A stretch of 63,237 bases of DNA, filler included, from Hausera hauseri (Eukaryota): assembly GCA_046269625.1 (NCBI GenBank). It is 13 parts of 13 records of this genome, joined end to end, with 100 filler letters (N's around TTAATTAATTAA, not from the genome) between each part and the next. Parts side by side here need not be neighbours in the genome. Positions count along the whole stretch, not along the records: positions 29,698 to 36,307 come from JBJURY010081991.1; 12 more parts are not named here. One strand, written 5' to 3'. The notes beneath the pieces are model-generated. The model was not told the origin of the DNA. It saw nothing but the letters and a program-made list of their open reading frames with translations, and did no database searches. The position numbers were made by a program, and so were the translations under genes. Positions 1 through 63,237 of the stretch are shown here, piece by piece (the first letter of the stretch is position 1; every line of letters starts with the position of its first letter).

Positions 1-11
1 TCTATCGTATC

Positions 12-788
12 ATGGAATTTCGAAAAATGAAATATTTTCATATTTTGTTATTGTTTATATTCACAATTTACGGAACAGTGTCAAATGAAATTGATGATTC
101 AAGACTTTCACTTAGTACAAAAGAGATTAACAACTTTGTCTTTCCACTAATAGTATGCGTTTTATTTATTCTTATTGTTGTGCAACTATACTATTCGACA
201 AAATTAGCTATTTTAACTCTGATAGCCTCCTCTTGTGTACAAAAAGGATATGAGTTGTATTTGATTGAAGAAAGTAAAAATATATACGAAACATTGTCTG
301 AAGATTCTAGAAGCCGATTTAGTACTATTTTTAATATGTTCAAATCCAGCAATTCGGAACAATCACAATCAAAAATAAACAGTAAAACAATGCCATCACA
401 TGTCAAAATAAATGGGTTAAAAATTGTCGCCTCTCTCATGTCTGACTTTACAAATACGTATTTTGAAAACAGTGGCGATTTAATTGGGAAAATATATGCA
501 GGAATTCAAAATCACGTTCCATTCTGGTTAACTCCATTTATCTTTGGATATCTCATCATAATTTGTGGTCTGTGTTCGGCTCTATTATTGTACATTTGTT
601 TAAAAACATCGGGTGGAAACAAATTCAACAAAGCTAATAAACAAATTACACCACTCCAGATGGTACCTGGAAATTATAAAGAAAGGAAATCGATAAAGTT
701 TGAACGAAAATTTTTAGATAGACGTTTAAGATATTATGCAAATATGCGTCGGCCAAATTACATTAAGGCTTTAACTTACAATATGTAG
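12..788 (+). CDS. Hypothetical 258-aa membrane protein (N-terminal hydrophobic segment, about 2 further TM segments, basic C-terminal tail)
   Basis: Uninterrupted ORF in AT-rich DNA with AATAAA about 25 nt after the stop; no family recognised. Confidence 0.45.
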   Translation: MEFRKMKYFHILLLFIFTIYGTVSNEIDDSRLSLSTKEINNFVFPLIVCVLFILIVVQLYYSTKLAILTLIASSCVQKGYELYLIEESKNIYETLSEDSRSRFSTIFNMFKSSNSEQSQSKINSKTMPSHVKINGLKIVASLMSDFTNTYFENSGDLIGKIYAGIQNHVPFWLTPFIFGYLIIICGLCSALLLYICLKTSGGNKFNKANKQITPLQMVPGNYKERKSIKFERKFLDRRLRYYANMRRPNYIKALTYNM

Positions 789-1419
789 AATTAATGAGTT
801 AAATTTTTTTTTCAATAAATATTTTTCTTATTTAAGTGATTATTGAATTTGTTTTTTATTATTATCATAACTATTCGATATTTAATAAATTTGTTACAAA
901 TATCTTTGGTTTAAATCTTCAATCAATATTCATAACTTATTAATTAATAATACTTATTTCCTGAACGTTACAATTTCGTTTTTATGAAATTTTCCTTTCT
1001 ATTTTTGTTTAAATTTTATAACAAAATGTTTGAGTCATTTTGATAATTCAACTGATCGTTAAAATGTAACGCCACCCAATTAATTGTTTGAAAATTGTGC
1101 AATACAGATACTCTATGAGATTTAATTTAAATTTAAATCAAACTTCTAATTTCACTTATAATTCTAATTGAAATTTTGAAGTAACTTTTAGCTAAATTAA
1201 ATATAATTTTCTTACCGATATTAATTATAAAATGAAATTAGTGACTGTAATTAAAATTTCTGAAATTGAAGATTTGTTTGGAAATCTAATATTGTTTCAA
1301 TATTTAGTATAATCTCTTAATATCAAAATTCTTATTTCAAATTTCTTAACAGAAATGTCTTATTCTCAAGTTTGAAATTTTAATTGTTACCCCTTTATCC
1401 TCGCCACCGCTGAGATGCG

Positions 1420-2080
1420 ACTCCCTGGAATTTTAGAATACTCATAAACGGATGCAGCCACCGCATTGAATGAAAACCTATTGGAATTAAATACTCTGAA
1501 AGTAAACCTTGTCCTGGAGGCCGACTTTGAAAAGGATGGTGAAATGTCTAAAAGAACCTTCAAAACAAAAAGCAAGCCTATCCTACAAGCATCAGAAATT
1601 AACAACTTTCTAGATGCAGAGTTTTAAAGTTGGTAACTGAGGTTGAAGAAAGCCATTTTAAGAAAAGCGAATAGACTCTTTCAAACATTAAAGGACTCAA
1701 TCTGTGAATTCACAAATATTCTCAGACGCGTGGACCATCATACATTAGGCTGCCTAAATGGACTAAAGACAAAAAGGAATGTACAGAACAATGGTGGTGA
1801 TATATGCATTATGTATTCAATTCTCTCAAAACTTGTACATGCAAATCCGCTACGAGTTGAAAAATATACAAACCTCGACCATTTATATAATTTTGCATAC
1901 ATATGATTTCTTCCATCGTTGTTGGATATCAAAAATTTGAAAATTTCAACAACATATCAAACAATGTTTTTGCGATTGATGAAAAGGAAGAATATTTCCT
2001 CTAAAAGTTTTCAATGACGAAAAATCTGAGATTGGGATTTGTTGCTATTAAGTGATGCTGACAAAAACCATTTCGATTCG
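1420..2080 (+). pseudogene. N-terminal fragment of a Polinton/adintovirus-type protein-primed DNA polymerase B
   Basis: Translates, with frameshifts, to KVNLVLEADF..KRTFKTK..NNFLDAEF, NVQNNGGDICIMYSILSKL and DWDLLLL. These parallel KVNF..LEALF..QRAFK..DFIDGEFHKL and the downstream blocks of the pPolB at 20.9-21.5 kb. Confidence 0.7.
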
Positions 2081-2479
2081 AAATCAAATAAAATTTCAAC
2101 CACTTTTCTTGCAATGTTATTTCAAGAGCCCTATTTGTTCGTCTGATTTGATATTATTGAAAATGTCTCAAAATCCGTAAGATACGCGAATAACTGATAA
2201 ATGAATTGTATCAAAATATCAGAAGTTACAGTGGCTTTAACTCGATTAGTGTTTGACTTTTCACTTTTCACTTTACATATATTTTCTTTACCTTTTAAAA
2301 GACTTGTTTGTGGACTATAGTTTAATGAAACTTCAATTAGTGCAGCTCCCCAATTACTGGATTTGAGTACTATACGATGAATTTGCTTGAAGAATTATTA
2401 GGATAAGTACTCTTGCAAGAGTTACTTGGCAAAACTATATAAACGTCAGATATGTCAATTCAAATTTTTACTATTTACT

Positions 2480-3512
2480 GGTTTTACTTATCAATTGAGA
2501 TGAATAAATCTAAGTGGGTTGATAATAACCAAACCACTTTACTACCAACTATTTAGGTTTTCCCTTTCCTTTGTTTTCAGAAATAACTGTATTCGAAATG
2601 TATCCGATTTTCTGATAATACCTGCAGCTCTTGCTCATAATATTTACTGTTAAATTCTTTTCCATTTGAATATTTTATTAGGTACATGACAGGTATTTGC
2701 TTTGAGTCGATTTCAGAAATTTGAAATATTTTATCACTCCAATTTGTGTTAAAATTTTTAATAAATGGTGAAGTACTAATTCGTGATATTCGAACAAAAT
2801 CTCCAACTCTGTATTTCGGCCATTGTCTTTTATTCTATGCATTATGCTGTAACTAAACGTCTAAATCATTTGCAACATCAGTTGGACGTAGTCTGTTAAT
2901 GTCACGGTGTTCAGCGTGATTGTATGCATATATAATTTTTCGTAATATTGTAACCCATTTATTACAACCTTGTTTGTTAAAATGTTTTGCTAGTCGATTT
3001 TGTAATATTCTGTTGAATCATTCAACACGTGCAGGCTTGTATTGTGAGTCAACTGAATAATAGTTAATGCCCCATTTCTTTAACAATGATTTAACATTAA
3101 CATTGTAGAATTCTTTACCCATGTCATTCTAAATGTCCTTTGGTTGTGAGGTTTTAAGTAAAATTCGTATGGTTTCACTCACGTTTTATGGGTTTTATCT
3201 TTTTACGAATACAACATGTGAAAGTCTACTAAATACGTCGATGCATGTCAAAATATACCTTTGTCCGTCATTTATGCGCGAAAATGGAATTATTTTTATA
3301 ACATCAATCTGCTAAGGTTGTTAATTCCACCTTTTCTGTATTTACGTGTTTGATATCCCTTCCGCATTGGTTCGTTCAGACTGTATTTCATTTAGTTGCT
3401 TAGCCATTTGGTTGCTCGGTTTTTCGTTACTTTTGCGGCTTTGGTTAACTTCGTTATTCCACAGTAACCAGTCAATTAGTTTAGATTTTACCAAATTTTT
3501 CCATCTTCATCA
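2480..3512 (-). pseudogene. Polinton/Maverick c-integrase with C-terminal chromodomain-like region, multiple stops
   Basis: Motifs QID..., RYILTCIDVFSR, NDMGKEFYN, ARVE*FNRILQNRL, YAYNHAEH, KYRVGDFVRIS, NWSDKIF, YYEQELQ, LVVKWFGY. Confidence 0.85.
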
Positions 3513-3635
3513 CTATTGCAACAGTTCGATTTTATGTTGAATGTTAAATACGGTAAAGAAGGTGATGTATCCATATATACGTATTTCAATAAAACTAGTT
3601 GTTTATATTAGTTTTGCCACCTTGTGCCGCGTCTA

Positions 3636-3875
3636 TCACTTTTTGGTAGTATATCCAGCGGTTGCTCCAACGACTCCTATTGTTACAGCTTTACCCAACC
3701 AAGCTAAAATAGGAAGTAAATCTCTCCATACGGATCCGTTTTTGTTTTGTCGGACACTAGCCTTTTCATAGAAATTGTTTAATTTATTGGGTTTAATTGA
3801 CAATCTAGATATTCCCTTATTCCTTTTTGTTGTTTCTGTTACATAATTAGGCCTAATTGGAATTATAAACACCAA
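3636..3875 (-). CDS. Small basic protein with amphipathic/hydrophobic C-terminus, typical of Polinton ORFs between ATPase and integrase
   Basis: QNKNGSVWRDLLPILAWLGKAVTIGVVGATAG resembles the basic-GG-hydrophobic motif of these proteins; assignment rests mainly on position. Confidence 0.45.
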   Translation of the reverse strand: MVFIIPIRPNYVTETTKRNKGISRLSIKPNKLNNFYEKASVRQNKNGSVWRDLLPILAWLGKAVTIGVVGATAGYTTKK

Positions 3876-4299
3876 AATACGTATTTTGGCAGCAAAAGAA
3901 TGCGCATTAAGTAAATTTATCAGTACCTTTCGATACCTTCACAGAGGTTTTGTATAATTTCGAGTTTTAGCACGTCCGTGCACAATGCTTTGCAAAATTT
4001 CATTAAAGTCTTGACATACGAATGGTGGAAATGAATGTATCACTTTCCGTCGTAAATGCGATGGTGTGCTAATCAACGTTTGAAAGTATGCTATTGCTTT
4101 CTAATCCTATTGTAATTATTGTTTTTTTATTTTGATGTTTATACTTGAAAAAAATTCTTAGGTAAAAGGAATATCTTCTAAGTTCGATTAGGTTTCCTTC
4201 TACTCTTCGTTTTCTTTTTCTCTTGCCGTTTAATAGGCTTCTGTACAACTTTTCGAATTATTTTTTCATAATAATAAAAATAGTATAAAATATATTTGT

Positions 4300-4800
4300 T
4301 TTATTACTTAAATTGTTCTACGATTTCTTTTTTGCGTTTGATCACTGAATACAATTCTAATGGTTTTTCGAATTTCAGTCACCATATTATTGTTTGACAT
4401 GGTAGATTTTTAAATAACACGAAATAGTGAACAATGAGATTACGTGTACGATGATGTCCACCCTGATGAAATAGATTTTGAGTAATAAACACAACAGTCA
4501 TTTCACTATGACGTGCAATTTTCGTAAACAGATTATTGAAATTTTCTTCCTTGTTAACTTCTTGGTACAAATCGTCAATTACTATTGCATCGCATTTCAC
4601 TAATCGACTAGACCAATTTTAGTCAAATCCGTCACTTACTTGCATATTTTGTAATTTACACATCTCCTTTTGTGTCAAACCATATTCTCTTCCGCCACCT
4701 TGGTGCCAATATATGTGCCGAAATTTTCACTGGAACATGTTTGGACTCTGTTCTCACTTCTGCTCGGTCCAACAATTTGGTAAACTGCGTCATTTAACAA
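4300..4800 (-). pseudogene. Polinton packaging ATPase (FtsK/A32-like)
   Basis: Degenerate Walker A (IVGPSRS), Walker B AIVIDDL, LFTKIARHSEMTVVFITQNLF, RTRNLIVHYFVLFKN. Confidence 0.85.
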
Positions 4801-5831
4801 TATTTTTATTACAAAAATCTTTTTTGTCTTAGTTTGTTTATAACTTTTTAGTTATAGTCAATCAATTTTTTCATTATAATACAAAATGCAGCAGTGAATG
4901 CAAGTCCAATAACGAATTTAATCCACTCAAGTTCCAACCCAAAGAATGGAACCTCAGTATCCCTTGTAAATCTGAACGCATGTCAACAATTTTACGATCT
5001 CGATCGATCGCTTTATCAATTATTTCTTTGCCAACTATATAATGATTTCTGGTTTGGTTATTGGCAGCATCCGGTTTTTGATATTGTAACGAACCGCCGA
5101 TAATTGAAAAACATGTACAATTTGAACGGTCATCTTGAACTGGAACGCAACGAGAACAATGGTGCAGTTATGGCATGGCTGTGGAATAGTATGGTAGTAA
5201 GATAATTAATTAAATAATGCGACCGTTGATTACTGTGTAGATTTTGTTCTGTTAATTAATTTTACTGAAATGTAAATCAATCTTTCTATTTCATCGCAAA
5301 CTCCTCCAGTAGAATTGTATTATTAGTAGATTTCGCAGAAGTATTATTTAATTATTACACTTCATAACCATTTCGACTTGTATATTTGTCCTATGATTAA
5401 ACTTTGCTGCAACGTAGACTGACTGTTACATTTTGTCGTCATTTCGTTTATACTACGAAATTGTTGTCGAATTAATTGTTATCGGATAAGTGCAAAATGG
5501 AGCGATTGGATACCGTTCATATCAGTCAAGAATAATTGACAATAACTTGTCGTGGTAAACTTGATGAATCATGATACTTTATAGCGCAGACTACGCAAAA
5601 GTCGTTATATCGTAAGTGAGCTCACGTCGTCCCATCTAAAGGAGGGTTGAATGGTAAATTTGATTACTTTCCTCCGATGGTGGAACAAGCAGAGTAGACA
5701 CGACATTATCTATGAATTATCATTATTATTCTGGTCGGATTGATGCGCAAAGTGTCATTTACGCGTCCCACAGGATATGTTACTTAAATGATAAAGAATT
5801 ATTGTAATTCTTGCATTATATAATATAAACA

Positions 5832-5931
5832 NNNNNNNNNNNNNNNNNNNNNNNNNNNNNNNNNNNNNNNNNNNNTTAATTAATTAANNNNNNNNNNNNN
5901 NNNNNNNNNNNNNNNNNNNNNNNNNNNNNNN
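5832..5931. other. Artificial contig-joining spacer N44-TTAATTAATTAA-N44 (stops in all six frames); 12 copies in the window
   Basis: Identical spacers at 5832, 10079, 15657, 19925, 24046, 29598, 36308, 40868, 45224, 49354, 53960 and 59026, each 100 bp; also a 10-N gap at 60328-60337. Confidence 0.99.
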
Positions 5932-6277
5932 ATTTGCAATTACTTTTTGTCATATTGCCAACTATTCTATGTTAGTCAGATAAGGCAATGACTAACATAT
6001 TAATTGTACTAACTGTAGAGCCAGAACCATATAATATTTTGGTTCTGGCTCGCGGTCTATAGTTATTAATAACTGTCGCTGACAAACTATAATTTTGTAA
6101 GTAGTACATATTGAATTTGTTATTTACGTGCATTTTCATTGCAATTTTGTTGCAGGGCTCTCATGGCTCTCGTGGCTTCAGAGCCTTTTTTATTTATAGT
6201 AACATGTTTTTATTGGTTCGTTATGACTATAAGTTATATCCTCTGGTGTATATTCACATTTCTTTCGATTTTTCATT

Positions 6278-7010
6278 ATGAGCAACATATTTGGTCCGGT
6301 TACTTGTGACGCTCCATTACTCGAGAATTTATTGAAGCTTTATTTTACTTTTCAAGGAGCTAGCCACTTTCAAGAAAATATTGGTTATCATAATCTAGAA
6401 CATTTGAGATATCATGAATCTGAACAAGTTCAGTTAGACATTTTTCATATGTTTATGAACGAAAGAAGTTATGTCAAGCATTTAAAGCAGTGCGTGGACG
6501 ATGCTTTTTTTCTCATCCATGAGGCGATTAAGCAGTACGATAAATTGGCGGTTAAGTGCAATATTACTGATTATGGTAATCAGGTATTTCTCTTTTGTCT
6601 GAGATGTATTTATTCCATTTTAGATTTTACTTTCTAATGACATTATTCGCTCAGATTCTTCGTGTATTTTGTTGGATGATAAGCATCGTGGTGTTTCATC
6701 ATCATTTTTATGCAATGCTGTATTCAATTCCGTTCTAGAATGCGAAAATAAGTTGCACAGTTTTGCGGATCGTGTCAATCCTTGCATGATTTGCAATCCG
6801 ACTTTGTTTCAGTCCGTTTTGCCTCCTTTGCCTAACGCTAGTGCCGTTTTACCAGATACACAGCCTTTGCAAGATGATGTTCCGTTTTATTCGAAGCATG
6901 CTGATCTCAAAGATCAGAATAATGTGGTGACATCTACACCAAAGGCTAAGAGGTCTAAACCTCGTCGTGTAGAGTTGAAGACATTGTCGGATTTGTGTTC
7001 TGCTGTTTAA
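6278..7010 (+). CDS. Two-exon orphan protein of about 230 aa upstream of pPolB (exons 6278-6583 and 6624-7010)
   Basis: A 40-nt GT..AG intron (6584-6623) joins the two ORF-track ORFs in frame; TATA-like element at about 6228, AATAAA at about 7026; contains PCMIC and a basic PKAKRSKPRR. Confidence 0.6.
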
Positions 7011-7538
7011 TTTTGTGTGTGATTTAATAAAATTTTTGTTGTACATTTCTTATTGATTAGATAAGCAATAAGACTTTATTTATTTAATAACTTCATTTAT
7101 TTATTATACTAACATTTTTTTACGTTAATAAATATATCGCTTTTTATAGATGAAAGTATTTTGTTTGAAACTGAAATTGCTTATAATATAATATAGTGGA
7201 GTATTGGTTTATATATCATGCCATAACCAATGAGATCATCCAACAAAATGTTTGTTCAGATGGCTCAATAATGCAATACGATTGCAAGTAAGTGACACAT
7301 TGGAGACATGAGTAACAAAGAACTCGTTTTTATAATTATTACACTTCACTTATTTGGGCAAATGACACAAAAGGTACTTTAATACATAAACATTTTCTGT
7401 TTTATGATAAATTTTTTGGAGTATATACTTTTTATCTTTAATTTCATTGGCTAAATTGTCTGAAAATAAGTATAAATAAAAGATTTTGAAATCATTTATT
7501 TTCATTTAAAAGTTTTGGGCGAAAAAGCTGCTTGAAGA

Positions 7539-10078
7539 ATGGTACATTTTATTTCTTATTTGGTTTTAATATTTCATGGTTCTAGAATTGCAACTACAAA
7601 TACTGTACTAACAAAAATCATTCACAGGAAAAATGCGACGAAACCATGGAGAAATATTATGGAGTTAGAATCGATGGGTCGCAATTTTACATATGTCCAA
7701 CGTGCGAAGTGGTATTTGGTTTACAATTCCCTACATTCCGTAACCAACATATTCACCATTTAAAAATGCTTACCAAACCAAAGAAATCTATATTGCAAAG
7801 TCACACAGACATGATCAATATGGCCGAGCAATTTGTATCGACCAAACAAATTCCATCAACCCGTCAGCCTTCCAAACAATCAAAGAAGTAAAATTCTGAT
7901 AAGAAAGCAAAGAAACAGAAAATTGATTATACATCTTTAAAAAACTGAGAATTGATGTACAGTCCGTGATTGGTAATAAATATGTCAAACTCTGCTTCGA
8001 TGTTGCTCCTGATAAACTTATTTCTACCAGACCGCCTTAACAGATTTTAAATACTGTACATCTGTATATTTCTCGATTTCCATCTTGTAAAATTCAATAC
8101 GGATTAGAAAGTCTGTTTGCGAATACTGAAGGGGAGTTTAAGGAGGCTTGTACTTCCCATTGAGCTACCCTTATGAACAGTCTTATCTCCAATCTGTAGC
8201 CAATAGGTTACATGAATAAATTGACAATTTTTCTGAAATGGGTAGTGGGTGGAAGGTTGTGAAGATTCTTAAATACTGCTTCCATACATTTAGGACAAGC
8301 CCACTACCCTATCTATGTCTGGAAAATCCTGTCTGCCAGTACCTGGCGCTTTGAAAAACTTAATTGTCATTATTAACGTGCAGAATGAGGATAAGTTGTG
8401 TTTTCTGTACTCCGTTCTGGCAGTCACCAAATATTCTGTCTTTGAAAAGCGTTATAGATATACAGTTAGCAATTACACGCATTTCTTGAGCGAGCTGAAA
8501 TATTCGTTGGAAGATATGCCAATGAAAATCTGTAACATTGGTAAATTTAAGCGGCAGAATCCACAGGTTGATGTGGATATAGTGAAAAATCCATTCGCAG
8601 ATATTTCGTATAGAAGCAAAAATCCGAATGGTTCTGTAGTAAACTTGTTGATTTTGGAAAATGATGACAAGTTTCACTATGTTGCTGTCCCTAATCTTAA
8701 ACGGTTATTAAATATGAACAGTAATAAATTTAGAATTCAATGCAAACATTGGTGTGAGAAATGTTTACAGGGCTTTAGACTTGACACTGCTTACGCTAAG
8801 CATTTGCCTATGTGCAATTCTTCTGCCAAGTGCATGACATTGTACAAAATGACCGAAAATAAGTTTTGTGAGTTTAAGGACTGGGCAAAATCAATAAGCC
8901 CGCCTTTCATCTTATGTGCCGACTTTGAATCTGTTCTCTGTCCTGATGGTGAAGTAAAGTATATTCATTTGTCTGCTGCCGCCGGTCTCCTGTTAGTTTC
9001 ACCAACAGCTGTTGAATATAGGCAATTCACTGGTGAAAATTCTATAGTTGGGTTTCTAGCTTGTTTACAGGAAATTGTTAAAACATTAGTTTTCCCCTGG
9101 TATAAAAGTGTCAAAAAGCCAATGATCCCGTTAACACCAGCTAAATGGTTTCATTTTAAAAACGCCACTCCATGTTACCTTTGCCACGAATAGGGCAGTA
9201 CATTTGTTAGGGATCGCTGTCATATTATAGGTAAATACTTAGGCCCAGCATGTAATCAGTGTAATTTGGCTTGTAAGATTAGGTATAATTTACCTGTCTT
9301 ATTTCACAATTTGCGCGGATATGACCTGCATAATACCGTGAAACATGCATTAAGTTAATGCGGAAGTTGGGAATTAAATATAATTCCGCAGACTACAGAG
9401 AAGTTCCTAACAATGAATGCAATTATCCGCTGTTCGGGCAAAAAGTCAGTATATATTCGGTTTCTCGACTTGTTTCAGTTTTTACCGTCTTCACTCAAAA
9501 CATTAGACTCAAACTTGGATAGCTACCCATTTACTGAGTCTGCTTTTCCTTCTGATAATATTAGGGGAAAAGGTATTTTTCCACATACTGCAGCCAAATC
9601 TTTTAGTGATGTGCAGTCTATTAAGGAGTTGCCACCGAAATTGGATGGTGTTACTGAGGGAAATTATGAGGAAGCACACTGGCTTGGTCGAAATATAGTT
9701 ATAGCTGTCTTTTAGATGATCTGTTAATATATATGAAGCTCGACGTGTACTTGTTAGGCGATATTTTTGAACTTGTTAGAAAAGAGGTTACGTTGCAGGA
9801 TGGATTAGAGGCCGTTAATTTCCTTTCTATTCCAGGTTTATCTTGGGCAACTGCACTGAAAACGAGCCAGTGCCGTATTGAACTTGTGCAGGATCCTGAG
9901 ATGTACAATTCCTTTCAATCAGGTATTCGCAGTGGCATGACTTTTGTAAATAAGCATAGGGTTGTTTCTGATGAAAGCACCAGTCTCTTGTACATAGATG
10001 TAAATAATATGTACGGCTGGGCTTTATCGCAATCATTGTCATTTGCGAATTTGGTATGGATATATGGTGAGGATAAAT
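7539..10078 (+). pseudogene. Protein-primed DNA polymerase B (Polinton/adintovirus type with EndoVII-like Zn insert), truncated by contig end
   Basis: GSGW, INVQNEDKLCFLYSVLA, LCADFES (ExoI), CYLCHE..RDRCHIIGKYLGPACNQCNL, FHNLRGYDLH, RFLDLFQFLPSSL, KGIFP, YMKLDVYLL, YIDVNNMYGWALS. An ATG micro-exon plus 44-nt intron (7542-7585) leads into a Zn-finger N-terminus. Confidence 0.92.
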
Positions 10079-10318
10079 NNNNNNNNNNNNNNNNNNNNNN
10101 NNNNNNNNNNNNNNNNNNNNNNTTAATTAATTAANNNNNNNNNNNNNNNNNNNNNNNNNNNNNNNNNNNNNNNNNNNNCTAACTCGTATGTTGACGATTA
10201 CTTGAGGATTTTAACATTCACATTAATAAACACCCGCTTCCAGTTTCACTACCTAGAGATCACCAGAGGTCAGGTGACTTTTTTTTTTTTCTAAAGAATC
10301 CAGAATAAAATAAAAATT

Positions 10319-10452
10319 CCTGCTGCTTCTAATGGGATTCGAAACCTGGACCAGCTGCACGTGGAACGGTAGCCTGTCCTCGACACCTGGACCAGCTGCA
10401 CGTGGAACGGTAGCCTGTCCTCGACACCTGGAGAGGGTGCCTGTCCTCGAGA
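10319..10452 (-). repeat. tRNA-derived SINE-like head with a 41-bp perfect tandem duplication
   Basis: B-box-like GGTTTCGAATCCC on the minus strand; unit ACCTGGACCAGCTGCACGTGGAACGGTAGCCTGTCCTCGAC starts at 10344 and 10385. Confidence 0.5.
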
Positions 10453-11147
10453 CCATTCAGCACCGCACATTCCAGATTTTGAAGATCAGTTATCTAATTG
10501 ATTTCAACATCTTGAAGGGCGATCGAAAACTATTCATCTTTTTAACGGAACTTCGGTTGTAGATCATCACCACAGGACTAGCAGTGTGTCTGGTTAAACT
10601 GTCGTGCAATCCAGAATTCCCAGATTAATAGTGCCTCCTATCAACAGAGGACAGAGGCTTCTGTTAAAATAAGATTTTGTAATGAAATGCCTCCACAGTA
10701 TCAAGATGAGCCACTGATAGAAACATACCATGTTTGTGGCCAACGATAAAAACACCTGACACACAGGCATAATCTCGTTTGATAGAAATATCAGATAGGT
10801 AAGGCTATGACATGTTATGCAGAAGTAAAACAGGTACGCGATATTTTTTCCCGCACAATAACTCTTGAGATAGAGCCAAAGAAAGGAAGACTGCTTGAAA
10901 TTGTATTTAAAAGTTCAGAGTAACAAATGTTATGATATAAACAGTTCACTAGAGTACATCGGTACACAAATGAGCAAGACTAAGAAGGGGAAAACTATTG
11001 GACCCAGTCAGTGGGGGTAAAACGCCCAAAAGGTAGGCGCGACTTTCCTATTATAGGTCGACAGAAAACGCACAAATCTGCTTGCTGTGTTGACAAAAAA
11101 CTGATTGTAATATCTCAAATCATGATAGACCATTTACTGTATAACAA

Positions 11148-13000
11148 TAGGGTTGTCCTTAAAAGCTAACATTTACTTTACCGAAGTGCTTTTGCAAATT
11201 TTATTCAACTAGCATAAAAAATAGATTAGCAAAGTTTTATTTGATTTATCAGCTTTTAACACCGTCAAAAGAACAATGAATTTTGACGCTTTTTTACTTT
11301 TTTGACCCAGAATGTTTTATCGTTAGTTACCAAACTGTGGTCCCGATGCATGCAGACGTTTAGTAAGCGCTAAACAATAATGATTTGATTTAATTGGACA
11401 GCAGAAGTAATTTCAACATTGTAATAATCTTTTAATTAATTTAGATTTAGTTTTACAGCCTTCGGGCCAGAATGGCACATCCATTTGATAAGATTTCTAC
11501 CAGACAACAAGATGAAGTGTGGCTGATCGGATTCCAAATTGACAAATTACCAGAAATTCGGTTTACACTTAGGAAAGAGGTTCTCTAGCGGTACTGAAAG
11601 CTACATCTATCCTGAAAGGAAGGAATCGGAGATCCGCACCTCATTTAAAGAGAGAAGAAGAGTTTCAAATTAGTCTCCAAGACTTGTTCGACATGGCGCG
11701 TGCGTATGCACTTCAGATCATTAAAATTTTGGAGGACCGCGAATTCCTTCAAGCACAACGTGGACCACGTCGTTGAGGCTTTATTGCAGGTGCCGACACC
11801 GTTCTAACTGCAAAAGAAGAACGCATGCTTCGTCGCAATGAACTGTTGACTGCAATAGCACGGCACAAAATGGAGAAGCAAGCAATTCGAGACAAGACTA
11901 TTTTGTTGGTGTCAGTATCATCATCAGAAGCTGAAGCCAATGATCAAGACACATTTGCCAGTCAGCAAGGAGACATATAGTCACACCAGAGCTGACAGAA
12001 GCCTTTTATCGCACCAAGGTCAGCGATTGCTATACCGTCCACATCTTGTCAGCAGTAGCGTCGGCTTTTGGACACAACCGCTCGTAGTTCACCATCAACC
12101 GGACATCAATCAGGACAAACATGCGAATCCTCCATTTTAACGAATCCTCCCAACGTCATCCATTTTATGTAATGAGCGTCCTCCAAAGGGTTCAGATCCA
12201 GGCAACCAGAAGCCATGCACTGAGCACTCTGGATGGTCCGTGTAATCCACGGAATCAAAATCTACCTGTTCATAAGTCAGTTTCGAAAGACCGAGAAAGT
12301 ACTTAGAGGCGTGAAACGCTTTGCAACATTTGCTGGTACCCTTTATACCAAAGTCTTATACAGTGCTCCATCCGCCATTGACACTACAGCTGGAGATCTA
12401 GCTGTGTTAAAGGCACTCATTTATTATCCTGACTGAAATATTGCCAAAGCCATTAGCAAAAAATTTGCCAATCATCTGTGGTACCTCAGTGAAGAGTTTG
12501 CGGGATTCGCTCTGTTTGATGATAGTGTTGAAGTTGACGTTAAATGAATGATGATATCCGCTTTTATTGAGGACGGCCAAAAGAACCGTCATCCATGGGC
12601 GCAGGTAGATCTCACATCAACAGACGCCATCAATGCTAGGACGGTAGCAGATTTCATTACTTCAACATCACTGTGAATTTTCGAGGCATTTAAAGTCACC
12701 ACCGACTTCTTGAAGAAAGACCCCAATGAGTGGGGGGATGATCCGTCGTACCGGTCATCACACAAAAGCATGAGCGGAATCTCCACTGTCAATGATTTTT
12801 CAGAACGTGGTGTGGCACTGATCTAGGACTACAATCACCTCCTAACTAAGGACAAACAGCAACGCCCATATCTTCTGCAATTTGTTGAGTGTCATCACCG
12901 TCGGTTCTCCGATTCAAAGAAGATGCCTACTTTGTTTGACTCTGAATTAGCCAAGCACGCACCACAGAATTGAACTAGATGACTAAGACAGTTATGACAC
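11148..13000 (+). mobile_element. Decayed hAT-related (hATm-like) DNA transposon
   Basis: Starts TAGGGTTGTCC. Transposase motifs ALWMVRVIHGIKIYLF..QF, HLWYLSEE, and VNDFSERGVALI*DYNHLLTKDKQQRPYLLQFVECHHRRF. No 3' TIR seen; subfamily name is from recall. Confidence 0.65.
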
Positions 13001-16000
13001 TGCTATGTGCAACTGCAAACTATGACCGTGCAGTGCGACAAATTGGTATAACATTTAACAAAATATAGTTAAATTTGAATTATTTTGTTGAACTACTGGG
13101 TATATACAACTTGGTGAGCGTCTTGCCATAGGCCTATATTGAAATACACAATCAACCCACGTGTGACAGTGAGTAACAAATCTCTTCACACCTTCGAACA
13201 TGTGTTGCGAGTACGTAGATAATGTCAACAGGATTGTGCATCTAATTTCAGGAAACGAGTTTAATGAATAATGATGCCAGGATTCTGTGTCAGACAACCA
13301 AAAAGTAATGCAATTTTGCTTAATTTTGAATATATATAGTTAAAATATGATATGCACACATGCACGTCATTTTAGAAATGGTATCAAATCACCATGCATG
13401 TACCACATGATAAATGCATCACTAAAATACCAACACCACATTTAATTGTTCGAAAATATATTTGTCACAAAATGACTAACAAAATATCCATGGAAATGAT
13501 ATTTATTATTACTTATTAATACTTACTAAATGTGTGATTTCCTATTATTCTACATCATATAGTAGTTTAAAATAGTGAATATTTTCAGTGAAATTTTTAT
13601 TATTCATCCTTAGCACTGTTTGATTGTAGATGAAATTCTGATGACATTATTTACATCAATAGTTGGTCACTACAGTGATAGTTCCTTTGTTACTCTAAAT
13701 CTACCTCATTCAATTTGAAGCTTTTTAAAATAGAGACAAGTATTGTAAAGTACAGTATACAACTTTCATATTTTAACAAAATTGAAACAATAATTTTCAG
13801 ATTATTTAATCAACAGAAATATGTCTCAGACAAGGTCATCAAGGAATCAGTTAACATCTCCGCCTCTCAGTAACTATTTTTCTCTAACTCGATAGAAACT
13901 TAATTAATATTTAGCAAACGTAAATCTTTCAGAACAATCCGATGCTCCAGTTGACGATGACCTTCCAAGACCCGTTGTTTCGCCGACAAATCAGTTAGCA
14001 AATCAAATTTCAGCATGGTCAAAGACGTCAGTTTCCAATCTCGTTACGAGAGGGGACAGACCGAAAACTCCTATAGCCCTCAAACGGTGTATGGTTAAAT
14101 TGAAAGTATGTCAGATTTGACGTGATTAGACAAATTTATGGTTTAATGGAAAATATTTGATAATAACTTACTAAAAAGGAACGGCATCGTCCACGAATTT
14201 TACAAGTACAAAATTTTATGCGGATTATTATGAAAGTTATTTTTACAAACAAAGCTAAGATTGTGAAATATGGGGTTCTAAATATTATGTCACTCTGTCC
14301 TTCTTCAATTTTCCATCCAAAATTCGATTTTTCAGTTTGACGTTCATATTATGAGTCAAATATTAGATCGATATTTATTAGGTTTTCAAAACATCAACAA
14401 AACACAATTAGTCAAATTGTTCAATCCTCAATAACCAGAATTTGGGAGAGACTTTTAATTTAGAACTTTTCCGATTAATGGGGAGAACAATTTTACGTTA
14501 CTGTGATAATGGGGATTGCTCGTGGAGGTATCAAATCGCCTTACCTACTTACAAACTCGGTAATGTGTTTCAAGGAAACGTATGCTTGCCTGTTACTTAC
14601 TTTCTAAGGTTTAGACTCCTATACTTTACTTATAGTTATACGGGCCCTCGTCAGGTCGTTTTTACCTGGTCGAGGAATTAACCAATATTACTTATTTGTT
14701 ACTTATATTACTTTCTTTATTTAGATAACCAATGGACAAAAAGTATGTGAATCAATAAATATAATTAAATGCAAAAAAAATGTAAAGACAATAAGAACCA
14801 AAAATCAATTAATACGTAATGACGTAATACAGATACCCGTTAAACTATACACCATAAAATAGGAATGACTTACGTGAAGACATAGTATAAGGTGTGAAGA
14901 TCAGAATCACCAAGTAATTTGTTCTGACTTTACTTCTAAATGTTGCTACTTATATAGTAATTCCTGTTCTCTACATGTAAATAAAAATTGTCTGTACATA
15001 AGCAAAAACACATGTTTCATATCATATTAATGCTCATCGTCAAATACAAAGTCACGAAATATCAATAAAACACATGTTTAACAATCAATTCAATTGTTCG
15101 AACAGTAAAAATCACATTTTTCCAGTTATTTGCACATGTTATCGCATTTCTACAATTGTTTGCACAATAAAACGCATTATGTTTTCATTTGTTTGCATTT
15201 GTTCATTTGTTTGGATTTGTTTTTGGATTTGTTTGCACATTCTGCACATTCACATTCTGCACATTCGAAGGGGGTTTGAAGAAAATTGCCCACAATTTAT
15301 TACTGATCGAGGGGTAATGGAATATGGATATATTTGCCTGTTGCCTTTGATTTATACCGGATAGAGTCGGGTTCGTAAATGTCATCGTCCAGTAAGATTG
15401 TTTCATCTAGCTGTATCTTACGCTTTCGTCCACACTGTGATGTTGTGGGTGCTATTCGCACCGTATCGGAGGCCGAACTTTGTGTGATGATCTCATCTGA
15501 CCATTTTACTTGTTTATGAATTGATTGGTAGCATTGAGCTAGAGCGGTGCTCCGTAATGCAAAACCTTTGGAATCGTAAAATTTTCGCGCTAATTCTTTG
15601 AACGTGTTCGTTGTTAATTGATATCGGCGGATTACTTCTTCGTGATAAAGGATATCNNNNNNNNNNNNNNNNNNNNNNNNNNNNNNNNNNNNNNNNNNNN
15701 TTAATTAATTAANNNNNNNNNNNNNNNNNNNNNNNNNNNNNNNNNNNNNNNNNNNNTGGCCGTCTCTGGTAACCGTCCAAGAAAAGCTGAAAGGGGGAGC
15801 TGAGGGAAAGTGCTTTCTTTAAAAAAAAAAAAAAAAATCAAGTTGACATCTGAATGCGTACGAAGACAAGATGAAGAATACGAAACCCTGTTGTAAGCGC
15901 ACCAAAAGAAACGATTACGTTCATCTACACCGTAAGACTAGACATATTGTCAGAAGAGCAGAGGTTGATGGCCATCATCTTGGTATCCGTTATCTCTTTT

Positions 16001-17436
16001 AGCCAGGACCAATGAAACACGAGTGGGGCTCTGATTTCTAATAACCATGAGGTGTGTGCGGAATATGTCCGCACGTTTGCGACCTCTTTCAGCGAGATGT
16101 TTCTTGTGACATTGCTTGGTGATAATTGTGTATCTCCCTGTATACATAGAAACTGTTCCCGTGTTGCACCATTTGGGAAAAGACTTAACAAACAAATATG
16201 AAAGGCGAATCGTCCTCCCACGCGGGGCGGTGCCAATTGTCCAGTCGCTTCCGCTGTCTTTCTTTTTCCTAAAACTATATCACTGCGTAGATACCAATAT
16301 TCCCATTGAGTCGTTGTTTTTGTCGGTTTGTTTTCCTGCTTATTTGTTAATTTTGGTTTCTAACATCTCGTGTTAGTGTAATCATCTCGTTCGTTTCTAT
16401 TTCACATTATTAGTATCACCATCGACAATATTATTATTCATTGATTAGGCTTTATTTGTTGTTTTTTTTTCCAACCAACATGATGTAATTATGCCTTTAT
16501 CTTCCTAACGTTTGCTACACAGTGTGTTCTTGACCTTGTGGTCGTAACTTAGATGTTTTGTCTTTTGTGTCACCAATTAATTTGTTTCATAATCTTTTTA
16601 AAAACCTCTTCCCTCATCAGGAAGTCTGTTCAAAAGATTCTGGACACCTCGCTATAATCGAGACAACAGAAGAAAACAATTTTCTGAAAACAAAAGCAAA
16701 AGAGAGAAAAGGTATCGGTTCATGACATGTTTTGTCTTCGTCTTCTTCGGCTTTGGTTTGTTAAATTATTTCTTAATGAAAATGTTTTTATAGAAAACGC
16801 TGATAGATATTTTCTTTTTTAGATATGCAAGAGAAAGGGCACAAATCAAAAGATGCTTTAGTAGTTTATACTTTTAAATATTTCATCACAAACAACACTG
16901 GCCTTTTACCTATTATCAATTAACCTGTCTTCACGTGTAAAGCTTACGGTTTGCCGGGGTAATAGATGAATCCTTTCTATTTCTACGTTAAGGGGCTAAA
17001 ATGCCTTGAGGTGAGACGTTCGCTTCCGATGTTAGAGGTCTACTGTTCAAATCACGGCAGAAGCACTACAATTTCTCCTGGTTAATCTAATCTGGAAAAA
17101 AACATTTCCAGCGATATCAGGGTAGTGAGATCGAACGTCCGCAGCATTGTCGTTCATCTTGGTAGACAGAAACCGAAAAAAGAGTAGATTGAACGGTGGC
17201 TGCCCTGTGGAAATTATACATATACTCGGCAATTACTAGTGAATGTGTACACTGAGTTGAGATCCTAGGGAATATTATGGGTATGTCTGTGTGGTAAGAT
17301 GTTGACCATTTGACTAAACTGAACAAAAATAAACCACGTATAAATTGGTGCGACCTAACATGTTCCCAACCATGTCACGTGTCCATTGTTGGTTTACAAA
17401 AGGGACGCAGAATATAAAAGGTAGAAATGAAACAAT

Positions 17437-17645
17437 GACGATGTAATAAGTGTTTACTGACAGGGTCGATGTAATATGTTTACTGATAGGGTCGATGTAA
17501 TATGTTTACTCACAGAGTCGATGTAAATTGTTTACTGACGGAGTCGATGTAATATGTTTACTAACAGGGTCGATGTAATGTGTTTACTGACAGGGTCGAT
17601 GAAAAATGTTTTCCGACAAGATCAATGTAATAAGTGGTTACTGTA
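17437..17645. repeat. Minisatellite, 26-bp unit GTTTACTGACAGGGTCGATGTAATAT, about 8 imperfect copies
   Basis: Direct inspection; head-to-tail units with no spacers. Confidence 0.9.
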
Positions 17646-18243
17646 ACCACTATATCAAATATTTATTATTTATACGGAAACTCAAGACGACCACGTGATT
17701 CTCTACGAAGTCCTCGGTAAAATAATTGCATACATTTAAATATCTCGGAGATAAGTGAACTACATAATATCTCGTGAGTGACATACCCCAGATCCTAAAG
17801 GTAAAATGCACATACAAAAACAGCATCATCATCATGTAATAAGCAAATCCTTTACAGAAAACCGTTCATGTCACAGCCTGCTTCTTTCTGTTTCATATTC
17901 AGATGTTTTTATGTGACAATTTCGCATTTCATTTTCCACGTAGATGGTGATCAGATTTGCGGAAAGTTTGAATATTTGTTTTACTCAGTGTTTCCTTTCT
18001 ATTTTGATGATTTTGCATATACTCAAGAATGTCCCAGCTGTGTTTGCAGTCTCCTCCCCAATGTTTCCACTCCCTCATCTGCCACTTTTTTTGTGCACCT
18101 AAACCTCTCTATTCCTCTACAGTTAGTTTGTTATCGGGTGGTTTGTTTAATTTGCAGTTGTTTATTTTACATCTGCCCTTTATTCAAGTCCATTGGGATT
18201 TAACTAGCTGGTTTTTACACCAAACATAGGGACTCTGAGACTT

Positions 18244-18490
18244 GAGATCGTGTAGTAGTTAGTGCGCTCCCTTTCGATCGTATGGTCGGGGGTTCAATCC
18301 CAACTGTTGTGGGTTACATGTATCCGACATAAACGGCCCTAGGCGTCCAAACAGCTTTTAAAAAATGGGTACCGGAGAAATTCTCTGGGAAAGTAAAGGC
18401 GGCCTGGCGTTATGCTGACCACAAACACAATTGCGTGCCGTTGGGCAATGAAAAACATTGACACTAGTTCTACGAACGTCTTAAAGGCGT
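18244..18490 (+). mobile_element. tRNA-derived SINE with Nin/Deu-like central domain
   Basis: A-box-like GTGTAGTAGTTAG, B-box GGTTCAATCCC, then AATGGGTACC..GGGAAAGTAAAGGCGGCCTGGCGTTATGCTGACCAC. Confidence 0.65.
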
Positions 18491-18969
18491 GCTTCATTCA
18501 ACGTTCTTTGGTATTATTTATTGATGCCTTGTGTCAAACGCCTCCTTGTCGACTTTTGCCTCTTATGTTATGAGCATGGATATTGTTCTTTCCAGACAAT
18601 CGTGGCGTTTACTGTAGCCAAAGAATTTGAGTTTGCGACATATGATACCATTTGTAACCCAGGATTCTGTACTGTCCATTTATTGCAGGATGCCCTTGTT
18701 TGTCGCTTTTTGGTCCTAGATATTCTGAGGACTTTTCTGTAACACAATTTCGAAGTAATCAATCGTTCTCATTATACTGTTTATGTAATCGTCCATGATT
18801 CGATCGCACCCGTAGTTTGCCACAAGGAAAATAATGCTTTCAGAAATTTTACTTTAAGGTGAAATAATTGTAAGAAACTTGTTATCGTGGATTTAGATAG
18901 AAATTTAAAAACAAAACTAAAATTTCGTGATTAATGTTTGGAAACTATTTTAAAATACAATTTTCTCAG

Positions 18970-19895
18970 AGCATAATGTTTGGATTGATGGAACTAAAGA
19001 AGTTAATACAGGTATCTGGAAGTGGTCTAGCACTGGTCAAAATCTTACTTTTACTGACTGGGATCGTGGAGAACCAAATAACGTTCAAGGAAAAGGTGAG
19101 AGAAATAAATGTGATGGAAACGTAAATGTACAGAAACATCAAGTATACGGAGATTGAGAGACAGACAGAAGAATAGACATAATTGTATTTAAAAAGACGG
19201 ATAATTACACACGTATTTAGACAGACAAATACATAGAGAAAGAGAAGGCACTAACATATTTGAAAACAAGTTAGTTTCATATTGTATTACAGCTCATTTC
19301 TATTTCGACTTGTTGTGTAATTTGTTGTGTTAGTTTTTTTTGTTTCTTGAGTAGGATGTTTTATTACAATGTTTCAGTCAGGAAAATGTCACTTATAAAA
19401 ATCATTTGACTTACAATTAGAAATCCAAAAGAAGTGAGAAACCACCGACATTAATTTATGAATGAATTTTATATCAGTCATTCATTCGTCGTAACCTTCA
19501 TCAGTCATGTTAATCTCATCTTCACCAGCACTTAATGATTTTACGTTTGTTATGATGACGATTTGTTTAATTTATTCGTATAAATATAAATAAATGTGTA
19601 CGCGGAAACAGAAGGTTGGTTATTGTTTTAGAATTGAATAAAATATACCAAGCAACATATAAATTAGACGAATATAGTTTTCTTTACAAAAACAAACGGA
19701 CTTTCCGATTACATTCTAATGTGTTATAGATCACGTGGTTCTTTTTGTTTCTTGAAATGGTTGTGTAGTGCGGTTACTATGCTATTTCTCTCTTTATTTT
19801 GCAGAAAATTGCCTGAGTTTGCATTCTGTACAAGGTTATCGTTGGAACGATCTTTATTGTAACCTGTTGTGGGGTATCTTTGTGAGACAAAGTGC
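18970..19895 (+). CDS. C-type lectin domain, last two exons (18970-19095 and 19805-about 19895); EPN/WND type
   Basis: VWIDG..WKWSSTGQNLTFTDWDRGEPNN|ENCLSL..YRWNDLYC; canonical phase-1 splice sites; one G missing before the final YLCE. Confidence 0.85.
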
Positions 19896-20187
19896 GTATC
19901 GTATATCTGTTGTGTTCATAAAGANNNNNNNNNNNNNNNNNNNNNNNNNNNNNNNNNNNNNNNNNNNNTTAATTAATTAANNNNNNNNNNNNNNNNNNNN
20001 NNNNNNNNNNNNNNNNNNNNNNNNTTAAATATAAAGTCGATTAAATACCTATGTACGCAGACGTAGTATAATGGTTTAATCACACAATGGCAATTTTTAT
20101 TTTAATAACACAATACACTGAAATTAGGCACATACAACTTATTTATTCTTGTTTATCATTTAACACAATTACTTTATCTCTTTAAAC

Positions 20188-23100
20188 ATGGATAAAGTAG
20201 CAGTATTGATTTTTTATTTAACTATATTTAAATATTTTTACAGTGCAAATTATATGTCCATTATTGAAATTCTATAATGCATGGTCCAGTTCAATGTCAC
20301 CAGATCGTGGAAAGCTATTACAAAATATGGAGAAACGGACTTATTACTTATGCTCCGAATGCCAATCTGTCAATGCTGTTTCGTATTTGTAATTTTTTGA
20401 ACAGCATAAGCGGCATTTAAGTCAGTTTAATGCATCATGCTCAAAGAAGCAAATGGCTCAATCAATCCAACCTCATGAAACAAACCAAATCTCGAAATCA
20501 GCGTCTTTCCCAACCTATCAAGAAGTGGAAAAATATTATTTAACGAGATTTAATGGATCAACTTACCATGTCTGCCGGAATTGTAAAAGTGTAAAAAATC
20601 TCAATTCTCTGACTTATAATCGCCACAAAGATCATCTTGCACGCTTCGAAACATTGAAATAACGTCATATTCTGTAAACATGCATGCAAACTACGCAGCC
20701 GTCAACCAGTACAGCGAACACGAGAATCACGGCAATCAAACATAAAACACAATCGAGTCCAAAACCCAGTAAAGTCCTTAGAGTTCGAGTAGCCTACAAA
20801 TATGCTATGAAACAAAGAGTGAAAGCGTTTTTCATCAAATCCTCCACAAACGCTCATACCCGGACAGTCGGTGAATTTATGGAATCTTGCCAGTGGGAGG
20901 TCTAAAGAATTTTACAGGATGAAGTAAATCATAACAATTCACATAAGGTAAACTTTTTTCCTTGAAGCATTGTTCCTTAATGTCGATGGTGAAACGACAC
21001 AACGGGCATTCAAACTATGAATATGCCGTACTTAAAAAACTGATTTACAGGATTTCATTGATGGTGAATTCCACAAATTAATTAATGAAGCTGGGGAAAG
21101 CGAAAGGAAGAACAGCGGATGGACGATATCTGCAATCCGACAGCTGAGTATTCGAGTAAGTATTCGCTAATAGGTGGTTCCTTTTATACACACAAAGTCT
21201 AACATACAAAGTCATGTATAAATTCGTAAAACTTTCAGGATACATTTTGCTTCAAGTATGCGGTCTTAACTAAACTACTGGTGGATCAAGACGTCACAAA
21301 TCAACACCGAGTCCAGTAATATGATAATTTAGAGCACTATTACGATTTCAACTGCATACTATATCCACCGAGTTTGTATTACATCAAGAAATCTGAGACA
21401 GTCAATATTACCTTTATCAACGCTTTTGGATAGATGAATTAAACAAAGTGTACCCAGTGAAGGTCTGCATTGAAGAAAAAGATGATCATAGAGACCTTCT
21501 CATATTCAGCACCGAAGATAGAAATGGAGAACGAAGCCATTTCTTGTACATACGCAGCATTGATGGATTGATTTGCTCCAAAGTGATGCGAAATGGGCAC
21601 CGTATATTCATTGGTAAAATGTGCATCATTCATTTTGATGACGAACAGAAAATGGAGGAACACAAAATCTACTGCATCCAAAATGTGTTTTGAGTTGGAT
21701 TTCCTGAGGAGGAAACGACTGAGTTTAAGGAATACGAGAAGACAAATCGCGTTCCTGTCATTGTGCACTGCGATTTTGAGTCAATTCCTCCACCAGTTCA
21801 TACATGTAATCCGCAGAATGACAAGTCCAGTACGACAATTATTCAGACACATGAAGCAATGTCTCTTTGTATGTTTGTCAAAGGATTCCAGCTCGAAGAA
21901 CCATACATATGCAGAGGCCCGGATGCAGCAAGGATTTCAATGAGAAGTTTGGTGCAAATTGCTAAAGACGTTGAAGATATGCCAGACAGATCGACGGACC
22001 TATTAACAAAAGAATAACGTGAGCAGTAAACGAGCGCAACAGAATGCTGTCCATATGAAAAATCGTTTGCCGTACAGAACGGAAAAGTCCTCGATCACTG
22101 TTATTTCACCGGCAAATATCGAGGTGCAATATGCAAGAACTGTAGCCTCCGTTTGCAAACGAGTCTGATTCATTCCGGTAGTTTTCCATATTCTGTCTGG
22201 ATACTACTCACATTCTTTTATTCGCGAATTGGGTGAGTCTCCAGGACAAATAACAGTTATACAACATAACCAAGAACGGTATATAACATTTACTAAATAC
22301 GTTGGAAAACAAATGCAACTTTGATTCATCAACAGCTACAAGTTCATGAGTAACAGTCTCGATGAACTCAGCAGAAACCTACCGGAAGATGGATTTACGA
22401 AAACAAGAATACATTTTTGAAATAGCCAGTTGTTCAGTCTAGTCAAGCGAAAAAGTGTATTCTCGCATGACTACATTACAGAGTGGGATAGGTTAGAAGA
22501 AACGTCACTGCCAGCTAAGAAATACTTTTTCAGCGGATTATACCAATTAGATATTTCAGATGAGGACTATGAACATGCACAAACGATGTGGCACGAATTC
22601 AATTTCCGAAACCTAGGTGAGTACAGTGACGTGTACTTGAAGACTGACGTACTGTTGCTCACTGATATATTTGAGAGATTCAGAGCTGTCACCATGGGCT
22701 CACACAAAGTAGATACGACACATTATTCCACCGCTCCTGGGATATCTTAGAGTGCAATGTTGAAACACACCAAGGTACAACTGCAGATAATCAGACACTT
22801 TAGCATGATTCTCATGATGGAGCACGGGATTCGTGGTGGACTGTGTCAAGTAGTCATTCCTTATGTTGAGGCCAACAATAAGCATATGGGTGAGAAGTAC
22901 GATGAAAATAAAGAGTCAAAGTACATCACATACCTGGATGCTTACAATCTCTGCGGATAGGCCATGTCCTACTACCTTCCGTATGGAGACTTCAGATGGA
23001 CAGAATGGGTCGACAACATGGATACGGACATAATGGTAATCAGTCCAACATCATCCACAGGGTATATATTTGAAGTGGATATTGAGTACCCTTCAAACTT

Positions 23101-24045
23101 ACATAAGCTATATGATTAGCTCCCATTTCTGCAAGAATCAGTTAAGACACCGAGCTGCAAAAGTGAAAAATTAAAAAAGTGATTCAACATCTCGGTAATC
23201 GACAAAGGTACGTTGTATACTGTAGACTACTTTAACAGACCATTCAACATGGGCTTAAAGTCACTGAAATCAGAAGGACATTGCAGTTCACTCAATCCTC
23301 CTGGCTAAAACCTTAAATTCAATTTAATACGGTGCTCCTAGCGTGCTGGAAACGATATTGATAAGGACCATTACAAGCTTTACAACAATGCCATGTTCGA
23401 GATGACGATGGACAATATACAAAACCGGCAAAATATCGAACTGGTTACCGAGTGGAAGCGAGCAAGAAAACTCATTAGTAAACCAACATTTCGAAATTAG
23501 GAAATCTACACGAAAAACCCTATCAGTATTGATTTCGGAAAAGACTGACTGAAATTCAGTAAACCAATGTCATATTATATATTTTAGATTTGAGCGAAAT
23601 ACTCATTTACGACTTCCATTATAAAACAAGGCTGCCCAGGTTTGACTTGGAAAATCTGCAATTACTGTACATGGATGCAGACTCACTCATGTATAGCATA
23701 AACACGAGGGATTTAATGGCGATGGCAGTAAACATGGACATGAGTGATTATCCAGCGAATCATCCGAATCACACATTAGTCAACAAAAACGTACGGCGAA
23801 AGTTTAAAGACGAGATGAACGGCTCAATAATCACACGATTCATGGGTCTCAGGCCAAAAATGTATGTGTTGATTGTCGGTAGTATCATTAAGAAGGTGTC
23901 TAGCGGGCGGTTGTGCGAAATCAATTAACGATGGATGACTATATTATAACACTACACGATAATCAGGTAAAAATTAATACAGTGCATTCAATCAGATCCC
24001 GTTCACGTATTGTAAACAGTGTACAGCTGCAGAAAATTATTTTGA
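20188..24045 (+). pseudogene. Near full-length decayed pPolB (Polinton/adintovirus type)
   Basis: NSGW, VHCDFES, LDHCYFTGKYRGAIC, RKSVFSHDY, YSDVYLKTDVLLLTDIFE, GIRGG, YLDAYNLCG*AMS, KLYNNAMF, LLYMDADSL, KFKDE, GLRPKMY; spliced 5' end (41-nt intron 20203-20243). Confidence 0.95.
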
Positions 24046-24145
24046 NNNNNNNNNNNNNNNNNNNNNNNNNNNNNNNNNNNNNNNNNNNNTTAATTAATTA
24101 ANNNNNNNNNNNNNNNNNNNNNNNNNNNNNNNNNNNNNNNNNNNN

Positions 24146-26400
24146 CGTTCGGTATTACTACCGGACCAGCCATATTTACAAGAATGATGAACAAAATGTT
24201 AATGGGATTGGATCATGCTTTTGCATACTTAGATGATGTACTGATAGCGTAAAGGACCGAAGAAGAACATTTAAAGGATATCGAACACACATTGATGAGA
24301 CTGGAACAAGCCGGATTGAAATTGAATCCAAAGAAATGCAAATGGGCTCAAAATGCCGTATCCTACCTTGGCCATATAGTTGGAGAAGGAAAATCGAAAC
24401 CAGATAAATCGTTATTAAACAAAATATCCGATTGCAGGGAACCACAAAACCAGAAAGAGTTAAGGCATTGGCTAGGATTATGCGGATATTACGCAACTTA
24501 TGTGCCGGATAATTCGAAGATTAATGCCCCCTTATATCGTCTACTGAAGAAAGAAATTAAATGAAAATGGACGTACGTCGAACAGAAAGCCTCTGATGAA
24601 ATGAAGAAGATATTAACCAGCGAACCCGTCTTACGATATCCAGATTTCAACTTACCTTTCATAATCAAGATAGACGCTAATAAAGAAGGCATTGGTTATG
24701 AATTAGCACAGAAAAGAGAAGATGAAGAATTAGAACACCCAATTGCTTTCGGAGGACGATCTTTGAAAAAAGCCGAGAAAAATTACTCTGTTACCGAGTT
24801 GGAAACTCTAGCTGTAAAGGAAGCACTTTGACACTTCAACGTTTACGTATATTGGCAGAAAATTATAATTGTCACTAATCACAAGGCTGTTACGACCTTA
24901 AAGTGACAAGCCAATAACCCGACATGTAGACTTAACAGATGGATCGAATAAATATTGAAATACAATACCGAATTCCAGTATAAGCCACGGAATAAACATG
25001 TAGATGCCGACGCCCTGTCCAGACTAAAGACCAAAACGAGCGCAATCACCGTAATGAAGAAAAGTCAACTCGAAGAAATAATAGATCGCCAACGCGCCTT
25101 AACGATGGATAAGGCCATTAAAATTTCAACAGAACACAAAAAGGATAAGGTCATCCAGCAGATTATAGAATTTGCTAAAAAGGATGTCCTACCAATAGGA
25201 CGACAGTTAAGGAAATATTTACACAGACACGGACATAAATATTGCGTATTAAATGACAAGAGCGACGAAGATATTTTATATTATGAGCGAAAAGGAAGAA
25301 AACTAATAGTTATTCCAAAAGGTTTACGAACCGAAGTGTCAATGTCAGAGCACGACTCGTACTTAGCCGGACACATATCCTGGAAAATGACATTAGAGAG
25401 GATAACGAATAAATACTTTTGGCCTAGTATTTATATTGATGTGAAGAACTGGGTAAATGCTTGTGAAGTATGTGCAACTAAGCAAAAGAAGATGAAAAAT
25501 TACATGGCCGAATTAAAGCCAATCGACGTACTTAATAGGCCAATGCAATCCATGTCGAAGGATATCGTAGAACCTCTTCCTACGATTCACAAAAATAATA
25601 AGTATATCTTGACGTGTATTGATCGACTAACTCATTTTGTTGAGTTGATAGCATTAATTGATCAAAAGGCCGTAACTTTAACAGAAGCCATAGTGAGACG
25701 AATCATTTGCCGATACGGACCCCCAGACCAAATACTCACAGATCGAGGGAGAAATTTTGCAAGTGAATTATTTGAGAAAATCACCAAAATATTTGAAATC
25801 GAACGATTAACGACCACTGCATATCATCCTCAGTGTAATGGAATGGTCGAACGGATGAATTCTACTGTCATACGTATACTGTCAACAGTAGTGGCTAAGG
25901 ACCAAAAAGATTGGGACGAAGTTTTAGAAGGAACTCAGTTTGCAATTAATACCACACCACATCCAGCAACGAGATTTACGCCATTCTTCATGATGTATGG
26001 GCGCAAAGCCGTGTTGCCCACGGACTTAGGAATGACGCCATACACAGACTTAGAACAAAACTTCGCAGAAGTGCTACAAACGCGATTACAAAAGTGTTGG
26101 GAAATTGCCAAAGAATTATCTCAAGAATACCAAGAGCAATTTAAAAAACAATATGACAAGAAAGCAAAACTACATAACTTGGAACAAGGAAATTGGGTTT
26201 ATGTGCATTATCCAGAAGCCAAAAAAGGCACCTCGCTGAAACTGACCCGTACAGGCAGAGGACCGTGCGAAGTGAGCAGAGTTACGCCAACTACAGTATA
26301 TATTAACAAAAACGGAAAGGAAGAAGTCGTATCAGTACAAAAAGTTGTCAAGACAGAGATACGGCCCAATAAACGTTACAATCTATGCTTACGAGAAGTA
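24146..26400 (+). mobile_element. Ty3/Gypsy pol (RT C-half, RNase H, integrase), with some stops
   Basis: PFG..AYLDDVLI, YLGHIV, LRYPDFNLPFIIKIDAN, NYSVTELETLA, ADALSR, HHCC (HDSYLAGH..CEVC), D-D35E core (TDRGRNF..QCNGMVERMN), GPC. Confidence 0.95.
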
Positions 26401-26419
26401 AAAACTTCCTCAATAATTG

Positions 26420-27836
26420 CCAGACCGATCTCGTACGTTCAGATAGTTTTAGCACTACCGTTAATTGCTTCTTATATTCCGAGAACACAAGCTCAATGGT
26501 GGCACGATGAGTCGACTCTAGGAGATATATACGGAATTCGGAAGAATGGATCAAGATCGGAAACTACCAAAACAGAAAAGAAACCAACAGCCGAACAAGT
26601 TCAAAAACAAGAAGACACCAAATTATTGCAATCAATGACAATTCATTATTATTCACCAAATTCCGTATGTGTTGGATTTAAGGCTTGGAAACCGCATCAC
26701 GACTTCGGAAGATTTCAAATTGTCTTACTTTACATAACCACAAAAAAGCGAAAAATTGTGATTTTGAACCTGGAGACTATATGCAGTGTTGCGACATAGA
26801 CTTTGGACGCACCTATAACCTCACCTATCGTCTATACTTACCAGGCTCATCCGAAATTTATATTGAAACTAAGCCACAATTTTAACTAGCCATCCCTGCA
26901 TGGAACAGACATCATGGAGTAAAACCTAATGAAATGTTACGATCCACTGACCCAGATATAAGAATATTAGACGAAAATATCCAGAGAATCTCTGTGAATA
27001 GGGAAAAACAATGCATTCAAGTAGATGCTAGAACAGGACTGACTCACAGTCAGGAAATCACTATCACAATTGAAGCAGCAATTGGACCAACTCCGAAAAT
27101 AGAATATTGTTCTATTCGTGCAGATGTGCAACACCCATGTTGTAAAATACCCGTGAACCAAGAATTCAAAATAAAATTTGACATATATGAAGTACGACCT
27201 AACAAACCAAGTTTACAACACCGAATTTATTATCCAGAAAATAAAATTTGGAAAATTTTAGTGGAAGCCATGACCAAGGAGTCGACCACTACGATTATTT
27301 CCTCTACTCGTACTGTTACAGCAAATAAAATGCCAAGAGCAGAATTGGAAAGCATATTGATCAAATTTACGGCACACCGATATAAAATCGCGTTCTTCGT
27401 GGAAAAGAAACAAAATTACGATATACACATAAGTTGTCGAACAACGCATAATAATCAAATTGTAATATTATCTAAAAACAATTATCAAACAGAATGCAAT
27501 TTACTAAAACCGCAATCCGAATACGTAATACAAGTACACGCACAGAACAAACAAACGCAAATAAGTACTTTGCATACCTTAGACGAAATTCGCGCGGAGT
27601 CACATACGCATGAAAATATAGACGACGAAACTACAACACATTTACTACTCGAGCACCACTAGGATTAACGGCCTTACCGATTGCATCTATTACAGTGCTG
27701 TCAACGTTTCTTCTCAATGTATTATTGCGATTTTTCGACTAGTTACCAAAAATTGTTATTCTAAGCGTCATAAAAATTCAGAATTGGAATTAAGGGAACT
27801 GGAAAACCTTGTGAATCCGTATAATAAAATAACCTG
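26420..27836 (+). pseudogene. Putative type I membrane protein with up to 3 FN3-like beta domains, starting in frame with integrase
   Basis: Signal-like ISYVQIVLALPLIASYIPRTQA, three Cys-containing beta-rich units (the last LKPQSEYVIQVHAQN, FN3-like), TM LTALPIASITVLSTFLLNVLL; broken by one frameshift and stops. Confidence 0.5.
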
Positions 27837-27939
27837 ACAATTACAGATCAGGTTATTCTGTCATCAAACAAAGAATTGGTTTTGGTTCAAAACCACCCTT
27901 TGTTTTAAGATTAACCTTTATATTTTCTTTTTCAGATTG

Positions 27940-29590
27940 GTAAGTAATCAGACCCAGATGAACCCGAGCCGATCTGAATCGACACCGAAGAAACTGCAAG
28001 CCGACTTAGAATCGATGCCGAGGAAACTACGAGTCGACTTAGTATCGACGAATTTTTACAGCAATATGTGACAGTACGGATCCCAAATTCAAAGGCCATC
28101 TATAGGCAAATCAATACAGAGTTACGAGGAAAGAATTTCGTTCAATACGGGAAAGTTGACGAGATACCAAACAGTTTGGAAGTAACGACTGAAGAGGCCA
28201 GAGCTATATATTTATATGCTTGGAGAGAAGATAAGGATGCCAGAGTATACCCTTTGTAACAGATAACCCAGCACCAAGCGAATAAGGAACAAAAGATATA
28301 TGTACATTTGGTCGACGGGGAAATTTATTATCGGCTGAAAGATCAGAAATGGGACTCTTTCCAAAGAAGAGAAAGCCGGTTTAGCACGTTCGTATTTGAC
28401 AGTAAGAATTTCCTTTACTACGAACTGGAATTTCGTGTAGCCGCCTTATCTGTGAAAATGATGGTCGAAATAACTAAAGAAGAGGCAATACCCATCTCAT
28501 TGCCGCCCTTAGAATTTAGACAAAGGCCCACTGAAGAAGAACACGACGCACATCTGTATTTATTCAGGCTAGTAACCGATGACAGAAATATTAGGATTGC
28601 CGAAATAAATTATGGAGAAGGAGAAGAAGGAAATTATATCCCGATGGAATTATCCATCCGAGAAAAAAATGGGGCCGAAGTCTATTCGAAAATTATTAAT
28701 CCGAGAAAGAAAGTACTAGAAACTTATGCAAAAGTTACCGGGATTAAAAGAGAGCAATTGAATCATGGAAAGGATTCTAGATTAGTACAACCGAAAATAG
28801 CACAATGTCTCTACGGATACGTCTTAGTGGGGTATGAAGTAGAGAGAATGACAAAAAAATTAAACATACCAGTAACGCACCTAGCCAGAATAAGAGCGAT
28901 AGAAATCCACCCAACCGTAATGGGACAAATGGAAATAAGGGTCAAAGAGAAGAAGGGTTATCTACCACCGACAGTGGAAGGCCGATTCAAACTTATGGTA
29001 GAAGCCATGACTGGAGGAAATATAAAAATCAGCAGACTGTTGACCGGCAGCCAAAGATCCCAATATTTAAGGGACATAAATGCTGGACTAAAGTGGGAAC
29101 ACGAATGGATTCCCAGTAACCCGCAATAAAACTTACGGAATTTACCCAAGCTTGAAAAGATCAGCACACGTTATAGAAAAAACTTCCATCCTTACTCACC
29201 ACCAAGAAATGTCGAGATTAAGCCAAAATAGAACTACCAGATAACCATCCAGGGACCGAAAACATAGAAAACAGAAGACAAATGGCAAACCAACGAGAAA
29301 CCGAGTACAAGCTATGTCACCACAACCAACGATAATCCATTTAAAGTACCTGAAATTCCTCGGAAATATTTAGAAGAAAAAAATAGAAATTTAGAAATCG
29401 AGACCGGAAGGACAGCTAAAAGAAAAACCTTTTTCTTCGATTACGTATTTAAGAAAAGAAGTAAAGAGGAGGAGAAGGGACCGAAAGAAGGACACAAATC
29501 GGACATTAAGGATTCAAAACCAAAGCAACAGGTAAACCGAGAATACCAGCAGAAGGATCCTCAAGAACAAACCTACAATCCCATGCGGTG
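27940..29590 (+). pseudogene. Accessory ORF containing a Rex4/ISG20-like DEDDh exonuclease fold
   Basis: ELSIREKNGAEVYSKIINPRKKVLETYAKVTGIKREQL..VQPKIAQCLYGYVLVGYEVERM parallels the Rex4 pattern RVSIV..G.VVYD.YVKP..V.DYRT.VSGI..ILVGH...D; ORFs 28068 and 28308 share a frame. Confidence 0.65.
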
Positions 29591-29697
29591 AAACCTANNN
29601 NNNNNNNNNNNNNNNNNNNNNNNNNNNNNNNNNNNNNNNNNTTAATTAATTAANNNNNNNNNNNNNNNNNNNNNNNNNNNNNNNNNNNNNNNNNNNN

Positions 29698-30281
29698 GAC
29701 CATGATGGCGCCCAAGTCCGCGGCACCATATATGGTCAAGAGATTTAGTTAAGCAATTAATTTTAGCTCGACCAAACAATTTCGAGACTGCATTGCAACT
29801 ATCAGAGAACTTAGAAATGGCACTAGATAGATATGCTAGACAGAACGATAGATATGACCGAAATAATGATCGTGATAATCGTGATAGAAATCGGAACAAT
29901 AAAAGATTTAACGATAATAATAAGGACAGAGGCTATGAGAATAAAGCTCAAAATGCTATTAATCGCAGTATGAGACATGATAATAGGAACTTCAGTGATA
30001 ATCGGAACACATATAATCCGTATAATAAAATAGGTTGTATTTTGGATAGGAACCAAAATAATGACCGAAGTAATAAGAATCGATATATAGATAATCGAAG
30101 TTTCGAAAATAGAAATAACGGAATCGATAAGCAAGCTCAACCAACTAAAAACAAAATAACGAGTAGACCCAAATCATCAGTAAATGAAGACGGACGACAA
30201 AGGATTGGCCGAGACGCAAATCTGATTTGTTACTCATGCGTTAAGGAAGTACATATAGCTAGATCGTGCCCTAACCCATGA
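29698..30281 (+). mobile_element. Retrotransposon Gag C-terminus with N/D/R-rich linker and CCHC zinc knuckle
   Basis: RPNNFETALQLSENLE (end of capsid region) and ICYSCVKEVHIARSCP. Confidence 0.85.
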
Positions 30282-30779
30282 AGTGTATCATTTTCAGAAA
30301 CCACTAAGGTTAGAACGATAAAGGATAATTTAGAAGGAATATATGGGAACGAGGTGACATAAGCATGATTATCGAGATGCAAAACCTACGAAGGTATATA
30401 AGAAATATGGGCGAATCCAATAATCCACAAGTAATCAAGGATAGAAAGGAGTACGAAGAAAATTTCAACTAATGGAAGTTTATTATGGATTGAGAGAACC
30501 AAAAACGGAATACGAGAATGCTATAGCACCTAGGAATACTCACATGGCCAGAAAGCAAAACCTAAATCAAGCAGCGAAATAGGAGAAAGAAGAAAAACAG
30601 ACTACGTCTGCAAGTGTAGACTTTGACGCAGATACCGAGGTCGCGTCTTAAAATAAGGGCAAAGCAACAGACAAGGTTGAGAGCGAATTCATTGATCCAT
30701 TAATACTTAAGATAACCAAAAATGGAGGTAGAAGCCCTTCTCTTAGGAACATGTCGGGAACTCGTTCACGATCCCCTAT

Positions 30780-33700
30780 TAAAATGAATTAGAAAAAGAA
30801 GACTTCATCATCACTTTAAGAGATGAAACGGAATTAAATACTCCTGTGATAACCCGAGGCGTTCTGGAAATAACAAGTACTTCGAATATCGACGAAATTA
30901 ATGAAACATGTCCGTTACCACATAGTGAAGAGAAACCAGAAGAGAAAAAATCTATTAAATTTGGGAAGATTAGAAAATCCTGGAAAAATGCAAACGAACT
31001 AAATAAAATAAGAGACACACAGAATGATCCTGGAAGGCTACATGAGAGCCTGCAAAAACTCCAACAAATGAGCAAACAGTTGGATATCTCCGGAAAAGAA
31101 CAGCAATTCATAGAAAAACTATATAAAGAGCTTAAAACCCGCCTTCCGAAAGAGGAAGAAAACATATTTCGCGAACTCCAAATGATGCCGCAAGCCTTGA
31201 TAGAAAGCTGGCAAAATAAATTGGAACTGTGGACAAGGAGTGGAATCGATTTTACGAAAGTTTGGTTGAATAGAAATGAGTCGTTCTTCGACCAGGTTAA
31301 TCAGGTGCAAGCACTATTTAACACACTAAAGGGCAACACAAAACTGAAACGCGCAAGGCGTAATTTAGAAGGATTGATACATGAGATCGAAGGCGCGATA
31401 ATTTCTTATTTTCACAACAAGCCAGTATATGAATTGACTAATGCTGATCTAGAAATATTAGGTATAGACCAAGTTGATATTCCCTCTTTATTAGCAATGT
31501 GCAGCCTGATAAAGGATAGCCCTCGACAATATCTAGATTTGGAAATACGCATTAAAAGAGAAAATGAAAAACGAACTAAAATCAACGACTTACGGATCGA
31601 TGTAGTCCACTCTAAAAAGGTAGAAGCACAGAGAATAATACGCCCTTGCCTTCTCGAATTAGATGAATATAAAGAAGAATTCAACTACATGAAACAGATC
31701 ATAAAATTTGTACAAGGACAGGATCACAAACTAAAAGAAGCTATTGAGACGTTAGATGAAATAATCTATGCTAAACCGGCAATATCGAAACAATTAAGGA
31801 AGTGAATAGATTTGTTACCTTCCATAGCCGGGATAATAAATGAAAGACTAAGGGAATTCGTTGTGGCTGAGCCTATAATGAGACACCAATTGGATGAAAT
31901 GTTACTGGATATTGGTACGATGGAAGACGAAGCGAAATTGCGAACTAAATTTGAATCATTCCGAGAATTGGAGTTTATGAGCCAGAATCAATATCTGACA
32001 ACGTTAACAGAAGTATACAGTATGATAGAGGAGAAGGAATTTTACAGAAAAAGAAACAAGCTAAGTGATCTTCATCGAAGTTTATCGAACATCCGTTGGG
32101 AGGGTATACAGAACCTAATACAGAAACCGTTGAAGGAAATCTCAGTACAGGAAATAGAAACGTTAGAAATATGTAATGATCACCGGATTGCTGTAGCACA
32201 AACACTACAGTATTTACATTGCCACACCGACCTAACGGAAATTAGGAAGGATCTTCAGTTGACGAGCGACGAAGCCAAGTTCATATGCAGGCTAATAGAC
32301 GCAATAGACCCGGACGCCGAAGTATTAAATCGAACGCATAAATTAATTCTATTATTAACAGAAATGGCAGAAGTTGACGAAGTAGTAGCGAAACGACTAG
32401 TAAATCAAATACGTCTAATAAAAGAAACCCGGTTACGCTCCGAGAAAAGACGGCGCGAACTAAATGAATTATTGAGGGATACAGAAGTCTATAAGGACAA
32501 ATATTCTCTTACGGAATCCGAAATGAATGACAAAATGGAATTCATACAAAGATGGCAAAGAGACAGAATCGCAGAAATAACTAGCTATCAAGAGAAAGCT
32601 CTGGTACAACCAGAAGAAATGTGCCGATTAATAATATAGATACAACAAGCATGCGGAAACGGAGACGGATTTAGGATATCCGTAATGAAAACAGTACAAC
32701 CGCAGATAAAAGAACTACGCGAAAGAGTCCAGGTTGGACATGCGGCACTAATAAACTACGAGTTACCTGACGCAGATAATAATGCCGGGTGGGATGAATA
32801 TCTTCAAGGTTTAACCAAGCAAAGTCAAGGAACCCCAATACAAATTCATGAGTCACCTACTGGTGCCCAGAAGATGAAATTTGACGTTCAAATGCTAGTT
32901 GATCCTGCGCTAGCTGAAAAGTAATTGAGCGGTATTTTGAAAATAAACATAAGTGAACATAAGTTAAGAAAATTTATTACAACCTTGACTAAGCTATTCA
33001 GCGAAAATACCGCATACAGCGCCGTACCCAAGCTCCTAATAAAAAAATACGCTAAACTATTGAAAAATAAACCGGAAGCGGAAATCAAAGTGAAGGTATC
33101 ATCCGAAGGGATGGACGATGAGGAATTTGAGTGCACTATCTGCATCACCGTTGCGTATATAAAACAACGGATAATGGATAAAGATGATAAAAATGTATTA
33201 ATTACCGACTCTATTTCAGAGGTAGAAGATTAGCCAAGCGAACTAAAGATGAAGCCATGAGGAAAGCGCATACAGAACATTGAGTTGGAAAAATCATGGG
33301 AATTCAGGATGCCGCAATGTATTTTAAATACTTACAGACTGATGACGACAAACCACATTACGATAAGAACTTAATTCGTCTAAGTGAAACTTTACCACCA
33401 ATGAAACCGAAGCGACCGGTTGGGAGACAGCGAAAAACAAAAGAAATTTATTAGAATGCAGACCTAATTAGGGAATTGAGACAACTATCGGTACCAACCT
33501 CGAGTTCGGATAACGAAGAACTAATCAAGCTAATGAGAGACTTAATTAGAATAGTCAATTATACTGGACTCCAAGGAGACATATTATCCGAGAACGAAAG
33601 ATTAATCTATAATATAGCCCGGATAATTAAAACTTTACGATTTAAATTATCTAAAAGCACTCTTTCTGACGAAACAGTGATCGATAGAATTATGATAGAC

Positions 33701-33920
33701 AATAAGATGGAGGAATTAAGGAAAGTATTGATATATTTAGCAGTAAGAACTAACCCACTTCGGGAAAACGAATTCGACAAGACAATCGGGTTAGCTAGAA
33801 AAGCTGAAAGAAGGGTACCTAAAGAAATAAAATGGACTAAATTATTTGAAAAAGAGGATAATACAAAAAGGGCTAATAAGTTAGAAGACATGATACGAAA
33901 TATCTCTCCAAACAAAGGAA
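30780..33920 (+). pseudogene. About 1000-aa alpha-helical/coiled-coil region of unknown function between Gag and glycoprotein
   Basis: ORFs 30846, 31812, 32685 and 32925 share one frame (also Gag's frame) and are separated by isolated stops; E/K/L/I-rich. Confidence 0.6.
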
Positions 33921-33929
33921 ACGAATCAA

Positions 33930-35760
33930 ATTGGTTAACCAACTTACTAACGATAATGATACTAGTAAAGCAGATAGGAGCCGTCACTATATATGACTGC
34001 GATAAATTCAAGGTAGGTCAGAAATATTCCCTGATGGACTTAGAAACATGTGAAGACGCGAGACCCCACAAGCTCGAGACGGTAGAAAGAAAATATATAC
34101 TATATCAACAACGGGAATTAATCGCAATGGATGCGATGGAATGCATGATCTGAAGATCTCGCAGTGTATTTCATTGTGGTAATATGCACGGGCATTATTC
34201 AATAATCAAACCAACCACACCACTAATCTCAATCAACGTGGATAGACAACAATGTTTAGGAGCCAGATTAACCAGTGAAATGGTTTGGGACGGCATGGAA
34301 TTAGAGGCCCAAGAAGGAAAGATAATTAGAGCCTACAAAGTGGCAGTCGAAAAACTAAACATGCACACCGATTACTGCGTCGGAGCAAAATATGATACAG
34401 GAAAAGGAAAAGAAGGAGGAATAGTAGTCGTAGATTTTTACAAAACCGAGTTAAGATTTCTAAAAGCAATGTTTCATAGCGTTACTAAATTATTTACCAA
34501 AAATCAGAAATGTCATATACAAGACGGCGCTTGCACGTTCCGAAGCTCAGCCGTTGTATGGAGCCCACCTTCAAAGAGAGAATGCAATTTCATCAAAATT
34601 AAGGAATTAAAATTTAATGAGACAACCGGAAAACGCTATACAAATAAATTACACACTAATACGAGATCAAGAGAATATGTAATAGAACACCCCACACCAA
34701 CCATATTGATATCGGATACACACGGGTTAAAGTTTATTAGAAATGATATGTTAACACGCTGCGATGTAGTTATGCATGCTACGAATTACGAAGCGTTTTT
34801 CGTAGCGAAACAGAAATTAACATAAAAACGTACGAATTAAAAACACAAGATGTGCGAATCGACGATTATCTCAAAAATTGAGACGACTATTTATATTATA
34901 AAGGACAAACCGGAATAGCAGAGCTATACCACAAAATGATAACAAATGACTACAGATTAGTTACTGAAGTCATGAAAACCAAACTGGCCTTAATTTATGC
35001 CAACCCAGAATTGGCATCACCAATTATACCAATAAAAGAAGGTGTCTTTGAATGAGTTACCGGAGAGGTCCTGTTAACTTACGAATGCAAAAAAAGAGAT
35101 GTGCCGATCAACGTGGAAGAGAAAAGATGTATGAAGAATTACCAGTCATCTATGAAAATATGCCGAGGCTAGCGATGCCACTTACTAGGGTACTACTCGC
35201 AAACTCGACGGAGCCAACAATACTGAAGGAATGCAAAACGAGTCTGGGTGAACCTATGTTTCTCCTTAGTGAAACAGATTGGATAAGTTTGTCTAATGAA
35301 GGTGCCGCTACCACCCCTAGTAAGCTAACTGGAACACATCTAATCAAGGGATTATCGGAAGAGAAGTTCGAAGACACGGCCAATAAAGGAATTTAGAGGC
35401 CAAAGGACATAAAAGCCTTTAGGCAATTCTTGGCCTTTCCACGGCAACGAACTTATGAGCTGAATCGGGACATGTCAGTGGTGATGGACGACACCCGCTT
35501 TCAAGTAAAATGGGAAACATTACTCGGCGCTAACCATTATCAAAGAGTAACTTCGGAAATATTATATAAGATTTGGGGAAGATTTCTGATCTTCGGACAA
35601 GCTGCATCCGGATTCCTAGCCATCTACATTTTAGTTCAGTTAGTCAAAGCAGTAATCCAAGGTGTTATAAATGGATATAAAATATTCACATTAACAGGAT
35701 TTTTCTGCAAAATTTTAACTGCGATCATCACACCTTTTGGAAAAAAGCCTAAGGCCTAAG
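33930..35760 (+). pseudogene. Chuvirus (Jingchuvirales)-type class III fusion glycoprotein / env
   Basis: Signal WLTNLLTIMILVKQIGA, then IYDC..YSLMDLETC..LYQ..MECMI..FHCG.MHGH, LALIYANP..TGEVLLTYEC, YEELPV..PLTRVL, KGI..FLAFP, and TM WGRFLIFGQAASGFLAIYILVQLVK. Confidence 0.85.
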
Positions 35761-36407
35761 TAGAAAACCGATGGAAAAATGACTTAGAACGCCACGTCGG
35801 GTATTATAATCGCAAACGACGAGGGAGGCCTTCGATTCTGTACAGACGTAAAACTAAGAAAACAATAACACATAGGGATGATTCAGAAAATGACGAGCCT
35901 AAGGGAGGAGAAGAGGTTCCAGAAATAAGATGCGCAAGATGTACTCAGTGATTAATGCTCCATTACCCATCTTGCCACCAACAGCACCAATATATGAAGA
36001 TTTCAACCGCAAATCGGTCGTATCATGTAAGTCAAAAGTCTATCAAAAGCCCATTAATTTTGAAGACCCTTATGAAAAAACAAAACAATATGGAGTACTA
36101 CGGAAAATGAATGTTATCAACCGAGAACCAACAGAAAACAACCACGGAATATTATACTCAAAAAGGATACCGCGTCACATAAAATCGAAATCAGCGATCT
36201 GGGAGAATCCGAAACTGTGCTCCATTCCGGGTCCACTTCCTCAAGAACAACTCATCGACAGTCACGTCAATGAAATGACAAAAAATAATTTATACCCAAA
36301 TGGAGAANNNNNNNNNNNNNNNNNNNNNNNNNNNNNNNNNNNNNNNNNNNNTTAATTAATTAANNNNNNNNNNNNNNNNNNNNNNNNNNNNNNNNNNNNN
36401 NNNNNNN

Positions 36408-36528
36408 CCACAATATGCACACTCGAATAGATCTTCTCGTTGTTTCATTTTTTCGACGAGGTAGCACAATGGGCAGGAATTCTCTTCTTCATTATAAGCT
36501 GCTGTAAGTTTCTTGCAGATGGCACAGC
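36408..36528 (-). CDS. Exon encoding a CX2C-X13-CX2C zinc finger (E1A-CR3-like), running off the contig
   Basis: Acceptor TTTTAG at 36529; (G)CAICKKLTAAYNEEENSCPLCYLVEK. Confidence 0.5.
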
Positions 36529-36623
36529 CTAAAACTATTGCTATTTAATTTATTGAATTATCACTCAATTATCCATTTCTCTAATAGTTAATAATGCAAG
36601 AAAAATAAACATATATTATGATT

Positions 36624-39267
36624 TCATATTTCCATATATACAAGTCCATTTGGGCCAACTATATACAAATCAGCTGGATAATCGTTAGTTGCAACAGTTG
36701 TCTCTTCTTCTATTGTTATAGTTTCTTCTTCGTCGTCATCAAGTAAGACAACAACGGTAACATCCCACATCCTATAACTGGATATCTTCCGTCGACAAAA
36801 CGGGCAACTTTGGCACTTTGAGAGCCATGTATCTGCACATCGCGTACACATATAATGTGTACACCGGAATAGGGCATACTTAAGACCCAAATTCTTAAAA
36901 CATATTGGGCATTCTTCCTGCTGCTTGTCTAAAATAATTAAACCTTTTAATTATTATTCAGAATTATGTATCTGAAAATAATGTTTCCTCACAACAATAG
37001 ATACTATCAAATTCATAGTGCTCCTCACTCGGGGCACCAGTTTATATGTTACTATCTATTTGGTATTGCGTCGGTGATTATGTGTTATACATGTTCTTTC
37101 TTGGTACAGTAACATATAAATGTTCATTGCTGTATCTAAAGGGGAGTCCGATGGCGGTTCGGTATGTAAAATATACCTGCGCCTATTATCTGTCAGAGTT
37201 CGTGGAGATGCCCTATATTATAGCTTGTTTCTTTGGAGCATTGATGTTTATAATATCTGAACTTTGGTTAGTAATACCCTAGCTCCATTCCTATGATATT
37301 TCAATCTACGCATTAATTCTGCCATATTCACTTTTATAACTTCATCATCCCTACACATTATTCGTCTGATTGTCTCGAGATCAAGTCTTCATAAACACTA
37401 AACTTGCCTGTATAAATTTCATATTGCTCTACCGTCATCAAGGTCATGTAATTCAATTTTCTAGCTTTATAAACCCAGTGCTGAGTTTTTAGTCAGGATG
37501 CTTCGTACACACATTTATTTGAACACAATCTAATTTCTTTAAATAAAGTACTTCATTGAGATCTTCATCCTGAAAGGGAATTCGGATTTCTAATTATAAC
37601 TAGAATTTATTTCTACTAGAGCAGATCTATCTCCGAAATTAGAAACAATAAACTTTTGCAGACTGTGCATCATCTATTAGATATTGGTGACATGGTATTA
37701 TTTCCATCCATCTGAATATTATGTTTTTTGTATCTTACTATTGTTATGACATTTTACTTTGGCGATTCATATATATATTCTATTAATGATTCTAGTACCT
37801 AGAACCTGGGTTTCGTATTCTATCTGTATTAAATATTTTTCCATTTTCCTCTATAAATGGGTATAAATCGCATCTCTCCCTATAAAATTAATATTTTATC
37901 TCTTTTAAATCCTTTATACTACGGATGTTGTTACTAATTACCGAAATAGGCCTGTTATTATTATTATTGTCACGTATTTATTCTGTCTCGTAAGTACAAT
38001 ATATCATATCGAAATATACGATGGACAGTCGACCAGTATTTTGCGCAATTCTATTGTCTGAACGAACACTTCATCTCATGATTCATCGCACATTCGTTTT
38101 ATATTCTGATGTATATTTAAGCATAAACTTTCCACGATTCAACATCAAATCGAATAGACGTACTTTATTTTATACAATCTCAAGATATATTCATCCTTAC
38201 ACAAAGTTAGTTTATTGATTAGTAAGTACCATATGGTCACAAACCATGCATACGTCGTGATTATCAGTAAATACTCTTTTTCACAGATCATATCCTTATT
38301 ATCACCTGATGCAAAATTATAATATTATCTATATGAAGGGGTCGCACATCCATTATACTCATTATTTACACTATGATATTCACCCGTTGTAATACTTTAT
38401 CCTGGTAAACTCTATATAACATAATAACTCATCGTTTTTATTTTCATTCTCTTAATCAATCATAAAAATTTTTAAATTTCCGATAATTATTATAATCTCC
38501 AGGGTACCATCGAATATATACCACTTTGAATTACTACACAGATACCATTAACGTCACTCGGAACAATATTAATATATAAAACCGCCATTAACACTTTCAA
38601 CACGCTATAATTTAACCCTTATTAAGATAAATATCATTAGACCATAAGACATACGATTATAGGAAATGTTCGTCAAATTTATATGAATTAATAATTTCAT
38701 TCAATAAGCTGTAAAACAAGGTACCAACACCTCTATCTTCACACTCCAATTCCCAGCCATACCAACAACTAATCAATACCACCGTTGTTTCACAACTCCA
38801 CCCGTCTGTTGAACTGAAAGAATATTCGGCGTACTTGTGACCTCTATACTCATTATCGGAGAATTGTAATTCCTTAGTATATTCAGTCTCCGGTTCAGGT
38901 TCTCTGTAGGGCCCTCAGGAGAGTCCGTCATCAATTATATTCAATGCTCTGATGTATTGGTGCTTCCGTCATAATCTGTCGGTACATATGGTATCACATA
39001 CATCACGAATTTAGCCATTCTGACATTCATAGTTGTTTTACTAGACACGTTAGTTAACGTCGTTTTACCTTACCATTCCAGCCTCGAAGTTCCACAGCAT
39101 TTCATATCTTTGTTTTCGTATTCTCTCTCTCGATTCATATCTATCTTTGTATTCCGCAAATATTTAATATATCAAAATTGTATTTTAACACAATACTTTA
39201 CATCGATAACATAATAAAATAAAACAATTGACAACTCACCATTATCAAAAGAATTTGCTTCAGCCAT
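36624..39267 (-). CDS. Spliced C3HC4 RING-finger protein (leader exon 39267-39240 plus exon 36928-36624)
   Basis: MAEANSFDN-G|GTGAGT joins in phase to TTTTAG|AC, giving DKQQEECPICFKN..CTHYMCTRC..CPFCRR and an acidic tail. The RING itself is firm; the leader pairing is inferred. Confidence 0.7.
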
Positions 39268-39528
39268 TTATCAATTTATTGTTCAAATCGTCAAAGGTAA
39301 GCTCAATGTGGAATTTATTAGGATTATTCGTCAATGGTCGAATATACAATTTCTTCAAATGATTCTCTGTGCTCGTCTTTGTCGTCTTAGTATTTCTTAA
39401 ATTTATATGTTTCAGTTGTAAAATATGAGAAACTTACCTACAAGTTCTCCTGGAAATTTGGTACGTCAACTGATAGTAAAATTTCAGGTTTGATAGTAAA
39501 ATTCTGTGTGTTGTTTGTGAATGCTTCG

Positions 39529-40095
39529 ACTATTTATATGTGTGGGTTTGTTTATAATTTTTATTTTCAAATTCAAAGTTCATGCTAGTGACGTCAATTT
39601 TAAATTCAAGGTTTATACTAATGACGTCAATTTTAAATTCGAAGTTCAATCTGTTGATTATTCATACGATTAAGTTCATGAAAAATCAAAATTCAATCTG
39701 TTGATTCTGAAAAACCAGTGATTCATACAATTAAGTTCATGGACTTTTCAAAATTAAAACCAGTGATTTATTGACGATTTGTGAAAAGTTGAAAACTGAT
39801 GACGATTTTAAAATTAAAATTAAAGATTAATTTAAATTCTATTCGACTAACTCGCAAAAAATGAGCAAAATAATTTGTATTTTTTCAAACTAATTTATAT
39901 TTTTGGTGGTTGCAATTGTAGAGCAAGGCTCACAAGTAACTTTACAGTTGACAGCATAATAAAAACGCCCATTATAGAGGCTCGACAACATATACACAAG
40001 AAAGGGGTCAATATCATCAATAATGTTAATCAATGGGTCAATATTGTCAATAATCAATCAATTCAGTATTGTCAATAATCAATGTCAATATGTCA
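39529..40095 (-). promoter_or_regulatory. Repeat-rich enhancer/promoter and candidate element terminus
   Basis: TATAAATA at about 39530-39538; two 33-bp repeats, each with TGACGTCA (39589, 39622); further AAGTTCA/CTGTTGATT repeats; ATTGA-rich array at 40008-40095. Confidence 0.55.
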
Positions 40096-40121
40096 CCTCG
40101 TGTCACACACATAAACACAAC

Positions 40122-40576
40122 CTGCATTCGGACACAGGCTCCGGCTCTGGCTCAGGCGGGGCCCACGGTGTCTCAACTGGACTGGGGCTGTCTGAATCAC
40201 TGATTATGTATGCGACATAGAAAAATCAATAACATTTTTCACAGAGCTGCAAAAGAGAAAGAACTGTCAGGGAACGTCGGCGTCCGCGCCCTCCTCACCT
40301 GTGAGGCATCATCTTTTCTGTCGTCAGCCCATCCGTCATGGTGACGCTCCGACGCTTGATGTACGCCCCCCTCTGGCTGGATGGCGAGTATGCGGAGCTG
40401 TGCTTGCTGTTGGACAGGGCAAAGGTCGCCTCCAGGTAGCGCAGAGGTAGAGTCCTGCTGACGGGACAGTAGATGTGGGCCCCGCTGGACTGGGAGACCA
40501 CTTTGCGTTGACCCACGTAGAAGCGGACGAGCTCCTGGACCGAGTCGAAGCTGTCTGACTCCAGAACGTACTGCAC
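40122..40576 (-). CDS. sh2d3c: Two exons (40576-40299 and 40199-40122) of a vertebrate, teleost-like SH2D3C/NSP-family adaptor
   Basis: VQYVLESDSFDSVQELVRFYVGQRKVVSQSSGAHIYCPVSRTLPLRYLEA..KRRSVTMTDGLT (SH2 C-end of the NSP family); GC-rich codons; canonical splice sites in phase. Confidence 0.85.
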
Positions 40577-40967
40577 CTGAAAAACCAGGATGGAGAGGAA
40601 ACGTAACTTTATTCACATATTTTAATTGTGTTTGCAACAAACCCAAACTTTGGTTTAGAGACTTTAGCTCAGATCTTAACACACCTGTTACACATGATGA
40701 TCAGATTGTAAATAAATAATATAGTTTTCTGCGAATTTTAGGTAAACTTCACTCAGAATTCCAAACTGAACTAAGGCATTAACGTTATTAGTTACACCCC
40801 GTACTTTTGGTAATGAGCAACTTAAAGCTAATTTATTTGAGCTTCTTACTGTGAAATCTGGATGGATNNNNNNNNNNNNNNNNNNNNNNNNNNNNNNNNN
40901 NNNNNNNNNNNTTAATTAATTAANNNNNNNNNNNNNNNNNNNNNNNNNNNNNNNNNNNNNNNNNNNN

Positions 40968-43545
40968 TAGTCACCGCATGGTCTAAAAGTACCGTCCTTT
41001 TTTGTACAACGTGTAACGGTGATGACCAAGGAGATTTGGAACGGAGTACTATGCCGAAACGTTCTAGTTTAAGAAATTCAGCTTCTACGGCCTGTCTACG
41101 ACGAGGTGACAGAGGTCGTACTTCTTGGCGTACTGGACGTTGGTGATGTGTGACTATGTGGTGTAAAGTGTTGTTTGCGGGAGTAAAAGTACGGTGTTTT
41201 TTCAGCACGCGTGGACATGATTTGTTGACGAATTGATGTAACGTTGTAGGTAGCTGTGAGAGATTCGGTGAAAGTGGTAAAACGGTTTGAATAGTAGCGG
41301 ATGCCCTTTGTGAGTTGTTTTGTGATGTGAAGTTAAGTGGTATTTGGTGTAAGATTGTCGAATTGAAAATTGTGTTGGATGAAGTATTTTTGTCGAATGA
41401 GCTAACGTTGGTGGCAGTGCCACAATTATCGACATCGAACCTCGATCGTATATCAGTATTGTTATATAAAAATTTTCAAATAGAATTATTGTTATAAAAA
41501 ATCGAATTATGCATTGACTTTTTAAGATTGACTTCCGCATTCCGGTTTACTTCGTGGTAGTCTAAATGCTATTTACATGTTCAGAAATGTCATCAGTGGT
41601 GCCGTTCCTCAAACATTGTTGGCTGCAGTCAACCAGTAAATTATAGTGTGAGAGAAAGAGGGATCCTAGAATTGCCGTCTGGACGTTAGCTATTGTGAAC
41701 GTCCAGTGGAAAGGTGTAGTAAAATTTGGTAAAGTGGAAGATAATTTAGCCATGCCAGAAATGTGTAGCGGTTGACATGAAGCTGTGTATAAAGGCTTAA
41801 GTTTGAGTGGAGAGTTTTGTACAGGAAAGGTTTGCGGTAATAAAGAAATCGCTGCACCTGTATCTATGATGAAGTCAACAGATTGCGCTGTAGGAGCAGT
41901 GATTGCAGCCTTTAGAGTAAAGACAGCAAAAGAGACGTGTCGGCGTTCAGAATGTGAAGTATTGCCATTGCCAGAGTTTTCCGTGACTTCGGGCGGCGAA
42001 TTTAGTTTTTTTTGGAAGAGTGAATTAGGACGACTATGAGAAGGAAAGGCAGTACGTCCGTCGTTCGTATTGGATTTGAAAGTACAGCCTGGAATACATT
42101 TACGAGCTTGATGTTTGAACCTTGCATGGTAAATGCAAATAACGGTGTCCGAAGAAAAATTCTTATCACAAAACTTGCACCCTAGGCAGCACTTCTGAGC
42201 ATTAGTGCTAAATCTGCTGTGGTAATAGCAGATCGACGAACGCACAGGCGATGGTGAGCGGTTTCTTGACGCAGAACGGGGTGCGGTCAGCAGCAAAACC
42301 TCCTCGGCGGGACAGAAACAATTTGTTTAAATTATTATTGATGTTGTTGATTGTTGCACATTGTGAAATGTTTTTGGCACGTAGCTGATTAAGTTTTTGT
42401 TTTATGTATGTATTATCATTAGTGGCAACTGCTGCTGAAACGACTGGCGGAGAATTTACGTGTAGGACATCATGTGTCCTATCGGCTAATTCGGCCAATT
42501 TCTCAAGCGGTGTGGAGTACCCCACCACGGTAAGTAGAGCCCGGCTTTGGATAGGTAGCGAATTAAGAAAATAGTGGCGCAGTAGTTCTGGGTTGTGCTC
42601 TTTAGTGATGCCGAGGGTATGGAGATGCGCTAAGGATGTACGTAAGAATTCGGATGCCCGTTGGGTACCTATAACGTTGTTGTGGAAGAAACGCTGGATG
42701 ATCGTAACCATGGAAGATTCTGTGATCTTAAGAACTGAGTTAGAAAGTTGGGAATATGGGTCTGGAAGTTGAAAGATTTCGATGATATTATGAATGCGGG
42801 CCTTGATGTTATTAGGCAGCCAAAGTTGGTGGAATTGCAACCAAGTTTTGCTAGAGCCTTGGTTGTCGATGAAAAACTTGGTGCAATTAAGGAAAGGAGC
42901 TGAAGAGGTAATAGGTGAGATGTTGCTAGCAGAGTTAGGAGTCGGCTTTTGGAGTAATATGAAAGGTATTGGTTTTTTCGGTGGTTTTATCCCTGTGTCA
43001 GTAGTTGGCGAAGAGTTCATGCCACCACGGATACAGAGATGTATGTGCAGGCAAGTGTGGCTTGAGGAAAATGGTAGGGTTCCGGTGAGAGGTATGATAG
43101 CGCCGTTATAGGTGAGATAAAAATTGGAAGAATTAAATAAGGAAGAAATGAAGGTCCGAAGGGTGGAATGTGTGGATTCATGTAGTGAGGGTATAAATGT
43201 GTTGTGGAGAAAAAAGAAAATAGAAGGGGAAGGAGTGGTACGCCTGGGGGCGTGATGTGGGACCGACACGAAAGGCGCCGTGCGACCGACCGGCGCAGGG
43301 TTGACGGTCGGGACCTCCGCCCCGGTGGGGCGGGCACCAAAGTGCAGGGTGGTTGAGTTTCCCCTCAAATCGCGCAATATCGGAATGTCATCTTCGTATT
43401 CCGTTTGTATTGATTTACTATGGCTTACATTCGGTAAATACGTCTGCTTGTTTAATTGGTGTTGCACGTTTTGTAGTGGTAATATTCGATTGTAAAACGA
43501 TTGAAATGAGCGCATAGGGGTCAATAGGTGTAATTTCAGATACAT
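40968..43545 (-). mobile_element. Ty3/Gypsy element A: Ubl-Gag (DUF7041-like), tandem CxxH..C..C fingers, aspartic protease, RT N-terminus
   Basis: Gag PDPYSQL..IGTQRASEFLR..FLNSLP..LEKLAELAD; ICYYHSRF..AQKC..C and a second copy; FIIDTGAAISLLP..ILGS; RT SKSPWSSPLHVVQK/DGTFRPCGD. Confidence 0.9.
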
Positions 43546-43719
43546 CGGAGACCCGAATCTTCCAACGATTGCCTATCTACATATATGCGAAGGAATTTCG
43601 GGAATTATTTAGACAAATAACTTATCATTTAAAATAAACTGAACTGAAATGATTTCATTGTTTATGAACAAATTACAAATATCGCTATGGATAGAAACGT
43701 TATTGATGATAATTTCATG

Positions 43720-44954
43720 TCCCGGTGCACCTAGAGCGATTTCAAACGGTTTGTTCTTGAAATTAATAACACGAAATCCGGTTAATTGTGCCTGAATTAC
43801 TATTTCACAGAATTTTAAGTGAAGATTTTTCGAGTGAAATCAAACGGCACGGACTTTAACATTCATAGAAATACAAGGCTGAATACGATTCAAGTAAAGT
43901 TTATATTCGTCCCCGTCAAGAGTAATTTCGTCGTCTATTACGGCAGAATAGAAAAACTTAAGCAGGCGTGGATCGGTGCCGATACAAGGGAAAAATGGAT
44001 AATCTGGAATGTCCAATTTCCATAAATTCTGGAAATTATTATTAACTTCTTTGTACAACTCGTGAGTCATGTTAATGCCAAACTTGATTGATTTCGCCGA
44101 TTCATAATAACTATCAACACTTTTCACCGCTGAATCATTATTAAAACTGAAGGATTTTAATTTTTCGTCAATTCTAGCCAATAGTGAGTGAGAAAAATAA
44201 CAATCCCATGATTTTCTTTTCGCTTGAACGTTTTCACCCAAAATATGAAATGCTGATTGACGCCATAAGGGGTTGCACATAAACGTATAAAATGCATTTA
44301 AACAGAGCCATATCCAAAGTAAAAACTGCCCACCAACATAATTTGCTAAACTAAAATCAACCGGCAATATTTGCAACGATTTCGAAGTTAAAATGCTTTG
44401 ATAATACGTAACTAAACCTTTAATTTCACGTGAAATCAGTGAAATTCGCATTAACGTACCTAACATTAAAAACGAATTGACAAGAAAAATTTGGAAATTG
44501 ATCCTTCTAAAGTAATTGGCATATACGTAAAAAGTAAAATTACCATTTGCAATATTGGATTATATGGCGTCTCAACAGTACTTTTAATGTGGTAATTTAA
44601 AACGTTTTGTAATATAACGCATAAAACGGCTACCATTGACAGTTTGACCTGGTGATTGTGATTTTCAAAGAACATAGTCAGCGTAAATAACAATAATAAA
44701 GTGAACAACGTAACCGACTGTCCTAAGGACGAGTAATAATTCTGAACGACAAACGTTGATAAAAAAACGATATCGAGAAAAACTAAAACAATAAGCAGTA
44801 TCAAACTTTTTCGTTGAAGAACTCCAAAATATGGTCGTGATAATTCCAAATAATATTCTTCAATTAATTTGGATGTAAAATAGCAATTTTTAAGAGCTGA
44901 AAAAAGATCTCTGATCCAATTCGACTTTTTAGATGCAGCAGTACTGTCCATCAT
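43720..44954 (-). pseudogene. Multi-pass membrane protein resembling the N-terminal TM half of a transmembrane adenylyl cyclase
   Basis: FTSKLIEEYY followed by about 6 TM helices, RQSAF after the last TM, and a weak C1a-like FHSKNL..VIQAQLTGF after an in-frame TGA; needs a 44-nt GA..AG intron. Confidence 0.45.
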
Positions 44955-45379
44955 TTTTTCGTGATAGTATTGTTATGGCTTAAATAACACTGGTAGTATT
45001 TCCTGATACCAATTTGTTATTAAATGATAAATATCTGCAACAAGAGAATAATCCAAACGATTGTAATCACCTAATTTATGAAGTGATCAAATAAATATCC
45101 GGTACGTGAAATGATTCGAAATTCAAAATAAAACAAACGTTAACTATGGCTAATTGAGAAATGAAATTCAAAATATCCAAAATGGCAAAAAATCAATTGC
45201 TTTATTTAAATTACATTACATCTNNNNNNNNNNNNNNNNNNNNNNNNNNNNNNNNNNNNNNNNNNNNTTAATTAATTAANNNNNNNNNNNNNNNNNNNNN
45301 NNNNNNNNNNNNNNNNNNNNNNNAGTTGCCCGTCAAATCATGATCTTTGAGCATTTATCTTGATAAAAGAATATAAACG

Positions 45380-45860
45380 TTCTTCGAATTATCAATTGAG
45401 AAGCTTTTTACGCGTTCACCGAACATTCTGTTGTCATCTCAATAAAACACTGGACTCTGGCGAAAGATTTCTTTTACTTGAATTTTCCGTATCAATCATC
45501 GTTTTGGACGGTGAAAGTAACCTTTGTTTTTTTATAATCTGGTGAATATTGTACCCGTGACAATGTACCGTATGCAGTATGGTGCGGCATCGAACCTCTC
45601 TGGTAGCGGTTATCTTTAGGCGACGTAATGGACGAGGTAGCTTCTTGAGTGTTATAACCCGATAACTATTTCTGTTCAGTTTTTGTAGAACTCTCATCAA
45701 CAAATGATGACTTTTCCTTTATATAAGCAAGCATCAGTCTACGTCTGCTAAGTGTTGCAATATTTATTGCACTTTGAACGACAGAAAGTCATCCATTGGC
45801 ACTTTGGATAGCAGCTTCGTGGGATTCATACAACCACAAAACAACAGTCCTGTAAATACA
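45380..45860 (-). mobile_element. Possible degraded LTR-retrotransposon integrase C-terminal remnant
   Basis: Weak motifs SMPHHT and KRNLSPESSVLLR in different frames. Confidence 0.25.
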
Positions 45861-48800
45861 CTCTAACGGCAAGATTCTGCGACAGAGGAAAATCGGACCC
45901 CATGCGTAGATTTTTCAAAAAAGATTTTACAATTGAGCAGACGAATTGTAGATTAACTTATATTTAAAATAGCAATACAAATCTTAACTAGAAATAAATC
46001 ATGTTTTTGGAACCTGTTTTCTTAAAATATTAAAATTCTTTAAAAAACTTTTCTAGTGAGAATACTGTATTTAGAGAAATGTCTTCAATAAAATTTATGA
46101 ACAAATATTTTTCCTATGATATATGTTACGTGATATTTTGTCCATGCACAAAGAGAGTTGCTTTTGTATTCATGAAGGAAATTATCAACTTAGGTTTTTT
46201 GTAAACATAAGAAACAAAAGTACATGATATCATACTGTTTAATATTATAAAACTATAATGGAAAGCAATTTACAAACGAAGCTGAAAGTATATTATGAGA
46301 TTTCAAATGCCAGAATGCACATTTATAAATTGAGATAATACACACTTGAGTGTTACAGAAGGTTTTCAGGGATTTTCCAATGAGAATAATTTTAAATTTG
46401 TATACAAATTGCAAAAATTTCATAATATTTTAATGACAGTTTTCTTACTGAGCAGTTGATTATTACAAAATTTGAATATAGTTTTCTTGAAACTTCATAA
46501 ATATACTTCTCGAATTTAGTGTCTCATTCTTCAAATTTTAAATTCATCATTTTCTAATCGTGAATGTAACATCCTGATAACATTACCTATGTACATGAAT
46601 ATTTCCACAGTTGGAAATTGGTCTGTACAATGATAGTTCCATTGAAAAGCAGTACTCTCATTCTTGTTTTACAGCCTCAACATAACCAGTATACTTCTAT
46701 ATCATTTTTCCTTTGATGTCAGCACATATATCTGATATTTAATAATAATCCATTAAAATAATCAGTAAATTTCTATATATTAATTATTAAGCATGTAGAG
46801 GAGATTATGTTGTAAGTGCCGATATGATATCAAATATTTTATTAAATCTATTTCCTAATTTGTTTAAATTATTAAAAATTCATTGTATTTAAGAATTTAA
46901 ACAGTACGAGGGTTTTTAGAAATGTAAGAGCTTCCATTTTCTATGCCTCATTGCAACGTTGTATTGAGGAATTTCGCAATGGATAAAATAAGGTTAATCA
47001 TAATCCTTCTGAATATCTTGTTGTTATTCAGAGTGGAAAGGGTTACTACATATTACTTATGATATAGTATTTTCCTACGTTAATGATGACGTATCTGTTG
47101 CCAATATACAATTGGGAATAAATAAAAACTGTAAACCTATGGCCGACTGATGACTGGAATTTGCTCGGTAAAAGCAAGAATGCTGAATTTTCTTACAATG
47201 GGTTTTTAATGGTGGACTAACAAATTTGTCTAATGGAAGTAATCATTTATCCATGTTAAATTGATTTCTTTAAATTTTTAAAATTAAAGTCTTTTCAAAA
47301 TAGTAAAATATGGAATAGTAAACTCCGAAATATGATAACGTTCTACCTCATTATTTGATATTTGTGAAGGTGACTATTTGAAATTTTAAGTCATTGAAAT
47401 ATACTGATTTCCGCAATATAAAATAAGTTATATATAGTTAATCCATGTGTTACGGTTTGTGATTATTAGTTTTAAAAATGTAGTGTATTTGGGTCTATTT
47501 TAGCAAAATTAAATGATTTGTTTTATCTTTAGATGAGTAGGTTGTATGTATGATTTTTAATATGATGAAATGATTATTTTTGTACTTAGTTGTTCAACTA
47601 GTATGAATGAAGAGGGGATTTAATTTGTTAACATTATAAGTGCATAGCTGAAGGACAGTCGGAAGAACTTGACTTCACCTTTAATGTCTTAATAATTATA
47701 AATATCTTAATAGTTACATTTTTTGTGAAATTACATAATGTCTTTCATTAACAAATTTTATTACTCAATATTTTGTCAGATGTAGGTTAAATAGTAAACT
47801 ATATATGACGTGTTACAATGTATTATACCCGATGAATTTTTTTCTTGGCAAATGACATCTCGTTATATGCATAGTCCATTGTAGTTCACAAAATAATCTT
47901 AACATTTCTAGATATTGCTGTATTTAATTAGGCCGTACAATATTGTAACAGATAAAAGTTTGTTAAGTATTATCATGTTTCAAACTATAATTTCACCATT
48001 ACCATACTGGCGTAATGTTTGAATTTCCATGCGGTCTTCTTTTCAAATATAAATTCTACATAATTTGGTTTATAAATATGGAATATCAGTTATCAGTATT
48101 CCTTTATCCTTTTCATTTCGTAATTACGGGAAATATCTTCCACTCGTTTGGTTGTTTGATCTTTGCTTATCGAAAATTTTTGCAAAATATTTTTGTATCT
48201 TCAATTTATTTCTGAATGAATACTACTTGTATCACAACAGGTAATAATCCTATTAACAACTGTTCCTTACCGATTGATTATCTTACATTTTTAAGAATAT
48301 AAGTCTGAAACTGTCTTTGTTTGAAATGGTATTGTCGCAATCTTAATGTTAAATTTCCCGGATTCGGTTGTTCGACTAAACCTTTAAATAGCACATTACT
48401 GAAATACAAAGTAATTGGAATCTGTAAAGAAATTATTTCTTAGTGAAATTTAAACTTTCAATGAACAAATTAATATTTAAACATATTGGGTGAGTGGATA
48501 ATTTGCTTTTTTATTTAAACTTGATTAAATAAAAATGGTGGATAATTATTAAAGTGGGTCGAAAGAAATTAAAAGTTAGAGTATCAAAATGGAATAGTGG
48601 GGAAAAGTCTCTCCTGGCCTAGGTAGTAAATGTGCAAAATATAATTGAAATTGATTGATATCTTTCGTCTCTACAAGGTTGCCTAAATTTTGAAAAAAAT
48701 CTAAATTTTTGGACAAAACTCAAGTTCAAAATAAGTTAAAACCCTTTTGAAAAGTTCTAAGGTAGTGCTTCTTTTCTCACAATACTTTATAAACAAAAAC

Positions 48801-49149
48801 AAACGAATTGAGCCTTATTTCATATTTAATGTGTTATTATAATATAAATTATTAATAACATATATTGAATCGATCTCTGCAATGGCAAAAGTTAGACATG
48901 TTACCATACTACTGTAGTCATTTTCTGTATATTTGTAGATTGTTTTGGGTAAAATATTCCATTTTATATCATCATTTAACTTAAAATAAATTCAAATCAG
49001 TATTTTATTAATATTCGGTACCTTCCGTAACAATGAAACTGAAAGTGACACTTTTCCCAAATCATCTCACATCATTAAAATAGGAAAAATAATACTAGAG
49101 TAATTTTTCATTACTAATACCAAACAAAACCTTAGTTAACATTACAAGA

Positions 49150-49353
49150 CAACATACTCCTTTGTGTACGAATCCTGTAAACCATAATTCGGCCATGGAT
49201 TACTCAGAATCTCCACTCGGATCACCAAATATCGAACAGGTCCATCGGCGGCCTTGTTCACGAATTCATCAAATTTGATATGATCCAAACAAGCAATCGG
49301 AGATTTAACAAAAGTAACGTGAATATAGATCAAAATGAACAAAACCGACAAGG
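49150..49353 (-). CDS. TMEM259: Membralin (TMEM259-like) exon
   Basis: LFILIYIHVTFVKSPIACLDHIK..VIRVEI matches membralin [28 protein letters not shown]. Confidence 0.75.
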
Positions 49354-51619
49354 NNNNNNNNNNNNNNNNNNNNNNNNNNNNNNNNNNNNNNNNNNNNTTA
49401 ATTAATTAANNNNNNNNNNNNNNNNNNNNNNNNNNNNNNNNNNNNNNNNNNNNTTTAAACAAAAGATTAAATCCACAGATCTTGATTGCTTTTATTTGTC
49501 GCAAGTGCTGGTTACTCCAGCACTTGTACTCCAGATTTTATTTTTCTTATGTGAGTTTTAATGAATCCGTGATTTTGCTTGTGTTTTTTAGATTTTTAAT
49601 TTTTTGCTTTATTTACCGATTTGATTTTTGGTTTTTGTTATTTAAATTTGCGATTTTAGGTGATTTATGATTTTCTGAATTTCATTAACGTGTCTGTCAA
49701 TTCCGACAATATTTTATTTAATTTTTCTTAGGAATTTATCTTATGATTTAATGTTCCTAAATAGTGTGTTGAATTCAAATATATTTTAATGTTTTTGCGA
49801 ATTTTAAATTTTGAGTTTCGTGATTTGCATTCAATATTTTTTTACTGATTAATTTAATTTTGTTGTAAGGTGGAACCTTACAAGGCTCCCCCGCCTGAAA
49901 AATAAAATTAAAATCAGGGATTTTAATTTTTTTTTTAATTTACGTAACCATATTTATATTTTAGTAAAATTAAATTATCCCCTAGGTGCAGGGTGATTTA
50001 AAACAGACAAAAATATTGAAACTAAACGGAATTGGAATTTATTAAGTTGTATTTATTTTTGAAAATATATTGTTAAGAATACGAAATTATCGTTAATTTT
50101 AACTTTTTAAAATAGAGCAAGCAGTTTAAAAATTTTCAAAACATCAATTAAGTTCTTTTCTTAAAATATCCGTAATTCTGATAGAAAACGAAGATTTCAC
50201 GGATTCATAGCCTAATTTAATTTTCAAAATTTAGTTCCAATTTCGATATTTTATTCTTCTCCATGTTTGTGAATTAAATTGGCTATAATTTATAAAACGC
50301 ATCGGCAGCCAAGTATTTCAATTCGTTGGAATTACAATTGCAAATATTTGTTTAAATATTACCTGTGTTTATTTATTTATTTTAAACTTATTTATTTTAA
50401 TTAATTTGCGATCTTTGACATTTTGTGTTCTAAAACAATTGGATGATTTGTTGTTTACCAGTTTTCAAACCTGTTCCGATGACAATATTTATTTAATGCA
50501 AAATTGTGTAAGTTGGATTTCTATCAATTTTATTTAGCATTGGAACAAATCCTTTGCAAATTTGGGATAAAAAGGTTTTTGATTTTTAACGAAAATTTAT
50601 CGAATTTCTTTCAAGGTTAGAAACGGTCACATTAAGCGTATCAATAACAATGATATTCAATCACTTGTGTTAGAATTATTGGGTACAAATATCAGGTATT
50701 TTCTAATAACTTTTTATTATTTATCATTTTAGTACAACGTTCATAACATGTCCATGTGATCCAAAAGTCACACTCGGGATGAAGCTGCCGTATTTAATAT
50801 TAATTATTAAGAATCTGAAGAAATATTTTTCCTTTGAAGTTCAAGTAAAAGTATTTTGTTCTACATTTCGCATTAGATGTTGATGTTCTTAGATGCTGGA
50901 TGATTAAAATGTCAGACGACGATTTCGAGCAAGTAATTATCAGAGTACGATTCACGTCAAACTGTTTATTTGTACGATGCCATTCTGAAAAGTCAAATCG
51001 GAATTTTTTAATCTGTAAGTCATTATTTACTCAATTTGTTAGTACGAAATTTATTAAACATTTTATCGGAAAATTAATGTCTATAATCTTTAAACTTTGA
51101 CTCGAAAATAGTTTTTTATTTCTTTAACAGTTTTTTATAAGTAGTTGTACATGAAATTTAATTTTACAAATTAAAATATTCAGATTTAAATGTTTATTTT
51201 TCTAAAACTGTGTAAATTTAGCAATTTTCAATAATTAGAATTTAAATTGCATAGGTCTGACAAATAACTAATTAAAAAGAATTATGTGCAGATTTCCCAT
51301 ATAATCCCACTCAGTCATCATCGGATGTTCGAAATTACTCCATAAAATTTGTAGAAAATTTGGAATAAATGACTACAGGGGATATTAATTATGTACCAAT
51401 CAAAATTTAATCTTTTTCGTTGAGTAATTATCAAATAATTTGTTTAAATATTAACAAGTTTTGCGCGAATTGGAGAATTAATTGTTTTATACGTCAGACG
51501 TGGTCTTTGTTCGATTTAAACTATTTAATGGAAATTTGTGTGTTAGTTCAGCAAATTTAAATGAATTAAGTGTATTTTTGACAGTTTTAGAACTAACATA
51601 ATTAACCACATTTAATCTA

Positions 51620-51912
51620 ATGGCTGAACCACCAGACTATGAATCAAAAGATCCCGATTGTAATGTCAGAGTTGAAGTTATTTGTTTGGGTGACAGTGCC
51701 GTTGGAAAATCCAAGTTTCATTGTTATTCATCATTTTTCCTTTATCCGTTTAATTTAGATTAGTTGAGCGGTTTCTAATGGATGGATAATAATATTGTTT
51801 TCATTTCAAAAAGACTATTTGAATTTTTTTAGTCAACCGCAACAATTATCAACGTTTGCTTTGACCCTGTTTAAGTATCAGACAAATTTGAATTGGAAAA
51901 AAGTTACAGTTG
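51620..51912 (+). pseudogene. RABL2: RABL2 small GTPase, first three exons (51620-51714, 51759-51788, 51833-51912); remainder not found
   Basis: VICLGDSAVGKSK|LVERFLMDGY|QPQQLSTFALTLFKY matches RABL2; both introns are 44 nt and the second begins AT; no FWDTAGQE exon seen downstream. Confidence 0.85.
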
Positions 51913-53689
51913 GTAAGTTTATCGTTTGGAAAATAAAATAAGTTGATGAACGTTTATTATTGTTTTGGGTATTGTGATGAAATTTGTGCTTATGATTAGT
52001 TTTGAAGTGTTGGGAGTTGACTCCGACGAAATATCACAATGATGCTGTTTATTTGTGTTATTGTTGGTTTGATCAACCATGCCCAGTGGGACATGACAAA
52101 TATAAATTATTTTATTGATGCTTGAATGTGAAAAATGTGTTTTGTGATATATAATCTTCAATGAATTAGTAAATGATTTCACTAGGGTAAACAGATCGTG
52201 AACTGTAAACAGAAAAATTAACGAAGGAAACTTCATTTGTCTGCAAATTCTGATCGTTTCCATACAGTGTATTTATGAAAATCGCACACTTACGATTATT
52301 TTGTTTTACCATTATAATGGTACATTTTGTTCAATTTAGCGTATTTGCAATAATAAAATATTTTTCTGTAAACATCGTTTCCGATAAAAATTGATGTGTC
52401 AGTTACTAATTATTGGGCTGTATTGTCACTGATTTCATTCAAAATTTTTTAGCACATCAGAGTAAATTGGAACACGTGGTGTATGAGCTGAGTAATTCTT
52501 TGTTGAACGTCAAACATTCACAGGAATATTTGGAAGTTCGTGATCGAGTTCACATGACAAGTATTATCTGAATTTGACAATTTTACCGTTGATTTCATCA
52601 TTTTAGCTAACGAAAACAAACTCACGGGTTGTTTTATGGGCAGCATTTGAAGCTGTTTTGCTTTTATCGATGACAATTGGTCAAGTGTATTTGTTGAGAT
52701 GATTTTTCTTAGTCTGCCGTGTCGTTTAAGATTGATTTGTACATGGTTTGGTAAATAAATGGTGAAGTTGAATTTCATTTGTTTCAGTTTACAAAATATC
52801 GTCTTATAAATCTTAGGTTCACAATGTTTACAAGTCGAGTATGTGTGTATTTTAGATTATTTGTTATAAACTTGATATTTGGACTGTAATAATTTATTTA
52901 TAACAAATATATGCTGAAATCCTTTTTTGGTGGATGCGACAGTTGTCTCATTATGTATCATAATTAATTACAATTTATGTATTTTCACGTGTATGATTTC
53001 ACCCAAACAAATGAATTTTTGATAATGACGTTGTAAACCACAATGTTTCACGAAAAATTCAATGCAAGACATCCTATTTTAAAATTTCGCAATTTTAAAG
53101 AAATTTGTTTTAAGGTCAATGCGATGTTTCCTTCTGGTATGAGCTGAAATGCTCTGTATAATACATTAATTTTAATCGATGAACGAAAGTTTATCCGTGA
53201 AAGTAAAAGAACAATATTTTCTTTTAATATTCAAAACCGTGATTAAATTTAAATGTGTCAAGAAATCAATATTTAACATTAATGGACTTCAAAAACAAGA
53301 TTTTTGTTTCTTATTCTTAGTTTTTTGAATATTTTTATTTTTAGTCATTAAATACCGAATGAAGTAAATAATATTTCTCACAGAAGTTAGCGACATACCT
53401 CATATCTTTAGAACATCCAAATTATAATTTCGAGTCAGTAGTTGAAAGCGAAAAGAATGTTAATGAGGATCATTATAGTAATACGTCACCCGGGTTTAGA
53501 GTTATCAGCGAGGTTTGTTGGGTTTTTCAGACAGCTTCTGATGAGTCGCCTGGTTGCGTGTGGTGTGTTCGTCGCTTATTAAAAGTGGAATGAGCGAGTG
53601 TCGATTCGATACTGTGGGTTTGATCCCCACCTGCTTTGATGCGACACTCATGCTGCATGCAATCGGGCACTCTCTTTCGAACTTGTAGG

Positions 53690-53959
53690 GTTTTATTGGA
53701 GTCGGGGTATCTTGGATTCACTCCTGGTGCGACTTGATACCGTTGCGGCAGGGATTTGGCTACGTATCGTACGTTCCGTTTCCGGAAGTATAGGCATTGG
53801 GGCAATACTTGTTTCCGTTTGGACCGGGGTTGAGTCATAGGCTACTGTAGTGTCCATATTGAATGGATCAATTCTTTCGTAATTGTCTCGAAGCTTGTCT
53901 ACTTCTGACATGCTTGGTACGTTTTGTTGGGTAGGTTCTTCCGTATCGGAATCATGATA
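53690..53959 (-). mobile_element. Probable low-complexity C-terminal tail of a Gypsy pol
   Basis: Ends SSRTRSESKIPRLQ*, similar to the TRSGR..P.RL integrase tail motif. Confidence 0.35.
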
Positions 53960-54059
53960 NNNNNNNNNNNNNNNNNNNNNNNNNNNNNNNNNNNNNNNNN
54001 NNNTTAATTAATTAANNNNNNNNNNNNNNNNNNNNNNNNNNNNNNNNNNNNNNNNNNNN

Positions 54060-55765
54060 AAACTTATCTGGCAAGTTGGTGAATGTAAAAGTCAATTCCA
54101 TGGTTCCTGCAACGTGCAACGGTTGATCATTGGCAATGAGAAGCGGTGGACAGGAAATCATAGTCAATGTAGGAACAAAGGACAAGGGAAGGAGCAAAAT
54201 GGCAGCTCTTGTGTCTACAAGGAAGTCGATATGTGAAGTATCTCTGCATAACAGTAGAGCTTTAAACAGAAATACTGCAGAAGCGGTGTTGAAACGGCCA
54301 GAAGATTGAGCGATATTGCCTGCGCAAGAATGTGCAGTAAAATCTGGCGGCATTATTAGTTTTTTGAAGGTTTTGGAGAAAAGGAAGAAGAGGAAGAAAA
54401 GCGAGGAAATTTATCGTTGTAATTTTTACAACCAGGCACACATGATCTAGCCTGTGACTCGAACTTATTGTGATAGGCGCAAATACGGTTGTCCACAGCG
54501 TACCGTTCGCTGTAAAACCGACAGCCCAAAAAGCATTTCCTAGCATCCATTCGAAATCGCGTGTGATAGAAGTACGTCATGCGTCCGCCAGGTAAAATGG
54601 ATCGAGTAGAGTATCTGGAAATGCTTTTCTCCCTTGAAGATCTGGTTTCACTTTGTCGAGGCCCATTAAGATTATTTACTTGGGTAGTAATGTCCGAAAT
54701 CGACTGCTATAACTTGTCAAACTGTTGCTGCATTATTTGCAATTTTTGAGTAAAAAATGTTGTGTCTGTAGTTGGAGCACATGTGGTTGCAGCCGCAATA
54801 GGGAGAGAACTGCTGGTATGAAGAATCCCAAAGAATTTGTCAGCCATTATTGCCAGTTTTTTGGTAGCAGTGGACTTGTCGAAAACGACGAGCAAAGCTC
54901 TGATTTAGGTACGCAAAGAAGATAAGAAATAACGGCGAATTAAATCCGCGTTATTCTTAGGTGTTACTTCTAGAGTGCTAAGCTGCAGAATGGCCGTTTG
55001 CAGAAAATCGGATGGCTTTTGGCTTCCTATCGCGTTGTCGTTAAAATACTCTTGTATTATATTGTCAATCGAAGGATCCGTGACATGCAGTACAGCTTCA
55101 CAGATTGTCTCGTAAGGTGTCGAAGATTGTAGCAGCTCGGCGATATTATTAATCTTTTGCTTGACGTTGGCAGGCAGAAGAATTAAAAGGCTATTGGCTC
55201 GCACAAACGAATTTGTGATGTTGTTCGATTTTAGACACTGTTGGTGGAATTGGAACCATAGTTTGCTGGAGTTGCTTTTATCAATGAAAAATTCCACACA
55301 AGGCAAATTTAACAAAGCGCGTGATTGTTGGGGGTGTGGCAAACGATAGACGTTGCCTGTATTCGTGGATTTATCATCCGAGAAAGATTGGTTTGAGTCC
55401 GATTTACCCCGAAGGCGAAGATGGAGCACCAGGAGGATGATGGGACGTTCGTGGCATGTGAAAGGCAAAAGGGAGTTGGAAGGATGTATTATAAGCCCCT
55501 GATATGTGAAATAGAAATCAGAAGTGTTACATGATGAGGACAAAGCGTTATATAAGAACTGTGCTGTCTCGTTGAGTGGAGCTTTTAAGGTTGTAATGTG
55601 TTGATTGTAGCTAAAGACCAGGAAAGATAATTGTAATGAGCTCATCCCAGGGGAATGAAGAAATGCACGGGGGGATTGGGCGGTTACCTTTTGGGTTAAG
55701 AAGTGGTTCGAGCGTACAGCCTGGATAGCGGTGGCAAGTATTGATTGTGATGAAAGAATACCCAA
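54060..55765 (-). mobile_element. Ty3/Gypsy element B: Ubl-Gag, tandem Zn fingers, -1 slippery site, protease
   Basis: LWFQF..LLPANVKQKI..TPYE..IGSQKPSDFL..YFLSSL..KLAIMAD; FYHTRF..ARKC..C and CAYHNKF..ARSC..C; A AAA AAC TAA at 54365-54356; FLVDTRAA. Confidence 0.9.
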
Positions 55766-55777
55766 GGTTTTTGAGCT

Positions 55778-56290
55778 TTAAAGGTTTTCAAAATTGAGAT
55801 TGCTGTTTTCCATCAAAGATTTTTGAGAGCGCAAAAAATAGCCGCACTGGTGGGCGCAAAGAAGTGAAGAAAACTTTACCCATCTGTGTCCGAATGTGGT
55901 TGCGCTGAACGCAGTGACAGTATCTTCATTGTGACCAAACACCGGCGGTGTGCTTGCAACATGGACTGATTGCGCTAAACTGGTGAGCACCATGTGAACT
56001 GATCTGTCTTTGCGGTAAGAGGATATCAGTGTTGGCAATGTCGGAAGATATTGGTGGACCCAGACCTGAGATCGTCCAGCGTTAGTCATTCTGCCTTGAA
56101 CGTCAAAAAATGGCGTAGGTATTTTACTCATAGTCATTTCCCTGCCTTCTAAACCACCATGAAACGCAGGAGATATGTGTGAGTTCCGGTGAGTAAGAGG
56201 TATCACGATGTGTTCTTTCGATAAAAATTGTTGAACTATGTCCGGAAGCTTATGAGACAAAGATTTTGAATAATCACACACATAAGACAT
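55778..56290 (-). CDS. Unassigned 170-aa ORF between the BIG fragment and element B
   Basis: Open frame only; no family recognised. Confidence 0.25.
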   Translation of the reverse strand: MSYVCDYSKSLSHKLPDIVQQFLSKEHIVIPLTHRNSHISPAFHGGLEGREMTMSKIPTPFFDVQGRMTNAGRSQVWVHQYLPTLPTLISSYRKDRSVHMVLTSLAQSVHVASTPPVFGHNEDTVTAFSATTFGHRWVKFSSLLCAHQCGYFLRSQKSLMENSNLNFENL

Positions 56291-56814
56291 GTTAAGCCAT
56301 GGCCACTCATTAAATAATCCAAGTTTTTCAGTCGTTATCGGACTACTGTTCTTAATAGTTTAGGGAGTAGGACATGCACCTCAATCACCTCATTCGTGCT
56401 GTCGGTTAGTGAATTTGTTGTTGATTCGCCCTTAATTCGTGGTGAAATATTTTTGTCACTGTCCATTTTCGACTTCGTTACTCGATCATTCTCGGCTTCA
56501 CTCTCCTTTTTAACGTCACTTATAATCTGTGAATTCTTTTTTGGCCTACCTCCCGGCTTCTGTGTGTACAGTTTCAGTATTTAAATGCTTCGGTGCTTTG
56601 GATAAAGACTCGGGTTCTATCTTTTTTATATTACAAACTTCACCAGTAAAATCCGTATTTGAGCACTTCAATCTTATTGAAAAAGTATTACTTTCTTTTA
56701 ATTTGCAGCGCCTCAACTTTGGTCCAGGACAATTTAGAATTGTCGAGCTTATTGTCGAACCACTGTCTCCAGAAACACGACGTACAAACACAAGTGGAGA
56801 CGACATAGGTAAAA

Positions 56815-58130
56815 GTTCATCTTTGCTCACCTGGCATAGAGCTTTGACATAGTCACCAATCGCGTCTCCATCTAGTCGGACAGAACCAGTAAAAACTTTA
56901 TGAACTACTACGATAACACTTTGAGAACCGGTTTCACCCATAACTTATTGAATTAAGGCGATATTTTTTGTCTATCAGCTAATAAAGTTGTTAAATTAAC
57001 TGCAGAGATCCCGTCCACATCCAAGAAGCTTGATGTAGAAGTTTTTGATACCTGGTTGCCAATATTTTGTATACTATCGGATTTCGTAATAGTTTTTTGG
57101 ATGTCAGCATTAAAAATCTTCTTTGAAAATATTTGAGTTGCACGACTGTCTTGAGGCACTTTTTGTGGTCCAGTACTACCGATCAATTGGGCTGATTCAA
57201 GTTAGGACATACACCGGAGTATTTCTAAACAGGAAGTTCCAAGATAATTCCCATCCGGCATTTTGTAGAATGTTGAGTAATAATTCGGGAGAGGACTTTC
57301 GAACCTAAATCATGTGATCTTGGATCGGGAATTCCGTCGGGGAGGGCTTTTATTGAGAGACGACACCGACTACGAAAAATAAGAAAAGCGTCTTTTTGAG
57401 TCACGAGCAAAATTTTTATGCTAAACAGATTGCGAATCGGTCATACTTGTCTCCATTGATTGACTGTCTAAAGACTCTTGACTTTCACCATCACACAGAC
57501 TCTCAACTTTCAATCTTAGCTTCGTCAACATTAGACAAAACGTTGTCAATTATTTCATCCACAATTTCACTAACCGCCTGCCATGAATATTCTTCCGATT
57601 TCGTTGTTCCATTATTATCAACTACCAACGTGTCTTCTTCGTCAATTCTTTCTGACACATCAGCAATACTTTCGTTTATTTTAATCACTTCCTCCATGGT
57701 ATCTTTTTCAATTTTATTAAAGATGGAATTGAGCATCTGAGTAAGAGTTGCTTTATCAGTTGTTTGGTTAACCTGATCTTTGCTAGCTAGATAAATGCCA
57801 TAGCATGTGCGGACCATGTTAATCAAATTATTTTCATGAACTTCTAAAGTTGGATTGATCACAGCTGTAAGTATAGCTTTAACGATTTGCAATTGTACAG
57901 CATCACTTGATTGACCGTTTTTAAAACGTTCACAAATGTGAGTAACATCTCGTTCAATCGATCGCTTTTTTGTTTCCATATACAGCATTGTTGGAAATGT
58001 GGCCAGATGCAATTAACTTTTGTACACAGTCCAGAGCAACAACAACTATGTTTTGTGATTTTGAAGTAAACGCTAATTCGAATGATTCAAAATATTTTGC
58101 ATTAGACATTAAATTAGCGACTTCGGAATT
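56815..58130 (-). pseudogene. ARFGEF1: Internally deleted BIG1/BIG2 (ARFGEF/Sec7 family) copy lacking the Sec7 domain
   Basis: DCB (FELAF..ALDCVQKLIASGH; VQLQIVKAILT..VRTCYGIYLASK..NQTT.KATLTQML), HUS start ([33 protein letters not shown]), then [14 protein letters not shown] and GETGSQSV..FTGSVRLDGDAI; frameshifts and stops. Confidence 0.88.
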
Positions 58131-59399
58131 TACTGCTGGAAGCACAGAACCGGTTCCATTTTCAAAAACTGATTTGTCATCGGATTGAGTTGTATTTTCG
58201 TAAACGAGCTCTGGTGTACATGTGACCAGAAGATTGCTTACGTTACTATTGACAGATACCGAATTTAAAGTAAAATCTGTGTACATCATTGGATAGCATA
58301 ATCCGAACATCTTGAGATAAACCGTCAAAATAGAATTCCACTTCGCTTGAATCCCACTTCTGACACCAATTGTTGCTGAAAAATCCAACGATATTAACAA
58401 CAGTTCTATTTCAATTCAATTACAGAAAAATTGATAATTACAAATCAATTCTTTTTACTATATTTTTTATCTACTTACAATGTTCACGATCAGAAACAAA
58501 TACAACTGTCTGTATTCTTGCACTGCCTGTTAAGAGAGAACATTATAACAATGTGAAATGACGTAGATTTAGATTTGAGCCGAACTGAACTGTCTGTTAG
58601 AAGGAACATTGTAGACGTGCGAAATGACATGTAACCGCCAAATGACTGATCAATTTAAAGCCTTTGATTTCCTCTCTCGAGCATATTCATTGGCAAAACA
58701 CATTGCAAGGAGTATTGGAATCACTTGATCGTGCTGTCTCACTGCAAGTCCAAATAGTCATTTGATTCAACCCATACTCACATAAACAAAATCACTAAAG
58801 AAACAAAAACTGGAAAAGACTATAATACAAGTATACAGAATTGTTAGAATTACATCTGCACGTAAAATTTTTGAAAGTGTAGACACACGGTGGGAAAAGT
58901 CCTCTCACTGGTCCGCTAACCCCTCCAGTGGGACAACTCTACGCACTACATCACCCACTGTGGCAAGATGAAGAAAATTACGAGAAAAAATAAATGGAAA
59001 TTATAGTAGGAAAAGAAGGCCTTGTNNNNNNNNNNNNNNNNNNNNNNNNNNNNNNNNNNNNNNNNNNNNTTAATTAATTAANNNNNNNNNNNNNNNNNNN
59101 NNNNNNNNNNNNNNNNNNNNNNNNNAAACAATCAGTCATGTATGTGTTATAAACATTATGTGTTATAAACATTATGTGTTATAAACACCGTGTATTTAAA
59201 CAGTCCCTTGAAGGTATATTTCTAAGAAACTAATATTAGACAAACAAATGAGAAACAAACATTAAAAACCACCAATCGCAGCAAGTAATTCTGTTTTTGA
59301 TACACAGGTCAACTCTATAAAATACAATTAATTACCTTAATGACCTACTTTAAGACAATCCTGGAGTGTTTTAGAGAGATTGCCAGAAATTATTATCAG

Positions 59400-59830
59400 C
59401 GTCTTTGTCTCAGTCCATTTCCACTGTAGTCTTTGGTCCGTTAAGAACACATACAATGATGTCTTCTCAACTCACTGTAGGTCTCTGTTCCATCTTTCAT
59501 GGCCACCATGGCTTTTCTCATCCTGCAGACATGGCCAACCAATCAGTTAAGGAAAATGGTTCGTAATTCTGTCTTGGAAAAGCAAAAAAGCGAACACATC
59601 TTTGACATTCTAACGTGAAGCTGAGGACATCTTCCCAATGTGCTTCCGGCAATCTTTTGGAGTTTAAGGAAAGATGGACACCTTTCCATATAACTCCATT
59701 GTACCGCTCGACCTGTTCGTTTTCGATGGGATGATACAGGGCTGATCTAGAAGGTCAAGAATTCTTGAGATTTGAAATGGGCTGTCCGATCATAGTGAAT
59801 CATAGCAGGACTGCCAAATATCTGAAATAG
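59400..59830 (-). mobile_element. Gypsy integrase remnant
   Basis: IFGSPAMIH.D, PYHPIENEQVERYNGVIWKGV..LPEAHWEDVL. Confidence 0.75.
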
Positions 59831-60424
59831 CGAAATTAAATTATAAACTACTGTTTGAGCCATCATATCTTCGTAAGGAAAAGCAAATGTAAATCGAAAA
59901 TATTCGTCGATAACGACGAATACATATTTATTCGGAGATATTGCAGGTTTAGGGTCAATGAAATCAATAGGTAAGCGATTGATAGTTTTATAGCTTTAAT
60001 GAAATGACGTGCGGGCCCTTGAAAAAATGCGCTTTCAGTTCGCAACAAGCACACTTTATTATCTTGTCTATTGAGTAAGATAGGTTGTTTATTGTGGTGT
60101 AGTGAATCATTCGGCGAATGCCCGGATTACGTAATTCGTTGTGAATATTTGACAATTATGGTTTGTATGATTTGGCACAAACGGGAAATAGCATCAGAAG
60201 AGGTTCTTTGGTCCAGAACCACTACTGATTTCGTAATTATAATTGTTGGGCTTTAGTCACCATCACAAATCTTATCATTTTTGCTTTACTGAATTTGTTT
60301 TTGTCGAAAATAAATCATTATGCTCTCNNNNNNNNNNCATCACAAATCTTATCATTTTGCATAATTTCCACAAAAGCGTTTATTTGTAATTATTACAATG
60401 AAATAAAGAAACGCCAATGAAATT

Positions 60425-60830
60425 GTTTTAATACTTGGTATTACTACCTTTGGCACTAATAACTGACTTAATGAGCCTTGATAGTGAATCAGTAAGCTTT
60501 CTATAATAGTTTGAAGTGATTTTTGTGTACCAGGACTCCACAATAATTTACAAAAATCTGTGACACTTGGGATTTTGAACGACTATAATTTTTTTGAATT
60601 CCATCCATAAATTCTTCAGATTTGAATCGGGACGGGAACCTGGCCAGTCCAGAAGACGAAGGTTATTTGCTCGAAACCATGCCATAGACCGCTTTGACAC
60701 GTGATATGTCGCGGAATCTTCCTGAAAATTCTCACATTTGTCTTTTGCAAGGGACGTGTGTAGCTTTTCTGTGATATATTCAATGTACTTCTTTGAGTTC
60801 ATTTTGGCATTTTTAGGAAGAAACCAGATT
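60425..60830 (-). mobile_element. Tc1-family transposase C-terminal fragment
   Basis: MNSKKYIE..FQEDSATYHVSK..LLDWPGSRPDSN..NLW..KSVISAKGSNTKY*. Confidence 0.85.
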
Positions 60831-60879
60831 GATTCTCTTTCTTTAGCTCTAAAACAAAGTGAAATTGAAGATGACTCGG

Positions 60880-62040
60880 TTCGTAATGAATTTGATCAAC
60901 ATGAGTTAAATGATTTGGCACGAGATTTGAGACCATCCAAAAGGCTTCAGAACTTCTCGTATCAAGACTGCACGAGAAAAATGTGCTTGAAAAAGGAACG
61001 AAGGTATCCTACTTTCGATCAAGAGAAAGTACATTTCTGCAGTATTTTCAAAGTGACGGTGGCCTTGTGCATTCCCATAACATACGTATTTTAAAGGCGA
61101 AATGGAAAATTCCAATATATAACGCAACTGAATGGCGATTGTTTATCGATAGCTCAAAGCGGATCTTGAAAGTGTCCTCCTCCACAATGATAATTTATTT
61201 GGTACAGTCCCCATTGACCATTCATTTTGTTTACGTGACGAGTATGAAGACATAAAGAGAGTCATTGGTTTGTTGCAATATCACAAGCACAATTGGAACA
61301 TCTGTGTTCGCCTTAAAATGGTCTGCTTCCTTGGTCAGCAACGCGGATACACAGAGTATTCCTGTTTTCTGTGTATGTTGGAAGCATAGCTCGTGGGAAG
61401 CATAGGGTGAAATCGAATTGGCCTCCAAGACCTGATTCAAACTTGTTGATCCAAACATTCTATGAGTCACTTGTTGACAGAAAAAACATTTCCACCTCTG
61501 CACAAAACGGTCTCATGAAGCAATTTGTTAAAGCTTTGCCTACTGAGGGAGACTGTTTCAAGTATCTCATTTTGACATTTCCTAGCCTGTCATTTGAAAA
61601 AATAAAGACCGGTATGTTTGACGGGCCACAGATTCGCCACCTCATTCAAGATGAACATTTCATCAGGCCAATGTCAGAACTCCAAAAGACTGCTTGGTTG
61701 TCATTCAGAAACGTTGTCAAGGACTTTCTTGGAAATACACGAGCACAGAACTACACTGAAATTGTCCAGAAACTTTTGGAGGCTTCCAAATGCTTGGTTG
61801 CAACATGAGCTTTAAGGTTCGTTTTCTTCATAACCATCTTTCTTATTTCCCGGAAAACCTTAGTGCAGTCAGTGATGAGCAAGGTGAACGATTTCATCAA
61901 GATTTGACGGTCATAGAGGCACGGTATCAGGGTAGATGGGATGTACATATGATGGCTGACTACTGTTGTGAGCATCCGGCATAATTATCTACAGGTTGAA
62001 CACTCCAGGAAAAGCTATAAGCGTCAATTTTTAACTCAAT
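60880..62040 (+). mobile_element. Chapaev3-like (CMC) transposase pseudogene
   Basis: ELNDLARDL, EWRLFIDSSKR, LKMVCFLGQQRGYTEY, GLMKQFVKAL, FDGPQIR, MSFKVRFLHNHL..FPENL.AVSDEQGERFHQD..RYQGRW..MMADYC. Confidence 0.88.
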
Positions 62041-62099
62041 GTGTATGCTTGATAGCAGAACTTTACTACTTGTATACAATTTTACTTACAGTAACAATA

Positions 62100-62750
62100 T
62101 TAGTAAGGTGAAAATGGCGGTTCTGTCTCACCGGGGGGGGTCGATAAATCGAGTGTACCCGGTGCTCTATCGATTGGCACATGTGCATGGCGACGGTGCT
62201 TTTTGGTTTTTGAATAATATCGATTCGAAAATTTACTGAAGAAGGTACATAGGCTTTTTAGGCACTAAGGAAGCAAAATTCGACAATACATTGAGCGGGA
62301 ACAGATAGGAAACCATGTATGGAGATTCCGAATATGAAGTCAGATATTGGAATTCGAAATGTTGACCAAATATCGAACTAAGCACTATTCGAAAAATCTG
62401 ATGACGTCGTTGGATTCCTCCATGTGTTAAAACCTCTATAACCATTTGAATTATTCCATGAAGATGTACTATATAGTTGAAAAATCAATAAAGCGAATTA
62501 AGCAAAATGCACATGTTATGTTCAATTAAGCAGAAATCGAAAAATCTTTAAGCGGGGTTGGATAGGAAACAATATATTAGGAATCGGAATATGACGTCAG
62601 ATATTCGAATACAACTTTCCGAATCGAATATTTAGTTACCCGAACTCGAAAATTCTGTTAAACGTAAATTATTCGAATCATTTGAGCAGTTCATTAGATT
62701 CCCCATATATGAAAACCTATAAAGAAATCAAATTTGGCGCGGTGCAGTTC
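62100..62750. repeat. Non-coding transposon-like subterminal repeats
   Basis: GATTCCGAATATGAAGTCAGATATT (about 62323) recurs as GAATCGGAATATGACGTCAGATATT (62581), with inverted variants near 62400 and 62690. Confidence 0.45.
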
Positions 62751-63237
62751 ATGTAATTAATACATTAAACATTTTGTTGCATCTATGCAGCACATTGGCA
62801 AGACAATTGCAACATGTAAACAAGTTCATGTAATTGATACATTAAATAAATTTGTTCTGGAATATAAACAAATGTGAAATACAGAATATGACATACATAA
62901 TGGATTTTATTGGTAATCTTATATCTGATATGAGCAAACTTTCATTGGATGATGCGCCACATGAAGATGTTGCAGAATATACACGTATTCAGTCAGATCA
63001 TACAGAAAATAAACACATGGATACAACAAATGAAACATAAGATAATGAAATGTATGAAGAATGTTGTGAAGATTGCCAACACAGCAATTGCGATGATGAC
63101 GAAATTGGGCTCAATATTATCGAAGAAAGTGACGAATAAAAATGATGGAGAAAAAATGACAGATTGTTAGTGTTGTACTGTTAATAAAGTTGTTGTATAC
63201 ATGTTGCCTTTTGAATTAAAAAACAAATCGGTAACAA

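Follow-up and report, generated by a model that had tools for sequence, protein, structure and literature searches.

A record from Hausera hauseri (assembly GCA_046269625.1) carries the end of a Gag, a long spacer and a chuvirus-type fusion glycoprotein on one strand, and the question that it raises is what kind of element this is and where its pol lies. The window analysed here, a stretch of 63,237 nucleotides with filler included, consists of 13 records, each 4-6.6 kb long, with a 100-base artificial linker (N44-linker-N44) between them, and the adjacency of records within it is no evidence of genomic order. The locus is exactly one whole record (JBJURY010081991.1, positions 29698-36307, 6.6 kb) between two artificial joints. 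Very probably it is a decayed piece of a repeated Ty3/gypsy element of the GAG-ENV-POL (Burro-like) type, whose intact copies likely encode one polyprotein, with pol predicted just past the record end. The features of the record are as follows.

29698..30278, + strand: 3′ end of gag, with a capsid C-terminal helix (by resemblance), an N/R/D-rich stretch and one CCHC knuckle
30282..30782, + strand: most decayed part of the spacer X, with a number of stops and one or more changes of frame
30783..33077, + strand: main part of X, about 765 codons in the frame of Gag with three isolated stops
33078..33280, + strand: candidate ubiquitin-like module, interrupted by a change of frame
33455..33928, + strand: predicted helical region, open and in the frame of env, at the position of the Bcl-2-like domain of relatives
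33935..33982, + strand: predicted internal signal peptide
33983..35612, + strand: ectodomain of a class III (gB/chuvirus-type) fusion glycoprotein, with stops and two frame changes
35613..35739, + strand: predicted membrane anchor region, two hydrophobic stretches
35740..36307, + strand: coding-like tail of about 190 codons, with PTAP, and LYP near the record end

An earlier, sequence-only reading of this DNA described coding pieces on one strand broken by isolated stops and frameshifts, and a depletion of stops far beyond chance upholds this description. At 30783-33233, 4 of 817 codons are stops where 59 are expected (P 2e-21), and at 33236-34825 the count is 4 of 530 (P 8e-13). Further 3′, where about 7 per 100 are expected, there are 2/110, 3/274 (35130-35951) and, in the tail, 0/135, which confirms that coding-like sequence continues to the contig end. 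The frame changes on the + strand lie near 30790, 33190-33260, 34800-34830, 35100-35130 and 35900-35950. Codon-position composition is uniform along the record, inside which no terminal repeats are found. The copy is dead, its reading interrupted by some dozen stops and by several changes of frame. The same reading saw no protease or RT in 6 kb after the Gag knuckle, and this is confirmed by a scan of the three + frames of the record, which finds no protease or RT motif, and by Pfam, which finds neither family in the scanned ORF pieces.

The record starts within gag and lacks the 5′ part of the gene. What is left holds a CX2CX4HX4C knuckle at 30228-30269 (Pfam zf-CCHC only E 0.076), and similar N/R-rich Gag tails occur in P0019 and P0026, two relatives of the env; gag is assigned from the knuckle and by resemblance to these relatives. 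The three + frames of the record contain one match to the knuckle pattern, a count taken with the 5′ part of gag missing and with decay that could hide another. Because no single frame is depleted in stops at 30282-30790 (13/167, 8/170 and 11/168, about 12 expected), coding across this junction is something that we infer. At its start, SVSF (30282-30293) resembles by eye the (R/K)SV(T/Q)F behind the Gag tail of P0026 and P0019. An RVxF-like motif (SVSF, SVTF, SVQF, RVSF) is seen by eye at this place here and in P0026, P0019 and P0013; we take it to resemble a PP1 docking motif.

The earlier claim of an internal signal peptide, a chuvirus-like glycoprotein and a transmembrane segment is confirmed by hydropathy and by a profile search against Monjiviricetes/chuvirus glycoproteins. 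PF24664 (Monjiviricetes_fusion) matches over 7-593 of its 653 positions, colinear over three frames, in pieces covering 7-229, 293-392 and 393-593 with E-values of 2e-16, 2e-6 and 4e-23 (pieces read with X at stops). The predicted signal peptide forms a hydropathy peak, behind which the fusogen starts with YDC, and aligns with a like stretch of P0009 (8/17 identical, E 0.22). The ORF 33455-34153 is open across it, with 160 open codons in frame into the signal peptide. Eight cysteines of domains I-II are spaced 11/26/41/45/7/17/59, and the 208 aa up to the anchor region are 31% identical to P0019 (E 2e-28). A transposase-like identity of one env piece, raised by Atlas, was rejected, the rows being sub-threshold. 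Behind the anchor, the tail is likely a linker before a protease, with the record likely ending just short of the protease itself; by eye, LYP also stands between anchor and protease in P0019 and P0009. A PTAP late-domain motif lies at 35978-35989, in the env tail and not in Gag, and PSAP is found at a like place in P0019.

What would follow the tail in an intact copy can be judged from relatives of the env. A full HMMER search with the end of X plus the env piece (P0002) as query returns 49 proteins, the best at E 1e-34 and 30% identity; all match the env part, and 0 of the 49 reach upstream of query residue 205. One relative bears a bacterial MAG label, likely through contamination in binning. 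All 12 relatives of at least 1,000 aa were scanned with Pfam. A protease follows env in the same chain in 10 of these 12, the first one some tens to about 300 residues behind the fusogen, and the two that have none (P0006, P0026) end within env. RT follows env in 5/12, and all five carry RVT_1, RT_RNaseH, Integrase_H2C2 or rve, with no Pao family. Gag or CCHC precedes env by Pfam in 4/12, while pol before env and Pao-type families are each found in 0/12. The whole order CCHC-env-PR-RT-RH-IN is present in P0025, and P0055 (cluster mate of P0016), which is Burro-sized at 4,844 aa, holds env, several proteases, ankyrin, RT, RH, IN and a long tail. In the best match, P0006, the order is Gag, CCHC knuckle, ubiquitin (E 0.031), Bcl-2 (E 0.055), env, and in P0010 a Bcl-2 domain (E 0.001) stands before env. 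A profile built from the stretches that precede env in P0006, P0009, P0010 and P0026 finds Bcl-xL best (E 0.0018), with only Bcl-2-family chains among the best 60 of 105 rows; by these profile matches, a Bcl-2-like domain directly precedes env in four relatives, which is also its place in Burro. Sixteen shorter matches consist of env alone, with one chimera as the exception. After env, P0007, P0009, P0013, P0046 and P0055 carry from two to six stretches in a row that resemble aspartyl protease. In two called proteins the fusogen appears fused to MRP-L47 (P0036) and to FAD-oxidase_C (P0035), both probably gene-calling chimeras.

The record is one copy of a multi-copy, diverged, colinear repeated element in the host genome. 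In one public run from one study (X1), which may be the source of the window itself, 12,129 contigs align to the record and cover all 30 of its bins; this figure is not a copy number. The decayed stretch 30282-30782, divided into 30 bins of its own, is likewise covered throughout by X1. Most of these contigs are 80-95% alike (4,778 at 90-95% and 5,425 under 90%), 1% run on into unlike sequence, and contigs among those listed bridge 30790 and the joint between X and env. The stop at 30281, directly behind the knuckle, is far from fixed in all copies, being read otherwise in 818 of 826 depth units (27 contigs). One env stop is read otherwise in 32,602 of 32,630 depth units, and the junction stop at 30580 is likewise not shared by other copies. 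Three other frame-1 stops of the junction are absent from the 40 listed of 53 majority differences, and five stops between 31803 and 33452 are absent from the 40 listed of 1,884 differences.

From knuckle to signal peptide, X measures about 1,220 codons. The sequence-only reading had about 1000 aa of helical sequence here; the long spacer exists and is longer than that, while its helical nature rests on composition, the main part being rich in E/K/L/R/I/Q and predicted mostly helical, and on one low-confidence model of 158 aa. This model of 33455-33928 (AlphaFold without alignment, pLDDT 53) is a generic helical bundle for which Foldseek gives nothing at E 0.001. VIA gives a top Z of 11.4 among many unrelated helical bundles, with no Bcl-2 row among the best 50, a result that excludes nothing. 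Within the same region the GGW motif is absent, the Bcl-2 profile of the relatives finds no match apart from the signal stretch, a direct comparison gives E 0.88, and Atlas returns nothing. A second model without alignment, of 32640-33257, is unusable (pLDDT 33), and a MATH domain guessed by eye at 32640-32920 was dropped, having neither Pfam nor PDB support. A ubiquitin-like fold is hinted at in 33078-33280, where no profile matches at significance: Rad60-SLD_2 reaches E 0.12 on the first half and nothing is found on the second, and a weak HSP (E 0.25) leads to the part of P0006 assigned to ubiquitin by Pfam.

For X, Pfam, NCBIfam and PDB yield no match, neither in general nor for MATH, Smc-like, BIR or ankyrin cargo, and PDB sequence searches of its pieces give chance rows. 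BLAST against four relatives finds no significant match to their spacers, the best (E 0.004) falling at a non-corresponding place in P0013 and the others at 0.25 or worse. Word-indexed protein searches, each limited in length range, give no match, which is weak evidence, and locus scans of viral and metagenome contigs find no relative. We infer that X is a lineage-specific cargo region comparable with the Smc/MATH/Ubi/BCL2 block of Burro. It is one of the longest spacers among the relatives, at about 1,220 aa against about 1,040 in P0026 (which has about 1,340 aa before env in all) and roughly 200-600 aa between gag and env in P0006, P0013 and P0025. The spacer seems to act as a fast-changing cargo bay, with Bcl-2-like and ubiquitin-like modules in relatives that would here have diverged past recognition. 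The available parts of the literature on gag-env-pol order contain no description of an X-like spacer beyond the Burro domain list.

A separate record of the window, 24146-29597 (+), carries a gypsy RT-RNase H-integrase, followed after the integrase by a signal-like hydrophobic stretch and about 3 kb more of decayed coding sequence (fn3 E 0.03). In stranded trinucleotide make-up it lies at JS 0.0062 from the gag-env record, compared with JS 0.0067 between the halves of 29698-36307 and 0.022 or more for the other 11 records. Its integrase is 31% identical to that of P0012, and P0007, P0012 and P0055 also carry 700-1,500 aa after integrase. It is possibly the 3′ half of the same or a sister family; as a sign of a downstream pol, the composition match is suggestive only.

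From relatives and from established membrane-protein biology, a mechanism can be proposed for intact copies, in which one polyprotein would run Gag - X - Env - protease - RT - RNase H - integrase. Gag and X would be made in the cytosol until the internal signal peptide brings the chain to the ER, where a signal peptidase cut behind it would free the N-terminus of the class III fusogen. The hydrophobic region would then anchor the fusogen and return the tail and pol to the cytosol, in which the element's own protease could release the enzymes. PTAP may recruit ESCRT for budding, and the fusogen could give particles entry into further cells, stem or germ cells for instance. The earlier proposal of an enveloped retroelement with env after gag and release by signal peptidase thus keeps its order, likely in the form of one polyprotein, whereas its option of a family with no pol is disfavoured, because in 10 of the 12 long relatives env continues into protease and the record ends only about 190 codons past the anchor.

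The same element could instead express env chiefly through a message of its own, spliced or started internally, in which case X and Env would in practice be separate chains. In favour of this, a Met at 33890 precedes the signal core by about 15 codons, other gypsy elements as a rule express env separately (PMC6431247), and a single chain would presumably force equal amounts of Gag, Env and Pol. Against it, 145 open coding-like codons stand before this Met in the same frame, and in the relatives one called ORF spans the corresponding joint; we regard a separate message as unlikely. The lack of pol in 6.6 kb and the many copies of this very stretch could also point to a non-autonomous gag-X-env family that relies on the enzymes of another element for packaging and copying. 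Against this, the record stops at a distance from the anchor at which relatives are still short of the protease or only just arriving at it, its tail is stop-free to the end with LYP placed (by eye) as before the protease in P0019 and P0009, and a compositionally matching pol record adjoins in the window; we regard a pol-less family as improbable. In that improbable case it would be a high-copy enveloped gag-X-env satellite, with fusogenic particles, helper RT and integrase, and an undescribed helical cargo protein of about 750 aa.

The sequence-only reading noted that chuvirus glycoproteins were captured by BEL/Pao elements. A precedent is Anakin, a published Pao element of mosquitoes with a chuvirus-type glycoprotein (Dezordi et al., 2020; PMC7642597), which resembles our element in carrying such a protein, of the same Pfam fusogen family, inside an LTR element. 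It differs in superfamily and host, as the relatives found here have a gypsy-type pol: all five with RT are of that type and 0/12 long relatives show a Pao family, from which the host element is judged to be Ty3/gypsy instead. Pfam finds no Pao-type gag or pol domain in the record, which ends before pol. The single CCHC knuckle is presumably a gypsy-like trait as well, speaking against BEL/Pao, and we consider a Pao origin very improbable. Least probable of all is that unrelated nested insertions share a strand by chance, as could be suspected from a junction (30282-30790) that is not clearly coding. Because the copies are many, diverged and colinear and do not share the stop after the knuckle, a nested chimera is largely refuted; the bridging contigs, the small share of contigs leading into unlike sequence, the uniform codon-position composition, the lack of internal terminal repeats and the gene order common to relatives likewise argue against it.

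The favoured reading, a GAG-ENV-POL polyprotein element, places the record among systems that are already described. Burro/GYPSM1 are giant gypsy-like planarian elements with env in frame between gag and pol, an order presented as the first such case, and decayed fragments are reported in another planarian (Arkhipova and Yushenova, 2019; PMC6431247). The Burro env has matches to mononegavirus fusion glycoproteins (PMC6431247), and the elements are abundant and transcribed in planarians (PMC13238120, PMC8532177). Ty3/gypsy GAG-ENV-POL elements with gB-type env occur in Nematoda, Bryozoa and Platyhelminthes, and chuvirus-like glycoproteins are found beside gypsy pol (Chary and Hayashi, 2026; PMC13524379). 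Nematode endogenous retroviruses also have env before pol (Sacco et al., 2022, as cited in PMC13524379). These share that placement with our element, come from a different host group and are likened to it by gene order. Their coding sequence is reportedly a continuous ORF. Because Burro and the flatworm, nematode and bryozoan elements are published (PMC6431247; PMC13524379), the plan is not the unusual one that it was first taken for, and the record is a further example of a known gene order.

The likeness to Burro itself is drawn from its published description, and by that measure the element would work like a Burro-type one. Both have a Gag with CCHC, a long cargo region and then env, and the closest env relatives show the order ubiquitin-like, Bcl-2, env. 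In contrast, Burro Gag has two or three knuckles and one is seen here; and the MATH, ubiquitin-like and Bcl-2 modules of Burro are not demonstrable in this copy. Burro exceeds 25 kb in a dugesiid planarian, and the record covers 6.6 kb of its element. The GAG-ENV-POL errantiviruses of the Platyhelminthes C1a group likewise have gag upstream of env on the same strand (here the knuckle at 30228 and env from 33983) and an HSV/gB-type (class III) env with a predicted signal peptide, a membrane anchor and conserved cysteines. Compared by eye, eight cysteines of domains I-II stand in register with Smed_errantivirus_1-6, the spacing in Smed_errantivirus_5 being 11/25/42/45/7/16/78. A closing C-x5-TNY motif is shared with all six Schmidtea GAG-ENV-POL envs, whereas the other 11 of 17 TNY rows hold TNY elsewhere. 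By this comparison of env, the host is likely a flatworm. The Smed errantiviruses are intact copies, unlike the decayed record. Smed_5 and Smed_6 span 16.9 and 18.0 kb including 3-kb flanks and exceed the remaining four Schmidtea elements by 2-3.5 kb, roughly the length of X, and may therefore hold an X-like spacer; the text of PMC13524379, as far as available, contains no description of the gag-env spacer of these elements.

The record adds a high-copy lineage to the small set with a class III fusogen inside a Gag-Pol polyprotein. It raises the questions of how, across the ER membrane, a single chain could supply all of capsid, envelope and enzymes, and of what effect the cargo might have on host cell death or stem cells, for which the published intact elements are better objects than this dead copy.

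Other records of the window hold further mobile-element and host sequence. Decayed pieces of a protein-primed DNA polymerase B, Polinton-like, are seen in 5932-10078 (PF03175, E 2e-4 at 9670-10077) and, by eye only, in 20025-24045. The group formed by 40968-45223, 54060-59025 and 36627-36950 includes a minus-strand gypsy gag-protease-like piece (by eye), with DUF7041 on a related piece at 54908-55777, as well as a Sec7/BIG1 DCB piece of a host gene and a RING finger ORF.

Follow-up and report, generated by a model that had tools for sequence, protein, structure and literature searches.

In foamy viruses, splicing proceeds from a donor situated upstream of the primer-binding site (PBS). Among LTR retroelements, Ogre retrotransposons and the foamy-like endogenous retroviruses (ERVs) of fish have LTRs of several kb and extra ORFs, and the Burro elements of planarians, which are giant Ty3/Gypsy elements, bear RING-type, BIR and BCL2 modules together with an upstream accessory ORF (PMC6431247). 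The locus described below can be likened to Burro by its layout, being likewise a putative LTR retroelement with a RING-type module; in Burro, however, these and other ubiquitin and apoptosis modules, some of them in the upstream accessory ORF, mostly form part of a single very large polyprotein, whereas at our locus small phase-1 exons follow the PBS directly, and gag-pol is not seen. The resemblance to Ogre and to the foamy-like ERVs is also one of layout, the 3-kb LTR of our element being a proposed one.

A second group of described systems comes from DNA viruses. The oncoids of adintoviruses (Mavericks) are a class defined by motifs only (10.1101/2024.03.25.586562, PMC13696692), namely an LXCXE word just before a CK2 site and beside paired CxxC, usually upstream of PolB (PMC8502044). 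The locus shares with them an LxCxE-like word close to paired CxxC, but it has I for L and no CK2 site, the motif and the cysteines lie in separate frames, no PolB is linked and a PBS stands upstream. An original prediction, made from the DNA alone, had read this locus as an alternatively spliced early region of an endogenous DNA virus; the PBS, the multi-copy state and the fish exons (40576–40122) were all absent from it. Among the papers retrieved by literature searches, titles and opening lines of abstracts gave no description of the layout reported here.

The contig and its features

The window, i.e., the whole 63,237-nt stretch of Hausera hauseri DNA that was analysed, consists of 13 short contigs separated by N spacers, and the locus sits on one of them (36408–40867, 4.46 kb). 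The remaining contigs are AT-rich and CpG-undepleted, and contain Gypsy integrase, fusion-glycoprotein, DDE and PolB-like pieces as well as a divergent BIG1 gene; contig 36408–40867 has no similarity to any of them, including those with PolB. The element is known from this one short, possibly chimeric contig, in which an Rfam search gave no match. The motifs named in the original prediction (CRE words, TATA, donors, leader exon, IxCxE, RING and CxxC pairs) are all in place, and are listed here with the other features:

40299–40576, minus strand: fish sh2d3c(a) exon, end of the SH2 domain; 97–98% aa identity to poeciliid/anablepid SH2D3C
40122–40199, minus strand: the following short sh2d3c exon (SDSDSPSP...VSEC), an insert also seen in Gambusia isoform P0013
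39540–39990, minus strand: AT-rich promoter region with short tandem duplications; possible 5′ end of an LTR, with TGTT at 39990; summed depth 44–85 in the public run X1 described below
39565–39630, minus strand: 33-nt tandem duplication, each unit with one CRE-type word, TGACGTCA
39533–39556, minus strand: two TATAAA words, at 39556 and 39538; start site predicted near 39524
39432–39437, minus strand: splice donor GTAAGT, the highest-scoring donor of the element
39240–39267, minus strand: candidate 28-nt ATG mini-exon of phase 1 (MAEANSFDN and one further nt), with donor GTGAGT immediately after it
37190–39239, minus strand: low-copy middle without family match, likely an intron or a variable LTR body
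37047–37187, minus strand: non-coding block shared by the family, ending in GTAACA, with several small indels among copies
37022–37039, minus strand: PBS, 18/18 complementary to the 3′ end of tRNA-Met(CAT), including CCA
36970–37008, minus strand: DSIYCCEETLFSD (IxCxE), in a short, stop-bounded frame of 25 codons without ATG
36624–36928, minus strand: RING exon, phase 1; C3HC4 RING with the usual Trp and a post-Cys Arg, and an acidic tail that leads to the stop
36408–36528, minus strand: Cys-rich exon, phase 1; CxxC-13-CxxC-14-CxxC, cut by the contig end

A primer-binding site in a multi-copy family

Judged by its complementarity, the word at 37039–37022 serves as a primer-binding site, a feature by which LTR elements copied through reverse transcription are recognised. 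The word is a perfect 18-nt complement to all six tRNA-Met genes found (6/6), the match being exactly 18 nt in each, and the probability of such a match by chance is about 2e-7, allowing for 60 tRNAs. For comparison, a published HIV construct primed by tRNA-Met has a PBS that differs at two of the 18 places (PMC1084362). An LTR-type end, GTAACA, with CA as its final letters, occupies 37052–37047 on the minus strand, 7 nt before the PBS, which in turn stands about 95 nt ahead of the RING acceptor. The 15-nt core of the PBS occurs in at least 119 metagenome loci; those listed include six tRNA-Met genes and eight loci with a TGG extension, of which six have AACA before the PBS, as here, and one leads into a PNMA/gag-like ORF after it (E=0.007, a weak match). 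Scans of viral and metagenome contigs with the PBS word and with the LTR-end word gave no exact match. The stretch ahead of the PBS was no more similar to seven of seven other Met-PBS LTR ends than were shuffled sequences, which counts against the retroelement reading.

The family-shared block preceding the PBS (37187–37047) has no frame bias. Candidate starts for the LTR are 39990, 37276 or 37114, and neither an LTR twin nor a target-site duplication was found on the 4.46-kb contig; gag, pol, env and integrase were also absent from it, including the 614 nt available behind the PBS. Since the contig lacks all of these, it does not itself establish the superfamily. Membership in Ty3/Gypsy is likely.

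Two public runs, X1 and X2, contain the stretch, both as contigs and neither recorded as RNA; X1, possibly the source sample itself, is not independent. In X1, a single multi-copy family includes the PBS junction and both exons, RING and Cys-rich, and the LTR-end/PBS junction is common to many other contigs; of the LTR, only the end is seen. Summed depth in X1, which is not copy number, is 94–1230 over 36408–37189, with 32,510 at the LTR-end/PBS word, and falls to 11–41 beyond 37190, being 9–38 in the middle and 35–85 in the promoter. The step is sharp, at ca. 37189, and the copies diverge upstream of ca. 37185. Additionally, the loose ends in X1 show that the LTR-end/PBS word is common to elements that differ on either side of it. 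One X1 contig, with a depth of 4.72, aligns to the RING at about 80% identity (46 differences in 233); a joint whose depth is likewise 4.72 ties it to 37019 onward, jumping the IxCxE interval. Taking the identity of this contig from depth and breakpoint, the copy appears to have kept PBS and RING together, with an IxCxE interval that does not align.

The position of the exons directly behind a perfect PBS favours accessory genes of a retroelement over a DNA-virus early region. We thus read the RING and Cys-rich exons, with a confidence somewhat better than even, as accessory genes of a multi-copy, Ty3/Gypsy-like LTR retroelement, predicted to be spliced from the ATG mini-exon across the PBS.

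The RING exon

The RING exon matches Pfam PF13920 (E=1.8e-9), with PF00097 also above the cut-off, and follows the ligand pattern C-x2-C-x12-C-x-H-x2-C-x2-C-x10-C-x2-C. Comparison with PDB retrieved 60 RING chains at E<=1e-3, all of them generic RING matches; the structure model had a pLDDT of 34.5. Its acceptor, at 36928, is the third of 210 AG sites by a simple score. Silent and replacement differences were counted for the 40 of 87 copy differences that are listed, at sites that are non-independent; among the 18 listed for the RING exon there were 13 silent and five replacement differences, against 31% silent expected (p=4e-4). The RING exon is likely under purifying selection across copies and would code for a putative E3 ligase.

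No homologue was found at E<=1e-3 among five candidates of 59–189 aa and 85 of 190–2000 aa, in a word-limited search that is weak evidence, and scans of viral contigs with the RING, one read-through frame and an 85-codon ORF gave no loci. The view that the RING is not an ordinary host gene holds in so far as none of the candidates of 59–2000 aa is a relative. The nearest Atlas clusters with recorded taxa are proteins of large DNA viruses, which is a lead, and counts against the retroelement reading, as do the PolB-like fragments elsewhere in the window.

Transitions make up 50 of the 54 listed differences between copies. This pattern bears on whether the locus could belong to a multigene family of the host, specific to its lineage, in which cassettes of RING and zinc-finger exons, with an intronic LTR remnant, were multiplied by segmental duplication. 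Introns, a conventional Pol II promoter, the selection on the RING and its generic matches would all suit a host family, and yet no relative appears among the candidates, and so many transitions are what a young dispersed repeat would show. Solo-LTR remnants, moreover, do not usually consist of an LTR end followed by an intact 18-nt PBS with no retroviral sequence beyond. We regard a host family as improbable.

The IxCxE interval and the cysteine-rich exon

The interval between the PBS and the RING exon contains IYCCE followed by ETLFSD, with I in place of L and without the CK2 pattern (S/T)xx(D/E). A word of the form [LI]xCxE was present in 307 of 500 shuffles, which is chance level. The IxCxE word and the paired CxxC are in different frames with a stop between them, and no canonical donor follows IxCxE in this copy. 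On these points, the Rb-binding module put forward for this interval is not upheld. Nevertheless, the listed copy differences in the IxCxE frame are three silent and no replacement (p=0.04, apparently from one haplotype), which favours some coding role for it.

The Cys-rich exon was originally taken for an E1A-like zinc finger. Its CxxC-13-CxxC arrangement, found in one of 500 shuffles, has the spacing of CR3 in adenovirus E1A (CR2/CR3), and an aromatic residue follows in both. Unlike E1A, the exon has a third CxxC, and since this runs to the contig end the exon is probably part of a larger zinc domain. There was no Pfam E1A match at E<=1, and a phmmer search of 1.84 billion proteins with the frame holding the exon found no homologue, the exon being diluted in a 297-residue query. 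All Atlas matches were under 0.9, and no fold match was obtained in BFVD (E>=8.9; single-sequence model with pLDDT 69.5, a 39-residue query of little power). Given the third CxxC and the lack of any match to an E1A family, a homologue or a viral fold, the E1A assignment is not supported. The listed copy differences, three silent and four replacement, have no bias. Two candidates were rejected in the course of these searches: the single phmmer match, a tandem-repeat junk protein aligning to a non-coding stretch, and a likeness to p300 TAZ2 at E=0.25.

A rival reading is that of a DNA virus, either as the alternatively spliced oncoid or early cassette of a Maverick (adintovirus) or as that of another endogenous DNA virus, a fragment of LTR end and PBS having been caught before amplification. 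Such a cassette would account for the rare CxxC-13-CxxC, for its E1A CR3 spacing, for the CRE and TATA promoter and for the viral neighbours of the RING in Atlas; PolB-type fragments do occur on other contigs (PF03175, E=2.4e-4, below the cut-off), and IxCxE lies near CxxC pairs as in oncoids (PMC8502044). However, PolB, rve integrase, capsid and packaging ATPase were not found in six frames of the contig, which covers one side of the element, nor is there similarity to the PolB contigs; the sole mobile-element hallmark is the retroelement PBS, which appears retained beside the RING in the 80%-identical copy. The substitution of I for L, the lack of (S/T)xx(D/E) and of a canonical donor, the third CxxC, and the failure to match an E1A family, homologue or fold also count against it. 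An endogenous DNA virus, as originally predicted, is therefore unlikely in our judgement.

Promoter, mini-exon and middle region

The two TGACGTCA words lie at 39629 and 39596 on the minus strand, and the window has three matches to this word compared with a mean of 0.91 in shuffles. The CRE repeats of the original prediction are thus present as two words, but both derive from the one 33-nt tandem duplication. Of all GT sites in 36408–40100, those at 39437 and 39239 score highest as donors. Both phase-1 acceptors are likewise there, that of the zinc finger (36528) ranking only 79th of the 210 AG sites by the simple score. Neither the RING exon nor the Cys-rich exon includes a start codon, so that both need a phase-1 upstream exon, for which the mini-exon is a candidate. 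Among 15 candidate acceptors, open frames of 25 or more codons numbered 4, 4 and 3 in phases 0, 1 and 2, so that phase 1 is not enriched, a point against the retroelement reading.

The 2-kb middle was described originally as 2.3 kb of decayed coding-like DNA, which is not borne out overall: its 3-base periodicity (39240–37190) was reached by 118 of 300 shuffles and its minus-strand stops (173) are like those of shuffles (181.5±8.5). Only between 39140 and 38390 is one frame stop-poor, with 10 stops against 17 and 32 in the other frames. There are perhaps small exons in the middle, e.g., behind a phase-1 acceptor at 38305 that would open 52 codons. Searches of Pfam and NCBIfam in six frames, with X at stops, gave no match in the middle, and in X1 it is covered by pieces without mismatches.

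The depth of promoter and middle, far below that of the RING exon, speaks against a long LTR shared by the family, unless such an LTR diverges fast; the step at 37189 accordingly argues for a separate neighbour or for fast-diverging LTRs. A composite origin has thus to be considered, in which promoter and mini-exon come from a separate low-copy gene or element, a short-LTR element that carries both exons lies in an intron of the latter, and the shared leader is coincidental. The sharp step, the different upstream sequences of other copies and a 7-bp inverted pair flanking the 68-nt segment 37114–37047 are all consistent with it, and both acceptors would be in phase 1 by chance about once in nine times. 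Its difficulty is that a different start exon would be required, and around the PBS no such exon with a strong donor was found. This composite, a tentative possibility to which we give some weight but well short of half, overlaps the accessory-gene reading on the identity of the exons and differs from it only in the mode of expression.

Fish exons at the end of the contig

The sh2d3c exons are, by their protein identity, part of a host gene and outside the element. Three versions of the fish exon occur in X2, departing from the contig at ca. 40101, and the element is represented there only by patchy, low-depth pieces; X1 covers the element and not the fish exons, a gap that may be a filter effect. 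The CpG ratio is 1.05 in the element, 1.02 in the other contigs and 0.75 in the fish part. In a test of CpG context bearing on the host, the count was 15 of 50 transitions against 17% expected, and the GpC control was similar (13 of 50 against 15%). The coverage and the CpG ratios fit a chimeric join between fish DNA and a repeat of an AT-rich organism; a true insertion of the element in a fish sh2d3c intron is also conceivable. Between the fish intron and the promoter there are 110 nt (39990–40100) of degenerate repeats of 21–30 nt. The presence of intact poeciliid sh2d3c exons in an otherwise AT-rich, non-fish assembly would be contamination, a chimera or an insertion site.

Other elements in the window and in metagenomes

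Several other contigs of the window carry pieces of probable mobile elements. Broken PolB-like frames at 8294–10078 and 21439–23928 (plus strand), 23–27% identical to each other, suggest decayed Mavericks, and upstream of the first of these regions, at 6233–7891, there are small Cys-containing ORFs of no assigned kind. Positions 24176–26799 (plus) hold a fragment of Gypsy-type RT and a 615-codon frame with integrase domains, with further ORFs to 29591. At 29706–35759 (plus), long frames with coiled coils and zinc knuckles precede a broken fusion glycoprotein of Monjiviricetes type; the glycoprotein match (PF24664, E ~0.005) is below the cut-off, and the whole may be an LTR element with an env gene. 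Positions 40968–45223 and 54060–59025 (minus) each hold a Gypsy gag-protease element, the two being related (34–48% aa); one adjoins a BIG1/DCB gene whose frame is broken by a single base within an A-run, and the other an exon that resembles adenylate cyclase. A minisatellite of 7.4 copies of 26 nt is found at 17439–17632.

In the metagenomes, loci L009, L025, L033, L044 and L097 have a conserved motif block 90–200 nt before the same Met PBS. Three of them (L009, L025 and L044) have a related 180-codon ORF just upstream, without Pfam family, and in L025 and L044 the sequence after the PBS contains no gag; the five are possibly an undescribed LTR family in tandem arrangement. At locus L096 (minus, 301–315), this 18-nt complement of tRNA-Met immediately precedes a GC-rich ORF that resembles a response regulator; it may mark a prokaryotic integration site or be a chance match.

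Discussion

The evidence supports a mobile, multi-copy, virus-like accessory module. In the retroelement reading, the exons would sit at the 5′ end of the internal region of an LTR element, and, more tentatively, the CRE/TATA promoter and the mini-exon may form the 5′ part of an LTR of about 3 kb (39990–37047). Unspliced RNA would keep the PBS and be reverse-transcribed, with gag-pol further downstream or supplied in trans, and RNA spliced from the mini-exon would drop the PBS and yield a small ubiquitin ligase or zinc-binding protein. These spliced products may serve to blunt host restriction or cell-death responses.

A more ambitious version holds that a ca. 3-kb LTR has a CRE-driven mini-exon spliced across the PBS to a menu of phase-1 exons, which would encode an E3 ligase, a peptide that binds Rb and a transactivator of E1A type. 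The retroelement would thereby have converged on the oncoprotein toolkit of small DNA tumour viruses, or have captured it from Mavericks, and would be truly inserted in the fish sh2d3c intron. We consider this whole chain very doubtful, and the oncoprotein part of the picture is weak.

LTR retroelements with extra ORFs are already known. Spliced accessory exons straight behind the PBS, under purifying selection and with no relative found among billions of proteins, would represent a layout not yet described, in which a retroelement keeps a ubiquitin ligase that acts on its host. Should the IxCxE word and the zinc finger also prove functional, the oncoid idea would extend from DNA viruses to retroelements.
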